NCBI GenBank assembly: GCA_052143815.1 | Contig: JBKQSA010000103.1 | Coordinates: forward strand, 53,763-117,762 | DNA: 64,000 nucleotides | Direction of reading: 5' to 3' | Origin: Steroidobacteraceae bacterium | Lineage (GTDB): Bacteria > Pseudomonadota > Gammaproteobacteria > Steroidobacterales > Steroidobacteraceae | In this document: positions 1-64,000 of the stretch, one piece after another | Position numbering within the stretch: the stretch's first letter is position 1 | Layout of the letters: every line of letters begins with the position of its first letter | Program-made: the position numbers and the translations under genes | Notes under the pieces: model-generated | What the model was told of the DNA's origin: nothing | The model's input: only the letters and a program-made list of their open reading frames with translations | The model's database searches: none

Positions 1-45
1 ACGGCGGAAGCCGTTGAAATTCATTCGCAACAATGGCGCATCGAA

Positions 46-708
46 TCAAATTTTCAGCATGCGCTCCACCATCAGCACGATGTGGCGTGTGAGCGTTGCA
101 TCGCTGACTTGTCTTCCGCCGGCGGAACGATGGACGGATCTCAGCTTGATGATCCCATAGATGGCCGAGAACACCATCTGCGCCACCCTGATGGCGGGTA
201 TCGTCTCGAGGATGTCGGAATTCGTGCTCTTGACCATTTCCGCGGTGAACCGGACGGAATCCACAGTGGTTCGATCGGTCGAAGAACGGACGACGCGGCT
301 GAAGGTAGCGGCTTTGTCGAGTTCCTGCCATTCCCTGTCCAATACCTTCATCTCGGGCAGGTCGCTCAAAAACAATTCCGCCACGTTCACGATGTATTGC
401 CGGAATCTTTGTTTCGGGGTTCCATCGTGCAGGCTGGAGCTCAAGACACGTTTGATGATCTTTCCGACCGCACGATCGAACACTTCGTCTTGGAGATCCT
501 CTTTTCTCGCAAAATGCGAACTCAGCGTCGATAGCGGAATCTTGCACGTCGCGGCGACGTCCCGCAGGGCGACGCCGCGGAAGCCGCGCTCGCCGAACAA
601 CCGGGTCGCTTCGTTGAGGATTTTTTCACGGACATCGGCGCGTGCGATCTTCCCTCTGCTCGTCATCTGGTTCCCCGGGGCCTGCTTCATGCGAGAATTA
701 TGCCGCAT
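46..708 (-). CDS. TetR/AcrR-family transcriptional regulator
   Basis: ORF 46..834 contains a TetR-type HTH (REKILNEATRLFGERGFRGVALRDVAATCKIPLSTLSSHF). The longest ORF would overlap the LysR gene that ends at 770, so an internal Met is the likely start (708; alternatives 690 or 666). Confidence 0.8.
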   Translation of the reverse strand: MRHNSRMKQAPGNQMTSRGKIARADVREKILNEATRLFGERGFRGVALRDVAATCKIPLSTLSSHFARKEDLQDEVFDRAVGKIIKRVLSSSLHDGTPKQRFRQYIVNVAELFLSDLPEMKVLDREWQELDKAATFSRVVRSSTDRTTVDSVRFTAEMVKSTNSDILETIPAIRVAQMVFSAIYGIIKLRSVHRSAGGRQVSDATLTRHIVLMVERMLKI

Positions 709-769
709 GGATGCTCTCGCCGTCCGTTTTCGCAGCGGGGCGCCGCCATCGCCGCGTGGACTTGGCGGG

Positions 770-1768
770 TCATGCGGCCGCGAACCGTTTGATGAAATCT
801 TTTCGTACCGTGGCAGGGGCCTGCGGCGCTCCACCGCGGAACTCTTCGATCAAATAGTCCACCAGCACCCGGACCTTCGGGGCGAGATATTCCCGGTGCG
901 GATAATGGATGAACATCCGGTCGTCCGTCGGGTGCAGCGGCTGCACGCGATACTCGGGCAGCACGATCTTCAAACGTCCCGCTTCGAGAAATGACTGGAC
1001 TGCGGGCAAGGACGACGGCGCTATGCCATATCCGTGCACCGCCGCGATGAGGCTCATGTCATTTTGTGCCGCCACCGTCAGGCGCCCCTTGGGTTCTATG
1101 TCGAAGGCTTCCGTCCGTTTGCGCGTCGCCGGCTTTTGCGGCCGCCGATCGCGGATCAACCGCCAGTGCGCCGGCAGTCCCGTCGGCAGCCGGATGCCGA
1201 TACAGTCGTGCCGTGAGAGGTCGTCCACCGTGCGAGGAACCCCGCACTGCGACAGGTACTCGGGGCTCGCAACCAGATGGATCGGATACGCGCACAGCGG
1301 TCGCGACACGACACTCGTCTCGCGTCCGTGGCCGTGACGCAACTCCACGTCGAATCCCCGTCCCACCAGGTCCGTGGGGTTGTCGGTAAATTCGATCTCC
1401 AGGTCGATTTCGGGATATCGTTGCAAAAACCTACGCATCCGCGGCATGAGGCAGTGCCGGCCGAAAGTCGCCCCCACGGAGACGCGGACGAGTCCGCTGG
1501 GTGCGCTCCGGGCGCAACGCATCTCCTCGATTGCCGCGGACATGCCGTCGAAAAGGGGGGTGATGCGTTCGTAGAATTCGCGGCCTTCCCCGGTCAGGTG
1601 CAATTGCCGGGTGGTCCGGTTGAAAAGGCGCACGCCGAGTTCGCGCTCGAGTCGTGCAACACTCTTGCTGACCGCCGGTGGCGTAATTCCGAGGTGGGCA
1701 GCGGCTGCTGAAAAGCTGCCCCGCTTCACTATCTGGACGAAGGGCGCGAGGCTCTGGACGTGGAACAC
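770..1768 (-). CDS. LysR-family transcriptional regulator
   Basis: N-terminal LysR HTH (FVQIVKRGSFSAAAAHLGITPPAVSKSVARLERELGVRLFNRTTRQLHLTGEG) followed by a substrate-binding domain of about 200 aa. GTG start. Confidence 0.9.
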   Translation of the reverse strand: MFHVQSLAPFVQIVKRGSFSAAAAHLGITPPAVSKSVARLERELGVRLFNRTTRQLHLTGEGREFYERITPLFDGMSAAIEEMRCARSAPSGLVRVSVGATFGRHCLMPRMRRFLQRYPEIDLEIEFTDNPTDLVGRGFDVELRHGHGRETSVVSRPLCAYPIHLVASPEYLSQCGVPRTVDDLSRHDCIGIRLPTGLPAHWRLIRDRRPQKPATRKRTEAFDIEPKGRLTVAAQNDMSLIAAVHGYGIAPSSLPAVQSFLEAGRLKIVLPEYRVQPLHPTDDRMFIHYPHREYLAPKVRVLVDYLIEEFRGGAPQAPATVRKDFIKRFAAA

Positions 1769-1783
1769 GACGCAACTCCTATT

Positions 1784-1800
1784 GATGACAAAATGTCATC
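1784..1800. promoter_or_regulatory. Perfect inverted repeat GATGACA-AAA-TGTCATC, a candidate LysR box
   Basis: Read directly. Lies about 15 nt upstream of the LysR start, inside ATTGATGACAAAATGTCATCTAAT, which has a T-N11-A-like layout. Confidence 0.45.
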
Positions 1801-1912
1801 TAATTATATACCGTAGGTAACCACCCCGGGGGCTGAGGGCCGATTACAATCAGGGGGAGTGGACCTAGAACGGGGGAACGCATGAACCATCAATCAGGCG
1901 GCGGCTGTTGGA

Positions 1913-2605
1913 ATGGACCGAATGGACGACGCGCGGTCGGTCCGCCGAGCTGCGCAGACAGGCACACTACAAAACATGATCGCCTACATCGGCGACCTCA
2001 TCGCCGAGCGGCGGGCCCATCCGGGGGACGACCTGATGACGGCGGTGGTCACCGCACAAATCGATGGCAGGCCGCTTCGTGAGGAGGACATCACCAGCAT
2101 GATGCTCGTGATCCTGTTCGGCGGCCTAGACACCGTTGCCTCCGCGATGACCTTCACGGCGCATTTTCTTGCAGGGCATCCGGAACATCGCCGGCAGCTC
2201 GCGGGAGACCCCAAGATCATTCCGCATGCCACCGATGAGCTCATGCGCCGCTTCGGAGTTTCCGCCACCGCGCGCACGTTGACCCGGGATTTCGATTACA
2301 AGGTCATACATTTCAAGAGGGGCGACAAGGTGGTCCTGCCGCCGCTGCTTTATGGCCTCGACGACCGCAAGTTCGAGCACCCCCTCGAGGTCGATTTCAG
2401 CCGCAAGAACGTGATTCATGCCGCTTTCGGTGCCGGCCCCCACCGCTGTCCAGGATCGTTCCTGGCCCGCACCGAGATGAAGATGTTCCTCGAGGAGTGG
2501 CTGACTGTGATTCCCGAGTTTGAAATCGATCCCGACGGTGCCTCCGTGTTCAGTCCGGGCGTGGTCAACTGCATCAGTCACCTTCCCCTGCGGTGGCCGC
2601 ATTGA
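1913..2605 (+). pseudogene. Cytochrome P450, C-terminal half only (N-terminally truncated)
   Basis: Carries the I-helix (LFGGLDTVA), ExxR (ELMRRF) and haem loop (FGAGPHRCPGSFLA). Only 230 aa are present, and only about 140 nt separate it from the divergent LysR gene, so roughly 170-200 N-terminal residues cannot be encoded. Confidence 0.75.
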
Positions 2606-3404
2606 CCGAGGGAATCTTCAGCCAGCTGTTTTCGATCGTCGGCAAGATAGCCGTGGTTACCGACAGCGGTGCCAACTCGAGCACGAACGTGGCGCCGCTG
2701 CTGGCGGCCGCAGGGGCCTCCGTGGTCATCGCGGACAAGACGTCCGCCACACGCAGACGCTCGTCGATGAAATCGTCGCTGCGGGGGGCCGAGCGCTCGG
2801 CATCTCCACCGATGTGGAGTCGGAGTCGTCGGTCGTCACGCTGTTCGACCAGGTGCGGACCACCTGGGGAAGCCCGGACATCGTGGTTAACTGTGCCGCG
2901 ATGACGAACAACGGCCCCCTGGTCGACGTCACGGGCGCGGACTGGGACGAGGTGCTCTCCGTGAATCTCAAATCCGTATTCTTTTGCGTGCGTGAGGCGG
3001 TCAAGCGCATGGTGGCCGCCGGCCGCGGCGGGCGCATCGTCAACGTGACGACGATGGGCGCACTGCACCCCGTGCTCGAGGGAAATGGCGCCTATGGCGC
3101 GGCGCGATCGGGGGTGACAGGCCTGATGCGGTCCGCGGCCATGGACTACGCACGGCAGGGAATCCTCGTCAACTGCGTCCTGCCTGGCGCGGTTCCCGGC
3201 AAGGTGCGTTTTCACCCGCCGCTGCAGGCACGGCTCGCGCACGGCTCGCTGAAGGGCCCGGGTTCCGATGCCGAACGGCGACTGCCCCTGGGCTATGGTA
3301 GAGCGAAGGACATCGCCGCCGCCGTGCTCTATCTGGTCGGCCCGTCGGGCGGTTACATCACCGGCCAGTCAATCGTGCTGGACGGTGGTTTTCTGGTCAG
3401 CTGA
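2593..3404 (+). pseudogene. Short-chain dehydrogenase/reductase, apparently frameshifted and motif-degenerate
   Basis: The N-terminus (GKIAVVTDSGANSS...GASVVIAD) lies in the frame of ORF 2593..2904. The rest (LVDEIVAAGGRALGISTDV ... ITGQSIVLDGGFLVS) lies in the frame of ORF 2520..3404. The switch falls near 2735-2745. TGxxxGxG is degraded to TDSGANSS and YxxxK to YGAAR. Confidence 0.55.
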
Positions 3405-3417
3405 AGGCAGTCCTCCG

Positions 3418-3942
3418 ATGAAAGCAACGCAACTCGGCCGCTGCGGCTTGAAGCATAAGCCGGTCGTGGAACAGCCCGAATACAATCTTCTGGACCGGTT
3501 CCGCGTCGAGCGTGAATATCCGCGACTATGCCAGGAATCCGGGATAGGCCTTGCCGTGTGGAGTCCGTTGGCGGGCGGTCTGTTGAGTGGGAAATATCTG
3601 GACGGCGTTCCCGCCGGTTCCCGCGCGGCGGCAATGGCCGGTCTGCCTCAGCTGGGTCGACCGCTGATCGACCGCCGCAGAAACGGTATCGTCGCCCAAT
3701 TGAAAGGCCTCGCCGATGAACTGGGGGCTCCGCTCGCGCAACTGGCCCTGGCGTGGTGCACTCTGAATCCCCACGTGAGCACGCTCATCATCGGCGCCTC
3801 CCGCCTGGAGCAGATTGTCGAGAACGTGAAGGCGTTCGATTTGGCGGCCAAGCTGACGCCGGACGTTCGCCAACGCATCGAGCGGACGGTGGGCGACTAC
3901 AGCGAGTCCTGGGTGGGCAACTCGCCGTGGCATTACGACTGA
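3418..3942 (+). pseudogene. Aldo/keto reductase remnant with an in-frame internal deletion
   Basis: The AKR N-terminus MKATQLGRCGL is joined directly to the C-terminal half (VVEQPEYNLLDR...GIGLAVWSPLAGGLLSGKY...LIIGASRLEQIVENV). The region that normally carries the D/Y/K/H catalytic tetrad is absent. Confidence 0.65.
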
Positions 3943-3993
3943 CCGGCCGTACCTTGCGGATGGCCAAACCCAATACTCCAAATAGAAGGCATT

Positions 3994-4800
3994 ATGATCG
4001 ACCAAAACAGGATTGGAACCCGGCTCGCCGGCATCTTCGAATTGACCGACCGGGTGGCAATCGTCACCGGGTCGGCCCAGGGACTCGGTCGCGATACCGC
4101 CTGGCTGCTGGCTGAGGTTGGGGCGAGGACCGTGATCGCCGATTTCAACGTTGAGGGCGCAAAAGCGGTGGCGACGCAGATAGAGACGGCCGGCGGCATC
4201 GCGTTCCCGTGCCACGTGGATCTTTCGAGCGAGGAATCGATCAAACGGATGTTCGAGGCCGTGGACGGTCAGTTCGGCTGTGTGGATGTCCTTGTGAACA
4301 ACGTGGCGGATCGTTCCAAGGCGGAATTCTTTGACATGACGGTAGCCGAGTGGGATCGCATGTTCAACGTCACGGCCCGCGGGACATTCCTGTGTTGCCG
4401 CGAAGCGGTCACGCGCATGCGGCGCGGCGGCCGGGGAGGGTCCATCGTCAACATCTCCACAGTTGGCGCGGTTCGCACGACGCTCTGGGGTGTGAACGCG
4501 CATTACGACGCGGCAAAGTCGGCCGTCGACAGCCTCACACGCACGCTCGGCGGTGAGTTCGCTTCGGAGGGAATTAGGGTCAATTCGGTGCTTCCCGGCG
4601 GCATGGCGAGCGAGGGTGCACGGAATATCAGCGCCGCGTTCAAGATCCGCGGTCCCATGATCGGTCCCGGCCGGATTCCCATGGGGCGCATCGCCGACCC
4701 GAAGGAGGTCGCCCAGGCGGTGCTTTTCTTCGCCAGTCCCGCTTCCCGTTACATTACGGGGCAATTGTTGGGGGTCGACGGCGGCTTCATGGTGAGCTGA
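3994..4800 (+). CDS. Short-chain dehydrogenase/reductase (intact)
   Basis: TGSAQGLG nucleotide-binding motif, NNVA, catalytic YDAAK, and the C-terminal ITGQLLGVDGGFMVS. Confidence 0.9.
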   Translation: MIDQNRIGTRLAGIFELTDRVAIVTGSAQGLGRDTAWLLAEVGARTVIADFNVEGAKAVATQIETAGGIAFPCHVDLSSEESIKRMFEAVDGQFGCVDVLVNNVADRSKAEFFDMTVAEWDRMFNVTARGTFLCCREAVTRMRRGGRGGSIVNISTVGAVRTTLWGVNAHYDAAKSAVDSLTRTLGGEFASEGIRVNSVLPGGMASEGARNISAAFKIRGPMIGPGRIPMGRIADPKEVAQAVLFFASPASRYITGQLLGVDGGFMVS

Positions 4801-5074
4801 CGAATGCCCTGAGCAACGAATGTGGCGCGTGTCAATTTGACCACGCAAGAATTGGTCATTTTTGATAGCGTCCTCTATTTGTTACTGAATTAGCCCCTAG
4901 CTAACTCACATCGCGCTTGACCAGAGGATCCGGAGCCAGTTTACTTCCACTTTCCGGTCTTCCCGGTCTTCTCTCAGGCTACCGGCTCACCGATTGGCCA
5001 CCAAGCAGGGGACCTTAAGCGCTTGTCTGTATTCGATCCGCCTATTGCGGATATTCACTCTTCGGAGGCCGCAA

Positions 5075-6262
5075 ATGTTGAAAGAACGTGACGTGATGGT
5101 ACTCGGCGCTGGGCGCTCGGCGATCGGGACCTTTGGTGGCGGCCTGTCAGAGATCGAACCGGCTGAGCTGGCTGGGTCCGTGATGAAGGCGGTCCTTCAG
5201 CGGTCAGGGGTCGACCCTGCCTTGATCAACTACGTAGTGGTTGGGAACACGATTCCGACAGAAGGCCGGTTCCCGTACGTGGCCCGCGTTGCCTCAATCC
5301 AGGCCGGGTTGCCGATGCAATCCGTCGCAATGTCGGTGAACCGCCTATGTTCCTCCGGGCTTCAGGCAATAGTAACAACCGCTCAAAATATTCTACTCGG
5401 GGATTGCGACTATGGCATCGGCGGTGGCGTCGAGGTGATGAGTCGGGGAGCCTATTTGTCGGCGGCGATTCGCACAGGCGCTCGCATGGGTGATACCAAA
5501 CTCGTCGATATGATGGTCGCGACTCTAACGGACCCGTTTGGCGTGGGTCACATGGGTATCACGGCCGAGAATTTGGTTGCCAAGTGGGGCATTTCCCGCG
5601 AGGAACAGGATGCCTTGGCGTTTGAGTCCCACCGTCGCGCTGGCGCAGCCATTGCGGAAGGCCGATTTAAGTCGCAGATTGTCCCTATCGTCAAGCACAC
5701 AAAGAATGGCGACGTGGTGTTCGATACTGACGAACACGTGAGGGCGGACACATCACTAGAGGTGCTCGGGAAGATGAAACCGGCGTTCAAGAAAGACGGC
5801 ACGGTAACCGCCGGAAACGCCTCAGGCATCAATGATGGAGCCGCATTCTTGGTTCTCGGCAATTCAGCGTCCGCTACAGCAGCAGGCTACAAATCGATCG
5901 CCCGGCTCGTGTCGTACGCCGTTGCCGGAGTTCCCAACGAGATCATGGGTGAGGGTCCGATACCAGCCTCTAAGTTGGCGCTCGAAAAGGCCGGGCTGGC
6001 GCTGGACCAGATGGACGTCGTGGAAAGCAACGAAGCGTTCGCCGCTCAGGCAATTGCCGTAGCCCGTGGCTTGGGGCTCGATATGGCGAAGACCAATCCC
6101 AATGGCGGCGCCATCGCATTGGGCCACCCCATTGGCTGTTCTGGTGCTGCCCTTGCCATCAAAGCCATCTATGAGTTGCATCGCATCGGTGGACGCTATG
6201 CACTGGTCACGATGTGCATCGGGGGCGGACAAGGTATCGCGGCCATTTTTGAAAACACCTGA
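5075..6262 (+). CDS. Acetyl-CoA C-acetyltransferase (thiolase II family)
   Basis: VNRLCSSGLQAI (nucleophilic Cys), NGGAIALGHPIGCSGA and CIGGGQGIA. The ATG at 5075 is preceded by GGAGG. The upstream part of ORF 4994.. is not thiolase-like. Confidence 0.92.
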   Translation: MLKERDVMVLGAGRSAIGTFGGGLSEIEPAELAGSVMKAVLQRSGVDPALINYVVVGNTIPTEGRFPYVARVASIQAGLPMQSVAMSVNRLCSSGLQAIVTTAQNILLGDCDYGIGGGVEVMSRGAYLSAAIRTGARMGDTKLVDMMVATLTDPFGVGHMGITAENLVAKWGISREEQDALAFESHRRAGAAIAEGRFKSQIVPIVKHTKNGDVVFDTDEHVRADTSLEVLGKMKPAFKKDGTVTAGNASGINDGAAFLVLGNSASATAAGYKSIARLVSYAVAGVPNEIMGEGPIPASKLALEKAGLALDQMDVVESNEAFAAQAIAVARGLGLDMAKTNPNGGAIALGHPIGCSGAALAIKAIYELHRIGGRYALVTMCIGGGQGIAAIFENT

Positions 6263-6614
6263 CGATCGAAAGCGGAACTCGCAATTTTCGTGCGTCAGAC
6301 GACGCGAAGACTAACTTGCCCGACGCCTCCACACCTAGCGCTGAGTTTCGCCGTTCGTTGAACCCAACGTGAACCGGCCAGCCGAAGGTGGCGCCGGGCC
6401 ACGGGCCACGACATGCATCATGATGCGGTTCCGAATATGCGCATGGAACTTCGCCGGCGCGTGGAATGATATTGCACGTGAAAGGGCATCTGCCCCGCGA
6501 GCAGGCGGACCGGCAAGCACCGTGGGCACCGAATCGCGTTCGCTCGGGCCGGCTTCGGAATTGCCGTCGTTCGGGTTATTCTTGTTCCTTAAAAGTTGGC
6601 AATTGGAGCGCTGG

Positions 6615-7712
6615 ATGTCCGAAGATAGCTCGAACCTGGTCGCGCTGCGACCGGCGAATTCACCCAATAGCTTCGATTTGCGACGCGTGGGTGCGCATCC
6701 GGATTACTGGTATCCGGTGGCTTGGTCCGACGAATTGAAGGTGGGCCGGGCGCTTGGACGCCGCTTCGCCGGCGAGCCGATCGTGATTTATCGCGGCAAG
6801 AAGGGTCAGGTGTTTGCGCTCGAGGACCGGTGTGCGCATCGGCAGGTGCCGCTGCACTTAGGCGTGGTGACCGGCGATGAGCTCAAGTGTCATTATCACG
6901 GTTGGACCTATAACTGCAGCGGCAAATGCGTGGGCGTACCGTATCTCGGTACCGATCGGCTGCCCAACGGAGTCAAGAGCTATCCCGCACGTGAAGTGGA
7001 TGGTCTGATCTTCGTGTTTCCGGGCGACGCCGCTTTGGCGGAGAGCCGCTTGCCGACGGCGCTGGGCTCGTCGCAGCGCGAGGACTACAAGACTCGACGG
7101 CTCAACCGCGAGGTGGCTTGCCACTATACGTTCATGCACGAGAATCTCTTCGATATGAACCACCAGTTCATGCACCGCAAGCATATGGGTTCGATCAAGG
7201 CGCGGTGCCTCGGAAGAAGCCACGGCGAGAACTGGGCGCAGGTGGAATACAGTTTCGCCCGCTCCGAGGGTAAACAGTCGGTGGGCGAACACGTCATCGT
7301 CGATCTGATGCGCAAGCGCGGTGAACCGAAAAAAGACTTCTCCGACCACATGCGCATTCGCACTGACTATCCGACGCAGAGCCTCAAAGTGTGGGTGGGC
7401 CGGGACATCAAGACAACGGATGAACCGGTGTTGGACGTGTGGCTCGGATATACGCCGTTGGATGCCGCGCAGCGGACCAATCGAACGTATGGGTATCTGT
7501 CGGTCAAGAAACCGCGGATGCCTGGAATCATTCACGCCGTCTGGCCGCTCGTGACCTGGTTCACCGAGAACATTTTCCGCGAGGACAAGGAAATCGTGGA
7601 ATACGAACAGCAGGCGTATGAGGCTCAGGGCACTGATTGGAACAACGAAGTGTTTCCGCCGCTGCATGATCTGCGCACGGTGCTGGCGCGTTGCGGGCGA
7701 CCGATGACGTAG
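6615..7712 (+). CDS. Rieske [2Fe-2S] non-haem-iron oxygenase, VanA/PaO-like
   Basis: Rieske motif CAHRQVPLHLGVVTGDELKCHYHGW and iron motif HENLFDMNHQFMH. The ATG at 6615 follows GGAG. The upstream extension of ORF 6369.. is low-complexity. Confidence 0.85.
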   Translation: MSEDSSNLVALRPANSPNSFDLRRVGAHPDYWYPVAWSDELKVGRALGRRFAGEPIVIYRGKKGQVFALEDRCAHRQVPLHLGVVTGDELKCHYHGWTYNCSGKCVGVPYLGTDRLPNGVKSYPAREVDGLIFVFPGDAALAESRLPTALGSSQREDYKTRRLNREVACHYTFMHENLFDMNHQFMHRKHMGSIKARCLGRSHGENWAQVEYSFARSEGKQSVGEHVIVDLMRKRGEPKKDFSDHMRIRTDYPTQSLKVWVGRDIKTTDEPVLDVWLGYTPLDAAQRTNRTYGYLSVKKPRMPGIIHAVWPLVTWFTENIFREDKEIVEYEQQAYEAQGTDWNNEVFPPLHDLRTVLARCGRPMT

Positions 7713-7797
7713 GTCTGGGCGTTGCAGGCGCGAATAAATCTGACATCGAACCGTATCGCGCAACTGTTAAAGTGGCGCCCCTGTTCGAGGAGTCAAG

Positions 7798-9129
7798 ATG
7801 CGTCCAGTGCAGCGACAATATGGCCGGTTGATTGCGCGCGCGCTGCATGTTCTCGTCTGTGTCGCCGCGAGCATGGTCGTTGCATTGGCACGGTTGGATG
7901 CGCTGGCGGATGGCGTTCCGCCGCCCGACGCGAGCGGTGCCGAGCCCAACGTCCCGGCGGGCGGTCTGTCGGGATGGCTCAATCCATCGACGGCTCCGTT
8001 CATTCCGGTGCCGCTGATCGGGTCTGACCCAAACAGTGGCACCACACTGGGAGTCCTGCCCGTTTGGATCAAAACCGACGACGATCACGAGATCCGTCGC
8101 ATCATTGCACCCGATGTGCTCCACAATCCGTATTTTGGTTACGGCATGGACGCACGCGTGTATGCCTATTCGTCGAAGGACGCGCAGTGGTCGATCGACG
8201 CGGGCATTAAAGAGCGTGTCGAGCGCGACGTCGACGCCGAGTATCAGATCGGGCGCCTGCGGGAGCAGCTCTGGTCCATGAATTACAGTCTGATCTTCGA
8301 CCGTAGCGGTACGCCGCGTTTCTACGGCGTCGGGAACGAGTCGCCCATGATCAATGAGACCAACTACACCAACACCCAGGAATTGGGCCAGGTGCAGGTC
8401 GGCCTGAATCTTACCCATCTCTGGCAGATTCTTTATACCGGACGTTTTCGATCCGACGACGTGACGCCGGGCACCTTGGAAGGCATCGCGTCCATCGAGT
8501 CCCGATTCGGCCGCATCTTGGGCGTCGGTACCAACAACCAGTTGCTCAACCGCCTCTCGATCATTTACGACACCCGGGACGACTTGGTGGTGCCAAGCCA
8601 CGGAATGGAGTGGGTTGTGTATGGCGGCGGCGCCGCTCGACGTGGAATATTGAACGAATCCATGTACAGCGAGGCCGGCTTGGACGGCCGTGATTTCTGG
8701 CCGGTTGCCGACGGCACGGTTCTCGCGGCCCACGTCGCGCTGCGCTATTTGCCCACGTCACACGAAGTACCTTTCTGGGCGCTCAGCAGTCTGGGTGGTG
8801 GTGTCAGTCAGACCGGCGGCGAACAGCCGTTGCGCGGCTACGGCGAGGGACGATTTTACGATCGGAACTCGTTTTCCACGTCTGTTGAGGTGCGTCGCAC
8901 AGTGCTGTCGTTCGATGCCGTCTCGACGCGCGTCGATGTGGAACTCGCGCCGTTCGTGGATATCGGTCGAGTATTCGCAAGAACCAACACCGATCCGTTC
9001 GAACAGCTGCATCACGTGTTCGGTATAGGATTTCGCGGCATCGCGAAGCCCTTCGTGGTCGGCAAGGTGGACATCGGCTACGGTAGTGAAGGCGTTGCCG
9101 TGTTCACCGGTCTCAATTATCCGTTCTAG
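7798..9129 (+). CDS. Omp85/BamA-TamA-family outer-membrane beta-barrel protein (short N-terminus)
   Basis: Signal-like N-terminus. Motifs seen are YDTRDDLVVPSHG, LGGGVSQTGGEQPLRGYGEGRF and FVDIGRVF, and the C-terminus GLNYPF ends in an aromatic residue. Confidence 0.65.
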   Translation: MRPVQRQYGRLIARALHVLVCVAASMVVALARLDALADGVPPPDASGAEPNVPAGGLSGWLNPSTAPFIPVPLIGSDPNSGTTLGVLPVWIKTDDDHEIRRIIAPDVLHNPYFGYGMDARVYAYSSKDAQWSIDAGIKERVERDVDAEYQIGRLREQLWSMNYSLIFDRSGTPRFYGVGNESPMINETNYTNTQELGQVQVGLNLTHLWQILYTGRFRSDDVTPGTLEGIASIESRFGRILGVGTNNQLLNRLSIIYDTRDDLVVPSHGMEWVVYGGGAARRGILNESMYSEAGLDGRDFWPVADGTVLAAHVALRYLPTSHEVPFWALSSLGGGVSQTGGEQPLRGYGEGRFYDRNSFSTSVEVRRTVLSFDAVSTRVDVELAPFVDIGRVFARTNTDPFEQLHHVFGIGFRGIAKPFVVGKVDIGYGSEGVAVFTGLNYPF

Positions 9130-9281
9130 CGGAACTGGGAAAATTACGCGCAGTTCGATGAGCGCGCTCGACGCGGCGAGCCGTCTGCTTCTGCGGATGA
9201 GCGACGTTTGGTGCATAATGCAATGATCTAGCCCATGTATATTGCGCCGGCTTGCTAGACCCTCGAGAGAATCACCCCACA

Positions 9282-10391
9282 ATGCCCACTTTGTTCGACC
9301 CTATTCATTTCGGCAGCATCGAGTCTGCCAACCGTATCGTGATGGCGCCGCTCACTCGCGACCGCGCCGGCCCGCATCAGGTGCCGACGCCGTTGATGGC
9401 CACTTACTATGGCCAGCGTGCCTCGGCCGGATTGATCGTAGCCGAAGCCACGCAAATTTCTGCCGAGGGCCAAGGCTATTTGGACACTCCGGGCATATAT
9501 AGCGCGGAGCAAATTGCGGGATGGCGGCGCATCACCGACGTCGTTCACGCGAAGCGCGGCAAGATCGTGCTGCAACTGTGGCACGTCGGCCGTATTTCGC
9601 ATGTCTCTTTGCAGCCCAACGGGCAAGCGCCGGTATCGAGCACGTCAAGACGCGCAAACACCAAAACATTCACCGCGAAAGGATTCGAGGAGGTATCGCA
9701 GCCGCGTGCCCTGCGGCTCGATGAAATGCCGCGCATCGTCGCGGACTATCGGCAAGCTGCGCGCAATGCGATCGACGCCGGTTTCGACGGCGTGGAGGTT
9801 CATGGCGCCAACGGCTACTTGTTGGAACAATTTCTACGAGACACCATCAACGATCGTACGGACGCGTATGGTGGACCTAAGGAAAATCGCGCGCGATTGC
9901 CGCTCGAAGTCATGCGTGCAATAGCCGCCGAGATCGGGCCAGGGCGCACCGGCTTGCGTCTCTCGCCGGTGACGCCGGCCAATGACGCCGCCATCGACAG
10001 TGATGCACAGGGTCTATTCAATTACCTGGTGGAGCAATTGGCGCCGCTCAAACTCGCCTTCATTCACATCGTGGAACGAGCCACGGGGGGACCTCGCGAC
10101 TACGCTCCGTTCGATTATGCCGCTCTGCGCAGTCGATTCAAAAATGGCAATGCGCAGGGTGCGTGGATCGTGAACAACGGATACACGCGGGCCATGGCCC
10201 TCGAGGCTGTGGCGAGCGGTGCTGCCGACATGGTGGCGTTCGGCAAGCCGTTCATCAGCAATCCCGATCTGGTAAGCCGGCTACGCGCCGACGCACCCTT
10301 GGCGTCGTTGAACCCCGCGACGCTTTACGGCGGCGATGCAGCCGGATATACGGATTATCCCGCCCTCGACCCGGCGACCGCTGAGGCGTAG
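9282..10391 (+). CDS. NADH:flavin oxidoreductase, Old Yellow Enzyme / N-ethylmaleimide reductase family
   Basis: MPTLFDPIHFGSIESANRIVMAPLTR..., QLWHVGR and GFDGVEVHGANGYLLEQFL are typical OYE blocks. Confidence 0.9.
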   Translation: MPTLFDPIHFGSIESANRIVMAPLTRDRAGPHQVPTPLMATYYGQRASAGLIVAEATQISAEGQGYLDTPGIYSAEQIAGWRRITDVVHAKRGKIVLQLWHVGRISHVSLQPNGQAPVSSTSRRANTKTFTAKGFEEVSQPRALRLDEMPRIVADYRQAARNAIDAGFDGVEVHGANGYLLEQFLRDTINDRTDAYGGPKENRARLPLEVMRAIAAEIGPGRTGLRLSPVTPANDAAIDSDAQGLFNYLVEQLAPLKLAFIHIVERATGGPRDYAPFDYAALRSRFKNGNAQGAWIVNNGYTRAMALEAVASGAADMVAFGKPFISNPDLVSRLRADAPLASLNPATLYGGDAAGYTDYPALDPATAEA

Positions 10392-10395
10392 TACT

Positions 10396-11073
10396 TTGCC
10401 GGAGAGTTCCCCGAAGTTGCGCGCTGAAGGTTCGTTGACGGTCAAGACCGGCCGACGCCCGCCTCTTGCGCGGACCGCCCGCCTCACCGTGTTGTTTGCC
10501 GATTTACGAGGATACACCGGCCTCGCGGAACGGCTTGCCGCTGCACGCATCGTGCCGCTGCTGGATGAGTTTTTTGGCGTACTCGCAAAGGCCACGCTGT
10601 CGCATGGCGGCACGGTTTTCCATATGGCCGGGGACGGTATGATGGCCGGCTTCGGCGGACTCGACTCGGAACAGGACGGTGCGCGTGAGGCGCTTGCTGC
10701 CGGCCACGCGATGTTGCAGCATTTCGGCACGGTGGCAGCACGCTGGCGCAATGAACTGTCGCTCGAAACCGGCATCGGCGTGGGGCTTCATTTGGGCGAA
10801 GTCGCGATGGGGCTGCTGGGGCCGCCGGGCCGGAAATCGACCACGTTGGTCGGCGATACCGTCAACGTCGCTGCTCGACTTTGCAGCCGCGCCCGAGCGG
10901 GAGAGGTGTTGTTGTCGTGTACGGTAGCGGCTGCCTTGGAGATCGACGACGGTGAGCGCGAACTCTACGTCGGACCGATCCCGATACTGCATCTGCCCCA
11001 GTTCGAACTGCGCGGCCGAACGGCGCCGTTGGACATCTGGTGCGTGCCGGCGATGGAGCGCGTCGCGTTGTAG
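10396..11073 (+). CDS. Small class III nucleotidyl cyclase domain protein
   Basis: LTVLFADLRGYTGL, HMAGDGMMAGFG and GDTVNVAARL. The start is uncertain: ORF 10336.. overlaps the OYE gene, and the TTG at 10396 is a provisional choice. Confidence 0.75.
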   Translation: MPESSPKLRAEGSLTVKTGRRPPLARTARLTVLFADLRGYTGLAERLAAARIVPLLDEFFGVLAKATLSHGGTVFHMAGDGMMAGFGGLDSEQDGAREALAAGHAMLQHFGTVAARWRNELSLETGIGVGLHLGEVAMGLLGPPGRKSTTLVGDTVNVAARLCSRARAGEVLLSCTVAAALEIDDGERELYVGPIPILHLPQFELRGRTAPLDIWCVPAMERVAL

Positions 11074-11103
11074 CGGACCTCTGCTAAACTTTGCGGGTTT
11101 TTA

Positions 11104-11189
11104 GCCCTCGTGGCGGAATCGGTAGACGCAACGGACTTAAAATCCGTCGGTTAACAGCCATCCCGGTTCGAGTCCGGGCGAGGGCACCA
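11104..11189 (+). tRNA. tRNA-Leu (anticodon UAA)
   Basis: Acceptor stem GCCCTCG/CGAGGGC, anticodon arm ACGGA-CTTAAAA-TCCGT (TAA), long variable arm, T arm CCCGG-TTCGAGT-CCGGG, and an encoded CCA. Confidence 0.95.
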
Positions 11190-11295
11190 ATAAGTTATCT
11201 GAAAGCCAGCTCGTTGAGCAGTGTGCCATTCACGACCCGCGGCGTTTCTTGATTCATTGGGAAAATTTATTGGTCGAGCCGGGGTTGCCTGCCAA

Positions 11296-11324
11296 TTGAA
11301 ATGACTGTTATAACTTGTTATAAT
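11296..11324 (+). promoter_or_regulatory. Sigma70-like promoter TTGAAA-N17-TATAAT overlapping the direct repeats TGTTATAAC/TTGTTATAAT
   Basis: Read directly. The -10 element ends 6 nt before the ATG at 11331, which implies a leaderless or near-leaderless mRNA. Confidence 0.5.
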
Positions 11325-11330
11325 CTCGCA

Positions 11331-11771
11331 ATGAAATTGACGGTTCGACGTGTCGGCAACTCCCTTGGAGTCATATTACCGAAAGATGCGCTTGAGGCGT
11401 GGGCTATCGGCGAGGGCGATCATTTGGAACTCACTGAGCGCGGCATTCGACCCCCGGCTCGCGGCGGCCTTTCGCATCAAGCGTTGGATGAGCTCAAACG
11501 GTCCATCGCTCTTGCAGTTGTACGTGGCTTTACGCCCAGGGAAATCCGGGCCCAAATGCTGGCGAACTTGCATCGCTGGAAGAACCAGGGGACTTGGGGT
11601 CCTGCCTATGATGAATGGCAAAAGATTGCGCAATCTGAAGACGACGGTGTACTTTTTTCGGTGATGCTCGGACGCGACGAGAATGCCGTGAGGCTGCGGC
11701 AATCGATGCCGTTTGTTGGGCTTCTCCCGCAGGAGGAAGTGAGGAAGCTGCATGAAGAAGCGGGAGGTTGA
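11331..11771 (+). CDS. AbrB/MazE/SpoVT-type DNA-binding protein with an extended C-terminal domain (antitoxin-like)
   Basis: MKLTVRRVGNSLGVILPKDALEAWAIGEGDHLELTERG is a swapped-hairpin AbrB/MazE signature. About 100 further residues have an unrecognised fold. Confidence 0.75.
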   Translation: MKLTVRRVGNSLGVILPKDALEAWAIGEGDHLELTERGIRPPARGGLSHQALDELKRSIALAVVRGFTPREIRAQMLANLHRWKNQGTWGPAYDEWQKIAQSEDDGVLFSVMLGRDENAVRLRQSMPFVGLLPQEEVRKLHEEAGG

Positions 11772-12423
11772 TCATGTACTGCGCGCCGCGGGGCGGATTA
11801 CTGGTGAGAAGCAATTTATAATCATCGGCAGCCAGTCTCTCCACGGAAAGTATCCCGACCTTCCCGATAGTCTTGTCAAATCATTCGAGGTGGATCTGAT
11901 GGCCTCGAAGAATGCCGATCGAACAGAGTGGCTGAACGTAATCGGCGTGTACTCACCGTTTCATGAAAGTTTTGGCTACTACGCCGACCCAGTCGATCAC
12001 AAGACCGCGACATTCCCCAAGGGCTGGAAAGGGCGGCTGGTGAATCTGCCCGAAGGGGATACCGAAGGTGTTCAAGGGCTATGTTTGGATCCTCACGATC
12101 TCGCGATTGCCAAATATGTCGCACGCCGGGAGAAGGATATTGTTTTCACGCGTGAACTTGCCAAGCGAGGAATCGTGTCGCGCGATCGATTGCTCGCATT
12201 GCTCGACCAGACGTCTGTTTCTAAAGAAGCGCGCGCGCGAATTCATACGCACATCGCCAAGGATTTTGGCGTTCTAAAAGAACTGGAGGGAACTCAGCAG
12301 CGCCAGGAGGCTTGGCGCGAGTCAATACGTGCTTCAGGCTCGCCCAGCCTCGAGGAGATTCGACAACATGACGATCCGCTAGAGGATCACGGGACAGGTA
12401 TCGACGAGGATACGACGGAGTAG
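11752..12423 (+). CDS. Conserved-looking hypothetical protein, possibly a nucleotidyltransferase fold (toxin/effector candidate)
   Basis: Overlaps the upstream gene by 20 nt. Motifs are FIIIGSQSLHG...SFEVDLMA (a GS...ExD pattern) and LDPHDLAIAKYVARREKDIVF. The function is an inference only. Confidence 0.5.
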   Translation: MKKREVDHVLRAAGRITGEKQFIIIGSQSLHGKYPDLPDSLVKSFEVDLMASKNADRTEWLNVIGVYSPFHESFGYYADPVDHKTATFPKGWKGRLVNLPEGDTEGVQGLCLDPHDLAIAKYVARREKDIVFTRELAKRGIVSRDRLLALLDQTSVSKEARARIHTHIAKDFGVLKELEGTQQRQEAWRESIRASGSPSLEEIRQHDDPLEDHGTGIDEDTTE

Positions 12424-12431
12424 CCGCTGAT

Positions 12432-12457
12432 TTTGCCTACCGACCGGTTTAGGCAAA
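12432..12457 (+). terminator. Hairpin TTTGCCTA-N10-TAGGCAAA after the islet operon
   Basis: 8-bp perfect stem read directly, 9 nt after the stop at 12423. There is no T-tract. Confidence 0.35.
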
Positions 12458-12458
12458 G

Positions 12459-12497
12459 TGAACTGCCATCCGGGTTCGAGCCCGGGCGAGGGCACCA
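12459..12497 (+). repeat. Degenerate direct copy of the tRNA-Leu 3' end (att-like scar)
   Basis: TGAACTGCCATCCGGGTTCGAGCCCGGGCGAGGGCACCA compared with the tRNA at 11151..11189, TTAACAGCCATCCCGGTTCGAGTCCGGGCGAGGGCACCA. There are 4 mismatches by hand count. Confidence 0.85.
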
Positions 12498-12576
12498 GCA
12501 TTACTCGACCGCACTTGTGCCGGGGTCATTTGCCAGAAAGGCGCCTTGGGTTGCGGATCATTTGTCCGGCGGATCT

Positions 12577-13518
12577 TCAGGCGTCGACCAGCGTTTGCCT
12601 CAATTCGGCGACGCGCCCTGGCAATGCGATCGCGACCTCATCGACTTGCTCTTCGTTGAGTCCCAGCCATGACATGGCGGCTGCATTGCGGGCAATCGGC
12701 GCCGGTTCCAGCGTGAAGGTGCTGCCGCTGGCAAGCCCTAGAGTGGCGCCCAGATTGATGAGCGCGGCCAGTGCGCGATGAGGCTCAATGGCAGCCATCG
12801 GATCGTGATGATGGCGCGTCGCCACGATGAGAGATTCCGGCAGCTTCCATGCTTCAAAAATCACTGCGATGCATTCCTCATGTCCGACGGAGGCATACTC
12901 CGATTCCAGGGCACGCATGTCGCGCGTGTCATCCGACTTGCGCAGATCGATCATCGTAGTGATGCCAGGTGAGTCGAGATGCAGCTGTACGACGATTCCG
13001 AGGTTGTGCAGCAGTCCCGCAATGAAGGCGTCGCAGGCCAACGCCGGGTTCTGGATCCGGGCCAGGGTTTCGGCCGCTGACGCGGTAGCGAGGCTATGCT
13101 GCAACAGCGCCTCCATATCGACCAGAGACTGTTCGCTGCCCGGCGACATGGTTCGGTCCAGACACGCCGCTGCGGCAATTCCGCGTACAGCGTCGAGGCC
13201 CAAGACCACCAGGGCGCGATCCAGGGTGGTGATCGAGCGGGACTGTCCGTAGTAGGGCGAGTTCGCGACGCGCAGCACCCTCGCGCACAGGGCGGGCTCT
13301 TTCCGCAGTAGCGTCCCCACCACGCGTGCGTCGACTTCAGAGTTGCAGAGCGCAGCCATGATCTGCGGCGCGCCGTGCGCACCGGCGCCGAGCACGCCGA
13401 TAGATGCCGCGTGCTTTAGGATCTGCGCGCGGTCAACGAGAGAATGGGCGCGATGCTGGGAGTCCATTGATGGAATCTTATCGGGCAGATGGTCCCAAAG
13501 TGGTGTGAGTCGGCTCAC
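12577..13518 (-). CDS. HDOD-domain signalling protein
   Basis: LLRKEPALCARVLRVANSPYYGQSRSITTLDRALVVLGLDAVRGIA and HNLGIVV are typical HDOD blocks. Confidence 0.85.
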   Translation of the reverse strand: MSRLTPLWDHLPDKIPSMDSQHRAHSLVDRAQILKHAASIGVLGAGAHGAPQIMAALCNSEVDARVVGTLLRKEPALCARVLRVANSPYYGQSRSITTLDRALVVLGLDAVRGIAAAACLDRTMSPGSEQSLVDMEALLQHSLATASAAETLARIQNPALACDAFIAGLLHNLGIVVQLHLDSPGITTMIDLRKSDDTRDMRALESEYASVGHEECIAVIFEAWKLPESLIVATRHHHDPMAAIEPHRALAALINLGATLGLASGSTFTLEPAPIARNAAAMSWLGLNEEQVDEVAIALPGRVAELRQTLVDA

Positions 13519-13624
13519 AGATCAGGCCACTGCTTGATATCGCGTTACAAGAACGCCTCGTTCTGCCGATAAGGCGGCTGCGTAGAACGAATGCTTCCGG
13601 ACTTGAAAAGGGCACCCATCGGTC

Positions 13625-16600
13625 ATGGACCAGGAATCGACTTCAGGCAGGGGGTGCGCAGAGCCCGGCGCTGCCGCGACGGTTGCAAGCAAGCTTCGTC
13701 GGACACCGTGGGAGCCTTTGATTGCGACCGCAGACACCAGCGGTTCAACAGTCGCCGGGTGGGCCGCCGCCCTGGTATTGACGGCCGGTGTGGCCGAATC
13801 GGCTGTGCTCGCCGCAGTTCTGAACCCGGCCGTATGGGGACGGGTAATGGCCATCGGTGCCCTGTTGGCACTGATGGCCAGTGCCCTTGCCGGAGTCCTG
13901 GCGTCGTACTTGCACGGTCGGACGGCATTGCGCTCACACCATCATCGGCACGGTCAAAAACTCGGCGAGCCGCAGCGCGATCTGCGCGCCATCACGGACG
14001 CCCTGCCGTCAATGATCGGATATTGGGACAAGAATCTCATCAGTCGCTTCGCGAATCGCGCCTACGAAGTATGGTTCGGTGTTGATCCGCAGGCGATGTA
14101 CGGCATGCACATGTGCGATCTTCTTGGGGAGGACCAGTTCGAGCGTACCCGCGCATACGCTGAAGCAGCCCTTCGCGGTGAACCGGTCACGTTCGAGCGC
14201 GACCTTCCAGTCAATGAAGATCAGACGATCACCCACCTGCTGGCCCATTACATACCCGATATGAGTGGCGGCGAAGTCAGGGGGTTCTATGTGATGGTGT
14301 ACGACATCACTGCGCTCAAAGAGGCTCAACGACGTCTCGCAGAGAGCGAAACGTTTCTCGAACAAGCGGGGGCTGTATCGGGAGTAGGTGGATTTCGCGT
14401 GGACCTGCAGTCGGGCCGGCAGACGTGGACGCGCCAGACCTTCAAGATTTACGAGATGGAGACCGATGTTGCTCCCTCTGCAGAGGAACTGGATAAACTC
14501 ATGGCGCCTGAGATCGGCGCGAGGCTCTGGAAGGCCATTCGGGTTGCCGCGGAAACCGGCGTAGGCTACAACATTGAAATCCCGGTAGCCACGGCTCGCG
14601 GTCGATCGATCTGGATCCGGACCATTGGCGTCGTAGAGTTCGAGAATGGCAAGCCTGTGCGGGTCGTGGGAGCCGTCCAAGACATTACCGACCGCAAAGT
14701 CGCGCAAGAGGCGCTGCGGATCACGAGCGAGCGTCTCGCGCTGGCGACCGACGCTGCCGGTATCGGTGTCTGGGAATGGGACATCAACCGCAACGTGCTC
14801 CGCTGGGACGATCAGATGCACCGCCTGTACGGCCATACTCGATCCGCCGAAGATGAGCCCTACAGCCTGTGGACCGACAGCCTCCATGCCGACGATCGCG
14901 AGCGCGCCGAGCAGGAGATCATCACCGCGCTGAACGCCGGCCCGAATTTCGACACTGAATTCAGAATAGTGCTCTCGAACGGTGAGACTCGTCATCTGAA
15001 AGCCGCGGCCCAGGTGCAGCGCGACCCGGGCGGGACTCCGTTGCGCATGGTGGGCGTGAGCTTCGACATCACTAAACGCAAAGTGGTCGAGCAAGCGTTG
15101 ATCGAGAGTGAATTGAAGTTTCGTTCGCTGTTCGAACTGTCGCCGGTCGGCATTACCCTGAACGACATGCGAAGCGGGCAGTTCCTTCATCTGAACGATG
15201 CATTGGCGGCGCCGACCGGCTACACCCGCGAAGAGTTACTGAGCATGACCCATTGGGACGTCACTCCCGCCCATTATCGCGATCAGGAAAATGCCCAGCT
15301 GCTGTTGCTGGAGCAAACGGGTCGGTACGGACCGTACGAAAAGGAATTTCTGCGTAAGGACGGGAGTACCTATGCGGTGCTGCTCTCCGGCATCCGTATG
15401 AAGGACGCGTCCGGACGTCCGTTGATCTGCTCCATCGTTCAGGATATTTCCGTGCGTAAGGCCATGGAGTCGCAATTGGCTGACGCCGCGCGGCGCGACA
15501 AATTGACGGGGTTGGCAAATCGCGCACTGTTCATCGAACGGTTGGAAAGGGCCGTTGCGCGTGTACGCGGCGGCGAGCAGCCGCTGTTCGCGGTGCTGTT
15601 TCTCGACTTCGACCGCTTCAAGCTGATTAACGATACCCTCGGTCACGACGCCGGCGATGAACTGCTGCGGCAGATTGCCCGGCGTCTGCGACGCGAATTG
15701 CGCGCTTCCGACACCCTGACGGTCGATGAAAGCGGCAATGTGGTGAGCCGCTTCGGAGGCGATGAGTTCCTTATCCTGATCAACGACCTTAGGACGCCGG
15801 ATGACGCAACTCGGATCGCCGAGCGGCTGATTAATGCACTAGCGCCCGCCTATGATCTGCAGGGCAGTGAGGTGCATTCGAGTGCGAGCATCGGGATCAT
15901 CACCAGCGACCAGTGCCAAACCAATGCCGAGGACGTCGTGCGCAATGCCGATGTGGCGATGTATGAGGCCAAGCGCGCAGGCCGCGCTTGCTCGGTCGTG
16001 TTCAACGAGGTCATGCAGACGCGCCTGACGCGCCATGTGACGATCGAGAACAACCTGCGCCGGGCGCTTGGGACATCCGAGCTGTATCTGGTCTATCAGC
16101 CCATCGTCGAACTGTCGACCGGCAAGATGATCTCGGTCGAAGCGCTGGTGCGTTGGAACCATCCTACGCTTGGCGAGATTACCCCCTCGGAATTCATCCC
16201 GATCGCGGAGGAGTCGAGTCTGATCGTCGCCCTGGGTCAATGGGTGCAGAAAGAAGCCTGCCAGACGATGGCGATGTGGCGCAACCAGGATCCACTGCGC
16301 GCACCCCGCACGATCAGCGTCAATGTCTCGCGCGCCGAGTTGGCGATGGGCCGCCGATTGCTCGAACAAGTGCGCGCCACGCTGGAGCGCGTCGGGCTGC
16401 CCGCGCAGTGCCTGCAGCTCGAGGTTACCGAGCGTGAAGTCATGCGTCACCCTGAAGAAGCTCGTGCGCTGCTGCTCGAGCTGCAGGCTCTGGGCGTACA
16501 GCTTGCCATGGACGATTTTGGTACGGGCACTTCCTCGCTGGGCTGTCTACGGAACTATCCATTCAATACCATAAAGATCGATCGCTCCTTTGTGCAGGAC

Positions 16601-16831
16601 TTGACCGGGAGCCCAGATGTGCTGGCGGTCATTCATGCCACCGTCAACCTGGTCGAGAACCTTGGAATGGCGAGCCTCGCCGAGGGTGTCGAACAACCCG
16701 CCCAGGTCGCCATACTTCTGTCGCTCGGTTGCCGTTACGCGCAGGGCTACTTGTTCAGTCGCCCGGTGCCGGCCGCCTTGCTTCTCGATGCAGCAAGTCC
16801 CCGCGTCCCCGCCGCGCCCGTGGGGGCTTAA
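13625..16831 (+). CDS. Membrane-anchored 4xPAS-GGDEF-EAL c-di-GMP turnover protein
   Basis: Hydrophobic N-terminus, four PAS/PAC-like units, RFGGDEFLIL, SVEALVRWNHP and DDFGTGTSSL...IKIDRSFV. The start is uncertain. Confidence 0.92.
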   Translation: MDQESTSGRGCAEPGAAATVASKLRRTPWEPLIATADTSGSTVAGWAAALVLTAGVAESAVLAAVLNPAVWGRVMAIGALLALMASALAGVLASYLHGRTALRSHHHRHGQKLGEPQRDLRAITDALPSMIGYWDKNLISRFANRAYEVWFGVDPQAMYGMHMCDLLGEDQFERTRAYAEAALRGEPVTFERDLPVNEDQTITHLLAHYIPDMSGGEVRGFYVMVYDITALKEAQRRLAESETFLEQAGAVSGVGGFRVDLQSGRQTWTRQTFKIYEMETDVAPSAEELDKLMAPEIGARLWKAIRVAAETGVGYNIEIPVATARGRSIWIRTIGVVEFENGKPVRVVGAVQDITDRKVAQEALRITSERLALATDAAGIGVWEWDINRNVLRWDDQMHRLYGHTRSAEDEPYSLWTDSLHADDRERAEQEIITALNAGPNFDTEFRIVLSNGETRHLKAAAQVQRDPGGTPLRMVGVSFDITKRKVVEQALIESELKFRSLFELSPVGITLNDMRSGQFLHLNDALAAPTGYTREELLSMTHWDVTPAHYRDQENAQLLLLEQTGRYGPYEKEFLRKDGSTYAVLLSGIRMKDASGRPLICSIVQDISVRKAMESQLADAARRDKLTGLANRALFIERLERAVARVRGGEQPLFAVLFLDFDRFKLINDTLGHDAGDELLRQIARRLRRELRASDTLTVDESGNVVSRFGGDEFLILINDLRTPDDATRIAERLINALAPAYDLQGSEVHSSASIGIITSDQCQTNAEDVVRNADVAMYEAKRAGRACSVVFNEVMQTRLTRHVTIENNLRRALGTSELYLVYQPIVELSTGKMISVEALVRWNHPTLGEITPSEFIPIAEESSLIVALGQWVQKEACQTMAMWRNQDPLRAPRTISVNVSRAELAMGRRLLEQVRATLERVGLPAQCLQLEVTEREVMRHPEEARALLLELQALGVQLAMDDFGTGTSSLGCLRNYPFNTIKIDRSFVQDLTGSPDVLAVIHATVNLVENLGMASLAEGVEQPAQVAILLSLGCRYAQGYLFSRPVPAALLLDAASPRVPAAPVGA

Positions 16832-16902
16832 GTTTCCCATGAACCGGTCGACACGCTATCAGCCGTTTTCAATCGCACGCACATTCACGGAAGCGCCTCG
16901 CT

Positions 16903-18105
16903 ATGCAAGATGACGTGATGACACCGATCGACTCAGCCGCCTCGCATGACTCGCTCATGCGATTCTTACACGCAGCGCCGCTGGGCCTGTTGCAAGCTGG
17001 GCTCGACGGTACCATCGAGACCATCAACGCGACGGCGGCGGCTCTGCTCGCACCGCTGTCGTCCAATGGTCGCCTGGACAATCTGTTTGCCCTGTTGATC
17101 GAGGCCATGCCGCAACTGCAGGCGATGGTCGCCGCGTTCGATAAGGATACCGGTACCGTCTGCGAAGCCATTCGCGTACCGATGGTCGGGCGCGCGAATT
17201 CCGCCGTGTCTCAGATACCGTGCGTCGGACTTTTCAAATTGGATGCAACTCGGCTGTTGGCTACGGTGAGCGATGTCGTTGTCGAACCTGTTAATCACGA
17301 ACGCGTCTCGCGGCGCAGCGTCATGGCGGCCGAGCTGCGGCAGGCGCTTGCGGAGAACCAGCTATTCGTCCAATACCAGCCCATCGTCGGGCTGCGCCGC
17401 GAGGACGCCAGCCTTGGGGTGATGGATCGGAGCGCGGGCGTCGAGGCACTGGTGCGTTGGAATCATCGGATTCGCGGTGCGGTGTCGCCGTTGGAATTCA
17501 TCAGTGTTGCGGAGGAATACGGCCTGATAGGCGCGCTCGGCGACTTCGTGCTGAATACCGCCTCTCGTCAATTCATGAAATGGCAACTCGAGCTGGGAGT
17601 GCGTGCCCCGCGGCTATTGGCGTTGAACCTCTCGCGCGTGCAAATCGCGCAACCGGGATTCGTCGCCTCGGTTGGGAATATCGTGAACGCCAGCGGCATG
17701 GCTGCCGAGCAGCTGCAACTCGAAGTGAATGAAAGCGTGGTGGCGCAGGATGAGGCGGTCCAGGCCCGCTTGCGGGAACTCAAGGCACTCGGGCTGGTGC
17801 TCGCGCTGGATCACTTCGGGACGGGCTATTCTTCGCTGACCAGACTGCACCGGCTGCCGGTGGACGTCATTAAGATCGATCGTTCCTTCGTCAACGAGGC
17901 AATCGCCAGTACGTACCACCGGGTGTTGATCGAATCCATGGTGCGCGTCGCCAAAAGCTTGCGAATGAGCACGGTTGCGGAAGGAATCGAAACCGAAGCG
18001 CAGCTCGCCATGGTGCGGCAATCGGGCTGCGAGAAAGGCCAGGGATTCTTCTTCGGCGAGGCCATTTCGGCCGCCAACTTGGAGCAGTGGCTGAGTTTGG
18101 ACTAA
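16903..18105 (+). CDS. PAS-like sensor-EAL phosphodiesterase
   Basis: GVEALVRWNH, DHFGTGYSSLTRL, IKIDRSFV and EGIETEAQ. The N-terminus FLHAAPLGLLQAGLDGTIETINATAAALL is PAS-like. Confidence 0.85.
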   Translation: MQDDVMTPIDSAASHDSLMRFLHAAPLGLLQAGLDGTIETINATAAALLAPLSSNGRLDNLFALLIEAMPQLQAMVAAFDKDTGTVCEAIRVPMVGRANSAVSQIPCVGLFKLDATRLLATVSDVVVEPVNHERVSRRSVMAAELRQALAENQLFVQYQPIVGLRREDASLGVMDRSAGVEALVRWNHRIRGAVSPLEFISVAEEYGLIGALGDFVLNTASRQFMKWQLELGVRAPRLLALNLSRVQIAQPGFVASVGNIVNASGMAAEQLQLEVNESVVAQDEAVQARLRELKALGLVLALDHFGTGYSSLTRLHRLPVDVIKIDRSFVNEAIASTYHRVLIESMVRVAKSLRMSTVAEGIETEAQLAMVRQSGCEKGQGFFFGEAISAANLEQWLSLD

Positions 18106-18188
18106 ATCGCAGTCGATTAGGGAACTTGCGTCGCTCCGTAGACTCCGTAGACTCCATCTGGTAGCAAGGAATACAACGGAGCATCGTC

Positions 18189-18671
18189 ATGGCGTATGGT
18201 TTCAGGATCGGTTTACCTCTAGCGTTGCTGCTTGTCTTCGGAGCCGCGGCGGCAGACCCCCAGCATGAGCACGGCGGTGGTGGCGAGCGATCCGGCGGTC
18301 ACGAGGGCGGTCACCAGCCGGAGCCGCATCCCGGTCCCAGCGGCTATCAGCGAGTCGAGGAGCCGCACGGATGGAACAATCGGCCCGCCGCGGTGGATCG
18401 AGGCGCTTATCAGCATAATTTCCAAGCCTCCCGAAGCTACAGAATCGGCCCCTACCATCGTCCTCCGGGCTGGTCCGCGCGCCGCTGGGGCTATGGCGAA
18501 ATTCTCCCGCGCGCCTTTTGGGCTCCGCAATATTTGCTGGCCGACTACTGGCTCTTCGCCCTTGAGGTGCCGCCCGTCGGATACGAATGGGTGCGCTACG
18601 GCGCGGATGCGTTGCTGATCAACACGAGTAACGGTGAGATACTGCAGGTGGAGTACGGCGTCTTCGCTTGA
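18189..18671 (+). CDS. RcnB-family periplasmic protein with a His/Gly-rich segment
   Basis: Signal peptide MAYGFRIGLPLALLLVFGAAAA, then HEHGGGGERSGGHEGGHQPEPH. The C-terminal block GEILPRAFWAPQYLLADYWLFALEVPPVGYEWVRYGADALLINTSNGEIL is RcnB-like. Confidence 0.7.
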   Translation: MAYGFRIGLPLALLLVFGAAAADPQHEHGGGGERSGGHEGGHQPEPHPGPSGYQRVEEPHGWNNRPAAVDRGAYQHNFQASRSYRIGPYHRPPGWSARRWGYGEILPRAFWAPQYLLADYWLFALEVPPVGYEWVRYGADALLINTSNGEILQVEYGVFA

Positions 18672-18808
18672 CCGCCAAAAGCGGGAACGCAGTATGATTC
18701 GCTGACTCGGCGTCTTGCTTCGCGCTGCGCGGGGGCAGGGCGATTGCGCACCCCGTCTGGCGTCGCCCGGTCGCGCGGGCAGTTCTTGCCGTCGAAAGAA
18801 AAATAGCG

Positions 18809-20116
18809 TTGTCACTGCTCAGTTCCTTACCCCAATTCAAGCTCGCTCCCACGGATTTGCTGCGAGATGCGACTTACCGTCGCCTCTGGACGTCCATATT
18901 GATCTCATCATTCGGCGGCCAGGTGACCCTGCTTGCGTTGCCCCTATCGGCCGCGGTGCTGCTGCATGCCTCTCCGACGCAGATGGGATTGCTGACGGCG
19001 ATGGAAATCGCGCCCTTCGTCCTATTCTCGCTGCCGACCGGAGTGTGGCTCGATCGCGTGCGCAAGCTGCCCGTCTACGTGGTCGGGGAGTTGTCGATCG
19101 CGGTGACCGTGGCCACGGTGCCCGTGGCGTGGTGGCTCGGCTGGCTGTCGATTCGGTGGCTATATTTCGTCGGCTTCGTGATCGGTGCGGTGAACACGAC
19201 GGCGGGCAGCGCTGCGCAGATCGTGCTGACACAAATCGTGCCCCGCGAACGCTTGGTCGAGGCGCATGCCAAGAACGCGCTGGCGTCGTCAACCGCCGAG
19301 GTGACGGGGCCCGGTGCGGCCGGTGCGCTGATCAAAATGACGGGTGCTCCGGTTGCTTTGCTGGCCGATGCGGTGTTGCTGCTCATTTCTGCGTCGATCC
19401 TTCGCGGGGTGCCGGTCAAGGAAACACCGAGTACGCGCAACCCCGCGTTCTGGCCTGCCATGCGCGAAGGGCTGAACTTCGTGCGCGGCCATCGACTCCT
19501 GATTACGATGGCCGCTTGCGTCGGTACCTGGCAGATGTGTAACCAGGCAGCGATGGTGATCCAGATCCTGTTCGCCACCCGGCAACTGGGACTGACGGAA
19601 CGCGGTGTGGGATTGAGTTATGTCGCCTTGGGAGCGGGAACGGTAGTGGCCAGCGCAATCGGATATCGCGTCATTCGCTGGATGGGAAACGGTCCGACCC
19701 TGGTATTGGGCTTCGCGGTGAGCGGTGTCGGATGGCTGGTGCTTGCGGTGGCGCCGCTGAATGCGTTCGGCGTGGCCGCCTACGTCTACATGCTGTTCTC
19801 TTTCGGCATAGGCGCCGTATTCATTTTCATCAATTTCCTGTCGCTGCGGCAGTCTGTGACGCCGGCACCGATGCTGGGCCGAATGACGAGCACCATGCGG
19901 TGGCTGATCCTGCTGCCGGCCGGACCCGGCGCACTGCTGGGCGGCTGGCTGGGAGAACACCTGGGATTGCGGGTAGCCTTGGGATTCGCGGGCAGCACCG
20001 CGGTGCTGCTTTCTCTGGTGGCGCGGCGGCTCGAGGTGATTCGGAACGTGAGAACCCTCCCGATGCTGAAGGCCGAAGCGGTGACGCCCTATTCGGCGAA
20101 TCCCGATGCCGGCTGA
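18809..20116 (+). CDS. MFS transporter
   Basis: About 12 hydrophobic segments and YRRLWTSILISSFGGQVTLLALPL. TTG start, uncertain. Confidence 0.8.
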   Translation: MSLLSSLPQFKLAPTDLLRDATYRRLWTSILISSFGGQVTLLALPLSAAVLLHASPTQMGLLTAMEIAPFVLFSLPTGVWLDRVRKLPVYVVGELSIAVTVATVPVAWWLGWLSIRWLYFVGFVIGAVNTTAGSAAQIVLTQIVPRERLVEAHAKNALASSTAEVTGPGAAGALIKMTGAPVALLADAVLLLISASILRGVPVKETPSTRNPAFWPAMREGLNFVRGHRLLITMAACVGTWQMCNQAAMVIQILFATRQLGLTERGVGLSYVALGAGTVVASAIGYRVIRWMGNGPTLVLGFAVSGVGWLVLAVAPLNAFGVAAYVYMLFSFGIGAVFIFINFLSLRQSVTPAPMLGRMTSTMRWLILLPAGPGALLGGWLGEHLGLRVALGFAGSTAVLLSLVARRLEVIRNVRTLPMLKAEAVTPYSANPDAG

Positions 20117-20639
20117 ACCCGCGCCGAGCCATTGCGCTGGGCGGATCGGCCTCATTTCCGATACCCACGGCCTGTTGCGCCCCGAGGCCTTGACCTTCCT
20201 CGGTGGCTGCGGACTCATCATCCACGGCGGCGATATCGGCGATTCTGCCATTTTGGACGCACTGGGGCGCATCGCCCCGGTCGTCGCCGTCCGCGGCAAC
20301 AACGATAAGGGGCCATTGGCGAAGCAACTCAAGGAAGCCGAATTCATCCAAGTGGGCGGCGTCCTCGTGTATGCGATTCACGACCGGTCGCAGATCGACA
20401 CCGATCTGCGGGCGGGAGGGGTTCGAGTGGTCGTCTACGGGCACTCGCATAAACCGCTCATCGAGGAGCGGGATGGCCTGCTGTTCGTCAATCCGGGGAG
20501 TGCTGGGCCGCGGCGCTTCAAGTTGCCGATCGCTGTCGGCGAGTTGGTCATCGACGGGGCTTGCGTGTCGGCACGGGTCGTCGATCTCGCGGATGCGCGA
20601 ACCTACCGCACCTGCCAATTGCGAAGCTTGCGTGAATAG
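20106..20639 (+). CDS. Metallophosphoesterase, YfcE/MJ0936 family
   Basis: ISDTHG, IHGGDIG, RGNND and YGHSHKP...NPGS. Overlaps the end of the MFS gene by 11 nt. Confidence 0.85.
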   Translation: MPAEPAPSHCAGRIGLISDTHGLLRPEALTFLGGCGLIIHGGDIGDSAILDALGRIAPVVAVRGNNDKGPLAKQLKEAEFIQVGGVLVYAIHDRSQIDTDLRAGGVRVVVYGHSHKPLIEERDGLLFVNPGSAGPRRFKLPIAVGELVIDGACVSARVVDLADARTYRTCQLRSLRE

Positions 20640-20678
20640 GTAGCTTCAACCTGTTGATTTTGCTAATCTTGCATCTCC

Positions 20679-21308
20679 ATGAACATCACTGCTGACGGTC
20701 TCTGCGTCGAGAAGGTCCACGTTTGGCGCGGTGATCGCCATGTACTCAAGGGTGTCAGCCTCGAGGTCCGGCCCGGTGAATTGATGCATGTTTCGGGTGC
20801 CAATGGCACGGGCAAGACCACGCTGCTGCGGGTGATCACGGGGTTGCTTCGGCCGGAACAGGGCAGCGTAGCGTGGCGCGGCAAATCGATAATGACCGCG
20901 CCCACCGACTATCAGATCGAACTCGCATACGCCGCGCACGAGCCGGCGCTCAAAAGCGATCTGACCGCCCTTGAGAATCTGCGTTTCATGGTGGGGCTGC
21001 GGCGCCGCGTGACCTCGCGCGAGCTTCAGGCAAGCCTGGAGCGGACCGGTGTCGCAGGCTGCGCGGATCTGCCCGCGCGCGTGCTATCCGCCGGACAGCG
21101 GCGTCGGGTTGCCATGGCTCGCATACTGGCCGTCCGCGCTGCGCTGTGGCTGCTCGATGAACCCTACACCAATCTCGATGCGGCGGGCTGCGCGCTGCTG
21201 TCGGCGCTGCTGGTAGAACATACCGAACAAGGCGGCTTGGCCCTCGTGGTTGCGCATCACGACCTCAACGTAGCCGCGACGATGCGTCATCTGGCGCTGC
21301 AAGGATGA
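20679..21308 (+). CDS. ccmA: Cytochrome c maturation haem exporter ATPase CcmA
   Basis: Walker A GANGTGKTTLLRVITGL, signature LSAGQRRRV, and its position at the head of the ccm operon. Confidence 0.9.
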   Translation: MNITADGLCVEKVHVWRGDRHVLKGVSLEVRPGELMHVSGANGTGKTTLLRVITGLLRPEQGSVAWRGKSIMTAPTDYQIELAYAAHEPALKSDLTALENLRFMVGLRRRVTSRELQASLERTGVAGCADLPARVLSAGQRRRVAMARILAVRAALWLLDEPYTNLDAAGCALLSALLVEHTEQGGLALVVAHHDLNVAATMRHLALQG

Positions 21309-21985
21309 GCGTCGGCGTCTGGGAGGCGTTTGTTCTGGTGTTGCGCCGTGAGCTTTGTTTGAGTTTCCGGCGCCCGGATCAGTTGATCCAGCCGTTGGTG
21401 TTCTTCTTGATCGTGACCACGTTGTTCCCATTGGGGTTGAGCGTGCAGTTGTCGCTGCTGCGGGAAATGGCGCCGGGCGTTCTTTGGGTGGCCGCCCTGC
21501 TGGCGTCCCTGCTGTCGCTGGATGCATTGTTCAAGAGCGACGCGGATGATGGAACCTTGGAACAGCTGGTGTTGTCCGGCCAGGGCCTGTATGTGATCGT
21601 TCTGGCGAAGACGCTGGCGCATTGGTTGGTGAGCGGCGCAGCATTGGTGCTGGTATCGCCCGTGGTCGGCACGGCGCTGGCCATTCCGGTGACGGCGTTT
21701 GCGACCATGATGTTGAGCTTGGGTCTGGGCACGTTGACGTTGAGTTGGCTGGGCGCCATCGGCGCGGGGCTCACAGTGGGACTCAAACGCGGCAATGTGC
21801 TGTTGTCCTTGATCGTCCTGCCGCTGGCCATGCCGCTTCTCATATTTGGCGCCGGTGCCACCGATCGGGCCATTTCGGGAACCAGTGTGGCCGGTGCCTT
21901 GTATTTGCTTGGAGCGCTGTGCGTGCTGACGTGTACCCTGGCGCCATTCGCTGCGACGGCGGCGCTGCGGATCACGCTGGAATAA
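21305..21985 (+). CDS. ccmB: Haem exporter membrane protein CcmB
   Basis: Six-TM protein that overlaps ccmA by 4 nt. Assigned from operon context. Confidence 0.88.
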   Translation: MSVGVWEAFVLVLRRELCLSFRRPDQLIQPLVFFLIVTTLFPLGLSVQLSLLREMAPGVLWVAALLASLLSLDALFKSDADDGTLEQLVLSGQGLYVIVLAKTLAHWLVSGAALVLVSPVVGTALAIPVTAFATMMLSLGLGTLTLSWLGAIGAGLTVGLKRGNVLLSLIVLPLAMPLLIFGAGATDRAISGTSVAGALYLLGALCVLTCTLAPFAATAALRITLE

Positions 21986-21998
21986 CGCGAGAACGGCT

Positions 21999-22733
21999 AT
22001 GTGGACATGGTTTTATCGGCTGGCGTCACCGCCCTACGTATATCGGGTCGCCGCGGGGTTGACGCCGTGGTTCCTCACCCTGGCGGCGATCGCGATCGGC
22101 TGCGGACTGATTGCGGGATTGGTCTTTGCGCCGCCGGATTATCAGCAGGGGGACGCCTTTCGGATCATTTATGTGCATGCCCCGAGCGCCTGGCTGTCGT
22201 TATTTGCATACATCACCATGGCTCTGGCCGGTGGGATCGCGCTGATATGGCGCATCAAAATGGGTCATGCAGTGGCTGCCGCCTCGGCGCCCATCGGCGC
22301 ATCCTTTACCCTGGCGGCGCTGGTCACCGGATCGCTCTGGGGCCGGCCCATGTGGGGCACTTATTGGGCGTGGGACCCGCGGTTGACATCGGAACTGATT
22401 CTGTTGTTCCTGTACGTCGGCGTGATGGCGCTGCGGCCGGCATTCGAGGATCCGGGCCGGGGCGACCGAGCAGCGGCGCTGTTGTCCATCGTCGGCGTGG
22501 TCAACGTGCCGATCATCAAATACTCCGTAGTGTGGTGGAACTCGCTGCATCAAGGGGCCACGGTTGCTAAACTTGGCAAGCCCTCCATGCCGGGCAGCAT
22601 GTTGTGGCCACTATTGACCATGTTTCTCGGGTTCATGTTGTTCTATGGGGCGGTACTGTGTATACGGTTGCGTGGCGAGGTGCTCAATCGAGAGCGCCAA
22701 GCTATGTGGGTGCGGGAGGCACTCAAATCATGA
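21999..22733 (+). CDS. ccmC: Haem lyase/exporter protein CcmC
   Basis: WWD-type motif WGTYWAWDPRLTSE. Confidence 0.9.
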   Translation: MWTWFYRLASPPYVYRVAAGLTPWFLTLAAIAIGCGLIAGLVFAPPDYQQGDAFRIIYVHAPSAWLSLFAYITMALAGGIALIWRIKMGHAVAAASAPIGASFTLAALVTGSLWGRPMWGTYWAWDPRLTSELILLFLYVGVMALRPAFEDPGRGDRAAALLSIVGVVNVPIIKYSVVWWNSLHQGATVAKLGKPSMPGSMLWPLLTMFLGFMLFYGAVLCIRLRGEVLNRERQAMWVREALKS

Positions 22734-22903
22734 TTAGCAGCAGCTTCTGGTCCATGGGCGGTTACGCACGCTACGTCTGGCCCTGTGTCGCCTTCGTATG
22801 CACCGTGCTGGCCTGGAACCTCTGGTCGGCTCTTCGCTATTTCGCGGCGGCTCGACAACGAGCGGCACGGGCGTTGGCGATGGCCGCGAGCGACAGCGCA
22901 TGA
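22730..22903 (+). CDS. ccmD: CcmD
   Basis: 57-aa single-TM protein, MISSSFWSMGGYARYVWPCVAFVCTVLAWNLW. ATGA overlap with ccmC. Confidence 0.8.
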   Translation: MISSSFWSMGGYARYVWPCVAFVCTVLAWNLWSALRYFAAARQRAARALAMAASDSA

Positions 22904-23340
22904 CGCCCCGACGCAAGCGCTTGTTCGTGGTGCTCGCCATTCTGGCTGGCGTGGCGGCTTCCGTGGCTCTCGCCGCGATGGCGTCACGCGAGCAGATCAT
23001 GTTCTATTACGACCCTACGCAGATCGCCGCGGGCAAGGCCCCGGTCGCCAAGCGCTTCCGCATCGGCGGGATGGTCGTGAAGGGAAGCGTGTCGCGCAAA
23101 CCGGGTGATTTGGAGGTGCGGTTCGTGTTGACCGACTTCGCCCATCAGGTCCCGGTCGAATATACCGGCGTGTTACCCGATTTGTTTCGTGAGGGGCAGG
23201 GTATCATTGCGCACGGAACCATGGGTGCCAACGGTGCGTTCGTGGCAGACGAGGTGCTGGCTAAGCACGACGAGAAATACATGCCGCCGGAAGTGGCCGC
23301 GTCGTTGAAACAGAAGGCTGCCGGCAAGCCCATCACTTGA
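22900..23340 (+). CDS. ccmE: Haem chaperone CcmE
   Basis: MTPRRKRLFVVLAILAG... membrane anchor, FRIGGMVVKGSV, and LAKHDEKYMPPEV containing the haem-binding His. ATGA overlap with ccmD. Confidence 0.9.
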   Translation: MTPRRKRLFVVLAILAGVAASVALAAMASREQIMFYYDPTQIAAGKAPVAKRFRIGGMVVKGSVSRKPGDLEVRFVLTDFAHQVPVEYTGVLPDLFREGQGIIAHGTMGANGAFVADEVLAKHDEKYMPPEVAASLKQKAAGKPIT

Positions 23341-23357
23341 GGCGTGGGAGTATTTAG

Positions 23358-25331
23358 ATGGCACCGGAACTCGGGGTATTTGCCCTCATCTTGGCATTCT
23401 GCCTCAGTGTCTCTCAGGCGTTTTTCGGGCTCGTCGGCGCTTGGCGCGGCCGGCCCGTCTGGATGTCCGTCGCCCGTCCCGCAGTGACGGGCCAATTCGT
23501 GTTCGTGGCGGTCGCTTTCGCGTGCCTCGTGTATTCCTTCGTCAACGGCGATTTTTCGGTGCTGTACGTCGCCCGAAACTCGAACTCCCACCTGCCGCTG
23601 TTCTATCGCGTTGCTGCCGTGTGGGGAGCGCACGAAGGCTCGCTGCTGCTGTGGATCATGATTCTGTCGATCTGGAGCGTCGCGGTCGCTGCGTTCAGCC
23701 GTCAGTTGCCGATGAGTTTCTCGAGCCGTGTGCTCGGCGTCATGGGATTGGTCAGCAGCGGCTTCCTGTTGTTTACGCTGTGGACCTCGAATCCGTTCGA
23801 GCGCCTGATTCCGGCGGCCCAGGACGGTGCTGATTTGAACCCGGTATTGCAGGACTTCGCGCTCGCGATTCATCCGCCCATGCTGTACACCGGCTACGTT
23901 GGATTTTCCGTGGCTTTCGCGTTTGCGTGTGCAGCCATGCTCGAGGGAAGACTCGATCAGGCGTGGGCCAAATGGACCCGGCCATGGACGCTGTTTGCAT
24001 GGCTATTCCTGACGATCGGCATTGCCCTCGGTAGTTGGTGGGCTTACTACGAACTCGGCTGGGGCGGGTGGTGGTTCTGGGATCCGGTGGAGAACGCCTC
24101 GTTCATGCCGTGGCTGGTGGGCACCGCGCTCGTCCATTCGCTGATAGTCACCGAGAAACGCGGCATCTTTAAGAGTTGGACGCTGCTGCTTGCGATCTTC
24201 GCGTTTTCGTTGAGCTTGGTGGGAACCTTTTTGGTCCGCTCCGGCGTGATCGTGTCGGTGCACTCGTTCGCGACCGACCCGAGGCGCGGCCTGTACATCC
24301 TGGCATTTCTAGTGCTGACGATCGGTGGCTCGCTGACGTTGTACGCGTGGCGCGCACCCAAGCTGTACGTACCCGGCGGCTTCGAAGTGCTCTCGCGTGA
24401 ATTTTTCCTGTTGGTCAACAACGTGATCTTGGTGAGCGTGGCGGGATTGGTGCTGTGGGGCACGCTGTCGCCGCTCGTCTATGAGCTGCTCGGTATCGGC
24501 AAGATTTCCGTGGGGCCGCCGGTATTCGCCGTGATGTTCCTGGTGCCCATGGTGCCGTTGATGGCCTTTTTGGCGGTGGGTATGCATTCGGCCTGGCGGC
24601 GCGGCAAGCTCACCGGCTCGGCGCTGCTGCTATGGGGGATGTTGGTGCTCGCGGTGCTCCTTGCCGTTGTCATTCAGGGCGTCTCATTCGGGTCGTTCCA
24701 TTGGGTGGGACTGGTGGGATTGAGCTTCGGTTTGTGGATCATTTTTTCTGCACTGCTCGAACCCATACGCAGGTGGCGCCAGGGTCAGCACGTCCCCACG
24801 GCGTTGCTGGGCATGGCGATCGCCCATCTCGGCGTGGGATTGTTCGCCATCGGCGCCAGCGGTGTCGAAAGCTACAAGATCGAGAAAGACGTGGCGCTCA
24901 GGCCCGGCGGCAGCTTCGCCATTGCCGGCTATGACTTCCGGTTCGTCAATGCGGTCGACGTGCGCGGACCGAACTACGATGCGGTGGAAGCGTTGGTGGA
25001 GGTGACGCGGGATGGCAAGCCGGTAGCGATCTTGAAACCCCAGAAGCGGCACTTCTGGGTACAGCAGACCGACAACAGCCAAGCCGCGATTTCGGTCAAT
25101 TGGTCGCGGGATCTGTTCGTCGCCATGGGGAACTCCCTGGGTGACGGCGCTTGGAGCATGCGTATTCAGTACAAACCGCTGGTTCGATATATCTGGCTGG
25201 GCGCTTTGGTCATGGCGCTGGGCGGGTTCATTGCGGCTACGGACCGGCGCTACCGCAATAAAGTGCCGGCGGCGGTTCCCGACGCAGTGCCCTCGCCGCC
25301 GGATCCGGAGCCGAAGCTCGGGGCTGCGTGA
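23358..25331 (+). CDS. ccmF: Cytochrome c haem lyase subunit CcmF
   Basis: 657-aa polytopic protein with WGGWWFWDPVENASFMPW. Confidence 0.93.
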   Translation: MAPELGVFALILAFCLSVSQAFFGLVGAWRGRPVWMSVARPAVTGQFVFVAVAFACLVYSFVNGDFSVLYVARNSNSHLPLFYRVAAVWGAHEGSLLLWIMILSIWSVAVAAFSRQLPMSFSSRVLGVMGLVSSGFLLFTLWTSNPFERLIPAAQDGADLNPVLQDFALAIHPPMLYTGYVGFSVAFAFACAAMLEGRLDQAWAKWTRPWTLFAWLFLTIGIALGSWWAYYELGWGGWWFWDPVENASFMPWLVGTALVHSLIVTEKRGIFKSWTLLLAIFAFSLSLVGTFLVRSGVIVSVHSFATDPRRGLYILAFLVLTIGGSLTLYAWRAPKLYVPGGFEVLSREFFLLVNNVILVSVAGLVLWGTLSPLVYELLGIGKISVGPPVFAVMFLVPMVPLMAFLAVGMHSAWRRGKLTGSALLLWGMLVLAVLLAVVIQGVSFGSFHWVGLVGLSFGLWIIFSALLEPIRRWRQGQHVPTALLGMAIAHLGVGLFAIGASGVESYKIEKDVALRPGGSFAIAGYDFRFVNAVDVRGPNYDAVEALVEVTRDGKPVAILKPQKRHFWVQQTDNSQAAISVNWSRDLFVAMGNSLGDGAWSMRIQYKPLVRYIWLGALVMALGGFIAATDRRYRNKVPAAVPDAVPSPPDPEPKLGAA

Positions 25332-25870
25332 TGTGGAAATTTCTTTTGCCGTTCGCGGCATTCGTGGCGCTGGCGGTGCTGTTTGCATTTGGGCTCAATC
25401 CAAAGCGCGACATCCACGCCTTGCCCTCACCACTGATCGGCAAGGCTGCACCGTCGTTTTCGCTCACCGACGTGATGGACCCGAACCGGGCGGTCAGCAA
25501 TGCGGCGTTCAAAGGTCAGGTTTACATAGTGAATGTATGGGGCACTTGGTGCGAAGCCTGCCGGCAGGAACACGAGGCGCTGCTCGGCATCGCCCGGCAG
25601 CAAGTCGTGCCCATCATTGGGCTCGTCTATATGGATCAGCGCGATAATGCGAAGGAATGGTTGGAACAATTAGGAAATCCTTACACCGCGGTGGCGTTCG
25701 ACACCGACGGCCGTACGGCGATCGATTGGGGGGTCTATGGAGCGCCGGAAACATTCTTGGTGGATGGGCAAGGCCGAGTCATCTACAAGTTCATCTCGCC
25801 CATGACACCCGAAGTTTGGCAACGCGAATTTTTGCCGCGTATTGCTGCCGCCCGTCGAGCCGGCGCGTGA
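25328..25870 (+). CDS. ccmG: Thiol:disulfide oxidoreductase CcmG/DsbE
   Basis: VWGTWCEACRQEH (CxxC motif) and a membrane anchor. Alternative ATG at 25331. Confidence 0.9.
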   Translation: MMWKFLLPFAAFVALAVLFAFGLNPKRDIHALPSPLIGKAAPSFSLTDVMDPNRAVSNAAFKGQVYIVNVWGTWCEACRQEHEALLGIARQQVVPIIGLVYMDQRDNAKEWLEQLGNPYTAVAFDTDGRTAIDWGVYGAPETFLVDGQGRVIYKFISPMTPEVWQREFLPRIAAARRAGA

Positions 25871-26307
25871 ACTCGAAGCTGCCACTGCTGGCCGTGGTCC
25901 TCGCGGTTTGCTTGTCGGCCGGTGTGCCGGCGCGCGCGTTGGATGCCAACGGCCAGCTCGAAGATCCCGTTTTGCAAGCGCGCTACGAACGCATCACGAA
26001 GGATCTTCGGTGCTTGGTGTGCCAGAACGAATCGATTGCGGACTCCAATGTGGAGTTGGCCAGCGATCTACGTCGCCAAGTTCGCGAAATGCTCAGCGCC
26101 GGTAAGAGTGACGATGCCATCTTCGATTTCATGACGGACCGTTATGGTGAGTTCGTGCGCTTCAACCCGCCGCTGGAACCGAAGACTCTGTTGATCTGGG
26201 GAGCGCCGTTTCTCGTTTTGGTCCTTGGGGTCGTCATTATTTTTCGCATCGTACGCCGCCGCTCGAGAATGCCCCTCGACGATGAATCCGCGCCGGGACC
26301 TCTGTAA
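25867..26307 (+). CDS. ccmH: CcmH (NrfF-like)
   Basis: LRCLVCQNESIADSN motif. GTGA overlap with ccmG. The upstream part of ORF 25657.. lies inside ccmG. Confidence 0.85.
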   Translation: MNSKLPLLAVVLAVCLSAGVPARALDANGQLEDPVLQARYERITKDLRCLVCQNESIADSNVELASDLRRQVREMLSAGKSDDAIFDFMTDRYGEFVRFNPPLEPKTLLIWGAPFLVLVLGVVIIFRIVRRRSRMPLDDESAPGPL

Positions 26308-26310
26308 TCC

Positions 26311-27366
26311 ATGACTACGTTTATCGTCGTCGCAGCCGTCATGGCTGCGCTCGCTGCGGCCGCCGTGGCGGTGCCGCTATGTCGTGATCGTCAAAGCCGG
26401 CTGGTCGGCGCCCTTGCCGGAGTGCTGATCGCCGGGGCGGCGGCCGCACTCTATCCGCTATGGTCGAATTGGAATTGGCGTGCGCCGGCTGCGGCCCAAG
26501 CAGCGGGTCCCGACGTGCTTGCCATGGTCGCGAAGCTCGAGACTCATCTGCGCGAAGATCCCAAAGATCTGGCGGGCTGGCTGATGCTGGGCCGCTCCTA
26601 TCTGGCCCTGGAGCGCATGGACGATGCGATCGTCGCTTACGATCACGCGCGTCAGCTCGATGCCGACAGTGCGGAGGCGGCGCTGGGATTGGGCGAGGCC
26701 ATGAGTCTTCGAGCGGGAGGCAACATCACCCCCGCCGCGGCTCAGCTGTTCGAGCAGGCGTTGACGCTGGAGCCGGGCAGTCCGAAGGCCTTGCTCTACG
26801 GCGGCTTCGCGGCCGCGGCGCGCGGCGACTACGCGGTCGCACGTACCCGCTGGTTGGCGCTCAAGGCCTTGCACCCGCCGGCCGAGATCGACCAATTGTT
26901 GGACGCTAGAATCGCAGAGCTCGGCCCGGCCGGCGGAGGCCCGGCTGCGGCCGCTCCGGCCCCTGGCACGGCGCCCGCGGCGGGGGGCGCTGCCGGCGCC
27001 GCAGCCCCGGCGTCTGCGCCGGGTGCGGAAGTCACCGTGAACATCAGTATCGCGCCGGCGCTCAAGGCTCGACTCACCCGCGAGGCGCCGCTATTCGTAT
27101 TCGCGCGCGAACCCGGCGCGCAAGGCCCGCCTTTGGCCGCGAAGCGCTTGACCAGCGCCGCCATCGGCACTCAAATTCATTTGTCCGCCGCTGACTCCAT
27201 GATGCCCGGCCGGACTCTCCTCAACGGACATCAGGTCTCCATCACCGCGCGCGTGTCCTTCAGCGGTCAACCGCTGCCGGCGGCCGGCGATTTATACGGG
27301 GAACTCACCTATGATGTCGGACATGATGGAGCACGCGATCTCGTGATCGATCGGGTCGCCGAATAG
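26311..27366 (+). CDS. ccmI: TPR-containing c-type cytochrome biogenesis protein CcmI/CycH
   Basis: N-terminal TM pair, TPR region (GWLMLGRSYLALERMDDAIVAYDHARQL), Ala/Pro-rich linker, and its position as the last gene of the operon. Confidence 0.8.
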   Translation: MTTFIVVAAVMAALAAAAVAVPLCRDRQSRLVGALAGVLIAGAAAALYPLWSNWNWRAPAAAQAAGPDVLAMVAKLETHLREDPKDLAGWLMLGRSYLALERMDDAIVAYDHARQLDADSAEAALGLGEAMSLRAGGNITPAAAQLFEQALTLEPGSPKALLYGGFAAAARGDYAVARTRWLALKALHPPAEIDQLLDARIAELGPAGGGPAAAAPAPGTAPAAGGAAGAAAPASAPGAEVTVNISIAPALKARLTREAPLFVFAREPGAQGPPLAAKRLTSAAIGTQIHLSAADSMMPGRTLLNGHQVSITARVSFSGQPLPAAGDLYGELTYDVGHDGARDLVIDRVAE

Positions 27367-27375
27367 GGAAGATTC

Positions 27376-28530
27376 ATGCTGATGAAGGAATCATCGCCGG
27401 CCGCCGAATCGTGGTTCACGCTTCGCCTCGGAAAATGGCTGCTGCTGATCGTCGGCGTTGCAATCATCGCCTTGCTGGCACTCCGGTTGATGCAGGCGTT
27501 GAGCCCGAAAAAGGCGCTCGCCAAACCGATTGCCATTCCCACCGTGTCGGTCACCGAAGTCGGCGTGAGTACGGTGCCGACGACCATCGAGATCACGGGC
27601 ACGATCGCCGCACGGTACGACATGCCCATCGGCGTCGAGGGCGATGCGGGCCGGATCGCAGCGATCAACGTGGAAGCCGGCGATCACGTCAAGAAGGGCG
27701 AGGTGCTCGCGCGCCTCAACGTGTCGGTATTGCAGCCGCAGGTTGCCAATCTGGAAGCCGCGCTCGAGCAGGCGCGTGCGGAAGCGGAGCTCGCGGATGC
27801 GGAATACCATCGTGCGGTAACCGTGGGCTCCGCCGGTGCGCTGTCCGTCGAAGAAACTCAGCGCCGAAAATCGAGTGCGGTAACCGCTGCGGCAAAAGTA
27901 AAATTTGCCGCGGCGCAGTTGGCCGAGGCCCAGGCTCGCCTGGCGCGGGCCGAGATACGAGCACCGGCCGACGGCATCATCCTGACTCGCAACGTCGAGG
28001 TGGGACAAACGGCGACGCCCGGCGGCGAAGCGTTATTTCGGTTATCCGAGGGCGGCGCAGTGGAACTGCGCGGCCAGGTCGCCGAGCAGGATCTGCCTCT
28101 GTTGAAAGTCGGCCAGGACGCATCGGTGCGGCTCACCGGTACATCGCAGTCATATCCCGGCAAGGTCCGTTTGCTGGGCGCGGTCATCGATCCGCAGACG
28201 CGGTTGGGAACGGTGCGCGTGGGGCTCCAGCCGGATCCGAATCTGCGGCCTGGGGCGTTCGCCCGCGCGGAAGTCACCGTGAGCAATGCGGAGCGGACCA
28301 TACTGCCGCAGACCGCGGTCCTGATAGACGAGAAAGGCAGCTACGTTCTGGTGGTCAACGCGCAGAACAGGGTCGAGCGGCACGCCGTGCACGTCTCCGG
28401 CATCGTCGGCAATGGCGTGAGCATCGCCGACGGGGTGAGAGATAAGGACCGGGTGGTTGCGACCGCCGGCGCATTCTTGCAGCAGGGTGAGGTCGTCAAC
28501 CCCGTACTGAAAGACACCGGCTCTTCATGA
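27376..28530 (+). CDS. RND efflux periplasmic adaptor (MFP)
   Basis: Lipoyl and coiled-coil pattern (GDHVKKGEVLARLN ... AQLAEAQARLARAEIRAPADGIILTRNVEVGQ). Confidence 0.88.
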   Translation: MLMKESSPAAESWFTLRLGKWLLLIVGVAIIALLALRLMQALSPKKALAKPIAIPTVSVTEVGVSTVPTTIEITGTIAARYDMPIGVEGDAGRIAAINVEAGDHVKKGEVLARLNVSVLQPQVANLEAALEQARAEAELADAEYHRAVTVGSAGALSVEETQRRKSSAVTAAAKVKFAAAQLAEAQARLARAEIRAPADGIILTRNVEVGQTATPGGEALFRLSEGGAVELRGQVAEQDLPLLKVGQDASVRLTGTSQSYPGKVRLLGAVIDPQTRLGTVRVGLQPDPNLRPGAFARAEVTVSNAERTILPQTAVLIDEKGSYVLVVNAQNRVERHAVHVSGIVGNGVSIADGVRDKDRVVATAGAFLQQGEVVNPVLKDTGSS

Positions 28531-31500
28531 AGAACATTTCCGCCTGGGCCATCCGCCATCCCATCCCGCCCATGGTGTTGTTCGTGGTGCTGTTCTTCTT
28601 GGGCGTGGCGGCGTTCATTCGATTGCCAATCAACTTGGGTCCGGACATTTCCTTTCCGCTGGTCAGCGTCAGCATCGGGCAACCGGGCGCCGCGCCGACG
28701 GAAATGGAACCGCAGATTGCGCAAAAGCTGGAAGGCTCGATCGCGAGCATCGGCAATGTGCGCAATATCATCACCTACATCGTCGAAGGCGCCGTCGATA
28801 TCGACGTGGAATTTCAGATCGGCACGCCCATCGATCGCGCGGTGACGGATGTGCGCGACGCGGTGGCGAAGGTACGCAACGACCTGCCGCAGGGCATCCT
28901 GGAACCTCTGGTGCAGCGAATCAACGTCGATGGAGATGCCATCGCGTACTACGCGGTAACGACCACGACGCTCACGCCCGAACAGCTCAGTTGGTCCATC
29001 GACAATGGCGTCACCAAACGGCTGCTCGCTATTCCCGGCGTTGCGCAGGTATCGCGCAGCGGCGGTGTGCGTCGGGAAATTCGTGTGGAACTGGATCCCG
29101 GCCGGCTGCAAGCATTGGGGCTGACGGCGTTCGAGGTCAATGAACAAGTGCGGGCGCTCAATCTGGATGCGGCCGGCGGCAGGGCGCAGGTGGGCGGCGG
29201 CGAACAGGCCATCCGGGTTTTGGGGGGCGCCAAAACGGCGGCGGCGCTGGCAGATACCCAGATCATGGCCCGCGGCGGCAGGTCGTTCCGCTTGCGCGAA
29301 ATCGCGGACGTGCACGATGGCATCGAAGAGGTTCGCAGCATCGCCCGGCTGAATGGACGGCCGGCTACCGCGTTCGGAGTCTTCAAGGCGAAGGGCGCCT
29401 CGGATGTCAGCGTGTTCAAGGCGGTGCAAACCGAACTCGCTAAAATTCAGACCGAGACGCCGGCGCTGCATATGACGCTGATATCGAACACGGTCGACCA
29501 TACGCTGCGCATCTATGATTCGTCATTGAGCGCGCTGATCGAAGGGTCGCTCCTCGCCGTGGCCGTCGTGTGGCTGTTTCTGCGCAACGTGCGCGCCACC
29601 GTGATTTCAGCGCTGGCCATCCCGCTATCGGCGGTTCCGACGTTCGCTTTCATGCAGTGGATGGATTTCACGCTCAACCAGATCACGCTGCTCGCATTGT
29701 CGTTGGTTGCGGGCGTGCTGGTGGACGATGCCATCGTCGAGATCGAAAATATCGTCAGGCACATGCGAATGGGGAAGAGTGCTTATCAAGCGGCAATGGA
29801 TGCGGCGGACGAAATCGGGTTGGCCGTCGTGGCCACCTCGTTCACCATCATCGCGGTCTTCCTTCCTGTGAGCTTCATGAGCGGAATAACGGGTCAGTAT
29901 TTCCGGCAATTCGGCTTGACCGTGGCCGTGGCGGTCTTCATTTCGCTCATGGTGGCGCGAATGATCACGCCCGTGCTCGCCGCCTATTCCTTGCGGCGCG
30001 GTCTCATCCACGCGGACGAGCACGCCGACGGTCCCATCATGGCACGCTACTTGTCGCTGCTGAGCTGGTGCGTGGCCAATCGTTGGAAAACCATTGCCGG
30101 CGGCGCAGCGTTTTTCCTGTTATCCATCATGGCCATGACCATCATTCCGCAGTCCTTCGTTCCGCCCGAGGACTTTGCGAGTTCGCAACTCAACATCGAG
30201 GTGCCGCCGGGCGGCACGCTCGAAGACACGGCGCAAGTGTCGGCCGCGGCGGCGGCCGTGCTCCGCAAGTCGCCCGAAGTGACCGACGTGATCGAGTTCG
30301 TCGGCAACGGCGACACGGGCGAAATACGCTACGGGAATATCTATGCCAGCCTCGTCCCGCGTGCCGATCGCAAGTTGAGCCAGAAGGAGTGGGAGCAAAG
30401 CATGATGCCCATCCTCAATCAGGTGCCGGACGGCCACCTGAATTTCACCAGTCAAGGTCCCGGCGGTGGCCGGGATATCGAATTTTTTCTCGTCGGTGAT
30501 GACCCGCCATTGGTCGAAAAGACCGGTCACCAGCTCCTCGCGGAAATGAAATTGCTCAACGAGATCCGCGATCCGCAGATTCGCGGCGATCTGCAGCGTC
30601 CGGAAATTGTCGTCAAACCGCGGCTCGATGTCGCCGCCCAATTGGGGGTGAGCGTCGAAAGCATCAGTCAAACCATCCGCATCGCGACACTGGGCGACCT
30701 GCCGCAAAACGGCGCCAAGTTTTCCTTGGGTGACCGTCAGGTTCCCATTCGTGTGAGCCTGACCGAAAGCGCGCGCCGTGATCTTTCGACACTGGAGAAT
30801 CTTCCGGTTCCAACTGCATCGGGCGCCGCCGTGCCGCTCAAGTCGGTCGCCGACTTGAGCTTCGGTCAAGGCCCCTCGGTGGTGCGCCGCTACAATCAAA
30901 CGCGCCGTTTGCGAATGGAGGCGGATTTGAGTCCCGGCGTCGAACTCGGCGCGGGCACCCAGAAAATCTACAACTTGCCGACGATGAAGAACCTGCCGCA
31001 GGGCATGCGTATGGTGAAAACGGGCAATACCGAGTTCTTTCAGGAAATGATGCAGAACTTCGGGCTCGCCATGGGTGCCGGGATTCTGATGGTGTTCGCG
31101 GTATTGGTGCTGTTGTTCGCCCGCCTGTTTCAGCCCATCACAATTTTATCGGCACTGCCGCTTTCCGTCGGCGGCGCCGTGCTGGCGTTGCTGCTCACCA
31201 ATCGACCCTTCTCCATCGCGGTGGTCATCGGATTTCTCATGCTCATGGGAATCGTCGCGAAGAATTCCATTCTGTTGGTGGACTTTGCGATCGAAGAGAT
31301 GCGCGCCGGCAAATCCCGGCTGGAGGCAATCCTGGAATCGGGTCACAAGCGGGCGCGACCCATCGTCATGACGACGGTGGCCATGATCGCCGGCATGTTG
31401 CCGGTCGCCCTGGGATGGGGTGGGGACAGCGATTTTCGATCGCCGATGGCGATCGCGGTGATCGGCGGCCTGGTGACTTCGACGTTGCTGACGTTGATCA

Positions 31501-31697
31501 TCGTGCCGGCCATTTTTACCGTATTCGACGACATCGAGCGTTGGATCGCGCCCAAGGCCGGCAAGCTCCTGGCCGAACCGGTCGGTACGATCTCGGGTGA
31601 GATTCCGGGCAGCCCGCGCGGGCTTGGGTCCCGGTCGAGCGGCATTCTGCCGAACCAGACCGTGGCCGCGGGAGATGGCCCCGGCGACGGCCTGTAA
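28527..31697 (+). CDS. RND efflux permease (AcrB/AcrD/AcrF family)
   Basis: 1056 aa, MKNISAWAIRHPIPPMVLFVVL..., with a 12-TM and two-large-loop architecture. ATGA overlap with the adaptor gene. No outer-membrane factor gene is adjacent. Confidence 0.95.
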   Translation: MKNISAWAIRHPIPPMVLFVVLFFLGVAAFIRLPINLGPDISFPLVSVSIGQPGAAPTEMEPQIAQKLEGSIASIGNVRNIITYIVEGAVDIDVEFQIGTPIDRAVTDVRDAVAKVRNDLPQGILEPLVQRINVDGDAIAYYAVTTTTLTPEQLSWSIDNGVTKRLLAIPGVAQVSRSGGVRREIRVELDPGRLQALGLTAFEVNEQVRALNLDAAGGRAQVGGGEQAIRVLGGAKTAAALADTQIMARGGRSFRLREIADVHDGIEEVRSIARLNGRPATAFGVFKAKGASDVSVFKAVQTELAKIQTETPALHMTLISNTVDHTLRIYDSSLSALIEGSLLAVAVVWLFLRNVRATVISALAIPLSAVPTFAFMQWMDFTLNQITLLALSLVAGVLVDDAIVEIENIVRHMRMGKSAYQAAMDAADEIGLAVVATSFTIIAVFLPVSFMSGITGQYFRQFGLTVAVAVFISLMVARMITPVLAAYSLRRGLIHADEHADGPIMARYLSLLSWCVANRWKTIAGGAAFFLLSIMAMTIIPQSFVPPEDFASSQLNIEVPPGGTLEDTAQVSAAAAAVLRKSPEVTDVIEFVGNGDTGEIRYGNIYASLVPRADRKLSQKEWEQSMMPILNQVPDGHLNFTSQGPGGGRDIEFFLVGDDPPLVEKTGHQLLAEMKLLNEIRDPQIRGDLQRPEIVVKPRLDVAAQLGVSVESISQTIRIATLGDLPQNGAKFSLGDRQVPIRVSLTESARRDLSTLENLPVPTASGAAVPLKSVADLSFGQGPSVVRRYNQTRRLRMEADLSPGVELGAGTQKIYNLPTMKNLPQGMRMVKTGNTEFFQEMMQNFGLAMGAGILMVFAVLVLLFARLFQPITILSALPLSVGGAVLALLLTNRPFSIAVVIGFLMLMGIVAKNSILLVDFAIEEMRAGKSRLEAILESGHKRARPIVMTTVAMIAGMLPVALGWGGDSDFRSPMAIAVIGGLVTSTLLTLIIVPAIFTVFDDIERWIAPKAGKLLAEPVGTISGEIPGSPRGLGSRSSGILPNQTVAAGDGPGDGL

Positions 31698-31710
31698 ACG
31701 CGCCGGGCAG

Positions 31711-32595
31711 ATGCGCGTTGCTTCTGTCGATATGCCGCTGAAAGCCTACATGCTGATCCTTGCGGTGCTGTTGTCGGCGCTGCCGCCGGCGGCGCGCGCG
31801 GACCTGCACGATGCCGTCAATTGGGCCCGCGTGCAAGGATGCGCGCGGTCGATTCGAATCCCGCTGCGCGACAGCCCGAAGCTGCGGCTGGCGGCACAGC
31901 AGATGGCAACCGGCATGTCGCTGCATGCGGCGCTGTCGTCCGCCGGCTATGTTGCCGCACAGTCTTCGGCGGTGCATTTGTCGGGCGTAGTGAGCGACGC
32001 GCAGGTGAGCCGCATCCTTTCCGCCAACGATTGCGCCGCGTTGACCGATCCTCACGTGGCAGAGATGGGTGTGCAGCGCCGCGGTCGCGATCTGTGGATA
32101 GTATTTGCGGCTCCGGTGGCGCTGCCGTCGACCCGCGATGCGGCCCTCATTCAGCGGCAAATTCTGGATCTGGTCAACAGATCTCGGGAGAGCGGCCGTC
32201 GCTGCGGAAGCAAACCGTATCCTGCGGTTCCGCCGCTCACGTTGAATACGGTACTGACCGACGCGGCGCTTGCCCATTCGCAGGAAATGGCCGCCTATGA
32301 TGAGTTCGATCACCGTGGCCACGACGGCAGCTCACCCGCGGCGCGCGTTGCGCGGGCCGGGTATGGAAGTTATCTCATCGTGGGTGAAAACATTGCCGCG
32401 GGCGCGATGACGCCGGCGGAAGTCACACAAGGGTGGCTCGACAGTCCACCGCATTGCGAGAACATCATGGACTCGCGCTTTTCGCAGATCGGCATTGGGT
32501 TCGCAGTGAATACGGCGAGTCCCGAACTCGTCTATTGGACCCAGGATTTTGCGGCGCCGCGCCGCGATCACATTGCCGGCAGGACAGGGCCCTAA
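31711..32595 (+). CDS. Secreted CAP/SCP/PR1-like (YkwD-type) domain protein
   Basis: Signal peptide MPLKAYMLILAVLLSALPPAARA. CAP blocks are LDLVNRSRESGRRCG, AALAHSQEMAAYDEFDHRG, GENIAAG and GWLDSPPHCENIMDSRFSQIGIG. Confidence 0.8.
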   Translation: MRVASVDMPLKAYMLILAVLLSALPPAARADLHDAVNWARVQGCARSIRIPLRDSPKLRLAAQQMATGMSLHAALSSAGYVAAQSSAVHLSGVVSDAQVSRILSANDCAALTDPHVAEMGVQRRGRDLWIVFAAPVALPSTRDAALIQRQILDLVNRSRESGRRCGSKPYPAVPPLTLNTVLTDAALAHSQEMAAYDEFDHRGHDGSSPAARVARAGYGSYLIVGENIAAGAMTPAEVTQGWLDSPPHCENIMDSRFSQIGIGFAVNTASPELVYWTQDFAAPRRDHIAGRTGP

Positions 32596-34121
32596 TCCAT
32601 GACGGCGTGCACATCCGCCGGCGCCGCGCCGCGCCGTGGCGTGCGCAGAAGCAGCAACAGCGGAAGCACCGCGATCGTCAGATAGAGCATCAGCCGAAAA
32701 TCATTGATGTAAGCGATCATGGACGATTGCTGGGTGATCATGGCGTCGAGCGCTGCGGCACCGCTCGGCCGCGCCAGATCGTAGGCCGAGGCTACCGCCG
32801 GATTGTTCCAAGCCGGATTGGCATACGTGATCCGCTCGACCAACGCTGCATGCGTGGACACGGTGTTACGCACCAGCACCGTTTGCACCAGTGAGATGCC
32901 GATGCTGCTGCCGATGTTGCGGACGAGACTGAAGATAGCCGTTCCGGGGGCGCGCATGGCCGGACTCAACGTGGCAAACGTGGCAGCGCTCAACGGCACG
33001 AACACCAGTCCCATGCCGATGCCCTGTATCACGCCCGGCCAGATGATGTCGCCCTGCGACAGGTCGAGGGAATACTGGGTCATCTGCCACAGCGCCACCA
33101 GCGTGACAGAAAAGCCGGTGAATAAAATCAAACGTAGATCGACTTTACCGATGATCCGTCCCGCGATGAGCATGGCCAGCATGGTGCCGAGGCCCGATGG
33201 CGCGGTGACCAATCCGGTGGTGGCGACGGGATAATCGAGCAGATCCTCCAGCATGGTGGGCGTGAGCGCCCGGGTTGCGTATAGCACCAGGCCGACGATG
33301 AAAATGAACAGCAACCCGGACACGTAATTGCCGTTCTTGAGCAATCGGTAGTCGAAAAATGATTTGTCCGGGCGGGTGAGAGCGGTGTGGGCAATGAAGT
33401 ACGTGAACGTGACCACCATGGCGACCGCTTCGATCCAAGTTTCCGTCGACGAAAACCAATCGTTCTGTTCGCCCCGATCCAACAGCAATTGCAGGGCGCC
33501 GATGGCCAAACTCAACGATGCAAACCCGAACGGATCGAATTGCATACGGCGTGTCGCGGGCGATGGCCGGATAAATCGCCAAATGCCGTAGGTTGCGAGC
33601 GCACCGATGGGAATGTTGATGAAAAACACCCAGCGCCAGTTGTAGCTGTCCGTGAGCCAGCCACCCAGGGTGGGCCCAAGTATCGGACCCACCATGACGC
33701 CCATACCCCAAACCGCCATGGCCGAGCCCTGTTTTTCGGGGGGGTTGATGTCCATCAAGACCATTTGCGACATCGGTACCAAAGCCGCGCCGAACACACC
33801 TTGCAGCAGCCGGGCCGCGACGATTTGGGCCAAAGAATCAGACAATCCGCACAATGCCGACGCGACGGTGAATCCGATCACCGACATCATGAACACGTTC
33901 TTTTGCCCGAAGCGGTCCACCATCCACCCGGTCAACGGTGTCGCGATCGCCGCCGCCACGATGTATGCGGTCAGCACCCAGGCTATCTGGTCTTGGGAGG
34001 CCGACAGCGCGCCTTGCATATGCGGCAGGGCCACGTTCGCGATCGTGGTGTCGAGGGTCTGCATGATCGTCGCCATCATGATCGACAGCGTGATCATGCG
34101 GCGATTGAGCGGGCGGATCAT
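32592..34121 (-). CDS. MFS drug:H+ antiporter, DHA2 (EmrB/QacA, 14-TMS) family
   Basis: MATIMQTLDTTIANVALPHMQGAL and LSDSLAQIVAARLLQGVFGAALVP. 509 aa. Its stop overlaps the stop of the convergent CAP gene (32592-32595). Confidence 0.9.
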   Translation of the reverse strand: MIRPLNRRMITLSIMMATIMQTLDTTIANVALPHMQGALSASQDQIAWVLTAYIVAAAIATPLTGWMVDRFGQKNVFMMSVIGFTVASALCGLSDSLAQIVAARLLQGVFGAALVPMSQMVLMDINPPEKQGSAMAVWGMGVMVGPILGPTLGGWLTDSYNWRWVFFINIPIGALATYGIWRFIRPSPATRRMQFDPFGFASLSLAIGALQLLLDRGEQNDWFSSTETWIEAVAMVVTFTYFIAHTALTRPDKSFFDYRLLKNGNYVSGLLFIFIVGLVLYATRALTPTMLEDLLDYPVATTGLVTAPSGLGTMLAMLIAGRIIGKVDLRLILFTGFSVTLVALWQMTQYSLDLSQGDIIWPGVIQGIGMGLVFVPLSAATFATLSPAMRAPGTAIFSLVRNIGSSIGISLVQTVLVRNTVSTHAALVERITYANPAWNNPAVASAYDLARPSGAAALDAMITQQSSMIAYINDFRLMLYLTIAVLPLLLLLRTPRRGAAPADVHAVMD

Positions 34122-34552
34122 GACGCGCCGTCGATCCTGCGCTGCAGGTCCTCCAGAACATGGGTTGCCGTTTCGAGGTGGAGGGGATCGATCTTGGCGA
34201 GCAGCTCCTTGCGCACCGCGGCCGCTTCGGCCTTGACCTTGTCGTACAGTCGATAGCCCGCTTCCGTGATGATCACATGCTTGATGCGTCGATCCACGGT
34301 CGACACCTCGCGGGTGACCAATCCGGATTTCACCAAGCGATCGACCATGGCCACCATGGTGGCGCCTTCGACGGCGAGCCGGTCGGCCAGTTCGGATTGC
34401 GACAGCGGCCGGCGCGCTTTAGCCGCCACGGCAATCGTCATCCAACTCGCCTGACTGACGCCCAGAAATTTCAGGCGCCGATCGATGGCTTGCCGCCACG
34501 CACGCGCCGTGCCGTGCAGCGCGTTTGAAAAGCGTTCTTCGAGCTCGTCCAT
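34118..34552 (-). CDS. MarR-family transcriptional regulator
   Basis: Winged-HTH LSQSELADRLAVEGATMVAMVDRLVKSGLVTREVSTVDRR. ATGA coupling to the MFS pump gene. Confidence 0.9.
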   Translation of the reverse strand: MDELEERFSNALHGTARAWRQAIDRRLKFLGVSQASWMTIAVAAKARRPLSQSELADRLAVEGATMVAMVDRLVKSGLVTREVSTVDRRIKHVIITEAGYRLYDKVKAEAAAVRKELLAKIDPLHLETATHVLEDLQRRIDGAS

Positions 34553-34563
34553 TACAAAGCTCT

Positions 34564-34585
34564 CTAATCATTAGCAGGCTAATCA
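34564..34585. promoter_or_regulatory. Candidate MarR operator: palindrome CTAAT-C-ATTAG plus a repeated CTAATCA
   Basis: Read directly in the 81-nt MarR/CBS divergent spacer. Confidence 0.3.
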
Positions 34586-34633
34586 ATATACCATAGACAA
34601 TTCCGGGAACCCAGCCACGGTAGCGCTGTCTCG

Positions 34634-35185
34634 TTGACTATGGTAACGGCAACATTGATCTCGACGCTGAACTTTGATGCCGGGTTTTTGCCTCGACGGT
34701 CGGTGGTCGATGGCCAGTCGTTGAGTCCGGGCGATCCCGCCATTCTGGCGATTACGGACTTCACTCGCGAACATCCGGTCACCGTTGACGCCGAGCGACA
34801 GATCGACGATGCGTTGAATGACATGATCAATCTGGGCGTCCGCGCGCTCCTGGTCTACAAAGAACACCGCATCGTGGGCCTCATCACGTCGTACGACATT
34901 CAGGGGGAGAGGCCGATCCAGTTTCTGCAGTCGTCGAATTACACCCAGCATCGCGATATCCGCGTCGCCCACATCATGACGCCCTGGGATGCGCTGACAG
35001 CCGTGGAGTGGCGGACCGTGCAGTTGATGTGCGCGGGCGACCTGCTTGCCTTGTTGGACGAAGCGGGCTTGACCCATGTCATCGTGGTCGAACCCGATCG
35101 GCAAAGCGCGTCGTGTGTCGTTCGGGCTTTGGTTTCGCGCGCTCGATTGGTCCGTCAGTTGAAGGGACTGCGGCGCGCGGGCTGA
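34634..35185 (+). CDS. CBS-domain pair protein
   Basis: ITDFTREHPVTVDAERQIDDALNDMINLGVRALLVYKEHRIVGLITSYDI and a second CBS-like unit. Confidence 0.75.
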   Translation: MTMVTATLISTLNFDAGFLPRRSVVDGQSLSPGDPAILAITDFTREHPVTVDAERQIDDALNDMINLGVRALLVYKEHRIVGLITSYDIQGERPIQFLQSSNYTQHRDIRVAHIMTPWDALTAVEWRTVQLMCAGDLLALLDEAGLTHVIVVEPDRQSASCVVRALVSRARLVRQLKGLRRAG

Positions 35186-35210
35186 AACGCGCGCAGCAAT
35201 CGCTTCGCCG

Positions 35211-35597
35211 CTAGCTTTTCACCCACGTTACCGTGGCGATGCCGGCAAAAGTCATCAGCAGCGAGCCGATCAAATGCACGGCGATGGTGCCCATCGCCCA
35301 GGCCATGCGGCCGCTTTGCATGAGCGTCACGACCTCGGCCGAGAAGGTGGAGAACGTGGTCAGACCGCCGCAAAATCCCGTGGTGACGAACAGCCGCCAT
35401 TCCATGGGGGTGCCCGGGTTCGCGGCGAACACGGCGAGCGCCACGCCGATCACGTAGCAGCCGAGGAGGTTCGTCGCCAGGGTGCCGGGCGGAACCGTCG
35501 GAAAATAACGATTGAAAATCAGCGCGAGTAACCAGCGCAACAGGCACCCGAGCATGCCGCCCGCCGCCACCGCAATCATCGATCGCCACCACGTCAT
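35211..35597 (-). CDS. crcB: Fluoride channel CrcB/FluC
   Basis: GGMLGCLLRW..., PPGTLATNLLGCYVIG and TTGFCGGLTTFSTFSAEV. Confidence 0.9.
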   Translation of the reverse strand: MTWWRSMIAVAAGGMLGCLLRWLLALIFNRYFPTVPPGTLATNLLGCYVIGVALAVFAANPGTPMEWRLFVTTGFCGGLTTFSTFSAEVVTLMQSGRMAWAMGTIAVHLIGSLLMTFAGIATVTWVKS

Positions 35598-35612
35598 ACG
35601 GTAACCGTACGT

Positions 35613-35773
35613 TTATCGCTCAGCGAACGCCAGATGGACATACGCGTAAGGCCCCCCGCTTCGGGGTAAGCGGAGGCCGGCAGAAGGAATACGCCGGAAC
35701 CGATGGTGTTGCCCACCACCAAGGCCACGCACGTCCAGAAGCCGAGCAAGTGCGGTCGCTTGGCGTTCTGCAT
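35613..35773 (-). pseudogene. Remnant of an APC-family amino-acid/polyamine permease (N-terminus only, frame-broken)
   Basis: MQNAKRPHLLGFWTCVALVVGNTIGSGVFLLPAS is in one frame and SGGPYAYVHLAFAER in another. The rest of the roughly 450-aa permease is absent. Confidence 0.5.
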
Positions 35774-35891
35774 CAGCGATCTGAAGATTGCGGGACGTTG
35801 ACAGATCGCATCGGGCAGATCGTAATCGCTTTGGCAGCACGAATCAAAGTTATGGAGAAGTCTTGCGCCGTGGCCGGCGGTGCATCCGTCC

Positions 35892-36050
35892 ATGCATTTA
35901 TTCGTGAGCCGCGCCCGCGAACGCGAAATATCGTTCGCAATTCGCGGTAATCTCATCATCCTCGCACCGCCGCTGGTGATTCTCGAAAATGATCTCCAGC
36001 TGGCGCTCGACACCATGGATCGCTTGCTCGGGGAGTTGAACTGGACATGA
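35892..36050 (+). pseudogene. C-terminal remnant of a class III aminotransferase
   Basis: ...FVSRAREREISFAIRGNLIILAPPLVILENDLQLALDTMDRLLGEL* matches the conserved (G)N-x-I-x-L-x-PPL-x-I tail. Its TGA overlaps the ATG of the intact aminotransferase gene. Confidence 0.55.
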
Positions 36051-37405
36051 AAAACACACACATCAAAACCGATTTGCCGGGTCCCAAGGCTCGTCAGTTG
36101 CTTGCGCGCGATGCGCTCGTGGTTTCACCCTCGTATCCACGGGACTACCCGTTCGTGATGTCCCACGGCAAAGGGGCTGAAGTCTGGGATGTGGACGGCA
36201 ACCGCTTTTTGGATTTTGCGGCCGGCATTGCCGTTTGCAGCACCGGCCATAGCCATCCGGTGGTAGTGCAAGCCATCAAAGATGCAGCGGATCGGTTTTT
36301 ACATATTTCCTCGGACTATTGGCACGAGGGCCAGGTTCGGCTGGGTGAGCGGATCAACGAATTGTCGCCGATGAAACAGCCGGTGATGAGTTTCTTTGCG
36401 CAGTCCGGCACCGAAAGCGTCGAGGCAGCACTCAAGCTGGCGCGCTATGTCACCGGCCGCGGCCGCTTCATCGGATTTCTGGGCGGATTCCACGGTAGAA
36501 CCATGGGGTCTCTGGCGTTCACGTCCAGCAAGTACACCCAACAAAAAGGCTTTTTTCCGACCATGCCGGGCGTCACCCATGTGCCGTATCCGAATAACTA
36601 TCGGCCATTGTTCGCAGGCCTCGATCAGGGTCGCGCCGTGCTGCGTTATATCGAGGAGGTCCTGTTCGTCTACAACGTGCCGGCCAACGAAGTCGCGGCC
36701 ATCCTGGTCGAACCCATTCAAGGCGAGGGGGGCTACCTCGTTCCGCCCGATGGATTTCTGGCCGGCTTGCGTGAGCTTTGCGACCGGCACGGCATTCTCC
36801 TGATTTTCGACGAGGTTCAGTCCGGCATCGGACGCACCGGCAAGATGTTCGCATCCCAACACTGGGATGTGGCTCCCGACATCATGACGTTGGCGAAGGG
36901 TTTGGGGTCCGGCATGCCCATCGGCATGATGGTCGCGAATCGCACCATCATGCAGAAATGGTCGCGCGGCGCTCATGGAAACACCTTCGGTGGCAATCCG
37001 TTGTGTTGTGCGGCCGCGCTCGCGACGCTCGACCTGGTCGAGCATCGCTACCGGGAAAATGCCGCCAAAGTTGGCGATTACTTCATGAAAAAATTGCGCG
37101 CGCTCGCGGACAAGTATGCAGTGATCGGCGAAATCCGCGGCAAGGGGCTGATGATCGGTATGGAACTGGTGACCGATGCAGCCAGCAAGACTCCGGCCAA
37201 GGAATTTTGCGATGCCATCATCACGCGCGCGTACCACAACGGGTTGATCCTGCTGTCCTGCGGCCAGAGCACCGTTCGCTTCATGCCGCCCTTGATGATT
37301 CGCGATTCCGACGTCGATGAAGCCGTGAACCTGCTCGATCATACGATGGCCGAAGAACTCTCGAGTACGCACCTGCACGTCGCTCGAGGCGTTGCAAGCG
37401 CCTGA
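36047..37405 (+). CDS. gabT: Class III aminotransferase, GabT-like (4-aminobutyrate/omega-amine)
   Basis: DFAAGIAVCSTGHSHP, EPIQGEGGY, LIFDEVQSGIGRTGKMFA, TLAKGLGSGMP (PLP Lys) and GLILLSCGQSTVRFMPPL. Confidence 0.85.
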   Translation: MKNTHIKTDLPGPKARQLLARDALVVSPSYPRDYPFVMSHGKGAEVWDVDGNRFLDFAAGIAVCSTGHSHPVVVQAIKDAADRFLHISSDYWHEGQVRLGERINELSPMKQPVMSFFAQSGTESVEAALKLARYVTGRGRFIGFLGGFHGRTMGSLAFTSSKYTQQKGFFPTMPGVTHVPYPNNYRPLFAGLDQGRAVLRYIEEVLFVYNVPANEVAAILVEPIQGEGGYLVPPDGFLAGLRELCDRHGILLIFDEVQSGIGRTGKMFASQHWDVAPDIMTLAKGLGSGMPIGMMVANRTIMQKWSRGAHGNTFGGNPLCCAAALATLDLVEHRYRENAAKVGDYFMKKLRALADKYAVIGEIRGKGLMIGMELVTDAASKTPAKEFCDAIITRAYHNGLILLSCGQSTVRFMPPLMIRDSDVDEAVNLLDHTMAEELSSTHLHVARGVASA

Positions 37406-37407
37406 GC

Positions 37408-38526
37408 ATGACGTCGATGGCTTTCAGTCGAATTCGCACTGCATTGCTGCTGTTGATGGTGAGTACGATGGTAGGTTTCGGCGTTCGTGCCGCCGCGGCC
37501 GAAGAGAAACGCTTGTTCATTTATAACTGGACCGACTTCATCGGTCCCGACACCATCGAAAAATTCGAGAAATTGACCGGCGTCAAGGTGACCTACGACG
37601 TCTACGACGCGGAGGAGACCATGGAGGCGAGGCTCATGGCCGGCAGTTCGGGTTACGACGTGGTGAGCGCGTCGACCGATTTTTTCAGCCGCGAGATCAA
37701 GGCCGGCGTCTATATTGCCTTGGACAAATCCAAGTTGCCCAACTGGCATAATCTCGATCCGCGGATATTGGCCATCCAGGCCGCCTACGATCCCGGCAAC
37801 GCCCATGCGGTACCGTACCTGCATTCCATCAACGGATTCGCCTACAACGTCGATATGATCAAGGCGCGCATGCCGAACGCGCCGGTGGACAGTCTGGACA
37901 TGATATTCAAGCCGGAAGTGGTGTCCAAATTTGCCGATTGCGGCGTGACCTTTCTCGACTCGGCGGAAGACGTGCTGCAGCTGGCGCTGCGGTACTTGGG
38001 ACTCGATCCCAACACCACTGACGCCAAGGACTTCGAGGCCGCCGAGGCCATGCTGCTGAAAGTGCGTCCCTTCATTCGTTCTTTCGATTCGTCGGAATAC
38101 ATGAACGGACTCGCCAACAAAGAGGTTTGCGTCGCGATGTCCTGGTCCAGCGACTATGCGTTGTCGAGCGCACGTGCTCGGGCCGTCGGGGTTCGGTTGA
38201 ACCTGGCGTTCACCGTGCCGAAAGAAGGCGCCAATCAGACGTTTTCGTCGCTTCTCATTCCCGAAGGAGCTCCGCATCCGCAAGCCGCCTATCAATTCAT
38301 CGACTTCATTCTGCGGCCGGACGTCATCGCCGAGATCACCAATTCGATCTATTATGGCAACGACAATATCGCGTCGCGATCCTTGGTCGATCCGCGTATT
38401 CTCAACGACGTGACGCTCTATCCCACACCGGACATGGAGCAGCGGCTCTACAGGTCTGCGGAAGTGACCGCGGCGACGGAGCGCATTCGTACCCGTACGT
38501 GGACCCGTGTCAAGACCGCTAAATGA
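37408..38526 (+). CDS. potF: Putrescine/polyamine ABC transporter substrate-binding protein PotF-like
   Basis: Matches remembered E. coli PotF along its length: LFIYNWTDFIGPDTIEKFEKLTGVKVTYDVYD, LDKSKLPNWHNLDP, FTVPKEGA and C-terminal RIRTRTWTRVKTAK. Confidence 0.9.
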   Translation: MTSMAFSRIRTALLLLMVSTMVGFGVRAAAAEEKRLFIYNWTDFIGPDTIEKFEKLTGVKVTYDVYDAEETMEARLMAGSSGYDVVSASTDFFSREIKAGVYIALDKSKLPNWHNLDPRILAIQAAYDPGNAHAVPYLHSINGFAYNVDMIKARMPNAPVDSLDMIFKPEVVSKFADCGVTFLDSAEDVLQLALRYLGLDPNTTDAKDFEAAEAMLLKVRPFIRSFDSSEYMNGLANKEVCVAMSWSSDYALSSARARAVGVRLNLAFTVPKEGANQTFSSLLIPEGAPHPQAAYQFIDFILRPDVIAEITNSIYYGNDNIASRSLVDPRILNDVTLYPTPDMEQRLYRSAEVTAATERIRTRTWTRVKTAK

Positions 38527-38545
38527 GTGAACGGTGAGGACTGCA

Positions 38546-39115
38546 ATGAACAGAATCGTCAGTTTCCGGCGGATGGAAGATGGTACCCGCGAAGACTACG
38601 AATTGTTGGATGAAGCCGAGCGTGAGTTCGTTCGTCGGCTGCCCGATCGCCTATTGGCATCGCTCGGCAGGCTCGATAATTCGCTCGAGGGATATCCAGT
38701 GAGCCGCCTCGAGCATTCGCTGCAGGCGGCTACCCGCGCGCTCGAGGACGGCGCCGATGACGAACTCATCGTGGCGGCACTCATCCACGACGTCGGCGAC
38801 GAACTGGCTCCTTACAACCACGCGGCGATCGCCGCCGAGATCCTGCGGCCGTATGTCCGCCGCGAAGTGACGTGGATCGTGGAACAGCATGGGTTATTCC
38901 AAAGCTATTACTATGCCCATCATCTGGGCGGTAATCGCAATGGGCGCGATAAGTTTCGTGATCATCCCTGGTACCAGGCGTGCAAGGATTTTTGCGCGAA
39001 TTGGGATCAGTGTTCGTTCGATCCCCACTATCGGTGGGAGTCGCTCGCCCGCTTCGAGCCTCTGCTGCGAGAGATTTTCACCCGGCCGCCGCATGATCCG
39101 CGGTACGTGACTTAA
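38546..39115 (+). CDS. HD-domain metalloprotein (PhnZ/MIOX-like block)
   Basis: RLEHSLQAATRALEDGADDELIVAALIHDVGD. The ATG at 38546 is preceded by GAGGA. Confidence 0.7.
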   Translation: MNRIVSFRRMEDGTREDYELLDEAEREFVRRLPDRLLASLGRLDNSLEGYPVSRLEHSLQAATRALEDGADDELIVAALIHDVGDELAPYNHAAIAAEILRPYVRREVTWIVEQHGLFQSYYYAHHLGGNRNGRDKFRDHPWYQACKDFCANWDQCSFDPHYRWESLARFEPLLREIFTRPPHDPRYVT

Positions 39116-39137
39116 GTTGGCGCTTCGCGCCGAATCT

Positions 39138-39158
39138 ACGGCGTCGATGCGACGCCGT
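39138..39158. terminator. Perfect 9-bp hairpin ACGGCGTCG-ATG-CGACGCCGT between convergent genes
   Basis: Read directly. It is flanked by the smaller hairpins GGCGC-TTC-GCGCC (39119..39131) and GCTCGC-TGC-GCGAGC (39168..39182). Confidence 0.5.
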
Positions 39159-39212
39159 CCTATGATTGCTCGCTGCGCGAGCACTAAATCGCTGCCGGCC
39201 GAGTTGAACGCA

Positions 39213-40043
39213 TTACCGTTCGGCCAGCTGCGCGTCCATGAGGCGATGCCGTTCCGCTCGGCGCATGAAGTATCCGGCGAGCAGCACGCACGCGCCGACC
39301 AGGCAGATGATGAGGCTGGCGAGTGCGTTGATGTCGGGGCTGACGCCGAGTTTGACCTTCGAAAAAATCACCATCGGCAGCGTGCTTGCCCCGGGGCCCG
39401 ATACAAAGCTGGAAATCACCAGATCGTCGAGCGACAAGGTGAAGCTGAGCAGCCAGCTGGACGCCAGCGCGGGCGCGATGCCGGGCAATGTGGTATCCAC
39501 GAAGGCACGCACCGGACCGGCGCCGAGATCCATGGCGGCTTCCTCCAACGATCGGTCCGCACTTTGCAAGCGCGACTGCACGGTGATCGTCACATAGGCG
39601 GTGCAAAAAGCAATGTGCGCGATCACGATTGTCGTGAAACCGCGATGCGGCCAGCCGAACAGATGCAGCATCGACACGAACAACAACAACTGCGTGATGC
39701 CGGTGATGATCTCGGGCATCACCAACGGGGCGTTGACCATGCCCGTGAGCAGCAGACGGCTGCGAAATACTTTGAACCGGACCAGGGATATCGCAGCCAG
39801 GGTGCCAAGGATCACTGCGCCGGTGGAGACGACTACGCCGATTTGCAGCGACAACCATGCAGCGTCGAGAATCTGGTCATTATGCAATAGCTGCGTGTAC
39901 CAGCCGGTGGAGAAACCGCCCCAGACGCTCACGAGGGCTGAAGCATTGAAGGAGTAACCGATAAGCACGAGAATAGGCACGTATAGAACGGCGATGCCGA
40001 TGCAGAGGATCGAGATCAGCAGCGGTGATACACGCTCGTTCAT
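39213..40043 (-). CDS. potI: Polyamine ABC transporter permease PotI/PotC-like
   Basis: MNERVSPLLISILCIGIAVLYVPILVLIGYSFN... with an EAA loop (LEEAAMDLGAGPVRAF). ATGA overlap with the upstream permease gene. Confidence 0.85.
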   Translation of the reverse strand: MNERVSPLLISILCIGIAVLYVPILVLIGYSFNASALVSVWGGFSTGWYTQLLHNDQILDAAWLSLQIGVVVSTGAVILGTLAAISLVRFKVFRSRLLLTGMVNAPLVMPEIITGITQLLLFVSMLHLFGWPHRGFTTIVIAHIAFCTAYVTITVQSRLQSADRSLEEAAMDLGAGPVRAFVDTTLPGIAPALASSWLLSFTLSLDDLVISSFVSGPGASTLPMVIFSKVKLGVSPDINALASLIICLVGACVLLAGYFMRRAERHRLMDAQLAER

Positions 40044-40978
40044 GAGGCTTCCAACTGCTTGGTGCTGTAGTGCTGGTAGAGGGCAATCGGTCCAACCAGC
40101 AGCACCAAGAATGCAATGGCGACGGCGGACGCCACCGGCCAATCGCGGTTGCCGAAAAATTCATCCCATAGCACGCGGCCGATCATCAGATTGTCAGGGC
40201 CACCCAACAGCGTGGGGATGACGAATTCGCCGATCGCGGGGATGAACACCAGCATGGAACCGGCGATGATCCCCGGCATGGACAGAGGCAGGGTCACGTC
40301 GATGAATGCGCGCCACGGGGGGCTCCCCAAGTCGGCGGCCGCCTCGAGCAGGGAAGGGTCCAGCTTCTCCAAGGTCGCGAACAGCGGCAGCACCATGAAC
40401 GGCAAATACGAATAGATGATGCCGAGGTACACCGCAAAGGTCGTTCGCATGATCTGTAAGGGGTGATGGATGATGCCCAACCACAGCAGTGCCGAATTGA
40501 GCAGCCCGGTCTCGCGGATGATGCCCTCGAGCGCGTAGACGCGCAGCAGGAACGAGGTCCAAAACGGGAGAATGATGATGAGCAGCAAAATACTTTGCGT
40601 ACTTTTCGAGGTCCGTGCAATGGCGTAGGCCATGGGATAGCCAAGAGCCAAACAGATGAGCGTAGAAAAAAAAGCCGTCTTTATCGAATATAAATAGGAA
40701 AGGCCATACACTTGATCGGTGAACAGATACTTGAAGTTGCCGAGGTTCAACGTCATGTGGACATGCCAATCCGGGCTCATGGAAAAGATATCCGTGAACG
40801 GAGGCACCCTCACCGCGGTGTCGGCGAAGCTGATGACCAGAGCGAACGCGAACGGAATGAGGAAAAAAACCAGGAGGAACAGCAGCGGCGGCAGAATGAT
40901 CAGCCATTTACCGTGGCGTTTCAGCCACTCGCCCCTCGAGGGCCCGCGCCAGTCGCCGCGCGGCCGCGTATCAGCCAT
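40040..40978 (-). CDS. potH: Polyamine ABC transporter permease PotH/PotB-like
   Basis: WLIILPPLLFLLVFFLIPFAFALVISF and LLEAAADLGSPPWRAFIDVTLPLSMPG. The start at M43 of ORF 40040..41104 is provisional. Confidence 0.85.
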   Translation of the reverse strand: MADTRPRGDWRGPSRGEWLKRHGKWLIILPPLLFLLVFFLIPFAFALVISFADTAVRVPPFTDIFSMSPDWHVHMTLNLGNFKYLFTDQVYGLSYLYSIKTAFFSTLICLALGYPMAYAIARTSKSTQSILLLIIILPFWTSFLLRVYALEGIIRETGLLNSALLWLGIIHHPLQIMRTTFAVYLGIIYSYLPFMVLPLFATLEKLDPSLLEAAADLGSPPWRAFIDVTLPLSMPGIIAGSMLVFIPAIGEFVIPTLLGGPDNLMIGRVLWDEFFGNRDWPVASAVAIAFLVLLVGPIALYQHYSTKQLEAS

Positions 40979-40993
40979 GAGCGTGAACTTCAA

Positions 40994-42733
40994 TTGAGCC
41001 CGCGAAAAAAGACGAACAAGGAGGCGTCCGGCGCGCCCCGAGCGCGCAAGACCCATGGCCGGCAGCGCCAGCGATTGATCGAGGCATGCATATCGGCGCT
41101 GCACATCTACGGTCCGTCACGGACCACCGTGGAAAAAGTCGTGGCGATTGCGAAAATGTCACCTGGCATCGTTCGATTCTACTTCGACTCCAAAGCCGCC
41201 ATGCTCGTCGCATCGTTGCAATTCCTCGCCGCCGAATTCGAGGAACGGCTGTTGGTCCCCGTGGCAAAACTCAAATCAACGCCCGTAGCCGCGCTCGAAC
41301 TGATCGTCGATCTGTATCTCGACCCGGACATTGCCAGTCCCCGCAAGGTGTCCGTTTGGTATGCATTTTGGGGCGAGGCAAACTCCCGGCAGGAATACTA
41401 CGACATTTGCGGACAGAAGGACGAGAGCTTCGCAGCATTGGTTCGCGAATTGATCGAGAGTTTGATCATCGAGACCTCGCAGCCGCAGTTGGACCCGGAC
41501 GGAATCGCCCTCGGCCTCATCGGCGTGCTGGAAATGCTATGGCAGGATTTCGCTTTTCGAACGGAGCGCAATATCGATCGTGCCGCAGCCAAGCGGCGCT
41601 GCATGGCCTACCTGCGTTCGATATTCCCCGGCCAGTTTGCCGTATCGGACGGCCACGCGTTGCCGCCCGTGGCCTTACCGGTTGGCGTCGGGCGATTACC
41701 GGGATGGGCGTATGCGGATGCGCGCATTCATGCGATGGAGCGCGAGCTGCTGTTTCAGAACGCTTGGGCGGTAGTAGGCCACGAATCGCAGGTCGCGCAC
41801 GCGGGGGAATTCCTGTGTATCGACAGCGGCGCCGAACGGGTGCTGGTGGTGCGTGACGCCTTGGGGGCCGTGCATGCGTTGCGAAATAGCTGCCCGGAGT
41901 CGCCGCACGCGCTGCTCCCCGCCCGCCGCGGTCGCTTGGACGCGGGCATCGAGTGCAAGCTGCACGGGCTACAGTTCCGTTTGAACGGTAAGTGTGCGAC
42001 GGGGTCGGGGCGGATGGATTTGGGTGTTCTCGATTGGTCATCAGTGGGCGGGCTGATGTTCGCGAAATCAGCCGCCCGCGAGCGGTCGGCCGACGCGCCG
42101 GCCCCCGCAGCATGGTTCGACGCGGCACCACCGCAAGGTTTGATGATGCTTGGCCCCGCCATCGAATTGCCTGTAGCCGCCGATTGGAAAGTCGTGGTCG
42201 AACAATGGCTCGATTCGACCATGCACGGCGTGGCGCCCTACGGGACGCCCTACGGGACGGCCGATTTCGCGCCGAGCCCTGCGGTGGATTCGATGGTTTG
42301 GCATGCCGCGATCTTGAGTGACCCCGGCTGGAGCGGGCGCCGCTATCGGAAGCTGATGGCGTGCACTTCGGAACGCACCTGGCGCCGGCAATTCATCGCG
42401 CCGAATCAGTTGCTGGAAACGCGCCCCGATGGCTTGGCGGTGGTGCAGGCCATTCCCGTCGCGCCCGGACGTTGTCTCGTGCGCCGGCTGGACTACAGCG
42501 TGCTTGCGCCGGACGCAGGCTCGATGGCGGTGCTGCATCTTGCGCGGCGTTTGGGGCCGTATGCTCGAAGAACGACGCGGGATGTAGCGGAATCCATACA
42601 GAAGGGGATGGTCGAATTCGGCTATCAAGTCGCGCCCGGCGCGCCGATTTCGCCGGCCGTCGCTTGGTTTCGCAATCGCCTCGCTGCCCGCATTCCCGCA
42701 CTGGCGCGCCGCCAGCCACCGACCGATACCTGA
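40994..42733 (+). CDS. Fusion protein: BetI/TetR-type regulator joined to a degenerate Rieske-oxygenase alpha-subunit-like domain
   Basis: A single open frame. The TetR HTH is RQRLIEACISALHIYGPSRTTVEKVVAIAKMSPGIVRFYF, with a BetI-like core (VWYAFWGEANSRQEY). About 390 aa follow that are paralogous to the 44345..45541 product, with altered ligands (CPESPH...CKLH). The start is uncertain (TTG 40994). The part of ORF 40712.. upstream of that lies antisense to potH. Confidence 0.8.
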   Translation: MSPRKKTNKEASGAPRARKTHGRQRQRLIEACISALHIYGPSRTTVEKVVAIAKMSPGIVRFYFDSKAAMLVASLQFLAAEFEERLLVPVAKLKSTPVAALELIVDLYLDPDIASPRKVSVWYAFWGEANSRQEYYDICGQKDESFAALVRELIESLIIETSQPQLDPDGIALGLIGVLEMLWQDFAFRTERNIDRAAAKRRCMAYLRSIFPGQFAVSDGHALPPVALPVGVGRLPGWAYADARIHAMERELLFQNAWAVVGHESQVAHAGEFLCIDSGAERVLVVRDALGAVHALRNSCPESPHALLPARRGRLDAGIECKLHGLQFRLNGKCATGSGRMDLGVLDWSSVGGLMFAKSAARERSADAPAPAAWFDAAPPQGLMMLGPAIELPVAADWKVVVEQWLDSTMHGVAPYGTPYGTADFAPSPAVDSMVWHAAILSDPGWSGRRYRKLMACTSERTWRRQFIAPNQLLETRPDGLAVVQAIPVAPGRCLVRRLDYSVLAPDAGSMAVLHLARRLGPYARRTTRDVAESIQKGMVEFGYQVAPGAPISPAVAWFRNRLAARIPALARRQPPTDT

Positions 42734-42786
42734 AAATTCACTATACTGGCGACCTTCGCGACGATCACTGAATGGGAGAATTTCGT

Positions 42787-44286
42787 ATGACCCTGGCTTC
42801 CTTGAGCACCAGCGACTGGCATGCACGCGCCGCAAGCGTGCGTTACGAGACCGGACATTTCATCGACGGCAAGGCGGTGGATTCGGTGGCGAAGGGCCGT
42901 TTCACCGTGGTCAATCCTGCCACCGGCGCGCCGCTGTGCGAAGTGAGCGCCGGCACCGCCGCCGATATCGATCTGGCCGTCGCAGCGGCGAAGCGCACCG
43001 TGAAATCCCGCGTATGGAGCCGCATGGCGCCTCGCGATCGCATGGCCGTGCTGGCGGCGTATGCCCGGTTGATCGATGCGAATGCCGAGCGCTTCGCGCT
43101 GCTCGACACGCTTTGCATGGGCAAGCCGATCTCCGATATGGTGAACATCGATGTGCCTTCTGCGGCGAAGAATTTCGCCTATTTCGGCGAGCTCGTGGAC
43201 AAAATCGACGGCGCGGTGACCGCCACCGCGCAGGACGCCTTCCATTACATTTTGCGCGAGCCGTTGGGCGTGGTGGGTTGCATCGTGCCGTGGAATTACC
43301 CGTTGTTGATGGCGGCCTGGAAAGTCGCGCCGGCGCTGGCGGCGGGCAATTCGGTGGTGTTGAAACCCGCGGAACAGTCGCCCTTGTCGGGGCTGCTGAT
43401 GGCTCAATTGTTCGTCGAGGCGGGCGGCCCGCCGGGCGTGTTCAACGTCGTGAACGGCTTGGGCGAAACCGCGGGCGCTGCATTGGCGCTGCATAGCGAT
43501 GTCGCCAAGATTGCATTCACCGGTTCAACGGAGATCGGCAAGCAGATGCTGATTTACGCCGGCCAATCCAACATGAAGCGCGTGGCGTTGGAATGCGGCG
43601 GCAAGACGCCGCAGATCTTTCTCGCCGACATGCCCGACATGGACACCGCCGTCACGTATGCGATCAATGGCATCTACGGCAACATGGGCGAGGTGTGCAA
43701 TGCCGGTTCGCGGCTTTTGATCGATCGTCCCATCGCGGAGGAATTCATCGCCCGATTCATCGAAAAGGGCAAATCGGCGTATAAGGCCGGCGACCCGCTC
43801 GATCCGACCACCAACTTGGGGCCGTTGGTCACCGCATCGCACCGCGCGCGCGTGATGAATTACATCACCCGCGGCAAGAGCGAAGGTGCGCGCTTGGAAT
43901 TCGGCGGCAATACACCGGATCTGCCGGGCGCCTACGTCAATCCGACCCTGTTCACCGGCGTGAACAATCGAATGACCATTGCTCAAGAAGAGATCTTCGG
44001 ACCGGTGGCGGCCGCGATTGAAATCGACGGCATTGCCGAAGCTTTGACGGTGGCGAACGATTCGATCTACGGTTTGGCCGCCTCGGTATGGACGCGCGAT
44101 CTGTCGGTGGCACACAAAACGGTGCGGGACTTGGAGGCCGGCGTCATCTGGGTGAACTGTTTCGACCACGGCGACATGACGCAGCCGTTTGGCGGCTACA
44201 AGCAATCCGGCCAAGGTCGCGACAAATGCCTGGAGAGTTTGATCTCTTACACGCAGACCAAGTCGGCGTGGATCCATTTGGGTTGA
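42787..44286 (+). CDS. Aldehyde dehydrogenase, PuuC-like (aminobutyraldehyde-type)
   Basis: FTGSTEIGKQM, LECGGKTPQIF, EVCNAGSRLL and DHGDMTQPFGGYKQSGQGRDKCLESL, which closely resembles the E. coli PuuC tail. The ATG at 42787 follows GGGAGA. Confidence 0.9.
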   Translation: MTLASLSTSDWHARAASVRYETGHFIDGKAVDSVAKGRFTVVNPATGAPLCEVSAGTAADIDLAVAAAKRTVKSRVWSRMAPRDRMAVLAAYARLIDANAERFALLDTLCMGKPISDMVNIDVPSAAKNFAYFGELVDKIDGAVTATAQDAFHYILREPLGVVGCIVPWNYPLLMAAWKVAPALAAGNSVVLKPAEQSPLSGLLMAQLFVEAGGPPGVFNVVNGLGETAGAALALHSDVAKIAFTGSTEIGKQMLIYAGQSNMKRVALECGGKTPQIFLADMPDMDTAVTYAINGIYGNMGEVCNAGSRLLIDRPIAEEFIARFIEKGKSAYKAGDPLDPTTNLGPLVTASHRARVMNYITRGKSEGARLEFGGNTPDLPGAYVNPTLFTGVNNRMTIAQEEIFGPVAAAIEIDGIAEALTVANDSIYGLAASVWTRDLSVAHKTVRDLEAGVIWVNCFDHGDMTQPFGGYKQSGQGRDKCLESLISYTQTKSAWIHLG

Positions 44287-44344
44287 CCGCTGCATCGCGG
44301 CGCCGCGCCTCGCGCCGCGGCGCCGCTTCTCGTCAGGGTGACCG

Positions 44345-45541
44345 TCAGCCGCGGCGTACCTCGCTGAACTGCTTCGGCGCCGCCGGCAACCGAAACTCCG
44401 GTATGCGCTCGCGCAGCAGATCGTGGAATTCGAGCATGCAACCTTCGAGCTGCGACAGCGGGCCGGGTCTATAGCTGCTCGACGCTAGGCCCCGTTGGAC
44501 GCGCTCGCACAACCATTTATCCTCGTTGTTCACGGAGGCATTGATGCGGTTGCTCAAGAATCGGACAGCGCGCATTTCCCGAGTCGTGCTCGGCAAACCG
44601 AATACCGCGCCGCGAATGATGCATTTTCCGGGACCCGCAGGCAGCACTTGGAAAAAGTCCATTTGGTCCGGGTACACGTCGATGCCTAAATTGGGCAAGG
44701 CGCTGTAGAACCGCCAAACGCGGCGCTGGTCCTCGGGCAAATGCGCGACTGCCCGCCCGATCAGCGATTGATACAGGCCTTCAGACCAGCGCGGCGATCG
44801 CTTCTCGCGCAGCCAGCTCGAGCCCCGAGCAACGCCCGGCACCGTGGCCTGATCCTCGTAGTCCGGAGTGAACATGCGGAATAGGCCAGGGTGGCCGATG
44901 GGTACGTGGTAGGACTCCAGGTAGTTATCCATCGCTATCTTCCAGTCGACATTCCACACATCCGACGAGATAGGGCTGAGCGGCACCATTTCCTCGCAGC
45001 GATAGGCGGCAAGTTCCTCACCGAGCTTTCCCCACATCAGGGACACGGGCTGGGGGAGGCCAAATTCGGAATCGGGCGCCAGGCAGACGAAGACGAAACC
45101 AAAGGCGATATCCGTGCGCACAGACCTGAGTCCATGGTCCGCACGATTCAGACCGGGGAAGCTCTCCTTCACCGGCATGCCGATCAGCGCGCCATCGTGA
45201 CGATAGGTCCAGCCGTGATAGGGACACGTGATGGTCGCCGGGCAGGTTCCGGCGCCATCGAGTAAACGGGCCCCACGGTGACGGCAGACGTTGTGGAACG
45301 CCCGGATGGACCCGTCGCGATCTCGTAGCACGAGCACGCTTTCGGGGCCCAAATCGAACGTCGCGTAATCGCCGGCCTTGGGAATCGAATTGACGTGACA
45401 AACGATCTGCCAGCTTGGCATTAAAACGCGTTCGCGTTCGAGCCGGGCGAGCTCAGGATGGCTGTATACCCACGCCGGTAGGGCGCGCGGCAATCCGGCA
45501 TCGGCAGCATTGGCGGGTGTCGCGGCGGACCAGCTGTGCAT
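44345..45541 (-). CDS. Rieske non-haem-iron oxygenase alpha subunit (GbcA/choline-monooxygenase-like group)
   Basis: CRHRGARLLDGAGTCPATITCPYHGWTY and DNYLESYHVPIGH. A GGAGA Shine-Dalgarno lies upstream. Confidence 0.88.
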   Translation of the reverse strand: MHSWSAATPANAADAGLPRALPAWVYSHPELARLERERVLMPSWQIVCHVNSIPKAGDYATFDLGPESVLVLRDRDGSIRAFHNVCRHRGARLLDGAGTCPATITCPYHGWTYRHDGALIGMPVKESFPGLNRADHGLRSVRTDIAFGFVFVCLAPDSEFGLPQPVSLMWGKLGEELAAYRCEEMVPLSPISSDVWNVDWKIAMDNYLESYHVPIGHPGLFRMFTPDYEDQATVPGVARGSSWLREKRSPRWSEGLYQSLIGRAVAHLPEDQRRVWRFYSALPNLGIDVYPDQMDFFQVLPAGPGKCIIRGAVFGLPSTTREMRAVRFLSNRINASVNNEDKWLCERVQRGLASSSYRPGPLSQLEGCMLEFHDLLRERIPEFRLPAAPKQFSEVRRG

Positions 45542-45694
45542 AGCGTTTTCTCCGTCCCGATTATATGGCTGTTTAATTTACGCCGGTTTACGGCCGGTTG
45601 GCAAGTAACCGGCAGTGCAGCAGGGAAATTGCGACAAAATCCGCGCAATTCGACCGCCCTAAGGGGTGCACAAAGCGCGCCGATGACATTGGAA

Positions 45695-45710
45695 TTATAT
45701 GGTCATATAA
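45695..45710. promoter_or_regulatory. Perfect palindrome TTATATG-GT-CATATAA in a divergent promoter region
   Basis: Read directly. A half-site copy, TTATATGG, is at 45561..45568 next to the Rieske gene start. Confidence 0.45.
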
Positions 45711-45795
45711 AAAATGTGGACGCCTTGCACGGCGGATGATACGTTTCCACCATCCGCAACCCGCGGGGCCGCCTACAGAAGTCAAAGGGGATGCC

Positions 45796-47124
45796 ATGGC
45801 GAGAAATCTCACCAACAGCAATGCACATTTCAAGCGCGCCGTGAAGCGGCTGCCGTTGGGCGTTGCTTCGAATTTCCGCTACTGGGGCGACGATCGGACC
45901 ATCTATGTGAAACACGGGAAGGGTGCTCGAATCGTCGACCTGGACGACAACGTGTATGTCGACTACCGCATGGGCTATGGGCCGGCGATTTTGGGGTATG
46001 CCGACGAACGCGTCGACGCCGCGGCCCGCGAGGGTATGGAAGTGGGCGGTGTATTCGCCTTGTCGACGGAACGCGAACTGAGGGTGGCCGAGCGCATTTC
46101 CAAAATGGTGCCGGCGGCGGAACTCGTGCGCTTCTCGAATTCCGGAACCGAAGCGGTGATGGCGGGTTTGCGCCTCGCGCGTGCCTACACGGGCAAGGAC
46201 GATTACGTGATTTTGGAGGGCAGCTATCACGGCTTGTTCGATGCCGCGATGTGGTTCACGCCCATGGATAAATGGTCGCAGGTGGGCGATCCGGAAGTTA
46301 AACCGTACAGCGAAGGCGTGCCGGTCAGCACGAGGAGCTTCGCGCATTTCGTGCAGGCTAACGACGCCAATCAGCTGGAGGACGTATTCAAGCGCCATGC
46401 GCAACGCATCGCGTGTTTGTTGATCGAGCCGATCATGGGCAACTGTCTCGGCATCGCGGCCGAGCCGGAGTATCTGCGCGCCGCGCGCGAGCTATGCGAC
46501 AAGCACGATGTGGTGTTGCTCATCGACGAAGTCAAAACCGGGTTCCGCGTGGCGCGCGGCGGCGTCCAGGAGCTGTATAACATCACAGCCGATTTGTGCA
46601 CGTTCGCGAAGGCGCTTGGGAACGGTTATCCCATTTCCGTGCTTGCAGGCCGCGAAGAGATCATGCGCAAGATCGGTCGTGGTGTCGCGCACGGCGGCAC
46701 CTACACGGCGCACTCCGTGTCTCTGGCCGCCGCCGAGAAGTGTCTCGAGATTCTCGACGAAACGGACGCCCTGGAACGGGTCGCCGCTTACGGCACGAAT
46801 CTGCGCAATGGCATGCGCGCGATATTGGCAGCGCGGGGAATCGCGCACAGCTTCGTCGGCCATCCATCGATGAGCGGTCTGTATTTCGCCCATGAGCCGC
46901 CGCGCAATTATCGCGCGTGGAAGAGCAGCGACTACTCGTTCTATGATGCGATGGCTCAGGTGTTGCACGACGAAGGCATCTTGTGCGAACCCGACTCGCG
47001 CGAACCGTGGTTCGTTTCCGCCGCGCACGACGCAGCATGTCTTGCCGATACGCTGAAGGGATTCGAGATTGCGGTGGATGCCACACTGCAGTCGAGCGGC
47101 GCGACGCATAAAGTGCCTGCTTGA
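45796..47124 (+). CDS. Class III aminotransferase, HemL (GSA aminomutase)-like subgroup
   Basis: RFSNSGTEAVMAGLRLARAYTGKDDYVILEGSYHG, LLIDEVKTGFRVARGG and TFAKALGNGYP. The ATG at 45796 follows AAGGGGA. Confidence 0.85.
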   Translation: MARNLTNSNAHFKRAVKRLPLGVASNFRYWGDDRTIYVKHGKGARIVDLDDNVYVDYRMGYGPAILGYADERVDAAAREGMEVGGVFALSTERELRVAERISKMVPAAELVRFSNSGTEAVMAGLRLARAYTGKDDYVILEGSYHGLFDAAMWFTPMDKWSQVGDPEVKPYSEGVPVSTRSFAHFVQANDANQLEDVFKRHAQRIACLLIEPIMGNCLGIAAEPEYLRAARELCDKHDVVLLIDEVKTGFRVARGGVQELYNITADLCTFAKALGNGYPISVLAGREEIMRKIGRGVAHGGTYTAHSVSLAAAEKCLEILDETDALERVAAYGTNLRNGMRAILAARGIAHSFVGHPSMSGLYFAHEPPRNYRAWKSSDYSFYDAMAQVLHDEGILCEPDSREPWFVSAAHDAACLADTLKGFEIAVDATLQSSGATHKVPA

Positions 47125-48749
47125 GCGCCGAACCGGCAGGATCGGCTGCGGTGGGTCATCCTAAGGACCTCGACGCCATCATTGTCGGGGCGGGTCACAA
47201 CGGGTTGGTGGCGGCGTGCTATCTGGCGCGCGCTGGATTGAAGGTGCTGGTGCTGGAACGCAACCCCTTCATCGGCGGCGCAGCGGTCAGCCGCAAGCTC
47301 TACAAGGACTTTACGTACTCGAATTGTTCCTACGTGTGCAGCCTGCTGCGCCCGGAAATCATGCGCACCTTGGAATTGCCCAAATTCGGGCTGCAGATCA
47401 TTCCGTATGAAGGCGGCTGCACCATGATGCAGGGCGGCGGGCATCTGGCCCTTTACGACAACCACGATGCGTTGCGCCGGGAGATTTCGCGGCATTCCAA
47501 GCGCGATGCGGAGGCGTACGACCGGTACTCGAGGGACGTAATGCGTCAGTGCAAGTTCATCAAGCCGCTGCTGATGCGCGAGCCGCCCGATCCCGCCTCG
47601 TTCAAACCGCGCGATATCCAGGAACTTCTGTATCTCGGCAAGCGCTTTCATGGCCTGGGCGAGGAGCGCATGTACGACACGCTGCGCTTCTGGACCATGA
47701 GCGCCGCCGATTTTCTCGACGAATACTTCGAAAGCGAAATCGTCAAAGCGCATTTTGCGGGCAGTTCCATCATCGGCACGGCGTTGGGGCCGCGCTCGCC
47801 GGGGACCGCGTATGTCTTGCTGCATCATTATATGGGCGATATCGACGATACCGTCGGCGCCTGGGGGTTCGCGCGCGGCGGTATGGGCGCGATCAGCAAT
47901 GCGTTGGGGGCGTCCTTCCTGGCGAGCGGCGGCGCCATTCGCAGCGCCGCTCCGGTGACGCAGATTCTGGTGAAGAGCGGTCGGGCCGCCGGAATCGTAT
48001 TGGAGGACGGCGAGGAGATTCGCGCACCGCTGGTGATATCGAACCTGGATGTGCGTCGCACGTTTCTGAAGACCATGGACGCGAAGGACTTGCCCGATGA
48101 GTTCTTGAAGCAGGTCAAGAATTTCAAGATTCGGGGGTCGTCCGGCAAGCTCAATATTGCGCTCGACGGTTTGCCGCGCTTCCCGGCCATACCGGAAGGC
48201 AGCCCAAGCACCCGCGGCGACATGCATGTCACCGACACCATCGAAATGATGGAGCGTGCATACGACGACTGGAAAGAGGGCCGTTGGTCGCGGGCGCCAT
48301 ATATCGATATGTTGATTCCATCGCAGATCGATCCCAGCATGGTGCCGAACGGCAAGCACTACATGTCGGTGTTCGTGCAGTACTGTCCTTATGAACTGGC
48401 CGATGGCGAATGGACTGCCGCCAAACGGCAGGCATTCGGCGAAACCGTCATCAACACCATCGCGCGTCACAGTCCCAACTTCAAGGATCTGATTCTGCAC
48501 GCCGAGATCCGCACGCCCTGGGATATTGAAAACGAAGTCGGACTCACCGAGGGCAACATCTTTCAGGGGGAGTTGACCATGGATCAGTTGTTGTTCAATC
48601 GCCCGGTGCCGGGCTACGCGCAATATCGATCACCGGTGCGCGGCGTTTACATGTGCGGGTCCAGCACGCATCCCGGTGGCGGCGTGATGGGTGCGCCGGG
48701 CGCCAATGCCGCCCGTGCCGTGCTCAAAGATCTAGGGAAGGCGCACTGA
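47121..48749 (+). CDS. FAD-dependent oxidoreductase, phytoene-desaturase/amine-oxidase (CrtI-like) superfamily, copy 1
   Basis: DAIIVGAGHNGLVAACYLARAGLKVLVLERNPFIGGAA dinucleotide-binding motif and C-terminal GVYMCGSSTHPGGGVMGAPG. TTGA overlap with the upstream gene. Confidence 0.8.
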   Translation: MSAEPAGSAAVGHPKDLDAIIVGAGHNGLVAACYLARAGLKVLVLERNPFIGGAAVSRKLYKDFTYSNCSYVCSLLRPEIMRTLELPKFGLQIIPYEGGCTMMQGGGHLALYDNHDALRREISRHSKRDAEAYDRYSRDVMRQCKFIKPLLMREPPDPASFKPRDIQELLYLGKRFHGLGEERMYDTLRFWTMSAADFLDEYFESEIVKAHFAGSSIIGTALGPRSPGTAYVLLHHYMGDIDDTVGAWGFARGGMGAISNALGASFLASGGAIRSAAPVTQILVKSGRAAGIVLEDGEEIRAPLVISNLDVRRTFLKTMDAKDLPDEFLKQVKNFKIRGSSGKLNIALDGLPRFPAIPEGSPSTRGDMHVTDTIEMMERAYDDWKEGRWSRAPYIDMLIPSQIDPSMVPNGKHYMSVFVQYCPYELADGEWTAAKRQAFGETVINTIARHSPNFKDLILHAEIRTPWDIENEVGLTEGNIFQGELTMDQLLFNRPVPGYAQYRSPVRGVYMCGSSTHPGGGVMGAPGANAARAVLKDLGKAH

Positions 48750-48750
48750 C

Positions 48751-50319
48751 ATGGCGCCGCGACGCGCGCCACCGCGCTATGACTGCATCGTAATCGGCGG
48801 CGGTCATAACGGCTTGGTCTGCGCCGCCACCTTGGCGCGCGGCGGGCGTTCGGTGCTCGTACTGGAGGCGCAGTCGCACGTCGGCGGAGCGTCCTCGACA
48901 CGAGAATTCGCGCCGGGATTTCAGGTGTCGGCCTGCGCGCATCTGTTGCATCTCATGCCCGCCGAACTGATCCGTGAACTCAAGTTGGAATCCCATGGCC
49001 TCAAATGGTCCGCGCAGAGCATGCCGACCACGGCCTTGCTTGCCGGCGGCTCGCCGTTGGCCGTGAATCGATCCGGTTTGTCGGGTTCGGATGCCGCGGC
49101 TTATGCGGTGTATTACGCGCGCATGCGGCGCTTCGCCCAGGCGCTGGCGCCGCTCCTCGGCAAGGTGCCCCCGCGATTGGGCACTGCCGATTGGTCCGAT
49201 CGTTGGGCACTGCTCGGCTTGGGTTGGCAGATCCGCAGGCTCGGTCGGCGCGACATGCGCGAGTTGCTGCGGATCGGCGGGATGAACGTCTTCGATTTGC
49301 TCGAGGAGAACTTCGAGTCCGATATTCTCAAGGGCGCACTGGGGTTCGACGCCGTGCTCGGCACGAATTTCGGTCCGCGTTCTCCGGGAACGGTGCTGAC
49401 CCTGCTGTACCGTCTGGCTGCCGAATTCGCGGGCGGTCCCACCACTTTGTCGCAACCGGCCGGCGGCTTGGGCGCATTGTGCGATGCTCTGGCGAAGTCG
49501 GCGGCCCACGCAGGCGCGGAAATCCGCACCGCTTCGCCGGTGGCGCGCATTCTGGTCGAAGCGGATCGGGCGGTGGGAGTGGAACTCGTGTCCGGCGAAC
49601 GCATCGCGGCCGCAGCGGTGGCGTCGAGCGCCGACCCCAAGACCACGTTCCTGAAGCTGCTCGGCACGCGGCACCTGGACACCGGCTTCGTGCGCCGCGT
49701 GCAGCATTTTCGCGCGAAAGGGCTGGCCGCCAAGCTGCATCTTGCGTTGGACCGCGCGCCGCAATTCGCCGGCGTCGATGCCGCAGCCTCGAGTGGCCGG
49801 TTGCTGCTGGCCCCTTCGTTGCACTATCTCGAGCAGGCTTACAATCACGCCAAATACGGGGAGTATTCGTCCGCTCCCGCCCTTGAAGTCACCGTTCCCA
49901 CGATCAACGACCCTGGGCTGGCGCCGCCCGGCAAGCACGTGCTGTCCGCCATCGTGCAATACGCGCCTTATGCGCTCAAGGCCGGCTGGCAAAGCCAGCG
50001 GGAGCGATTCACGGAGCTGTGCATCGATACGTTGGAGAGCGTGGCGCCAGGCCTGCGCGGCAGCGTGCTCAAAGCGGAATTGCTGACGCCGGTGGACATC
50101 GAACAAGAACACGGCATCGACGGCGGCCACTGGCATCATGGCGAATTGGCGTTCGATCAATTCTTCATGGTTCGTCCGGTTCCGGGAGCCGCGCAACATC
50201 GCACGCCGCTGCCGGGCTTGTACTTGTGCGGAGCCGGCTGCCACCCGGGAGGCGGAGTCATGGGTACGGCGGGCCGCAATGCCGCGCATCAGCTCATGAA
50301 ACCGGGTGCCGCCCCATGA
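48751..50319 (+). CDS. FAD-dependent oxidoreductase, CrtI-like superfamily, copy 2 (paralogue)
   Basis: YDCIVIGGGHNGLVCAATLARGGRSVLVLEAQSHVGGAS and GLYLCGAGCHPGGGVMGTAG. Starts 1 nt after the previous stop. Confidence 0.8.
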   Translation: MAPRRAPPRYDCIVIGGGHNGLVCAATLARGGRSVLVLEAQSHVGGASSTREFAPGFQVSACAHLLHLMPAELIRELKLESHGLKWSAQSMPTTALLAGGSPLAVNRSGLSGSDAAAYAVYYARMRRFAQALAPLLGKVPPRLGTADWSDRWALLGLGWQIRRLGRRDMRELLRIGGMNVFDLLEENFESDILKGALGFDAVLGTNFGPRSPGTVLTLLYRLAAEFAGGPTTLSQPAGGLGALCDALAKSAAHAGAEIRTASPVARILVEADRAVGVELVSGERIAAAAVASSADPKTTFLKLLGTRHLDTGFVRRVQHFRAKGLAAKLHLALDRAPQFAGVDAAASSGRLLLAPSLHYLEQAYNHAKYGEYSSAPALEVTVPTINDPGLAPPGKHVLSAIVQYAPYALKAGWQSQRERFTELCIDTLESVAPGLRGSVLKAELLTPVDIEQEHGIDGGHWHHGELAFDQFFMVRPVPGAAQHRTPLPGLYLCGAGCHPGGGVMGTAGRNAAHQLMKPGAAP

Positions 50320-51524
50320 CGTCTGCGAAAACGCTCGCGCCCCACTTCAAGCAACCGCTGCTCGAAACTCCGTTTCACGCCCGGGCCAGGGCCTTGAGTC
50401 AAGTCGACAGCTTCGTCGCGTGGGCCGGCTACACGACCGTCGATGTCTTCACGTCGGTCGAGCAGGAATACTTCGCGATTCGCAATGCGACGACGCTCTA
50501 CGATTTGACGCCGATGGTGAAGTATCGAATCGCCGGCCCGGACGCCGTGCCGTACTTGAACCGCTTGGTGACGCGCGATCTTGCGAAGCTCAAACCCGAT
50601 CGCGTCGCGTACTGCGTCTGGTGCAACGATGCCGGTCGCCTGATCGATGACGGCACCGTGTTCCGGCTGGGGGAGGCTGAATTCCGCCTCTGTACCGCCG
50701 AACGGCAGATCGACTGGTTGCTGGATTCCGCCATCGGTTTCGATGTAAAAATCGCTGAAGTCACCGAGGACATTGCGGCGCTCGCGGTGCAAGGGCCCAC
50801 TTCCTGTGCCGTCTTGACGGCAGCCGGCCTGGCCGGAATCGACCGGTTGAAACCCTTCGAGATCGGCTATTTCAACGTCGACGGGCGACCACTCACCGCA
50901 TCGCGTACCGGTTTCACCGGCGACCTCGGCTATGAGTTGTGGATGGCGCCGCAGGACGCGGAAGCGGTATGGGATGCCTTGATGGCGGCGGGGCGCTCGC
51001 GGGGTATTCGCGCAATCGGCTCGCAGGCACTCAACATTGCGCGACTCGAGGCGGGGTTTCTGAGTCCGAATGTGGATTTCATATCCGCGGAACATACCAT
51101 TCGCCCCGGCCGAGATCGCTCGCCGTTGGAATTGGGTCTTGCGTGGCTGGTCGATTTCGACAAGGGACATTTCAACGGCCGTCGCGCGCTCCTGGCAGAA
51201 CGTCGGCGCGGCCCGCGCCGACAGCTCGTCGGATTGGACATTGCGGGCAACAAGCCCGCCCACAATGCCCTCTTATATGCCGAGGCCAACGGTAAGCGCG
51301 AAATCGGCAGCGTCAGTTCGGCGGCGTGGTCGCCGACTTGCAAGCGCAACATTGCCCTTGCTATGGTCGAGGCATCGCACGTCCGGATAGGATCGACGGT
51401 CTGGGCGGAAATCTATCTTAACCGTGAACTCGTGTGGGAGCGCCGTATGTCGCGTGCCGTGGTGGTGGAGCGTCCGTTTTTCGCGCCGAGCCGACGCCGC
51501 GCAACCCCACCGACCGAGTTTTAG
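50316..51524 (+). CDS. Aminomethyltransferase (GcvT/DmdA)-family folate-binding protein
   Basis: LYDLTPMVKYRIAGPDAVPYLNRLVTRDL, AALAVQGP, SRTGFTGDLGYELW and EAGF. ATGA overlap with the upstream gene. Confidence 0.85.
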   Translation: MTSAKTLAPHFKQPLLETPFHARARALSQVDSFVAWAGYTTVDVFTSVEQEYFAIRNATTLYDLTPMVKYRIAGPDAVPYLNRLVTRDLAKLKPDRVAYCVWCNDAGRLIDDGTVFRLGEAEFRLCTAERQIDWLLDSAIGFDVKIAEVTEDIAALAVQGPTSCAVLTAAGLAGIDRLKPFEIGYFNVDGRPLTASRTGFTGDLGYELWMAPQDAEAVWDALMAAGRSRGIRAIGSQALNIARLEAGFLSPNVDFISAEHTIRPGRDRSPLELGLAWLVDFDKGHFNGRRALLAERRRGPRRQLVGLDIAGNKPAHNALLYAEANGKREIGSVSSAAWSPTCKRNIALAMVEASHVRIGSTVWAEIYLNRELVWERRMSRAVVVERPFFAPSRRRATPPTEF

Positions 51525-51535
51525 GCTCCTAGCGC

Positions 51536-52681
51536 GTGGTGTCGACGCAGCAGAAATCGATCGCCGACCGACCCTGGCTCGATCCCGACGCCAGACCGCA
51601 GATCGTCATCGAAAGCATCGACAAGACGTTCGGCGCATTCACCGCCGTCGACAGCGTCAACTTGAGAATCTACAAGGGCGAGATGTTTGCCCTGGTCGGT
51701 GCCTCCGGGTGCGGTAAAACAACGTTGCTCCGCATGCTTGCTGGGTTCGCCACCCCCACCGGCGGGCGGATCATGATCGATGACGTGGACATGACCACGG
51801 TCCCGCCGCATGAGCGCCCGGTCAACATGATGTTCCAGTCTTATGCTTTGTTCCCGCACATGACGGTCGAGCAGAACGTGGGCTACGGCTTGCGCCGCAT
51901 GTCGCTCGAGGCCCCCGTCAGGAACAAGCGCATCCAAGATGCGCTGGAGATGGTGCAACTGGGGGCCTTGGCAAAGCGTAAACCACATCAACTCTCCGGC
52001 GGACAACGGCAGCGCGTCGCGCTGGCGCGTGCGCTCATTCGCCGGCCGAAGGTGCTGTTGCTGGACGAGCCGTTAAGTGCTTTGGATAAGAAATTGCGGG
52101 AGCAAACGCAATTCGAGCTCATGAATATTCAGTATCAGGTTGGCATCACGTTTGTTTTCGTTACCCATGACCAAGACGAGGCCATGGCGCTGTCCACGCG
52201 CATCGCCGTGATGAACCGGGGCCAGGTCTTGCAGGTGGGCACGCCGTCCGAAATCTATGAATTTCCGCAGAGCCGATTCGTCGCCGATTTCATCGGCACC
52301 ACCAATCTCTTCGAAGGCACGGTGAGCGGCAGCGAGCGAGGGGCTATCACCGTGCGCAGCGCGGAGGCCGGTTGCGACCTGGTCGTCGATGAGCTTGGAC
52401 GTTTCGGCAGCGGTCAGCGTGTGTGGGTTGCCTTGCGCCCGGAGAAGATACGCCTGAGCAAGCAGCCGGTCGACGGCAGCGGCATGAATCAGATGAAGGG
52501 CGTCGTGTGGGAGTTGGGTTATCTCGGCAATCGCTCCACCTACCGCATCAAGACGGAGACCGGCAAATTGGTTACGGTGTTCGCTCAAAACGACCGCCGC
52601 ACTTCCGAGTGGTCGATCGATTGGAGCGATGAGGTCTATCTCAGTTGGTCCGCCAACGGCGCCGTCATTTTGCAGCAGTGA
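51536..52681 (+). CDS. potG: Polyamine ABC transporter ATPase PotG/PotA-like
   Basis: GASGCGKTTLLRMLAGF, LSGGQRQRVALARAL and LLLDEP, followed by a C-terminal regulatory (TOBE-like) domain. Confidence 0.9.
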   Translation: MVSTQQKSIADRPWLDPDARPQIVIESIDKTFGAFTAVDSVNLRIYKGEMFALVGASGCGKTTLLRMLAGFATPTGGRIMIDDVDMTTVPPHERPVNMMFQSYALFPHMTVEQNVGYGLRRMSLEAPVRNKRIQDALEMVQLGALAKRKPHQLSGGQRQRVALARALIRRPKVLLLDEPLSALDKKLREQTQFELMNIQYQVGITFVFVTHDQDEAMALSTRIAVMNRGQVLQVGTPSEIYEFPQSRFVADFIGTTNLFEGTVSGSERGAITVRSAEAGCDLVVDELGRFGSGQRVWVALRPEKIRLSKQPVDGSGMNQMKGVVWELGYLGNRSTYRIKTETGKLVTVFAQNDRRTSEWSIDWSDEVYLSWSANGAVILQQ

Positions 52682-52688
52682 GCATCCA

Positions 52689-53861
52689 ATGGACAAAATG
52701 CTGACATCCCCGGCGGCCGGCAGCGGCCCTGCGCTGGTGTTCTACGGCCTTCGGTTGTTGCTCGCGGTGTGGCTCAGCGCGGCGGCGGCGTCACCGCGGG
52801 TATCGACTGCGGCTCCGCTGCCGCCTCACAAAACCCGGACGGTGGTGCTGATCGTCAGCGACGGGTTGCGTTGGCAGGAGATCTTCACGGGAGCCGAAGA
52901 GGATTTGCTCAACGACAAGGCGGGCGGCAGCTGGGTCGGGGCGGAGGATTTGCGCAAACGCTATTGGCGGCAGAGCGCCACGGAGCGACGCGCACTGCTG
53001 TTTCCGTTCTTGTGGGGAACCGTCGCAAAGGGCGGGCAGATCTACGGCAACCAAGCCGTGGGCAGCGTGGCGCACGTGACCAACGGCAAGGCGTTTTCGT
53101 ATCCCGGGTACAACGAAATGAGCACCGGTTATCCCAACGACGCCATCGACAGCAACGAATTCGGACCCAATCCTAATCCGACGGTGTTCGAGTGGTTGAA
53201 CAAGTACGATGAATTGCGCGGCCGTGTCGCCATCTATGGCACCTGGAACGTGTACGACAATATTTTCAACAAGAGCCGCAGCGGCCTCGTTATGCAAACC
53301 GGGTGGACGCTGGCAAGGAAGCAGCACGAGACGGCCCGCGACGCCCTGCTGCGCGAACTGTTCGCGACCACCACCGAGTTCGACGAAGAGGATTGCCCGA
53401 ATTCGCTGCTCCAGATTCCGCTGGTCGACTATGTGAAATCCGGTAAACCGCGCGTGCTGTTCGTGGGATATGGCGAGACCGACAACTGGGCGCATCAGGG
53501 GCGCTACGATCTGGTCCTGGACAGCGCCCACCGCTTCGACCACTTTGTCGCACAGCTTTGGGACACCATGCAGGCCATGCCCGCCTACCGCGGCACCACG
53601 ACGTTCATCATCACCACGGATCATGGCCGGGGCAGCGGCCTTACCGAGTGGAAGGAGCACGGGGTAGAAGAGAAGGGCTCAGAGAACATTTGGCTCGCCG
53701 TGATCGGCCCCGACACCGCCGCCCTCGGGGAACGTTCCAAGGTGGCGCCGGTGACTCAGGCCCAGATCGCGGCCACCCTGGCGGCTTTCGTCGGCAAGGA
53801 TTATCACGCGGCCGTTCCCCGGGCGGCGGAGCCCATCGCGGCGGTGCTGTCGGCGCAGTAG
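52689..53861 (+). CDS. Secreted alkaline-phosphatase-superfamily (NPP/phosphodiesterase-like) protein
   Basis: Signal peptide, VVLIVSDGLRWQEIF, SYPGYNEMSTGYPND, GETDNWAH and IITTDHGRG. The family call is by eye only. Confidence 0.55.
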   Translation: MDKMLTSPAAGSGPALVFYGLRLLLAVWLSAAAASPRVSTAAPLPPHKTRTVVLIVSDGLRWQEIFTGAEEDLLNDKAGGSWVGAEDLRKRYWRQSATERRALLFPFLWGTVAKGGQIYGNQAVGSVAHVTNGKAFSYPGYNEMSTGYPNDAIDSNEFGPNPNPTVFEWLNKYDELRGRVAIYGTWNVYDNIFNKSRSGLVMQTGWTLARKQHETARDALLRELFATTTEFDEEDCPNSLLQIPLVDYVKSGKPRVLFVGYGETDNWAHQGRYDLVLDSAHRFDHFVAQLWDTMQAMPAYRGTTTFIITTDHGRGSGLTEWKEHGVEEKGSENIWLAVIGPDTAALGERSKVAPVTQAQIAATLAAFVGKDYHAAVPRAAEPIAAVLSAQ

Positions 53862-53964
53862 CCGATGCCGGCGGCCGCGCAGCGTTGCCCGCGCAGCGTC
53901 GCTTGCCGCGTTTTTTATATTATACTCGTAACATTACAAAGACCGTTGCGCCTGCGAGGATGTC

Positions 53965-55452
53965 ATGAGGAATGTCAGAACACTTGGCCTTTTGGGAACC
54001 GGAGTCATCGGCGGCGGCTGGGCAGCTCGGGCGATGCATTTCGGCATCGACGTCATTGCCGCCGATGTGAAGCCGGAAATGGAGACATGGATACGCGACG
54101 CGGTTGCGAATGCCGAGCCGGCGCTGGCGCGATTGACGTTTGCACCGTTGCCCCCCAAAGGCAAGCTGTCGTTCACGACGGATCTGCGCGTCATGGCGCA
54201 GCAAGCGGATTTCATTCAGGAGAACATTCCGGAGCAACTGCCGCTGAAACAGCGCATGTTGGCGGAAGTCAGCCGTTTCGCGGGCGCCGATGTCATCATT
54301 GCGTCCAGCACGTCGGGACTCACGCCCACCGATCTGCAGCGCGACATGGTGGCGCCCGAGCGTTTCCTGGTGGCGCACCCGTTCAACCCCGTGTACCTCC
54401 TGCCGTTGGTCGAATTGGTGGGCGGCGAAAAGACCGCCCCGGCCACCATCGAGGCAGCCGTGCAGTTCTTCACCTACATCGGGATGCACGCGCTCAAGGT
54501 GCGGCGGGAAGTGCCGGGCCATTTGACCGACCGCCTGCAGGAGGCCATTTGGCGCGAGATCCTGCATATGGTGAACGAGGGCGTGGCGACCACCGGTGAA
54601 TTGGACGATTCCATCGTCTACGGTCCCGGCCTGCGCTGGGCCGCGATGGGCACCAATATGATTTATCATCTCGCCGGCGGCGAGTCGGGGATGCGGCACA
54701 TGCTGGCGCAATTCGGCCCGGCATTGAAATGGCCTTGGACCAAACTCGAAGCGCCTGAATTGACCGAAAGCCTGATCGATAAGATGGTCGAGGGAACTCA
54801 GCGCCAAGCGGCGGGCCGTTCGATCCGGGAATTGGAACGGCTGCGCGACGATTACTTGGTGGCAATACAGCAGGTGCTCAGACAGTACGACATCGGCGCC
54901 GGTTCGACGCTGCGCGCGCTGGAGGAGCGGCTGTATCGGGACGCCAGTGCTGCCGCGGTTCCGAGTTCGGCGTCTGAGTCGGGCGGGTTGCCGCGATTCG
55001 ACGCGGTGGTCCGGCCGGAGTGGGCGGATTACAACAATCACATGTCCGATTTTCAGTATGTGCACCTCTTCGGCGATGCAATGGATGCGCTGTACCGGCA
55101 GGTCGGAATCGACGACGCGTATCGGAAGTCCGGCTGCATGTTCTACACCGCCGAAAGTCACGTCAAACACCTCAAGGAGGCCAAAGTCGGTGAGCCCGTG
55201 CACGTCACCACGCAAATCTTGAGCGTGGATGACAAGCGGCTGCATGTCTTTCACCGGCTGCATCGCGGCCGCGACGGTGCATTGATCGCCACGGGTGAAC
55301 AGATGCATCTTCACGTCGACACCGCCGCGACGAAGGCGGCGCCGATGAGCGCCGCGCTTCGCGGCAAGCTCGATTCGCTGCGTCGGGCGCATGTTGCGCT
55401 GCCCGTGCCGAGCGCAGCCGGCAAGCCGGTGGGCAGCCGAGTGAAGCACTGA
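53965..55452 (+). CDS. lcdH: L-carnitine dehydrogenase fused to a C-terminal hotdog thioesterase domain
   Basis: LGLLGTGVIGGGWAARAMHFGIDVIAADV (NAD-binding, LcdH-like). The C-terminal RPEWADYNNHMSDFQYVHLFGDAMD... is paralogous to the stand-alone thioesterase at 61467..61967. Confidence 0.85.
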   Translation: MRNVRTLGLLGTGVIGGGWAARAMHFGIDVIAADVKPEMETWIRDAVANAEPALARLTFAPLPPKGKLSFTTDLRVMAQQADFIQENIPEQLPLKQRMLAEVSRFAGADVIIASSTSGLTPTDLQRDMVAPERFLVAHPFNPVYLLPLVELVGGEKTAPATIEAAVQFFTYIGMHALKVRREVPGHLTDRLQEAIWREILHMVNEGVATTGELDDSIVYGPGLRWAAMGTNMIYHLAGGESGMRHMLAQFGPALKWPWTKLEAPELTESLIDKMVEGTQRQAAGRSIRELERLRDDYLVAIQQVLRQYDIGAGSTLRALEERLYRDASAAAVPSSASESGGLPRFDAVVRPEWADYNNHMSDFQYVHLFGDAMDALYRQVGIDDAYRKSGCMFYTAESHVKHLKEAKVGEPVHVTTQILSVDDKRLHVFHRLHRGRDGALIATGEQMHLHVDTAATKAAPMSAALRGKLDSLRRAHVALPVPSAAGKPVGSRVKH

Positions 55453-55459
55453 GCTCATC

Positions 55460-56089
55460 ATGCCGAAAATCGTCGATCATGCGAAGCGCCGCGAGGAAAT
55501 TGCGCTGGTGGCTTGCAAAGTCGTTGCGGACCATGGTTTCGAGCAGGCCACGGTGGCGCGCATCGCGTGCGCCGCCGGGTACACCACCGGAATGGTGGCG
55601 CATTACTACGACTCGAAACAGGACATCATCCTCGCCGCTTTGCGGCTGATTCTGCTGCGCATCGAACAACGCCTGACTCGTGAGCGCGACAGTGGCGACG
55701 CGGACCTGCTCAGTGTGCTGTCGGAGGCTCTCGCGGTTGATGCCCAACGGTTTACCGAGTGCGCGTTTTGGATGGCATTTTGGGGACAGGTTCCCGCCGA
55801 CAAGAAGCTCAAGCGGCTGAATGCGTGGGTCCATCGCGAATACCTGCGCTTGTTCGCTCGATGCTTCGCCGAACATTGGCCGGAATGGTCCGGATGGTCG
55901 CAGAGCGCCCGCGACCAGGTGTTGCGCTCGGTGGTGACGTTCATCAACGGGTTGACTGCAAGTGCGGTGACGAGCCCGCGCGACTGGCCCGCAGCCGTGC
56001 AGGTCGCGCAACTCGAACTGCAACTGGCGCTGCTGCGCCGGTGGGCCAAAACGAAGCGCAGCAAAGCTTGCGCATCAAAAGGGGTGTAG
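55460..56089 (+). CDS. TetR/BetI-type transcriptional regulator
   Basis: REEIALVACKVVADHGFEQATVARIACAAGYTTGMVAHYYDSKQDI and AFWMAFWGQV. Confidence 0.85.
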   Translation: MPKIVDHAKRREEIALVACKVVADHGFEQATVARIACAAGYTTGMVAHYYDSKQDIILAALRLILLRIEQRLTRERDSGDADLLSVLSEALAVDAQRFTECAFWMAFWGQVPADKKLKRLNAWVHREYLRLFARCFAEHWPEWSGWSQSARDQVLRSVVTFINGLTASAVTSPRDWPAAVQVAQLELQLALLRRWAKTKRSKACASKGV

Positions 56090-56091
56090 CG

Positions 56092-57255
56092 ATGGATTTT
56101 TCTCTCAGCGATGAACAGCAACTCATCATCAAGACGACCCGGGACTTCGTGCAAAAGGAGCTCTACCCGCATGAAAAGGAAGTCGAAGAGACCGGAGTGC
56201 TGCGGGCTGATTTGCACAAGACACTCAAAGCCAAAGCCATCGACGCCGGTCTGTACTCCGCGAATATGCCGGTGGATGTGGGCGGCGCCGGACTCGATAC
56301 GGTGGCATGGGTGCTCTACGAGAAGGAGTTGGGTCGGACAAATTACGCGCTGCATTACTCGTGCGTGGGCAGACCATCGAATATTTTGCTGGCCTGCGAA
56401 GGCGAGCAGCGCGAGCGTTACCTTCTGCCGACGGTCCGCGGCGACCGGACCGAATGCCTTGCGATGACCGAACCGGGCGCCGGCTCCGACTTGCGCGGAA
56501 TGAAAACCTCGGCGGTGGCTTCGGGCGATGAGTTCATCATCAACGGCACCAAGCACTTCATCAGCCATGCTGATCATTCGGACTACGTCATTTTGTTTGC
56601 GGCCAGCGGGGAAGAAGCCACTGCGCATGGCACGCGCAAAAAGATGACCGCCTTCTTGATCGACATGGGTCACCCCGGATTCGAAGTGCGCCCCGGCTAC
56701 AAGAACGTATCGCACCGCGGTTACACGAACAGCATTCTCGAGTTCAATAATTGCCGGGTGCCGAAGTCGGCCATCCTGGGTGAGCTGCATCGCGGGTTCG
56801 ACGTCGCCAACACGTGGCTGGGGGCGACACGCTTACAGGTGGCCGCAACCTGTCTGGGCCGCGCGGAGCGCGCGCTGGATCTGTCGAAGCAATGGGCCGT
56901 CGATCGCGTTCAGTTCGGCCAGCAAATCGGGAAATTTCAAGGAGTGAGCTTCAAGCTGGCCGACATGGCGGTGGAACTTCGCGCCGCCGAATTGTTGGTG
57001 CTGGAGGCGGCCTGGAAGCGCGATCAGAAAATCGATACCGACATGGATATGGCGATCGCAAAGGTCAAAGCCACCGAGATGCTCGCGATGGTCGCGGATG
57101 AGGCGCTGCAGATCCACGGCGGCATGGGATTGATGAGCGATTTGCCGTTGGAACGCATTTGGCGCGACGCGCGTATCGAGCGCATCTGGGATGGCACCAG
57201 CGAAGTTCAGCGGCACATCATTTCACGCAGTTTGCTTCGCCCGCTCGGCGGCTAG
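56092..57255 (+). CDS. Acyl-CoA dehydrogenase
   Basis: MDFSLSDEQQLI..., AMTEPGAGSDL, QFGQQIGKFQGV and IWDGTSEVQR. Confidence 0.9.
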   Translation: MDFSLSDEQQLIIKTTRDFVQKELYPHEKEVEETGVLRADLHKTLKAKAIDAGLYSANMPVDVGGAGLDTVAWVLYEKELGRTNYALHYSCVGRPSNILLACEGEQRERYLLPTVRGDRTECLAMTEPGAGSDLRGMKTSAVASGDEFIINGTKHFISHADHSDYVILFAASGEEATAHGTRKKMTAFLIDMGHPGFEVRPGYKNVSHRGYTNSILEFNNCRVPKSAILGELHRGFDVANTWLGATRLQVAATCLGRAERALDLSKQWAVDRVQFGQQIGKFQGVSFKLADMAVELRAAELLVLEAAWKRDQKIDTDMDMAIAKVKATEMLAMVADEALQIHGGMGLMSDLPLERIWRDARIERIWDGTSEVQRHIISRSLLRPLGG

Positions 57256-57598
57256 CCTGACCATCACGATGGAGGCAGTTCTCGTCTGAATTGTCCTACG
57301 TGGGTCACTCACATCGGCCTACTGTATTCGCGCAGCCTTAAGACCCATAATGCACGGCAGTCTGGCCCAAAAATCTTGAATGTAGTTAGGATGAACATGC
57401 GACTCAACGAAACTCCTGTACCCCCCAGCCCGGAGGAGCCACCACTGGCGCCCTACGATCCGCCGCAGCCCGCGCCGCAGGACATTGCACGGCACAGGGC
57501 TCTTTGAGATACGCACGCGCTGACAGACCCTCTTCAGCCGAATCATTGCTGTTGCGCTTGACCATTGTCCGCCGCGCGCTAAGAGCGCCTGACCTTAG

Positions 57599-58495
57599 GT
57601 GGCGGGACTGGTTCCATCGCATGCGTGGATATTGAAACGCTTTGCGGCTTTCCGGGCGGTCCCAAGGTTCGCCCTCGTCGCGCTCATACTATTGGCCTGT
57701 GCACCGCGGGTAGGCTTCTCACAGACGCCGTCTCCGCTGCAAGAATGGCAATATTCGGGCGGCATCACCTTGTACAAGCTATTCGAGCCGACCGTGCCGG
57801 AGTGGCGGATCGAAACCGGCGCCGCATTGGAGCCGAGTCCCCTCTACCAGGGCTCGAAAACGTATCGGGTATTGGCCGGCCCCGTGATCGACGTACGCTA
57901 CCGCGACCTAGCCTTCGCCTCCGTGGGAGAGGGCATCGGGGCCAACCTCATACGCGGTGAGAATTATCGCGCCGGAGTTGCCGTGGGCTACGACCTTGGC
58001 CGGCTCGCCCGCGAGGATCTCACTCATCTTAAAGGCCTCGGCGACATCTCGGCGGCGCCGGTGGTCAAGCTGTTTGGATCGTATGTGATCTCAAAGGATT
58101 TACCGCTGGTGCTGCGCGCCGACGTGCGGCAATTCGTGGGCGGCGCGGATGGGCTGACCGGCGACTTGGAAGCCTATCTACCGCTACCCGGAAGTTCGGA
58201 AACGTTAGTGATGCTTGCCGGCCCATCGGTCACGTTCGCCGATCGCTTGTACATGCAGACCGTGTTCGGCGTCAGCCCCAACCAAGCGCTGGCATCCGGG
58301 TATCCGGACTACCTGGCCCACGGCGGTTTAAAAACCGCGGGTTTTGGCTTTAGCGCGACTCGCTTCATCGGGAAGCACTGGCTCATCAACGCCGAATTGG
58401 CGGTGAACCGGCTGCTGGGCAGCGGAAGCGAAAGTCCGATTGCCCAGACCAAAGTGCAGGGCGTTCTCGTGCTGGCGTCGGCGTACCAATGGTAG
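57599..58495 (+). CDS. MipA/OmpV-family outer-membrane protein
   Basis: Signal-like N-terminus, GAALEPSPLYQGSKTYRVLAGPVIDVRY, alternating beta-strand pattern, and a C-terminal ...ASAYQW. GTG start, uncertain. Confidence 0.78.
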   Translation: MAGLVPSHAWILKRFAAFRAVPRFALVALILLACAPRVGFSQTPSPLQEWQYSGGITLYKLFEPTVPEWRIETGAALEPSPLYQGSKTYRVLAGPVIDVRYRDLAFASVGEGIGANLIRGENYRAGVAVGYDLGRLAREDLTHLKGLGDISAAPVVKLFGSYVISKDLPLVLRADVRQFVGGADGLTGDLEAYLPLPGSSETLVMLAGPSVTFADRLYMQTVFGVSPNQALASGYPDYLAHGGLKTAGFGFSATRFIGKHWLINAELAVNRLLGSGSESPIAQTKVQGVLVLASAYQW

Positions 58496-58500
58496 CCTTA

Positions 58501-58638
58501 GGTCAGCGTCCTTGCCACCTCGGCGGTCGGTAGGCGGTAGCATCGGGGTCAGCGCCCGGTCCACCTTGGCTTGCGGTAGGCGGGTGCGTTGGGGTCAGCG
58601 TCCTTGCCACCTTGGCTTGCGCTTCTCCGTGAATGCCC
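58501..58638. repeat. 46-bp tandem repeat (about 2.6 units) that reiterates the 3' end and stop codon of caiD
   Basis: Units start at 58501, 58547 and 58593, each beginning GGTCAGCG. Units A and B are 34/46 identical by hand count. Unit C is the real gene end. Confidence 0.9.
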
Positions 58639-59371
58639 GCGTGCCTTCCTTGAGGTCCTCCGATCGAATGACGCGCTGTACCAAATCCAAGGAATCATGC
58701 AGTTCGAAAGCCTCATGTTCCGGGACCATTTCCGTGTGCCGCAACAGCTGCTTGATGGCAGGAAACAACAGCGGCGGGCCGTCGGCCAGCTGTCGCGCTA
58801 TCTCGCGCGCTTTCTGCATGGACTGACCTCTCGGAACGATATGATTGGCGAGGCCCCAATGCTTTGCCTCGTTGGCGTCCATCCAACGTCCCGTCAGCAG
58901 GAACTCCACCGCAACGTGATAGGGAATTCGACGCCGCAGCTTGATCGTGCCGGCGTCTGCCAAAACCCCCACGTTGATTTCCGGCAGCGCAAATTTGGCG
59001 TGCTCCTCCATGACGATGATGTCCGTGCCCAGAACCACCTCGAAGCCGCCGCCGCAGGCGATGCCGTTGACCGCGGCAATGATGGGCTTGTTGAGGTTGC
59101 GCGGGTAATTCAGTCCGCCGAATCCGCCGACGCCCCAATCTTCATCGGAGTTCTCCCCGGCGGCGGCGGCTTTGAGATCCCAGCCCGGCGAGAAGAAGCG
59201 GTCGCCTGCGCCGGTGATGATGGCGATCTTCAGCGCCGCGTCGTCGCGAAACGACGTGAATACGTCGTTCAGGCGGCGGCTCGTCGCGAGATCGATGGCG
59301 TTCGCCTTGGGCCGATCGATGGTGACTTCCAAGATATCGCCGGCTTTGACGATTTTTACTCCGTCCGACAT
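58595..59371 (-). CDS. caiD: Crotonobetainyl-CoA hydratase / carnitinyl-CoA dehydratase (CaiD-like enoyl-CoA hydratase)
   Basis: Collinear with remembered E. coli CaiD: LEVTIDRPKANAIDLATS, AIITGAGDRFFSPGWDLKAAA, KPIIAAVNGIACGGGFE and FTEKRKPRWQGR. Confidence 0.88.
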   Translation of the reverse strand: MSDGVKIVKAGDILEVTIDRPKANAIDLATSRRLNDVFTSFRDDAALKIAIITGAGDRFFSPGWDLKAAAAGENSDEDWGVGGFGGLNYPRNLNKPIIAAVNGIACGGGFEVVLGTDIIVMEEHAKFALPEINVGVLADAGTIKLRRRIPYHVAVEFLLTGRWMDANEAKHWGLANHIVPRGQSMQKAREIARQLADGPPLLFPAIKQLLRHTEMVPEHEAFELHDSLDLVQRVIRSEDLKEGTRAFTEKRKPRWQGR

Positions 59372-59388
59372 GAGTAAACCCCTTAAGG

Positions 59389-61470
59389 TTAGTTGGATTT
59401 GTAAAGACGAATCATCGTATCCACCGCAACCACTCCCTCACCGTCAGGGCGCACGATCACCGGGTTGACGTCGATTTCAATGAGAGTCGCGCTAGTGGCC
59501 GAGGCATAGCGCGCAATCTGCAGAATGCACTCCACCAACGCGCCGGTATCGCCCCGCGGCTTGCCGCGAAAACCCGTGAGCAATTTCGCTACCGTGAGCC
59601 GGCGTAGCGCCTCGCTGATCGATTCACGGGTCCATGGCGGCAGCAGGCTCACGCTATCCGACAACAGTTCCGTCAGCACGCCGCCCGCGCCGAGAACCAA
59701 CACTTGGCCGAATTGCGTATCCACGATGACGCCGATCAGAATTTCTGCAACGCCGTCCGTGGTCATTTGTTCGACCAGTAGAGTGTCCGATAACGCCGCC
59801 AGCCGCGCGCCAGCCGCGGCGGCCTCGGCGGTGCTGCGCACGTTGAGAACGACGCCGCCCACTTCGCTCTTGTGTTCCAAGTGAGCGCCGACGGCCTTGA
59901 TGACCACCGGAAACCCCAACGCCGCGGCAGTCTCGGGAACCTGCCCAACCGTCACCACTCGTCCGCGTGGGATGGGTATGCCGAAAGCTGCAAGCGCCTG
60001 TTTGCCCTCGGCTTCGCTCAAGCTGTAGGCTTGGCTTCCCGTGCCCCGCCTGGGCGGTACGTGAAGTTGCGCGCCCAAGGGCGAACGCCAGGCGGCGCCG
60101 ATGCCGCCCGCCAAGGACAGCGCTTCCAGCGCTTCCCGCTGTCCCTGCAAGGGAACGACACCGCCGTCGAAGCATCGTTTGCGAATTCCTGCGCTGATCG
60201 TTTCCGGCAACGAGGCCATGAGCGCTGCGCGCGACGCAGCGCCCCCAGCCGCGGCGGCCTGCGCGGCGGCGATGAACTCATCGATAACCCGGTGATAGGA
60301 GGATGTGTCCGCCTTTTGCTCAGGCGGGCAATCGAGCATGAAGCCTACCGCGTCGTAGCCTGCATTCAGCACCGTCCTGAAGACGCTGCCCAGCGCCGGC
60401 GGGTCGAACCACAGATAGGTATGGATGTCGAACGGGTTCGCCACCGTCACGCGATCGGTCAACAGTTCACGCAACGCCACCGCGCTGTCGTCCGGGATGG
60501 CGGCAAAGTCGAGGTCGAGGGCTCGTGATACGTCGGCGGTCATCGCCATGTCGCCGCCGGATGCCCCCAGCACCAGGATTTTCTTGCCGGGCAGCGCGCC
60601 GCCGGCGTGCAGCAGCTTCAGCGTTTCGCACAGAGAACCCAACGTATCGCAGCGAGCGAGTCCCGCCTGTCTGCAGAATGCCTCGAACACGGAATCCTCG
60701 CCGGCCAGCGCTCCCGTATGGCTGTGCGCGGTGCGGGCGGCCGCGGCCGTTCGTCCGGATTTCACCACCGCAATCGGTTTGCCGGCGGCACGCGCTCGGT
60801 CGGCCGCACGTGCAAACGCGGCCGCGTCCTTGACCCCTTCGAGATACAACCCGAAGGCAGTGACCCGCGGGTCGTCGCAGAGAATTTCGATGAGATCTTC
60901 CACCGCCAGGCGGCTCTGGTTCCCGACGGTGAACAAGCAGCCGATCGGCAACGAGCGGTCGTTGAACATCAGCGTGAGCGCGATGGTGCCGCTTTGGCAA
61001 ATCAACGCGACGCCGCGATCTCTGGTTTCGCCCACAACTTGATCGGGCAACATCGCCGCACGATCGAAGAAATTGACGAAGCCGTAGCAGTTCGGTCCAA
61101 AGAAGGGCAGGTCCCCGGCGCGGTTCAGCAAGTCCTGCGTCAAGCGGTGTCCCGACTCGCTGCCGGTCTCGGAAAACCCAGCCGTGAAGCAGACGAATCC
61201 ACCGCAGCCGCGAGCCGCCAACGCGCCGGCCACGGCAGGCGCTTCGTTATTGGGAACGGCGAGGAAGGCCGCGTCCGGAGCCCCGGGCAAGTCCGCAACC
61301 GAGCGATAGTAGGTCGTCGTTGCCGTCGAGGGCCGGGTGGGATGCACCCGCCAAAGGGTTCCTTGGTAGCCTAAGGCGACATTGCCGGCGGCAACCGCAT
61401 CGGTCCAGGCACCGGCACCGATCAGCGCGATGCTGCGCGGCGCGATGAGTCGCTGAATATCGGCAGTCAT
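59389..61470 (-). CDS. ADP(NDP)-forming acyl-CoA synthetase, fused alpha/beta type
   Basis: CoA-binding N-terminus (SIALIGAGAW...), phosphohistidine loop AHSHTGALAG, and a C-terminal ATP-grasp (GFPVVIKAVGAHLEHKSEVGGVVLNV). Starts at M109 of ORF 59389..61794. ATGA overlap with the thioesterase gene. Confidence 0.8.
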   Translation of the reverse strand: MTADIQRLIAPRSIALIGAGAWTDAVAAGNVALGYQGTLWRVHPTRPSTATTTYYRSVADLPGAPDAAFLAVPNNEAPAVAGALAARGCGGFVCFTAGFSETGSESGHRLTQDLLNRAGDLPFFGPNCYGFVNFFDRAAMLPDQVVGETRDRGVALICQSGTIALTLMFNDRSLPIGCLFTVGNQSRLAVEDLIEILCDDPRVTAFGLYLEGVKDAAAFARAADRARAAGKPIAVVKSGRTAAAARTAHSHTGALAGEDSVFEAFCRQAGLARCDTLGSLCETLKLLHAGGALPGKKILVLGASGGDMAMTADVSRALDLDFAAIPDDSAVALRELLTDRVTVANPFDIHTYLWFDPPALGSVFRTVLNAGYDAVGFMLDCPPEQKADTSSYHRVIDEFIAAAQAAAAGGAASRAALMASLPETISAGIRKRCFDGGVVPLQGQREALEALSLAGGIGAAWRSPLGAQLHVPPRRGTGSQAYSLSEAEGKQALAAFGIPIPRGRVVTVGQVPETAAALGFPVVIKAVGAHLEHKSEVGGVVLNVRSTAEAAAAGARLAALSDTLLVEQMTTDGVAEILIGVIVDTQFGQVLVLGAGGVLTELLSDSVSLLPPWTRESISEALRRLTVAKLLTGFRGKPRGDTGALVECILQIARYASATSATLIEIDVNPVIVRPDGEGVVAVDTMIRLYKSN

Positions 61471-61967
61471 TTGATTGCGCGGCGCTTCAATTCGATCTTG
61501 CGTGACCCGGGGCCCCATGCGGCGCGCGCATCGCTCGACAGTTTGAGGGATTGGAGTTTGCGCTCGATATCGGGGGGGAACGGCGCACTCGCCGGCTTCT
61601 CCCCCTGATGCACGTGCAGCAGCATGACTTCTCCGGTCGCCACGGTGTTGCTCGAGGGAGCAGACACGAACCGGCAGCCCATGTGAATGCGCTTGCCGTC
61701 GGCGTCCAGAATCGATGTTTCCACGTTGAGCTGCTCCGTGCCCTTGACCTCGTGCAGGTAATGCATGTGCAGCTCCAGCGTATAGAGTGTGCACCGGGTA
61801 CGCTCACGATAGGCGGCGTCCAGACCTAGATGGTCCATGACGTCGTCGATCGCATAGCTTAAGACGAGCCCATAGTACGCATCGCGCAAATGGCCGTTGT
61901 AGTCGATCCACTCCGGTTGAATCCGTGCGCGGTAGAGGGGCAGGGTGTGCAACGGGGTGAGGCTCAA
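61467..61967 (-). CDS. Hotdog-fold (4HBT-type) acyl-CoA thioesterase
   Basis: RIQPEWIDYNGHLRDAYYGLVLSYAIDDVMDHLGLDAAYRERTRCTLYTLELHMHYLHEV. The provisional TTG start overlaps the BKACE stop (TTGA). Confidence 0.7.
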   Translation of the reverse strand: MSLTPLHTLPLYRARIQPEWIDYNGHLRDAYYGLVLSYAIDDVMDHLGLDAAYRERTRCTLYTLELHMHYLHEVKGTEQLNVETSILDADGKRIHMGCRFVSAPSSNTVATGEVMLLHVHQGEKPASAPFPPDIERKLQSLKLSSDARAAWGPGSRKIELKRRAIK

Positions 61968-62863
61968 CGCAGTTGCAGCTTTTCGCGCGCCTGTGCAGCG
62001 GTGAGCACCCGCGCCCCCATGGCCTCGATGATGGTGCGGGCCTTTTCGACGAGCTGCGCATTGCTGGCGTACACGCCCTTGCTCAAATACAGGTTGTCTT
62101 CGAGACCGACGCGGACGTTGCCGCCCATCAACACCGACTGTGCCACCCACGGCATCTGCATGCGGCTGATCGCGAACGTGCCCCAATTGCAGTTCTCCGG
62201 CAGCGAACCCACCATCGCCAGCAGATGACCGACGTCGGCAGGCACGCCCCACGGGATTCCCATGCACAGTTGGATGAGAGAGGGCGCCGTGAGCAGCCCC
62301 TCCTTGATCATTTGCTTCACGAACCACAGGTTGCCCGTGTCGAACACTTCCAATTCCGGCTTCACGCCCAGATCCTTGGCGATGGCGGCGCCCTGGCGCA
62401 GGTAGTTGGGCGTCGATACATAAGCGCGATTGCCGTCGCCGAAATTCAAGCTGCCGCAATCGAGCGTGGCGATGTCGGGCCGGTACAGGCCTTCGTGGCA
62501 GAGGTCGATGACGTGCCGCATGCGATCTTCCTGGGTCACGAAGTCGCTGCCCGGAGCCGGCGTGTCCTTGAGGCCCTGTTCGCCGACGACGATATAACCG
62601 CCCATGCCGCAGGTCAGATTGACGATGACGTCGACCTTGCTTTCGCGAATCCGCTTGACCACCTCGCGATAGTGCCGCGTTTCCATGCTGAAAGCGCCGG
62701 TCTCGGGATCGCGCACGTGGATGTGCACGATGGCGGCCCCCGCTTGGGCCGCCGCGATGGCGGTGTTCGCGATCTGTTCGGGCGTGACGGCGCAGTGCGG
62801 GCTCTTCGTTACCTTGGTGTCATCACCGGTAACCGCACACGAAATGATGACGTCATGGTTCAT
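61964..62863 (-). CDS. BKACE-family beta-keto acid cleavage enzyme (DUF849; dehydrocarnitine-cleavage type)
   Basis: MNHDVIISCAVTGDDTKVTKSPHCAVTPEQIANTAIAAAQAGAAIVHIHVRDPETG and VIVNLTCGMGG. A GGGGGAG Shine-Dalgarno lies upstream. Confidence 0.85.
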   Translation of the reverse strand: MNHDVIISCAVTGDDTKVTKSPHCAVTPEQIANTAIAAAQAGAAIVHIHVRDPETGAFSMETRHYREVVKRIRESKVDVIVNLTCGMGGYIVVGEQGLKDTPAPGSDFVTQEDRMRHVIDLCHEGLYRPDIATLDCGSLNFGDGNRAYVSTPNYLRQGAAIAKDLGVKPELEVFDTGNLWFVKQMIKEGLLTAPSLIQLCMGIPWGVPADVGHLLAMVGSLPENCNWGTFAISRMQMPWVAQSVLMGGNVRVGLEDNLYLSKGVYASNAQLVEKARTIIEAMGARVLTAAQAREKLQLR

Positions 62864-63015
62864 TTGAGTTCTCCCCCTCGAGCGTGGATCGTAAGTTTAT
62901 ATTATCTTCATAATAATATTTAAGGAGCCATGCGGCAACTTCATCCTCGCGCCCGCTTCGACGGCGGACGCGGCTCGAGGTCCCGGCCGCCGCCTTGAGG
63001 CGCCGGTCGTCGCCG

Positions 63016-64000
63016 TCAATGCCGGCTGCCGGCCAGCGCCCGAATGATCTCCGTTTCGCTGCACACGCCGATGATCTTGCCGCCGTCCGAGAGCAGCACG
63101 GGATGCCCGGTGGCCTGGCGCAATTGAATGATCGATTGCAGGGAGAACGAGGCGGGCGCCACCACGAGACCGGGTTCCACGCTCGAGAGCGCCGAGTCGT
63201 CGTGAACATGACGCAATGCATGCGCAACACCGTCGAAATGCAGGTCGAGCGGTTCATCCGAAGAACCGATGGCCAATCGGTATCGGCGTCGCTCATCCAG
63301 CCACAGCATATTGCCTTCCTGGGCCATGTTCGCCCGCTCGCACATAATCATGCTGCCGGTCAGCACGTCGAGCGGGTTCATGTGGCGCACGAATTCGGCG
63401 ACATAATCGTCAGCCGGCGCCAATACGATGTCCTCGGCGGTCCCGGTCTGAATGATGCGGCCGTTCTGGAGAATGGAGATCCGGTCGCCCAGGCGCAGCG
63501 CCTCGTCCAGATCATGACTCACGAATAGGATGGTCTTCTTGACGCGTTCCTGCAGCTCCAGCAATTCACCCTGGAGTTTGCCGCGGATCAGCGGATCGAG
63601 CGCCGAGAACGGCTCGTCCATCAGCAGAATGTCGGCATCCGTGGCAAATGCCCGGGCGAGCCCCACGCGTTGCTGCATCCCGCCGGACAGCTCGCTGACA
63701 TAGCGCTCCGCCCACTGGGACAAGCCCACCAGCTCCAGCTTATCATCGACCACGGTTTTTCTCGTGGCAGAACTCTCGCCGCGCAACTCCAGTCCGAGGC
63801 CGACGTTTTCCCGAACGGTGCGCCAGGGCAGCAGGCCGAACTGTTGAAATACCATTGCGACGCGCTCACGTCGCACGCGGCGCATTTGCGCGGTGTCGCA
63901 CGTGGCGACGTCGATGGCCGTGGACACGGCGTCCGTGTCCACGGCGGCCGAATCGCCGGCATGCACCAGCACATGGCCGCGCGTCACCGGATTCAAGCCG
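63016..64000 (-). CDS. Quaternary-amine (glycine betaine/carnitine/choline) ABC transporter ATPase, ProV/OpuAA-like (5' end outside the window)
   Basis: VAMVFQQFGLLPWRTVRENV, LSGGMQQRVGLARAF, LLMDEPFSALDP and a C-terminal CBS pair. Walker A lies beyond position 64000. Confidence 0.88.
   Translation of the reverse strand, partial: GLNPVTRGHVLVHAGDSAAVDTDAVSTAIDVATCDTAQMRRVRRERVAMVFQQFGLLPWRTVRENVGLGLELRGESSATRKTVVDDKLELVGLSQWAERYVSELSGGMQQRVGLARAFATDADILLMDEPFSALDPLIRGKLQGELLELQERVKKTILFVSHDLDEALRLGDRISILQNGRIIQTGTAEDIVLAPADDYVAEFVRHMNPLDVLTGSMIMCERANMAQEGNMLWLDERRRYRLAIGSSDEPLDLHFDGVAHALRHVHDDSALSSVEPGLVVAPASFSLQSIIQLRQATGHPVLLSDGGKIIGVCSETEIIRALAGSRH

Follow-up and report, generated by a model that had tools for sequence, protein, structure and literature searches.

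A probable remnant of an integrated element, reduced to a toxin–antitoxin-like gene pair, at tRNA-Leu(UAA) of a soil Steroidobacteraceae bacterium

The genome of a soil Steroidobacteraceae bacterium (5.54-Mb assembly, 98.9% complete) carries 1.3 kb of DNA between a tRNA-Leu gene and a degenerate copy of the 3′ end of that gene. How did this islet come to lie beside the tRNA, what might its genes do and could it still move? We analysed the islet within a window of 64,000 nt (the whole stretch of DNA under study), in the complete assembly, at homologous loci of relatives and in metagenomes. The islet is probably what decay has left of an element that integrated at tRNA-Leu(UAA); it has no integrase, and its genes are a toxin–antitoxin (TA)-like pair.

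A low-GC islet between a tRNA gene and a copy of its end

The single tRNA that ARAGORN detects in the window is tRNA-Leu(UAA) (11104–11189, plus strand), the integration target, and Rfam concurs (60.5 bits). Its last 40 nt (11150–11189), which we treat as attL, recur on the same strand at 12458–12497, where a repeat search of the window aligns 36 of 40 positions (90% identity); we refer to this degenerate copy as an attR-type scar. The four mismatches correspond to positions 11152, 11156, 11163 and 11173 of the tRNA gene, of which 11163 disrupts pairing in the T stem and 11173 falls on the final base of the T-loop. Nothing of the tRNA upstream of position 47 is retained in the scar, which covers 40 of the approximately 60 nt typical of intact island repeats (56–62 nt). 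The repeat is not a dispersed one, because a pattern search of the whole assembly yields these two occurrences alone, with no match in the reversed control. A second tRNA or another RNA gene at the distal copy was ruled out with ARAGORN and Rfam.

The islet itself (11190–12457) has a GC content of 0.539, which is lower than that of every other 1,268-nt stretch of the window (mean 0.614, s.d. 0.021) and lies 3.6 s.d. under the mean. At third codon positions, the GC content of its two genes is 0.58, compared with 0.69–0.74 (about 0.72) in five neighbouring genes. The first-pass annotation, made from the sequence of this stretch, had described a tRNA-end repeat with four mismatches, two of them in the T arm, and a lower GC content between the two copies; all of this stands, and the dispersed repeat that it had named as an alternative falls away, with two copies in 5.54 Mb.

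Foreign DNA begins at 11190, the base directly after the CCA end of the tRNA. The left-end block of the islet (AAGNTATCNGAAAGCCAGCTCNTNGAGCAGTGNGC..., 11190–11240, plus strand), identified in the flank listing and by blastn-short matches to loci L031 and L115, comes immediately after the tRNA in five congeners that carry the cassette and also in G242, which lacks it. At the other end, a hairpin of 8 bp (TTTGCCTA, a 10-nt loop and TAGGCAAA; 12432–12457, plus strand), read from the sequence, is placed between the stop codon of the second gene and the repeat. After simple integration, the distal repeat should adjoin the native flank directly. The right border departs from this expectation: 79 nt (12498–12576) divide the scar from the stop codon of the neighbouring HDOD gene, compared with 10 nt between tRNA and stop codon in the empty site of G005. 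This spacer has no counterpart in G005, and nothing similar to it occurs in any of the approximately 120 loci fetched or elsewhere in the window.

A two-gene operon that resembles a toxin–antitoxin module

The interval 11190–12457 holds one operon, in which two genes overlap by 20 nt behind one sigma70-type promoter (TTGAAA-17-TATAAT, 11296–11324, plus strand) that scores 11/12 in a promoter scan and has a TG extension. This near-consensus promoter and the overlap agree with the first-pass description of an overlapping two-gene module with a strong promoter of its own. The ATG lies 6 nt past the −10 box and a leaderless mRNA is therefore implied; the distance is 6–7 nt in 59 of the 77 homologous loci, and a Shine–Dalgarno-like sequence occurs in 1 of the 77. 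Two operator-like boxes sit inside the promoter, the palindrome GTTATAAC at 11307–11314 and GTTATAAT at 11317–11324. In the arrangement GTTATAAC-NN-GTTATAAT they overlap the −10 box and form a candidate operator, and the pair is kept in 69 of the 77 loci.

The upstream gene (11331–11771, plus strand) encodes a putative antitoxin and repressor of 146 amino acids, in which an N-terminal AbrB/MazE swapped-hairpin domain (PF04014, E = 2e-7, above the cut-off) is joined to a conserved helical C-terminal domain of about 100 amino acids with the motif RLRQSxP. The top Foldseek matches of its AlphaFold model (pLDDT 89.6) are the N-domains of MazE and VapB (r.m.s.d. 2.4–3 Å), and R123, Q124 and P127 are invariant in an alignment of 77 sequences. 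The downstream gene (11752–12423, plus strand) encodes a putative toxin, a DUF6036 nucleotidyltransferase of 223 amino acids (PF19502, E = 2e-10; pLDDT 88.5), with a conserved core to about residue 172 followed by a lineage-specific acidic tail. Within the core, no variation occurs at G26, S27 or D48, and E46 is almost invariant. Sequence comparison of DUF6036 with the PDB gave no match, and its best Foldseek matches, 4ok0 (E = 0.07) and MenT4 (6y56, E = 0.36), are weak and not significant (TM approximately 0.3).

In all 76 loci in which a readable antitoxin start lies beside an intact DUF6036 gene, the antitoxin is full length (144–147 amino acids), and the only broken copies seen are toxins beside intact antitoxins, in G241, G023, G249 and metagenomes X3 and X7, the last two with a 328-nt deletion in the toxin. 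The most likely role of the operon is that of a type II-style TA module with DUF6036 as the putative toxin, a reading based on the PF04014 and PF19502 matches, the 20-nt overlap, the conservation of G26, S27, D48 and E46, the retention of the operator pair in 69 of 77 loci, the full-length antitoxins beside intact toxins and the restriction of broken copies to toxins. We also searched for a known defence system or named TA family: PADLOC returned nothing, NCBIfam gave only a sub-threshold match to ‘doc_partner’ and the PDB sequence search was likewise empty. We found no mention of DUF6036 in the literature searched.

Occupied, empty and tandem states of the locus in relatives

The first-pass annotation had read the two copies as the attL/attR signature of integration at a tRNA 3′ end from which no integrase remains, and had pointed to an empty site in relatives, and to the same module inside larger tRNA-Leu islands that still carry an integrase, as places to look. 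An empty site was found, and the module lies beside such an island. In G005, the orthologous HDOD gene has its stop codon 10 nt past the CCA end of the tRNA. Of two close sisters, G001 has an empty site, whereas G289 has an insert of 1,983 bp that starts 4 nt after the tRNA. The G289 insert contains the cassette and a partial copy of the tRNA end (17/18) at the toxin stop codon. The order of tRNA, cassette and tRNA-end copy also occurs in G244 (60 nt, 98%) and G299 (49 nt, 96%). G022 has the tRNA, an integrase island of 14.8 kb, a perfect 56–62-nt copy of the tRNA end and then the cassette, which thus adjoins an integrase-bearing island; ten plus-strand open reading frames of that island have no Pfam match. 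In G013, 338 bp and a degenerate tRNA-end copy lie between tRNA and cassette. Later insertions in G022 and G013 displaced a tRNA-end copy to a position between the tRNA and the cassette.

The tRNA is a target for related tyrosine integrases, which are encoded directly 3′ of it in G022, G007, G012 and G278, with a perfect repeat 7.3 kb away in G007 as well, and the sequence just past the CCA end is different in nearly every congener. That no integrase is left in the islet is borne out: neither of its two genes is a recombinase, and a search of the window for tyrosine recombinases homologous to the integrases of the tRNA-Leu islands found none. Nor does the 98.9%-complete genome contain a cognate integrase, the best match being 38% identical over the catalytic half. 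As candidates for an integrase that acts in trans from elsewhere in the genome, only distant tyrosine recombinases (at most 38% identity) came up, and this candidate was set aside. We found no larger element with both cassette and integrase inside its att borders.

The cassette has a patchy phylogenetic distribution and has been exchanged horizontally. At least 11 congeners have it at this tRNA, and its presence there requires nine changes on the tree of the flanking cyclase gene, at least five of which supported branches make unavoidable. The antitoxin gene shares 93% of nucleotides and 97% of amino acids with the version in G241, the cyclase of which is only 63% and 70% identical, respectively, and G013, the sister of G241, has an antitoxin allele at 64% (amino acids). 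Among the best 80 homologous loci, 70 are without a tRNA-Leu gene or fragment. Homology to these loci ends at about 12206–12273, such that cassette homology spans about 11296–12270, from the −35 box to approximately residue 172 of the toxin. Because most of these loci lack the tRNA and homology ends there, the cassette also moves by routes without att sites. A search of 78 loci for tRNA-end remnants after the cassette gave scores of 31 for G289 and 29 for L105, the only two above the 99th percentile of shuffled controls (21); only G289 exceeds the shuffled maximum (29). On a contig that was binned to a Solirubrobacterales metagenome-assembled genome, 30 nt separate the cassette from a tRNA-Leu-like remnant on its far side, with no tRNA nearby.

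The empty site in G005, the insert that distinguishes G001 from G289, the cassettes with tRNA-end copies in congeners, the tandem in G022, the integrases at this tRNA in G007, G012 and G278 and the patchy presence of the cassette lead us to read the locus as an integration scar. In this the first-pass interpretation is supported, with composition, empty site and the G022 island all in agreement.

Strain-level alleles in metagenomes

The strain occurs in soil and peat metagenomes (X1–X9), and the islet allele is identical in metagenomes of four independent studies. A second allele, a 52-nt scar present in X5, X6 and X9, retains roughly 11 nt from the left end of the islet and the region of the toxin stop codon and has no tRNA-end copy. 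In this co-occurring strain, the cassette disappeared through illegitimate deletion and not by recombination between att copies; no other natural loss allele was readable. The repeat was then a separate addition, or there were two deletions. Contigs of eight metagenomes gave no precise excision joint (11189 to 12498), a weak negative because contigs drop rare variants.

Weighing the alternatives

Several observations count against a single remnant: the 79-nt spacer at the right border, the distance of most cassettes from any tRNA, the X5/X6/X9 allele without a tRNA-end copy and the failure to find an integrase-plus-cassette element within one att pair. The leading rival is a pair of unrelated events, in which the cassette arrived independently of att sites, the scar belongs to another, fully decayed element and the islet is a mere juxtaposition. 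The restricted extent of cassette homology and the 70 tRNA-less loci fit this account, as do the unmatched 79 nt, the presence of both islet ends without a repeat in the scar allele and the variable distance from toxin stop codon to tRNA-end copy (34 nt in G000, 254 nt in G244 and 587 nt in G299); the repeats of G244 and G299 are, moreover, far better kept than expected if their age were that of the cassette junction. We nevertheless consider it unlikely, as the tRNA and a copy of its end bracket the cassette independently in four congeners, the partial copy in G289 begins at the toxin stop codon itself, the conserved left-end block comes right after the CCA end in five cassette-bearing genomes and even the contig from the Solirubrobacterales bin has its tRNA-Leu-like remnant 30 nt past the cassette. 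On the remnant reading, cassette and repeat would have arrived with one element.

The other two accounts part with the remnant reading over mobility and origin. A minimal satellite that still excises and integrates at tRNA-Leu, using the integrase of a helper island in trans, would explain the exchange of the cassette between lineages and its recurrence at one tRNA, the helper-type integrase islands at that target (in tandem with the cassette in G022) and the identical allele in four metagenomic studies. It is very improbable given a distal repeat with 4 mismatches in 40 and nothing from upstream of tRNA position 47, a genome devoid of a cognate integrase, right-hand repeats that are wholly gone in many congeners and contigs of eight metagenomes without an attL–attR joint, where the sole loss allele is an illegitimate deletion. 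Of the two possibilities that the first-pass annotation had left side by side, the stabilized remnant is therefore supported and the small satellite is not. Least credible of all is vertical inheritance, by which the cassette would be an ancestral neighbour of the tRNA, the empty sites deletions and the repeat a product of chance or conversion. The tRNA–cassette spacer can indeed be aligned in G192, G244, G299 and G243, cassette identity roughly follows flank identity in G269, G274, G289 and G299, and the metagenome scar allele shows that deletion happens; against this stand the lowest GC content of the window, with the drop at third codon positions, the at least five gains or losses forced on the flank tree, an antitoxin close to that of G241 despite a divergent cyclase while the allele of the sister G013 is distant, and a match of 36/40, found nowhere else in 5.5 Mb, that is not due to chance.

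A model for the islet and its relation to known systems

The remnant reading can be set out as a sequence of steps. Site-specific recombination by a tyrosine integrase would have brought an element into the 3′ end of tRNA-Leu(UAA), remaking the tRNA from the copy carried by the element and sending the displaced tRNA end to the far side, where it would be free to decay to 4 mismatches in 40. All but a self-contained two-gene operon would then have been lost, and this operon is likely to be the last surviving piece because of its putative addiction property: the DUF6036 nucleotidyltransferase would be the toxin, which the AbrB/MazE-fold protein may neutralize through its conserved helical C-terminal domain; that protein would also act on the paired GTTATAAC/GTTATAAT boxes to repress the leaderless promoter. 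Toxicity, neutralization, autoregulation and a stabilizing role are all predicted properties of the module. The islet would be immobile alone; to move, it would need a tRNA-Leu island to arrive beside it and provide the integrase, as the tandem in G022 suggests.

The islet has much in common with tRNA islands of tyrosine integrases (the Islander-type signature): it lies at a tRNA 3′ end with a tRNA-end fragment at its distal border, is atypical in composition, is missing from relatives and occupies a hot spot of variable content. Unlike such islands, which are usually 5–100 kb, it has no integrase, measures only 1.3 kb and has a distal border that is not flush with the native flank. cis-Mobilizable elements (CIMEs) and tandem accretion at att sites are known from ICESt1/ICESt3 of Streptococcus thermophilus (Pavlovic 2004 and Bellanger 2011, cited in PMC5704250). 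The structure of G022, in which an integrase-bearing island and an integrase-less islet stand in tandem with an internal att copy between them, resembles this arrangement, as do the lack of a recombinase gene in our islet and of a cognate integrase elsewhere in the genome. The described streptococcal CIMEs integrate at fda, whereas our islet lies in a gammaproteobacterium, at a tRNA gene; furthermore, the attR of the islet is degenerate (36/40) and no parent integrative conjugative or mobilizable element with the cassette was found. Mobilization in cis after accretion with an incoming element would be a predicted property, and the accretion structure itself is seen in G022. Our preferred reading of the islet is a decayed, CIME-like remnant that a putative addiction module keeps in place, not an active satellite.

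TA modules that stabilize integrated elements are known, among them mosAT of SXT. A further example is sgiAT of Salmonella genomic island 1 (PMC5704250). Like these, the islet operon is a putatively self-regulated two-gene module on an integrated element, here its surviving part; the protein families differ, and a stabilizing role can only be surmised because the rest of the element is gone. The operon also matches type II systems with AbrB/MazE antitoxins in its small, co-oriented, overlapping genes, the MazE/AbrB domain of the upstream product and the palindromic candidate operator in its own promoter. Nucleotidyltransferase toxins are found in the MenAT and AbiE systems, the MenT toxins being from Mycobacterium tuberculosis. 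The islet shares with them a small nucleotidyltransferase with a GS...ExD motif, the gene of which overlaps that of an upstream DNA-binding partner, and the top two fold matches of the putative toxin, the AbiEii-type 4ok0 and MenT4, are of this kind, albeit not significant (E = 0.07–0.4). It differs in that the putative toxin belongs to Pfam DUF6036 and not DUF1814, and in that its partner has an AbrB/MazE fold with a novel helical C-terminal domain and is neither MenA nor AbiEi.

Implications

The islet is an ordinary kind of genomic scar, here unusually well documented, and it leaves current concepts unchanged. DUF6036 and the conserved helical domain of its partner form a very widespread gene pair, for which a simple toxicity test is worthwhile. 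It is conceivable, although doubtful at present, that AbrB–DUF6036 cassettes bordered by tRNA-end copies are a class of minimal, addiction-kept passengers that ride in tandem with tRNA-Leu integrase islands, and that DUF6036 and the RLRQSxP protein are an unrecognized MenT-like toxin and its neutralizer; if true, such a passenger class would explain the repeated arrival of the cassette at one tRNA in many Steroidobacteraceae species. The locus offers a natural example of how an island may end: the tRNA stays a hot spot, elements stack and erode, and the addiction module survives. Because all four states of the locus (occupied, empty, tandem and scarred) can be compared within a single genus, and strain-level alleles share the same soils, the locus could serve as a model for island decay and cis-mobilization.

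A two-gene islet bounded by a tRNA-Leu repeat

The only tRNA gene in the window, tRNA-Leu(UAA) (11104–11189, plus strand), has its final 40 nt (11150–11189) repeated directly at 12458–12497, where a repeat search of the window gave an identity of 36/40, with the four mismatches reported in the first-pass annotation. Of these, two are in the variable arm and two, as had been claimed, in the T arm, where 11163 breaks a T-stem pair and 11173 is the final T-loop base. A search of the entire 5.54-Mb, 98.9%-complete assembly found two copies of the repeat in total; a chance match or a dispersed repeat is therefore ruled out. The 1,268 nt between the copies have a GC content of 0.539 (window mean 0.614, s.d. 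0.021), the lowest among all same-length stretches of the window, and the GC3 of the two islet genes is 0.58 versus 0.69–0.74 for their neighbours, in agreement with the compositional dip first noticed by eye.

The islet also holds the overlapping gene pair with its own strong promoter that had been described. One promoter-like site (TTGAAA-17-TATAAT, 11296–11324, plus strand; 11 of 12 positions matched, with a TG extension) is followed by two plus-strand genes that overlap by 20 nt. The first (11331–11771) encodes a putative antitoxin of 146 aa with an N-terminal MazE/AbrB domain (PF04014), the fold matches of which are the MazE and VapB N-domains (r.m.s.d. 2.4–3 Å). Its helical C-terminal domain (approximately 100 aa), for which no solved relative was found, is strongly conserved: an alignment of 77 homologues confirmed an ‘RLRQSxP’ motif, with R123, Q124 and P127 invariant. 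The second gene (11752–12423) encodes a DUF6036 nucleotidyltransferase of 223 aa (PF19502), the putative toxin, in which residues G26, S27 and D48 are fully conserved and E46 almost so. The structure model of this protein is confident (pLDDT 88.5); its top PDB fold matches, the AbiEii-type 4ok0 and MenT4, are not significant, and the literature searched makes no mention of DUF6036.

Within the promoter lie a palindrome, GTTATAAC (11307–11314), and a second box, GTTATAAT, that also serves as the −10 element. Of 77 homologous loci, 69 keep both boxes. The ATG of the window operon (11296–11333) stands 6 nt past the −10 box, the distance is 6–7 nt in 59 of the 69 loci with the operator-like pair, and a Shine–Dalgarno-like sequence occurs at 1 of the 77 loci. 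The natural reading of these sequence patterns is an operon that is leaderless and self-repressed through a putative operator.

Filled and empty sites in related genomes

Related contigs belong to MAGs from soil, peat and bog that carry the label Steroidobacteraceae or Gammaproteobacteria. The genus counts more than 150 species representatives. An empty site, which the first-pass annotation had suggested looking for, occurs in G005, whose flanks are the closest among the relatives to those of the window (83% nt); there the cyclase gene is followed by tRNA-Leu, 10 nt and then the stop of the orthologous HDOD gene, the downstream flank gene. On the cyclase tree G001 and G289 group as close sisters; a 1,983-bp insert beginning 4 nt past the tRNA holds the cassette (the two-gene operon) in G289, and nothing is present at that site in G001. 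A partial tRNA-end copy (17/18; TCGGTTAACAGCCGTCCC, locus L118 2515–2532) begins at the toxin stop codon of G289, and the stop codon of this 173-aa toxin falls within the copy. Across loci, cassette homology invariably begins at the −35 box (~11296) and ends near toxin codon 172 (~12270), and toxin C-terminal tails range from 172 to 301 aa. If a tRNA-end copy closes the cassette, the att sequence sets the toxin C terminus, which may explain the variable tails at other loci.

The cassette adjoins tRNA-Leu in at least 11 congeners, and a tRNA-end copy lies to its right in the window, G244 (60 nt, 98%), G299 (49 nt, 96%) and G289. In G022 the order is tRNA, a 14.8-kb island that opens with a 374-aa tyrosine integrase, a perfect 56–62-nt tRNA-end copy and the cassette; G013 reads tRNA, 338 bp, a degenerate copy and the cassette. 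These are the tandem states expected from a new element integrating at a tRNA with an older remnant, and G022 shows the accretion state. The G022 island (L016 1806–16560) has 10 plus-strand ORFs without a Pfam match and a 3.6-kb stretch (5221–9004) open in several frames on both strands. The proposed search for the module inside an integrase-bearing tRNA-Leu island placed the cassette beside such an island; no intact parent element carrying it was found.

Related integrases lie directly 3′ of tRNA-Leu in three further relatives (G007, G012 and G278), with a perfect repeat 7.3 kb away in G007. From congener to congener, the sequence immediately past the CCA end is nearly always different, and conserved core genes pick up again only ~7.6 kb downstream, near 18,820, which makes the locus an integration hot spot and places the HDOD and PAS-GGDEF-EAL genes in a flexible region. 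The entire stretch from the tRNA to this point (11190–18820) is variable between relatives, and an HDOD paralogue (70% nt) lies on another contig of the genome (G000:C104:20778–21392).

Exchange and loss of the cassette

The state ‘cassette at tRNA-Leu’ requires nine changes on the cyclase tree, with at least five changes forced by well-supported branches. G241 has an antitoxin 97% identical to that of the window in amino acids (93% nt), yet its cyclase is just 70% identical (63% nt), and G013, the sister of G241, carries a 64% (aa) antitoxin allele, a pattern that shows horizontal exchange of the cassette within the genus. Many cassette sites are also remote from any tRNA: a tRNA-Leu gene or fragment is absent at 70 of the 80 best loci, and some cassette contigs are binned to other phyla. 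One contig, binned to a Solirubrobacterales MAG, has a tRNA-Leu-like remnant (ACAGCCATCCC..CCCGGGCGAGG; L105 10545–10570) 30 nt past the cassette and no tRNA gene within 10 kb of it.

The islet allele, identical or nearly identical, recurs in soil and peat metagenomes of four independent studies. Three runs (X5, X6 and X9) contain a second, co-occurring strain (~95% identity across the HDOD 3′ end) in which the tRNA is followed by a 52-nt scar, GCAAGATGCCGACTTTGAACGTATTGAGTAGCGGCTGATCTCGACAACTTAA, then GATCT and the HDOD stop (window joint 11189/12572). The scar keeps ~11 nt of the islet left-end block (CAAGATGCCG versus CAAGATACCG in G299, at equal offset), its 3′ part matches the stop-codon region of the toxin gene (17/18 with G244), and the allele has no tRNA-end copy. 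It is a deletion derivative of an islet and was not made by recombination between the two att copies. In G242 (L110 1528–1580) the conserved left-end block lies directly 3′ of the tRNA, and a hairpin terminator and a gene in convergent orientation take the place of the cassette; here too a deletion derivative is likely.

Contigs from X3 and X7, which represent a related strain or a paralogous copy, have a 328-nt frameshifting deletion within the toxin gene (window 11927–12256), and truncated toxins stand beside intact antitoxins in G241, G023 and G249. The converse, a broken antitoxin with an intact toxin, was seen at no locus examined, which fits DUF6036 as the putative toxin. In G241 (L120 1209–1725) the orphan antitoxin is followed by just 32 toxin codons, and the deletion reaches a point located 4.8 kb further downstream in G013.

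Origin of the islet

The simplest account is that an element integrated at tRNA-Leu through a tyrosine integrase and would then have decayed down to its addiction module, with the displaced tRNA-end copy eroding afterwards. The 98.9%-complete genome holds no cognate integrase, extending the absence first reported for the islet, so the islet would be immobile unless a helper island arrives. Of the two readings offered at first, the stabilized remnant is supported and an active satellite is unlikely. Also unlikely is purely vertical inheritance. A two-event history, in which cassette and repeat have different origins, is improbable but retains some weight, because 79 nt of untraced origin lie between the repeat and the HDOD stop, no repeat is present in the scar allele and no intact parent element with this cassette was found.

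Islets that lack an integrase are well known at the 3′ ends of tRNA genes, and so are island remnants stabilized by toxin–antitoxin modules. The islet therefore adds to a known kind, and neither PADLOC nor NCBIfam names its cargo gene family.

Follow-up and report, generated by a model that had tools for sequence, protein, structure and literature searches.

A predicted BetI-type TetR regulator fused to an apparently inactive Rieske oxygenase-like module in uncultured Steroidobacterales

TetR regulators are the textbook two-domain, one-component switch, and the gene at 40994..42733 (plus strand) raises the question of what such a switch does with an oxygenase-like module joined to its C-terminus. 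The gene lies in a window of 64,000 nucleotides, the whole stretch of Steroidobacteraceae DNA analyzed here. It begins with a TTG and continues through 579 codons without interruption to a stop codon at 42731-42733; its GC3 of about 0.74 is even across the entire ORF, a coding signature absent from the other two frames, and Pfam and NCBIfam models match the product. The TTG start is supported by the homologues, which start at the same position (M/V-S-x-R-K-K). The 579-aa product is predicted to consist of a BetI-type TetR module (aa 21-211), a linker and a Rieske oxygenase alpha-like module (aa 236-570).

The N-terminal DNA-binding helices (aa 21-73; 41054..41212, plus strand) are almost invariant in the family. 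Pfam TetR_N matches the window protein alone at aa 39-73 with 22.4 bits (E 1.1e-4), slightly under the cut-off of 24, and is matched at E<=0.01 by all 32 aligned family members. The BetI-type C-terminal ligand/dimerization domain (aa 97-211; 41282..41626, plus strand), with its W-Y-A-F-W-G-E motif, scores 55 bits with TetR_C_6 (cut-off 27) in a match that spans 114 of the 115 profile positions. The complete TetR module read from the bare sequence, an HTH followed by a BetI-like core, is thus recovered by profile, the HTH marginally so. Alignment with the NCBIfam BetI model spans aa 23-208, and the scores stay below the BetI equivalog thresholds of TIGR03384 / NF001978 (70.4 vs 201.3 bits; 60.5 vs 118 bits). 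The closest solved structure is the TetR regulator 3e7q, which aligns over aa 23-190 (E 4.9e-9). The AlphaFold model is helical through aa 210, with a pLDDT of only 33-45 at aa 1-80, which we attribute to the shallow, nearly invariant alignment. Like BetI and other TetR_C_6 repressors, the fusion has an N-terminal HTH and a BetI-type C-terminal domain with the W-x-x-F-W-G-E motif; it differs from BetI by an additional module of about 345 aa, and we know of no characterized BetI with such an extension.

The two halves are joined by a linker of about 25 aa (about aa 213-235; 41630..41698, plus strand) with variable, gapped alignment columns and low model confidence (pLDDT <50 for aa 219-239). 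It is followed by a Rieske-fold domain (aa 258-336; 41765..42001, plus strand), with which solved oxygenase Rieske domains align, and by an oxygenase catalytic-domain-like fold without iron ligands (aa 346-570; 42029..42703, plus strand), recognized by hhalign and Foldseek. As anticipated for the product, Pfam places TetR_C_6 and Rieske (42.1 bits, cut-off 20.3) above their cut-offs; Ring_hydroxyl_A, at 13 bits, is below its threshold, and PF00848 is matched by nine of 32 family members. The original prediction had aligned this half by eye with the oxygenase encoded nearby at 44345..45541, and the similarity is real: BLASTP gives 24% identity over 367 columns (E 3e-30), and hhalign of the fused against the standalone family gives a probability of 100% (E 6.7e-57) over 350 columns that include both the Rieske and the catalytic domains. 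Foldseek searches with the AlphaFold model, whose pLDDT is 75-94 over the oxygenase-like module and 88-94 in the Rieske-fold domain, return the whole alpha subunits of TPADO, stachydrine demethylase (Stc2) and CntA at E of about 4e-15, with target-normalized TM-scores of 0.56-0.65 against oxygenase alpha subunits. The module is therefore predicted to keep the whole alpha-subunit fold. Its best NCBIfam oxygenase match is GbcA; it shares with GbcA/CntA/Stc2-type oxygenases the Rieske plus catalytic domain fold and the D-W-K and E-x-x-L-(E/D) helix, and differs from them in its covalent link to a DNA-binding domain and in the loss of both the 2-His-1-carboxylate site and the canonical Rieske His.

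The metal ligands had been described as disturbed in the fused copy, and the family alignment separates the two sites. The mononuclear iron site is destroyed. In the iron-binding helix remnant D-W-K-V-V-V-E-Q-W-L-D-S-T-M-H-G-V-A-P-Y (42182..42241, plus strand), located by BLASTP, the alignments and hhalign, D407-S-T-M-H-G-V-A-P-Y stands where the E-S-Y-H-x4-H motif would be, and T-T occupies the place of the third ligand, which the standalone enzymes provide in an invariant E-D. The motif is present in none of 113 relatives, in which other residues stand at the two His positions and at the Asp position; the D-W-K...E-x-W-L-(E/D) part of the helix is conserved, and hypervariable, gapped columns follow in place of the iron ligands. 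In real oxygenases this helix carries the carboxylate that bridges to the Rieske centre of the neighbouring subunit, the alpha subunits forming trimers, and the bridging position is kept as D407 in the window protein and as E in most relatives. Since all three mononuclear-iron ligands are lost family-wide, the fused module cannot be an oxygenase and is almost certainly catalytically inactive. The Rieske box, on the other hand, is not simply degenerate. The altered box C300-P-E-S-P-H305 ... C321-K-L-H324 lies at 41891..41965 (plus strand), exactly where it had been placed by the original prediction. The pattern C-x4-H...C-x2-H occurs in 113 of 113 relatives and the canonical C-x-H in five; C300, P304, H305, C321 and H324 are invariant, whereas the canonical His position (E302) tolerates substitution (E84 A10 Q8 H5 R2 V2 D1 N1), the His being absent from 108 of the 113. 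With three of four canonical Rieske ligands retained next to an invariant Pro-His, the label "cofactor-degenerate" is only half right. The residues invariant in this dead half are mostly common to real oxygenases (fold core, metal site and D-W-K...E-x-W-L-E helix), and its catalytic-like part holds the invariant or near-invariant aromatics W398, W405, W446, Y451, W463 and F467.

The architecture had seemed unfamiliar. We found no characterized example: a full-text literature search, with most subscription journals outside its reach, returned no study of TetR-Rieske fusions and no Rieske oxygenase-derived regulatory domain. It is, however, not rare. More than 120 full-length homologues exist, database proteins of 545-590 aa share the architecture, and relatives occur in 232 species-level genomes; the 80 genomes inspected are MAGs of Steroidobacterales type or of unclassified Gammaproteobacteria, and almost all of them carry the same amine catabolic cluster. 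There is also a sister family with intact cofactor sites (below). As the original prediction held for 40994..42733, a single uninterrupted ORF encodes both halves, and it does so in 74 of 74 related loci. Selection acts unevenly on the two. The dN/dS ratio is 0.087 for the TetR half (aa 21-215) against 0.34 for the dead half, with neighbouring genes at 0.07-0.13 and the catalytic-like part of the dead half at 0.39; in the closest pair, the window and locus L002, the halves stand at 0.09 and 0.23, and close pairs give 0.23-0.30 for the dead half. These estimates indicate strong purifying selection on the HTH and TetR_C_6 domains, and about half of the TetR-half columns in the family alignment are invariant. 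The dead half evolves at three to four times the rate of the TetR half and of the pathway enzymes (dN/dS 2.6 times that of the neighbouring real oxygenase) and is the fastest coding segment of the cluster, its identity falling to 35-47% where the pathway enzymes stay at 75-95%. A set of its residues is invariant across all 50%-identity cluster representatives in the alignment.

Regarding the origin of the module, the fused half had been taken for a copy of the neighbouring oxygenase, which is not borne out. In a rough NJ tree without support values, the dead halves of the fusions group together on long branches, in a clade separate from that of the neighbouring oxygenases. TetR-oxygenase fusions from Alphaproteobacteria align with the window protein across the TetR module, the linker and the oxygenase module (27% identity, E 1e-63), the linker region being alignable even with distant intact fusions. 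A recent duplication of the neighbouring oxygenase is thus rejected on the 24% identity, the separate clades and this full-length homology. Because the alphaproteobacterial fusions keep their ligands, the full-length alignment suggests that the fusion is old and that degeneration occurred within it; the dead module seems to be a separate, fast-evolving lineage of an older fusion family with ligand-complete alphaproteobacterial members. At least 118 full-length proteins belong to the intact-cofactor sister family, with a canonical Rieske box in 113 of 118, the iron motif in 106 of 118, and Ring_hydroxyl_A scores of 117-132 bits. Intact fusions (for example MBM3584233.1) have the same domain order as the window protein, with homologous halves and linker; they differ in that those of Alphaproteobacteria and others keep CRH...CPYH and an N-Y-L-E-G-Y-H-x4-H iron motif, in length (590-650 aa), in taxa and in gene neighbourhood. 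Some adjoin a standalone oxygenase paralogue, which in one case lies 15 bp away and is 57% identical to the fusion, and some have no other oxygenase gene nearby. The His at Cys+5 is polymorphic in intact fusions (H47 S38 A28) and reached fixation solely in the clade in which the canonical His was lost; it would be an ancestral polymorphism, and the pattern fits a ligand swap.

The gene neighbourhood points to the pathway. Two divergently transcribed ABC permease genes (39213..40978, minus strand) precede the fusion gene, their start codon being 15 nt from that of the fusion (15-20 nt across loci), and beyond them lie genes for a PotF-like binding protein and a PhnZ-like HD protein (37408..39115, plus strand). 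A PuuC/betaine-aldehyde-dehydrogenase-like aldehyde dehydrogenase gene (42772..44286, plus strand; 59 of 81 loci) begins 38 nt downstream and is probably co-transcribed with the fusion gene. The neighbouring standalone GbcA-like Rieske oxygenase alpha subunit (44345..45541, minus strand; 75 of 81 loci) has all ligands, in canonical CRH...CPYH and E-S-Y-H-x4-H motifs, scores 80.7 bits for Rieske and 125.4 bits for Ring_hydroxyl_A, and is a probable regulated target. Another probable target is the operon at 45793..52681 (plus strand; supported by synteny), which encodes a class III aminotransferase, two amine-oxidase/CrtI-type flavoproteins, a GcvT-like aminomethyltransferase and an ABC ATPase. 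The survey of the fusion's distribution that had been proposed found the same gene order in about 75 of 81 loci. No other regulator gene was seen among the conserved cluster genes, and no reductase partner for the standalone oxygenase among the 30 window proteins scanned. The cluster probably serves amine or quaternary-amine catabolism.

The interval that separates the oxygenase gene from the aminotransferase operon contains two palindromes about 134 bp apart. Candidate operator 1, TTATATGGCTGTTTAATTTACG (family consensus TTATATGGTCATTTAATTTACG), occupies 45561..45582, its 16-bp palindrome being at 45561-45576; it is 20-35 nt from the oxygenase start codon and overlaps the predicted -10 element of a promoter-like site on the minus strand (TTGCCA at 45604-45599, 18 nt, TAAATT at 45580-45575). 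Candidate operator 2, the 7-2-7 palindrome TTATATG-GT-CATATAA at 45695..45710, is about 83-98 nt upstream of the aminotransferase operon start and is exact in 26 of 81 related loci. TTNNATGNNCATNNAA occurs once in the 64 kb, against 0.01 occurrences expected, and TTATATGnnCATATAA is found with at most two mismatches in 73 of 82 sources (81 loci and the window). Among 62 aligned intergenic regions only four blocks are conserved: both palindromes, one -35-like block and the ribosome-binding site. The 7-2-7 palindromes were found by pattern search, a general repeat search of promoter regions having missed them. On this conservation the two 16-bp palindromes (45561-45576, 45695-45710) are likely operators. 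Their spacing falls into classes of about 121, 133, 144, 156, 169 and 177 bp across loci, steps of roughly one helical turn that would be compatible with looping; the Rayleigh statistic has its maximum, 0.6, at 11.25-12 bp, but the classes track phylogeny, leaving about six independent values with 3-4 bp of spread within classes, so the phasing is suggestive only. Pairs of similar sites also lie ahead of a TonB-dependent receptor gene belonging to the cluster in some relatives. Within the window, no related palindrome was found where the fusion gene starts or in the vicinity of the transporter genes; TCAATTGA at 40989-40996, considered as an autoregulatory operator, is not conserved in other loci and was discarded. 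As in BetI systems, an AT-rich palindromic element, here a candidate, overlaps promoters of an amine or quaternary-amine catabolic cluster; the betA/betB/betT linkage of BetI proper is missing from the fusion locus. The characterized betI box ATTGACG*CGTCAAT (PMC12442346) is unlike the TTATATGnnCATATAA palindrome, and BetI2 of Ruegeria pomeroyi has two operator boxes in a divergent promoter region (PMC12442346). Upstream of one intact-type fusion gene, at 63 bp, lies the 7-2-7 palindrome TTGAATGGACATTCAA, a form common only to L082 and L083 among the intact-type loci inspected; the upstream regions of L084 and L085 have other palindromes, such as TTGGCTGGACGTTCAGCCAA.

We propose that the protein is a working BetI-type TetR repressor with a permanent C-terminal dead Rieske oxygenase alpha module, a mechanism that we regard as about equally likely to be right or wrong as a whole. 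TetR dimers would bind both palindromes, at the oxygenase promoter and upstream of the aminotransferase/flavoprotein/GcvT/ABC-ATPase operon, and thereby repress the amine or quaternary-amine catabolic cluster until a pathway compound lifts repression; that the fusion acts as a repressor at these two sites is quite probable. The dead module would be retained for its conserved features, namely fold, metal site and subunit interface. Preferably, it would assemble the repressor into a higher-order oligomer, as the trimeric oxygenase alpha subunits do, which could bridge both operators and pass a signal to the DNA-binding domains, the signal being either ligand occupancy of the former active site or the state of the metal site. 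A role in oligomerization or operator bridging is plausible but tentative, and effector binding by the module is put forward more hesitantly; the two roles are compatible, not exclusive. Against this proposal, the palindromes could belong to another regulator; the start of the fusion gene and the surroundings of the window transporter genes lack such a site; TetR_N is just under its Pfam cut-off, and AlphaFold is unconfident for the TetR half. The divergence of the dead half (35-47% identity, against 75-95% for pathway enzymes) fits weak constraint and speaks against a precisely conserved ligand pocket, and TetR_C_6 is conserved to such a degree that this domain may do all the sensing alone.

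That divergence also bears on the rather unlikely reading that the dead module is itself the effector sensor, its former active site binding a pathway substrate or intermediate and so freeing the TetR domain from DNA, with TetR_C only dimerizing. Consistent with this are the retained substrate-binding fold (pLDDT 75-94, Foldseek matches), the aromatics from W398 to F467, the derivation from quaternary-amine oxygenases suggested by the GbcA-like NCBIfam matches and the CntA and Stc2 fold matches, and the principle as known from MocR/GabR-type and ROK-type regulators. The catalytic-like part, however, has a dN/dS of 0.39 and an identity of 35-47%, while the pathway, and presumably its effector, is conserved; the stretch that stands in for the iron ligands is hypervariable and contains gaps, the invariant residues are largely those of real oxygenases and do not obviously outline a new pocket, and the BetI-type pocket domain is itself very strongly constrained. 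It is improbable, as matters stand, that C300/H305/C321/H324 hold a [2Fe-2S] cluster or other metal and make the protein a redox-, O2- or iron-responsive regulator, possibly in a mixed trimer with the oxygenase, which would couple enzyme state to transcription. In favour of such a site, P304 and the four Cys/His residues never vary, in contrast to the drifting canonical His position, the Cys+5 His is fixed only where the canonical His is lost, the bridging carboxylate position is kept (D407; E in most relatives), the standalone oxygenase is a near-constant neighbour, and one intact fusion lies 15 bp from its 57%-identical paralogue; in bc1-type Rieske proteins the Cys+5 residue adjoins the cluster and forms a loop-bridging disulfide. 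On the other hand, the site could be structural, for example zinc, we know of no precedent for a C-x4-H Rieske box, no reductase gene is among the scanned window genes, and a mixed trimer is uncertain because the fused and neighbouring modules are only 24% identical. The fuller version, in which the Rieske-like domain would hold a [2Fe-2S] cluster on shifted ligands and assemble with itself or the neighbouring oxygenase while the TetR domain reads the redox or substrate state, is distinctly improbable.

The oxygenase-like half might instead be a functionless relic, tolerated because its removal would destabilize the repressor or cost the downstream gene its translation signals. Loss of all catalytic ligands and the fastest evolution in the cluster (dN/dS 0.34 vs 0.07-0.13; identity 35-47%) would agree with this, but dN/dS is far under 1 even in close pairs (0.23-0.30), no stop or frameshift occurs in 74 of 74 loci despite deep divergence, residues are invariant across all 50%-identity cluster representatives, and the module is kept in 232 species-level genomes; the reading is very doubtful. 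A merger of adjacent TetR and oxygenase genes by a lost stop or frameshift in the window is an a priori possibility whose probability is practically negligible. Six related loci do show frame changes, but every one comes from a Nanopore-based MAG, and some of them have a broken frame in the TetR half or in the adjacent oxygenase gene as well. Against a merger stand the same ORF in 74 of 74 independently assembled loci, more than 120 proteins of 545-590 aa and a linker alignable with distant intact fusions; a sequencing or assembly artefact or a pseudogene is rejected on the intact ORFs and on dN/dS <1. A bifunctional trigger enzyme, at once active oxygenase and repressor as in PutA, is extremely unlikely here. 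The sister family, with intact Rieske (113/118) and iron motifs (106/118) and some loci without another oxygenase gene nearby, lends it some appeal, and the intact-type relatives may, judging from their ligands, qualify as trigger enzymes; in the window's clade the iron ligands are absent from 113 of 113 members and the canonical Rieske His from 108 of 113, which excludes an active oxygenase-repressor by sequence.

There are several parallels to the proposed repressor with its dead module. PutA is a catalytically active enzyme and repressor with a ribbon-helix-helix domain that responds to FAD redox state. Both PutA and the fusion join a DNA-binding domain covalently to a catabolic redox-enzyme module of the regulated pathway; in the fusion that module is dead, and the TetR family supplies the DNA-binding domain. 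MocR/GabR-type and ROK-type regulators have effector domains derived from enzymes, and GabR still binds PLP, a parallel to the possibly retained metal site of the fusion. They likewise recruit an enzyme fold as a non-catalytic regulatory domain, and differ in their GntR-type wHTH, their aminotransferase or sugar kinase fold and their domain order. The fused Rieske-like box has four invariant Cys/His residues (C300, H305, C321, H324), and the protein has no homology to the Fe-S transcription factors SoxR, IscR and RsrR.

A TetR member carrying a whole oxygenase subunit is thus conserved in hundreds of uncultured soil-bacterial species. The graded series from all-ligand fusions through forms that keep the canonical Rieske His without the iron site to the fully dead form of the window makes the conversion of an enzyme into a regulatory module directly testable and may show how an enzyme joins a genetic switch. 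A cluster still bound by the altered Cys/His box would extend Rieske chemistry by a new ligand arrangement and make the protein a novel type of Fe-S transcription factor; should oligomerization of the repressor be the module's sole role, the TetR family would gain a new means of operator bridging. Were the TetR domain to read the Rieske centre, the protein would represent a new class of one-component regulators, Fe-S-based and coupled to an enzyme, and the intact alphaproteobacterial fusions would be true oxygenase-repressor trigger enzymes. The palindrome pair and the conserved cluster offer a handle on an uncharacterized amine or quaternary-amine pathway of uncultured Steroidobacterales, and could also supply a new sensor scaffold for biosensor design. 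Relatives and intact-type fusions bear automatic names only, those of the MBM3584233.1 type being called 'transcriptional regulator BetI' or 'SRPBCC family protein'.

In the window, the interval 40994..42733 (+) is one open frame of 579 codons with a TTG start, and this reading frame is open upstream as far as 40712. GC3 is about 0.74 over the entire ORF, and the two other frames lack such a coding signature. Pfam locates TetR_N at aa 39-73 (22.4 bits, slightly below the cut-off of 24), the BetI-type TetR_C_6 at aa 97-211 (55 bits) and Rieske at aa 258-336 (42 bits), together with a sub-threshold trace (13 bits) of the oxygenase catalytic domain Ring_hydroxyl_A; among the NCBIfam models, those for BetI cover aa 23-208 and the GbcA model aa 235-334. 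The C-terminal 357 aa show 24% identity over 367 columns (E 3e-30) to the product of 44345..45541 (-), the standalone GbcA-like oxygenase of the same cluster, and a profile-profile comparison of the fused and neighbouring oxygenase families gives a probability of 100% (E 6.7e-57) over 350 columns and both oxygenase domains. The AlphaFold model of the fusion protein has a mean pLDDT of 70.7 (75-94 across most of its oxygenase-like part), and in Foldseek it aligns with complete alpha subunits of terephthalate dioxygenase, stachydrine demethylase and carnitine monooxygenase (E ~4e-15). The original prediction of a TetR module and an oxygenase-like module in one frame is therefore borne out by the ORF and its Pfam domains, with every element it described found in place and the C-terminal part matching oxygenase alpha subunits at the profile level.

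A protein search yielded more than 120 full-length relatives (57-92% identity), every one with TetR_C_6 and Rieske and carrying automatic names only, e.g. "TetR/AcrR family transcriptional repressor of bet genes". Relatives occur in 232 genomes when one genome per species is scanned; the best 80 of these 232 are all MAGs, labelled Steroidobacteraceae, Steroidobacterales, Nevskiaceae or unclassified Gammaproteobacteria/Pseudomonadota. Both halves lie in one unbroken ORF in all 74 loci where each could be located at >=70% coverage, so that the predicted absence of a stop or frameshift between the modules holds and an assembly artefact is virtually excluded for the window's clade. Frame changes occur in six loci; we read them as sequencing indels, since each of the six was assembled from Nanopore data and some also have a broken frame in the TetR half or in the gene for the neighbouring oxygenase. 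Full-text literature searches, whose coverage omits most subscription journals, yielded no description of a TetR-Rieske-oxygenase fusion. As a regulator architecture the fusion is real, conserved and widespread, and it appears to be uncharacterised.

Alignment to solved oxygenases places C300, E302, C321 and H324 of the fusion protein at the four Rieske ligand positions. A Rieske-type box of the form C-x4-H...C-x2-H is present in 113/113 relatives, with C300, P304, H305, C321 and H324 invariant, while the canonical His position (302) is Glu in 84, Ala in 10, Gln in 8, His in 5, Arg in 2, Val in 2, Asp in 1 and Asn in 1; three of the four canonical ligands are thus retained, together with a fixed His three residues beyond. 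The D-W-K...E-Q-W-L-(E/D) helix is also conserved. Both iron-binding His positions lie where the alignment is hypervariable and gapped, the E-D that is invariant in standalone enzymes and holds the third iron ligand aligns with T-T, and the mononuclear iron motif is found in 0/113 relatives. The claim that the metal ligands are disturbed consequently stands in full for the iron site and only in part for the Rieske site. As judged from these positions, the module is almost certainly inactive in catalysis and should be unable to act as an oxygenase; an active bifunctional enzyme is extremely improbable for the window's clade, given the missing iron motif.

The origin of the module was traced with the oxygenase-like half as query in a search of 1.84 billion cluster representatives. 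A TetR N-terminus is present in 53 of the top 150 hits, and these are of two kinds: proteins of ~490-590 aa with the degenerate box, and proteins of ~590-630 aa with canonical CRH...CPYH and N-Y-L-E-G-Y-H-x4-H. The latter, intact fusions, score 117-132 bits on Ring_hydroxyl_A and form a family of at least 118 full-length members (P0206, P0195, P0226, P0246 and P0286-P0401), mostly from alphaproteobacterial MAGs and again with automatic names only; the canonical Rieske box is found in 113/118 and the iron motif in 106/118. P0206 (MBM3584233.1) and the window protein can be aligned from the TetR half through the linker to the oxygenase half (27% identity, E 1e-63), which suggests that the architecture descends from a single old fusion, of which the window protein appears to be a degenerate descendant. 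In a rough neighbour-joining tree of the oxygenase modules, built without support values, all degenerate fused halves form one long-branched clade apart from the neighbouring standalone oxygenases, and the intact fusions are mixed among standalone enzymes. The separate clade and the full-length homology to the distant P0206 speak against the proposed derivation of the fused module from the neighbouring oxygenase; what survives of the original interpretation is a genuine single-ORF fusion that has lost its iron site, neither a copy of its neighbour nor a protein with a wholly altered Rieske box. Position Cys+5, where the fixed His of the degenerate clade lies, is His in 47, Ser in 38 and Ala in 28 of the intact fusions, which points to an ancestral polymorphism fixed in the clade without the canonical His; its fixation alongside loss of that His fits, but does not prove, a ligand swap. 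Intact-fusion loci include L082/L083 (in L082, fusion 8001-9872 and standalone oxygenase 9887-11113), L084 (6001-7857) and L085 (6001-7869). An interval of 15 bp separates the P0206 gene from a downstream standalone oxygenase gene, whose product has 57% identity to the P0206 oxygenase half, and two other intact-fusion loci have no oxygenase neighbour. From their complete ligand sets, the intact fusions may be genuine oxygenase-repressor "trigger enzymes". A 1342-aa protein from an ENA metagenome contig (P0242) combines TetR, Rieske, and ABC transporter ATPase and membrane domains with only the beginning of Ring_hydroxyl_A (aa 416-443); this could be one more fusion, or else an error of gene calling or assembly.

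Selection on the two halves differs. Nei-Gojobori dN/dS, estimated from 1267 pairs whose synonymous distance was unsaturated, is 0.087 for the TetR half and 0.34 for the oxygenase-like half (0.27 in its Rieske part, 0.39 in its catalytic-like part), compared with 0.07 for the aminotransferase, 0.08 each for the flavoprotein, aldehyde dehydrogenase and permease, and 0.13 for the standalone oxygenase; high synonymous distances make these values rough, yet the contrast between the halves is consistent, with 0.07-0.09 versus 0.23-0.30 in the closest pairs. Purifying selection acts on the dead module, though it is relaxed 3-4 fold in comparison with its surroundings. Across loci its identity falls to 35-47%, with pathway enzymes at 75-95%, and its invariant residues are largely those common to real oxygenases, namely the fold core, the metal box and the D-W-K helix.

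Alignment of 62 oxygenase/aminotransferase intergenic regions reveals two palindromic sites, a TTGGCAAG block and a ribosome-binding site as the only conserved blocks. Candidate operator site 2 (45695-45710) is a TTATATG-nn-CATATAA palindrome, exact in 26/81 loci and with <=2 mismatches in 73/82 sources (window included); for its degenerate form TTNNATGNNCATNNAA, the 64-kb window has one occurrence where 0.01 would be expected. Candidate operator site 1 (45561-45582; consensus TTATATGGTCATTTAATTTACG, the window copy being weaker) lies 10-40 nt from the start codon of the oxygenase gene and overlaps the -10 of a promoter-like minus-strand site whose -35 is a conserved TTGCCA. The distances between the sites cluster near 121, 133, 144, 156, 169 and 177 bp, in steps of about one helical turn, a spacing that is only suggestive since the classes track phylogeny. 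Upstream of the intact fusion P0206, at a distance of 63 bp, the same 7-2-7 form recurs in the palindrome TTGAATGGACATTCAA. No such palindrome was found at the start of the fusion gene itself, whose TTG (40994) is 15 nt from the ATG of the divergent first permease (40978, minus strand; 15-20 nt in related loci), so that each promoter must sit within the coding region of the other gene, where nothing promoter-like was detected. Several relatives without the HD-protein gene described below (L057, L061, L073, L075, L032) have two similar sites, TTATACA(G/A)CCATATAA (379-394 and 566-581 in L057), ~5.5 kb upstream of the fusion gene and ahead of a TonB-dependent receptor gene (Plug and beta-barrel) that itself precedes the binding-protein gene; no counterpart to these sites exists in the window.

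By its domains the fusion protein belongs to the BetI-type (TetR_C_6) subgroup of the TetR family, and it is not BetI: it scores 70 bits against the BetI cut-off of 201, its gene has no bet genes nearby, and the candidate palindrome is unlike the characterised betI box (PMC12442346). The fused module shares the fold of GbcA/CntA/Stc2-type alpha subunits but departs from them at both cofactor sites, which makes it a pseudoenzyme. MocR/GabR- and ROK-type regulators have effector domains of enzyme origin; the fusion resembles these and the PutA-type trigger enzymes in concept, but has neither fold nor DNA-binding family in common with them. We consider it probable that the protein is a repressor acting at the two candidate palindromes, where it would control the oxygenase gene and the aminotransferase operon until a pathway amine relieves repression.

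After the loss of catalysis the module has kept its fold, its Cys/His metal box and the D-W-K helix, which in real oxygenases forms an inter-subunit electron bridge, next to a strongly constrained TetR part. We favour, loosely, a structural and signalling role in which the module mediates oligomerisation or a higher-order assembly bridging the two operators, while the former active site or the metal site would provide the signal input. That the module is simply the effector sensor, as originally proposed, seems rather unlikely: conservation marks its core and interface and not residues particular to a pocket, and the BetI-type domain is so strongly conserved itself. A role as an Fe-S or enzyme-coupled sensor would draw on the invariant metal box and is distinctly improbable, and a functionless relic, to which the relaxed constraint might point, is very unlikely for a module under purifying selection.

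The gene order of the cluster is retained in about 75/81 loci: genes for a PotF-like binding protein and a PhnZ-like HD protein (+), two permeases (-), then the fusion gene and, behind it in most loci, an aldehyde dehydrogenase gene (+), the standalone oxygenase (44345..45541, -), and an aminotransferase with two amine-oxidase-type flavoproteins (+), after which the window and L001 have a GcvT-like protein and an ABC ATPase. No second regulator gene was seen among the conserved cluster genes, and no reductase or ferredoxin partner for the oxygenase among 30 window proteins scanned, a subset of the ORFs. The HD-domain protein (193 aa, 38534-39115, +; present in 57/81 related loci), encoded between the binding-protein and permease genes, weakly matches PhnZ/TmpB-type phosphonate-degrading HD oxygenases (TIGR03276, E 2.5e-10, far under cut-off), which hints at an aminophosphonate-like or quaternary amine compound as the cluster substrate. 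In L001, whose fusion is 73% identical, a CcdA/CcdB toxin-antitoxin pair (13337-13908) lies between the aldehyde dehydrogenase and oxygenase genes and the cluster is otherwise unchanged. Directly past the ABC ATPase gene of the window, a 410-aa ORF (52629-53861, +) has a coding-like GC3 of 0.80 and no Pfam or NCBIfam match at E<=1e-5. Further downstream is a separate carnitine-type cluster (53965-56089 and 61964-62863) with genes for a carnitine 3-dehydrogenase (584 bits, cut-off 592), for a beta-keto acid cleavage enzyme (BKACE) and for a second, ordinary BetI-like TetR protein of 209 aa (55460-56089), which shows 24% identity over 108 aa to the TetR half of the fusion.

Follow-up and report, generated by a model that had tools for sequence, protein, structure and literature searches.

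A conserved trio of two PYROXD2-like flavoproteins and a free-standing GcvT-family protein as a probable split, folate-coupled N-demethylase in Steroidobacteraceae

Two paralogous PYROXD2-like flavoproteins (FAD1 and FAD2) and a free-standing GcvT-family protein are encoded by a translationally coupled gene trio in a 64,000-nt stretch of DNA from a Steroidobacteraceae soil bacterium (the window), and probably (at a probability of about 0.6, judged from sequence) form a split, folate-coupled flavoprotein N-demethylase that here acts on an N-methylated, putrescine-type amine. In the proposed reaction, FAD1 and/or FAD2 would oxidize the N-methyl C-N bond of the amine to an iminium (a formaldehyde equivalent), and the GcvT-like protein would trap the carbon on tetrahydrofolate (THF) to form 5,10-methylene-THF with release of the demethylated amine. 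The flavoproteins would probably assemble into a heteromer in which FAD1 is the chief catalytic subunit; alternatively, FAD1 and FAD2 may act on successive methylation states. Neither a published description of the trio nor a demonstrated activity for any enzyme of the FAD1/FAD2 clade was found in the literature.

FAD1 (47121-48749, + strand) is a 542-residue protein with a TTG start that matches Pfam Amino_oxidase at 52.7 bits, FAD2 (48751-50319, + strand) has 522 residues from an ATG and matches the same family, and the folate-binding GcvT-family protein (50316-51524, + strand) has 402 residues from an ATG, with GCV_T and GCV_T_C domains (192 and 53 bits, respectively). The first operon gene, encoding a HemL/GntE-like class-III aminotransferase (AT3b, 45796-47124, + strand; Aminotran_3, 196 bits), ends in a stop codon that overlaps the FAD1 start. 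The junctions, read directly in the sequence, are TTGA (47121-47124), TGA-c-ATG (48747-48753) and ATGA (50316-50319), in exact agreement with the open reading frames, the two overlaps and the 1-nt gap of the initial annotation, which also recognized the flavoproteins as paralogs; the pair shares 38% identity over 523 residues. From the window alone the TTG start of FAD1 is undecided, since a rival GTG in the same frame (47151) has an AGGA box. Among FAD1 relatives, a TTG overlaps the upstream stop in about 36 of 40 and a GTG overlaps that stop in one, the overlapping start being made via the alanine codon GCT or GCG and never GCC or GCA, whereas the downstream GTG is not conserved. Comparison with relatives thus favors the TTG that overlaps the aminotransferase stop. 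For AT3b, the ATG at 45796 is the most likely start, rather than the first TTG of its reading frame (45598), as the family match begins at residue 67 of the frame, which is this ATG.

PYROXD2-like is a better description of the flavoproteins than CrtI-type. FAD1 and FAD2 share 38% (543 aligned positions) and 35% (full length) identity with oyster PYROXD2, and a third paralog of the genome (contig C89) shares 43%. The homology to animal PYROXD2, a mitochondrial flavoprotein, is full length and extends to the FAD motifs at both termini; by contrast, FAD1 and FAD2 form their own separate clades (each with 100% support), and it is the stand-alone bacterial paralogs that group with animal PYROXD2 (support 89). 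The animal homologs returned are single PYROXD2-like chains that lack a GCV_T domain. Conservation within the locus is highest for FAD1 (median identity 89.9% across 44 related loci), compared to a median of 72.5% for the faster-evolving FAD2, the branches of which are 2-3 times longer. FAD2 retains the 47 columns that all groups have in common, among them the FAD motifs at the N and C termini, and is altered in only 6 family-conserved columns. FAD1 is the probable catalytic flavoprotein, and the two form an ancient, co-inherited pair. Apparent FAD1-FAD2 fusions look like frameshift artefacts and were set aside, and searches for a FAD-GcvT fusion returned none.

The AF2 model of FAD1 (pLDDT 93) has the three-domain fold of CrtD (4rep), CrtI (4dgk) and CrtO. 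In Foldseek the best match is CrtD (4rep, TM 0.77/0.85), followed by CrtI and only then by the amine oxidases (NicA2, MAO and putrescine oxidase); CrtD and CrtI are carotenoid desaturases that oxidize C-C bonds. The DAO profile covers only the first ~40 Rossmann residues, and a weak N-terminal match to KDM1B is detected. CrtO is the best curated sequence model, matched over the full length at 273 bits by FAD1 and 225 bits by its paralog; the carotenoid scores are, nevertheless, far under their cut-offs (for FAD1, 273 versus 1000 for CrtO and 102 versus 238 for crtI_fam; a further model, 74 versus 580), and identity to the CrtD/CrtI structures is 17%. Bona fide carotenoid desaturases were ruled out, as both flavoproteins lie far under every CrtI, CrtO and CrtD cut-off and have no carotenoid neighbors: carotenoid genes are absent from the window, and the only SQS_PSY genes of the genome are on other contigs. 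Clustering with carotenoid desaturases had been named as the outcome that would overturn an amine-related role, and none with the curated carotenoid families was observed. The superfamilies assigned at the outset were right and the fold is CrtD/CrtI-like, but the CrtI-type label is poorer than PYROXD2-like.

The GcvT-like protein scores below the cut-offs of the GcvT, DmdA, SoxA and Tdm models and looks like a folate subunit rather than a glycine-cleavage T-protein; a housekeeping gcvT-gcvH pair is encoded on a different contig. Among solved chains it is closest to the C-terminal half of the TMAO demethylase Tdm (9q5a, 183 bits; see also 9q59) and to the T-protein 1woo, in both of which the blocks IDDG, SRTGFTGDLGYE and RLEAG are aligned. 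The 9q5a match pairs residues 17-362 with 410-756, the part of Tdm that matches the GCV_T profile, and the match to the Tdm model (272 bits versus a cut-off of 1100) covers positions 387-761 only. In Tdm, formaldehyde made by one half is handed over to the C-terminal half. The N-terminal catalytic half of Tdm is absent from the trio, where the flavoproteins would instead be the formaldehyde-generating partner and the GcvT-like protein the presumed one-carbon acceptor subunit. The folate domains of DMGO, DMGDH and SoxABDG type match at 93-109 bits, and the DmdA and LigM models match partially.

A flavin amine-oxidizing part paired with a GcvT-type folate part that captures the C1 unit is found in dimethylglycine oxidase (DMGO, 1pj5), DMGDH (4paa and 5l46), sarcosine dehydrogenase and SoxABDG (2gag). 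The trio differs from this group in that its flavoproteins are CrtI/PYROXD2-like and not DAO, that there are two of them and paralogous, and that the folate part forms a polypeptide of its own; SoxD/SoxG-like small subunits were not seen with the trio. The LSD1/KDM1 lysine demethylases, which bind THF, are amine-oxidase-fold flavoproteins that remove N-methyl groups as formaldehyde, as proposed here, but they are of a different subfamily, act on protein-bound methyl-lysines and have no separate GcvT-type partner. In the same genome, a Rieske oxygenase of the type encoded beside the trio adjoins a DMGDH-type DAO-FAO_M-GCV_T fusion at two loci (contigs C97 and C67), and by analogy FAD1, FAD2 and the free GcvT-like protein would occupy the position of this fusion. 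The contig also carries canonical DMGDH and soxB/D/A genes, 8-14 kb outside the window; thus, the trio is not simply the dimethylglycine/sarcosine route, and a different substrate is anticipated.

The neighborhood survey reveals a unit that is conserved across families. Of the 66 Steroidobacteraceae loci with enough downstream DNA, 65 retain the trio, as do all seven loci fetched from five other Pseudomonadota genera, the latter being those with a FAD1 homolog of 56-69% identity; it is carried, with overlaps or short gaps, on plasmids of the cultured Shinella zoogloeoides and Parasedimentitalea marina. The trio is, therefore, an evolutionary unit, and with DMGDH and soxB/D/A encoded separately on the contig, its separation from the SoxABDG, DgcAB and PuuB arrangements in the initial annotation holds. 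Recurrent partners are a BetI-type TetR, a class-III aminotransferase, a Pot-type ABC importer and a Stc2/GbcA/CntA-type Rieske oxygenase, whose gene is found, in most lineages, no further than ~10 kb from the trio; this set fits methylated-amine catabolism. Outside Steroidobacteraceae, the binding proteins of the trio are only 23-24% identical to the PotF/SpuD-like protein of the window, and one of them has only a marginal match to another Pfam model (SBP_bac_11).

Profile searches bear out the neighbors described initially, namely a Rieske oxygenase, a PuuC-like aldehyde dehydrogenase, two class-III aminotransferases and PotF/PotG/PotH/PotI homologs. AT3b scores under the cut-offs of GntE (440 versus 525 bits) and the HemL models, has GSA aminomutases and omega-aminotransferases as nearest solved chains, and is represented beside the trio in two other families by orthologs of 61-65% identity. 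The PotG-like ABC ATPase gene (51536-52681, + strand; PotG 437 versus 613 bits; potA subfamily 399 versus 356, above cut-off) begins 11 nt past the GcvT-like gene and is kept after it in related loci, a position that ties the trio enzymes to the importer. Divergent from the operon is the alpha subunit of a quaternary-amine-type Rieske non-haem-iron oxygenase (44345-45541, - strand; Rieske and Ring_hydroxyl_A), for which GbcA is the best curated model, although far under its cut-off (148 versus 670 bits), and the nearest solved chains are Stc2 (3vca), 4qup (titled monooxygenase; demethylase), 3n0q and CntA (6y8j). The aldehyde dehydrogenase, similar to PuuC and betaine aldehyde dehydrogenase (42772-44286, + strand; Aldedh 524 bits; PuuC 537 versus 850; BADH 482 versus 669), is present in most Steroidobacteraceae loci and absent from those of other lineages. 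The probable regulator of the locus combines a BetI-type TetR repressor with a Rieske-oxygenase-like domain in one protein (40994-42733, + strand; TetR_N, TetR_C_6 and Rieske), and in other lineages a plain BetI-type TetR gene lies divergently upstream of FAD1. Further upstream are a GABA/acetylornithine-type class-III aminotransferase (AT3a, 36047-37405, + strand; Aminotran_3 423 bits; PRK05769 576 versus 552, above cut-off; GABA transaminase models ~368 bits, under cut-off), a PotF/SpuD-like periplasmic polyamine-binding protein (37408-38526, + strand; PotF 386 versus 636 bits) and PotI- and PotH-like permease genes (39213-41104, - strand; PotI 333 versus 476 and PotH 375 versus 489 bits). 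The binding protein matches Pseudomonas aeruginosa SpuD and SpuE (3ttm and 3ttk) and Escherichia coli PotF (1a99) at 355 bits, with the ligand-site block YNWSDY changed to YNWTDF.

The predicted pathway would begin with uptake of a cationic, putrescine-like amine bearing N-methyl groups by the PotFGHI-type importer. The Stc2/GbcA/CntA-type Rieske oxygenase would then strip a methyl from the quaternary nitrogen, a step placed there because a flavoprotein cannot oxidize a quaternary nitrogen, and the remaining methyl groups would be taken off by the flavoprotein/GcvT set. The aminotransferase(s) and the PuuC-like aldehyde dehydrogenase may finally channel the freed primary amine into a GABA/succinate route. 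Given the low identity of the binding proteins outside Steroidobacteraceae, the substrate can only be guessed at; the N-methylated polyamine or quaternary amine suggested in the initial annotation fits the SpuD/SpuE/PotF-like binding protein, the Stc2/CntA-like Rieske oxygenase and the BetI-type regulators.

Relatives of the flavoproteins point in a similar direction. Fusions of a GFA (glutathione-dependent formaldehyde-activating) domain to a PYROXD2-like flavoprotein occur in at least 30 protein clusters, including protist transcripts and Perkinsus, with the GFA domain above the Pfam cut-off in the five fusion proteins so scored, and thus point to formaldehyde as a product of the PYROXD2-like family. 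These fusions sit in eukaryotic relatives, outside the FAD1/FAD2 clade, and the function of the GFA family is debated. Human PYROXD2 variants control the levels of free N-epsilon-methyl-lysines, which are N-methyl omega-amines: a missense SNP accounts for ~50% of the variance of plasma N6-methyllysine and 48% of that of N6,N6-dimethyllysine (PMC8109053) and is also associated with N2-acetyl-N6,N6-dimethyllysine (PMC13352909). The locus is further linked to urinary trimethylamine and plasma dimethylamine in papers as quoted in PMC8109053. An enzymatic reaction of PYROXD2 was not reported in the literature found, and PYROXD2 therefore cannot define the function of FAD1 and FAD2.

In an unlikely alternative, the flavoproteins would act as amine oxidases or dehydrogenases on the C-N bond of the backbone, by oxidative deamination or dealkylation, and release methylamine or dimethylamine plus an aldehyde, with the GcvT-like protein serving a separate DmdA/LigM-type methyl transfer to folate. 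The Amino_oxidase matches, the structural likeness to NicA2, MAO and putrescine oxidase, the aldehyde dehydrogenase of the locus and the trimethylamine and dimethylamine associations of PYROXD2 are consistent with such cleavage. The GcvT-like protein could, moreover, act independently, as the stand-alone GcvT-family demethylases DmdA and LigM, whose models it partially matches, pass methyl groups to folate with no flavoprotein involved. Its gene is, however, translationally coupled to FAD2 in every lineage, and the protein is closer to the Tdm, T-protein and DMGDH chains than to DmdA/LigM; the GFA fusions indicate formaldehyde rather than methylamine as the product, and a conserved aminotransferase would be needless if the flavoprotein already yielded an aldehyde. 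Somewhat less probable still is a CrtI/CrtD/CrtISO-type C-C desaturation, saturation or isomerization of a non-carotenoid, amine-bearing substrate, in which the GcvT link would reflect a shared pathway and not a shared mechanism. The top structural matches and the full-length CrtO scores speak for it, while the shortfall against every carotenoid model, the lack of carotenoid genes nearby and the recurrence across lineages of amine importers, aminotransferases, betaine-type regulators and N-demethylase-type Rieske oxygenases speak against it; C-C chemistry would also leave the GFA fusions and the human methyl-lysine association unexplained.

There is only a slim chance that one or both flavoproteins serve mainly as redox partner of the adjacent Rieske oxygenase, possibly passing on amine-derived electrons, a role that would be compatible with N-demethylation. 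A PYROXD2-like gene and a Rieske alpha gene are immediate neighbors in the window, at the third-paralog locus on contig C89 and in unrelated genomes, and the genome encodes ten Ring_hydroxyl_A proteins versus six FNR-type NAD_binding_1 proteins, only one of which is encoded beside a Rieske gene; the search for NAD_binding_1 on the contig of the window returned no reductase partner. The PYROXD2-like fold has, however, neither the NAD(P)H domain nor the Fe-S cluster of known Rieske reductases, and oxygenases of this type commonly draw on a shared reductase encoded elsewhere. The DAO-GcvT fusions equally adjoin Rieske genes, which fits consecutive pathway steps.

A split, folate-coupled N-demethylase is thus the preferred reading of the trio. 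Its flavoproteins FAD1 and FAD2 are bacterial relatives of human PYROXD2, an enzyme without a reported reaction.

The three consecutive genes FAD1 (47121-48749, + strand; 542 aa from a TTG start), FAD2 (48751-50319, + strand; 522 aa) and the GcvT-like gene (50316-51524, + strand; 402 aa counted from ATG) most likely encode a split, folate-coupled N-demethylase, a function that, like the others proposed here for the trio and its locus, is inferred from sequence and gene context. The reading frames lie exactly where the initial annotation placed them, and the window sequence has the junctions it described: a TTGA overlap between FAD1 and the upstream class-III aminotransferase gene AT3b (45796-47124, + strand), a 1-nt gap between FAD1 and FAD2, and an ATGA overlap between FAD2 and the GcvT-like gene. 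From the window alone, FAD1 could start either at the TTG (47121) or at an in-frame GTG (47151) that has an AGGA box upstream. Among 40 relatives (L001-L040; window site 47118-47124), the overlapping start is TTG in about 36 and GTG in one, whereas the downstream GTG is not conserved; thus, the overlapping TTG is taken as the real start. In these loci, the last alanine codon of AT3b is GCT (once GCG) and never GCC or GCA, which creates the TTG or GTG of FAD1 across the TGA stop. This fixed codon, found in a genome of 62% G+C, looks like the outcome of selection for translational coupling. The AT3b reading frame itself opens at 45598, with family models aligning only from residue 67 (ATG 45796). 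Terminator and promoter scans returned nothing that exceeded shuffled expectation. The genome, 5.5 Mb in size with an estimated completeness of 99%, is most closely related to metagenome-assembled genomes of Steroidobacteraceae that come from soil, peat and fen.

FAD1 and FAD2 are paralogs (38% identity) of the Pfam Amino_oxidase family PF01593 (52.7 and 78.1 bits, respectively; gathering threshold 19.8), and both conserve the GxGxxG...E dinucleotide-fold block and the HPGGG C-terminal FAD block. Current annotations name the two flavoproteins "phytoene dehydrogenase-like" and the third protein "aminomethyltransferase family protein". The scores of FAD1 and FAD2 to curated carotenoid models all fall short of the cut-offs, including those to CrtO NF045689, which is the best curated model for both (273 and 225 bits vs 1000), crtI_fam TIGR02734 (102 and 119 bits vs 238), CrtISO (92 and 92 bits vs 587) and CrtD (74 and 76 bits vs 580). 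Carotenoid pathway genes, phytoene synthase among them, are not found within the window, and the two SQS_PSY genes of the genome are on contigs C130 and C107, away from the contig of the window. With every curated carotenoid model missed and a gene context devoid of carotenoid genes, a carotenoid function was rejected, and such a role for FAD1 and FAD2 can be regarded as excluded for practical purposes; the carotenoid assignment that the initial annotation had set against its own amine oxidase/demethylase proposal did not arise.

The GcvT-like protein is a member of the aminomethyltransferase folate-binding superfamily (GCV_T PF01571, 192 bits; GCV_T_C PF08669, 53 bits), and its IDDG, SRTGFTGDLGYE and RLEAG blocks have aligned counterparts in TMAO demethylase (Tdm) and T-protein. 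It scores below the cut-offs of the models for glycine cleavage GcvT (TIGR00528, 172.7 vs 235.9; PRK00389, 215 vs 300), DmdA (154 vs 410), SoxA (158 vs 1164) and Tdm (272 vs 1100, over the C-terminal half only). Among solved structures, the C-terminal half of TMAO demethylase is again its nearest relative; T-proteins come next, along with the folate domains of DMGDH, DMGO and SoxA. Of the 12 GCV_T genes in the genome, a different one adjoins the sole gcvH on contig C33; thus, the GcvT-like gene was rejected as the glycine cleavage T-protein. The trio has a GCV_T partner in common with DMGO, DMGDH, SARDH and SoxABDG, in which a DAO-family flavoprotein domain is joined to or complexed with GCV_T. 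By contrast, the flavoproteins of the trio are of PF01593 and match DAO over only about 40 N-terminal residues. Thus, the trio does not belong among these enzymes, as the flavoprotein family differs, while by analogy it may work like them.

Canonical enzymes of this type are encoded apart from the trio. Past the end of the window, C103:117763-132300 (L110) includes a fused OpuAC-permease gene, betI-betB, betA, soxA, a soxD-sized small ORF, soxB and DMGDH, of which DMGDH and soxB/D/A are 8-14 kb beyond the window end. As these genes are separately encoded, the trio was rejected as a dimethylglycine/sarcosine route, and the distinction from the SoxABDG arrangement drawn in the initial annotation is upheld both by flavoprotein family and by gene location. 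A carnitine module is located downstream of the trio locus inside the window, and the window and L110 together appear to form a methylated-amine catabolic island of ~90 kb in which the canonical dimethylglycine/sarcosine enzymes are present.

The trio is an evolutionary unit, as indicated by Steroidobacteraceae loci, other genera, plasmids and phylogeny. FAD2 and the GcvT gene are kept after FAD1 in 65 of the 66 Steroidobacteraceae loci whose sequence extends far enough downstream. The sole exception (L048:11600-13160) retains FAD1 and GcvT with FAD2 in fragments, which may reflect decay of the gene or misassembly. In a 400-genome sample of the phylum, 10 genomes besides that of the window encode a FAD1 homolog of ~58-69% identity, and all seven of these that were fetched (five genera) have FAD2 and GcvT directly downstream. 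The trio is also carried on plasmids of two cultured strains, namely p1 of Shinella zoogloeoides XJ20 (MOE34_RS22990, RS22985 and RS22980) and pW43C of Parasedimentitalea marina W43 (EBB79_RS23545, RS23550 and RS23555), with genes that overlap or are 11 nt apart. The gene-neighborhood survey suggested at the outset is, thus, answered by conservation in Steroidobacteraceae, in the other fetched loci and on two plasmids. The suggested flavoprotein phylogeny was likewise built, albeit with no carotenoid outgroup, and in it the FAD1-position and FAD2-position proteins each form a clade of their own with 100% support. Thus, FAD1 and FAD2 arose by a duplication that occurred before alpha- and gammaproteobacteria diverged, and the pair has been co-inherited since. 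The FAD1 clade also includes a Bacteroidota-labeled protein (P0121 cluster) from a metagenome-assembled genome of Crocinitomicaceae.

The members of the trio are unequally constrained. Across related loci, the median identity is 89.9% for FAD1 (the maximum of the locus), 80.8% for the GcvT-like protein and 72.5% for FAD2. FAD2 retains all 47 of the columns common to every group, FAD motifs included, and differs at six family-conserved columns; judged from these residues, it does not have the appearance of a nonfunctional paralog. Based on co-inheritance, coupling and unequal constraint, a FAD1/FAD2 heteromer in which FAD1 would be catalytic is favored over action of the two proteins on successive methylation states. 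Five public metagenome gene calls of ~1050 aa (P0324-P0328; 1040-1060 aa) resemble FAD1-FAD2 fusions. In P0325-P0328, the match to FAD1 is lost at residue 345-409, before the junction, and Arg-rich linkers follow, such that read-through of a frameshift probably explains these apparent fusions; P0324 may have arisen by chimeric assembly. The fusions were dropped as support for the heteromer as frameshift-like artefacts.

Outside the bacteria, the flavoproteins are related to PYROXD2, an animal mitochondrial flavoprotein. Full-length identity to the PYROXD2 of the oyster Magallana gigas (representative match P0166, from the Magallana gigas cluster of this name) is 38% for FAD1, 35% for FAD2 and 43% for a third paralog of the genome, which is the closest to animal PYROXD2 and is encoded on contig C89 (C89:16000-20200; L094:8565-12199). 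In the tree, which is without a carotenoid outgroup, FAD1 and FAD2 are separate clades, and the stand-alone bacterial paralogs group with animal PYROXD2. The C89 paralog directly follows genes for a BetI-type TetR and a Rieske oxygenase, with a 690-aa OYE/Pyr_redox flavoprotein gene near and no GcvT gene beside it. Of the variance in plasma levels, a PYROXD2 missense SNP accounts for ~50% in the case of N6-methyllysine and 48% in that of N6,N6-dimethyllysine (PMC8109053), and it is also tied to N-methylpipecolate and acetylated methyl-lysines (PMC8109053; PMC13352909). The metabolites linked to this SNP are N-methyl omega-amines. Biallelic PYROXD2 variants are a reported cause of an infantile metabolic disorder (PMC8777681). 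No enzymatic reaction is reported for PYROXD2 in the PYROXD2 literature examined.

Domain fusions in this family may provide a further indication of its product. P0183 (816 aa) has an N-terminal domain of the glutathione-dependent formaldehyde-activating (GFA) family (59.7 bits) ahead of a PYROXD2-like body that is 39% identical to FAD1. With the N-terminal 330 residues of P0183 as query, the GFA plus PYROXD2-like architecture is present in 30 of the best 120 clusters, from protist transcript assemblies (eukprot, MMETSP), Perkinsus olseni and metagenomes. Direct domain scans of five further fusion proteins (P0344, P0346, P0355, P0357 and P0363) place GFA above the Pfam cut-off in four; the Perkinsus protein P0363 has GFA in its precomputed domain list yet no match at the threshold of the direct scan. 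The fusion of GFA to the flavoprotein family is what is expected if the product of the family is formaldehyde. The biochemical role of GFA domains is itself debated. A fusion of FAD to GcvT is absent among proteins of at least 950 aa; one of ~940 aa would belong to the class of shorter proteins, for which the best 120 matches listed are all ~530 aa.

The neighbors of the trio that recur across lineages include: (i) a divergent BetI-type TetR, (ii) a class-III aminotransferase, (iii) a Pot-type ABC importer and (iv) a Rieske oxygenase. The BetI-type TetR is divergent from FAD1 in other lineages, whereas the window has a TetR-Rieske fusion (40994-42733, + strand) instead. The aminotransferase is near the trio in seven of the eight loci compared and is of two different subfamilies, and a 680-aa OYE/Pyr_redox flavoprotein is near the trio in some lineages. 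The window importer does not reach the PotFGHI equivalog cut-offs (PotF 386/636, PotG 437/613, PotH 375/489 and PotI 333/476 bits), while the polyamine potA subfamily model is matched at 399 vs a cut-off of 356. The binding protein scores 355 bits to SpuD, SpuE and PotF; its ligand-site block is YNWTDF in place of YNWSDY. By these scores, which do not assign specificity, the importer is predicted to be a polyamine-type system; in other lineages, the trio goes with different importers. The Rieske oxygenase of the window (44345-45541, - strand) has the stachydrine demethylase Stc2 and the carnitine oxygenase CntA as its nearest solved relatives and GbcA as its best curated model, far under the cut-off.

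Two further genes of the locus had suggested a phosphonate (AEP/trimethyl-AEP) route. One encodes an HD-domain protein (38534-39115, + strand) and is flanked by the PotF-like gene and the permease genes; the protein has the di-iron oxygenases PhnZ and TmpB as its only solved relatives (29 bits over ~40 residues). It is in most Steroidobacteraceae loci and missing from other lineages. The other encodes an alkaline-phosphatase-superfamily protein (52689-53861, + strand) with weak Phosphodiest and Metalloenzyme matches, found after potG in many related loci and absent from distant ones. As the HD match is weak, the phosphatase-like protein has no NCBIfam match and both genes are missing elsewhere, this route was dropped as the main reading. 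Elsewhere in the window, a VanA-type Rieske oxygenase (6369-7712, + strand) and a 379-aa OYE-family flavin oxidoreductase (9252-10391, + strand) are each encoded with no obvious redox partner nearby.

The pairing of a Rieske oxygenase with a flavoprotein is repeated in the genome. On contigs C97 (L092:223-3807) and C67 (L086:2-3594), a DMGDH-type DAO-FAO_M-GCV_T fusion adjoins an Stc2/GbcA-type Rieske gene, with a 13-nt gap in one and a 4-nt overlap in the other. Together with the C89 locus, these pairs indicate that a Rieske-flavoprotein design recurs in this genome. The window differs from C97 and C67 in that FAD1/FAD2 take the place of the DAO flavoprotein and the folate domain forms a polypeptide of its own. 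In the proposed mechanism, the first demethylation would fall to the Rieske oxygenase, since a flavoprotein cannot oxidize a quaternary nitrogen. The flavoprotein(s) FAD1/FAD2 would oxidize the N-CH3 bond, the GcvT-like protein would pass the carbon to tetrahydrofolate, and the freed primary amine would be processed by the aminotransferase(s) and the PuuC-like dehydrogenase. As the binding protein is SpuD/PotF-like, the substrate in the window lineage is tentatively suggested to be an N-methylated putrescine- or cadaverine-type amine. More broadly, and with a probability of about 35%, the PYROXD2 family may consist of formaldehyde-releasing omega-N-methyl-amine demethylases that act in bacteria as a FAD1/FAD2 heteromer docked to a free folate subunit, in protists with a fused glutathione-type formaldehyde trap and in animals, as PYROXD2, on free N-epsilon-methyl-lysines.

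Other chemistries for the flavoproteins bear on the folate-coupled demethylase reading. The AlphaFold model of FAD1 (70-sequence alignment; pLDDT 93, pTM 0.92) has the carotenoid desaturase CrtD (4rep; TM 0.77/0.85) as its best structural match, followed by CrtI and then the amine oxidases NicA2, MAO and putrescine oxidase, with identities of 13-18% in all. As CrtD and CrtI are the top matches, the modeled fold is considered CrtI-like; thus, the "CrtI-type" label in the initial annotation appears to stand for the fold, while FAD1 and FAD2 fall outside every curated carotenoid family. CrtI-type C-C chemistry on a non-carotenoid substrate is compatible with such a fold and is judged improbable, the trio being set among methylated-amine genes. 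A somewhat better, still unlikely, alternative is that FAD1/FAD2 cut a backbone C-N bond, as could be imagined from the amine oxidases among the matches, with GcvT-type methyl transfer occurring independently; the conserved juxtaposition of the three genes sits less easily with independent reactions. FAD1/FAD2 may instead be redox partners of the Rieske oxygenase. FNR-type reductases are lacking near these Rieske genes, in line with this idea, and in the genome as a whole, which has ten Ring_hydroxyl_A Rieske genes and six FNR-type NAD_binding_1 genes, only one of the six adjoins a Rieske gene (C62) and most Rieske oxygenases have no reductase encoded nearby. The redox-partner role, given very little weight, is compatible with folate-coupled demethylation by the trio.

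Full-text literature searches, of incomplete coverage, found no paper on the trio module. Should the module reading be correct, folate-linked N-methyl removal would take place on two unrelated flavoprotein scaffolds, the second of them used by Proteobacteria of soils and marine habitats, and the trio genes would gain a role in the turnover of methylated amines, which serve as a source of nitrogen and C1 units. The operons of the cultured Shinella zoogloeoides and Parasedimentitalea marina provide tractable test systems. The module reading also gives a testable hypothesis for PYROXD2; a missense variant of this gene determines plasma N6-methyllysine more strongly than any other known genetic factor. 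If the PYROXD2-family demethylase reading is true, the scaffold for folate-coupled N-demethylation would be a second one that evolved independently, and a reaction would be assigned to a human mitochondrial disease gene.
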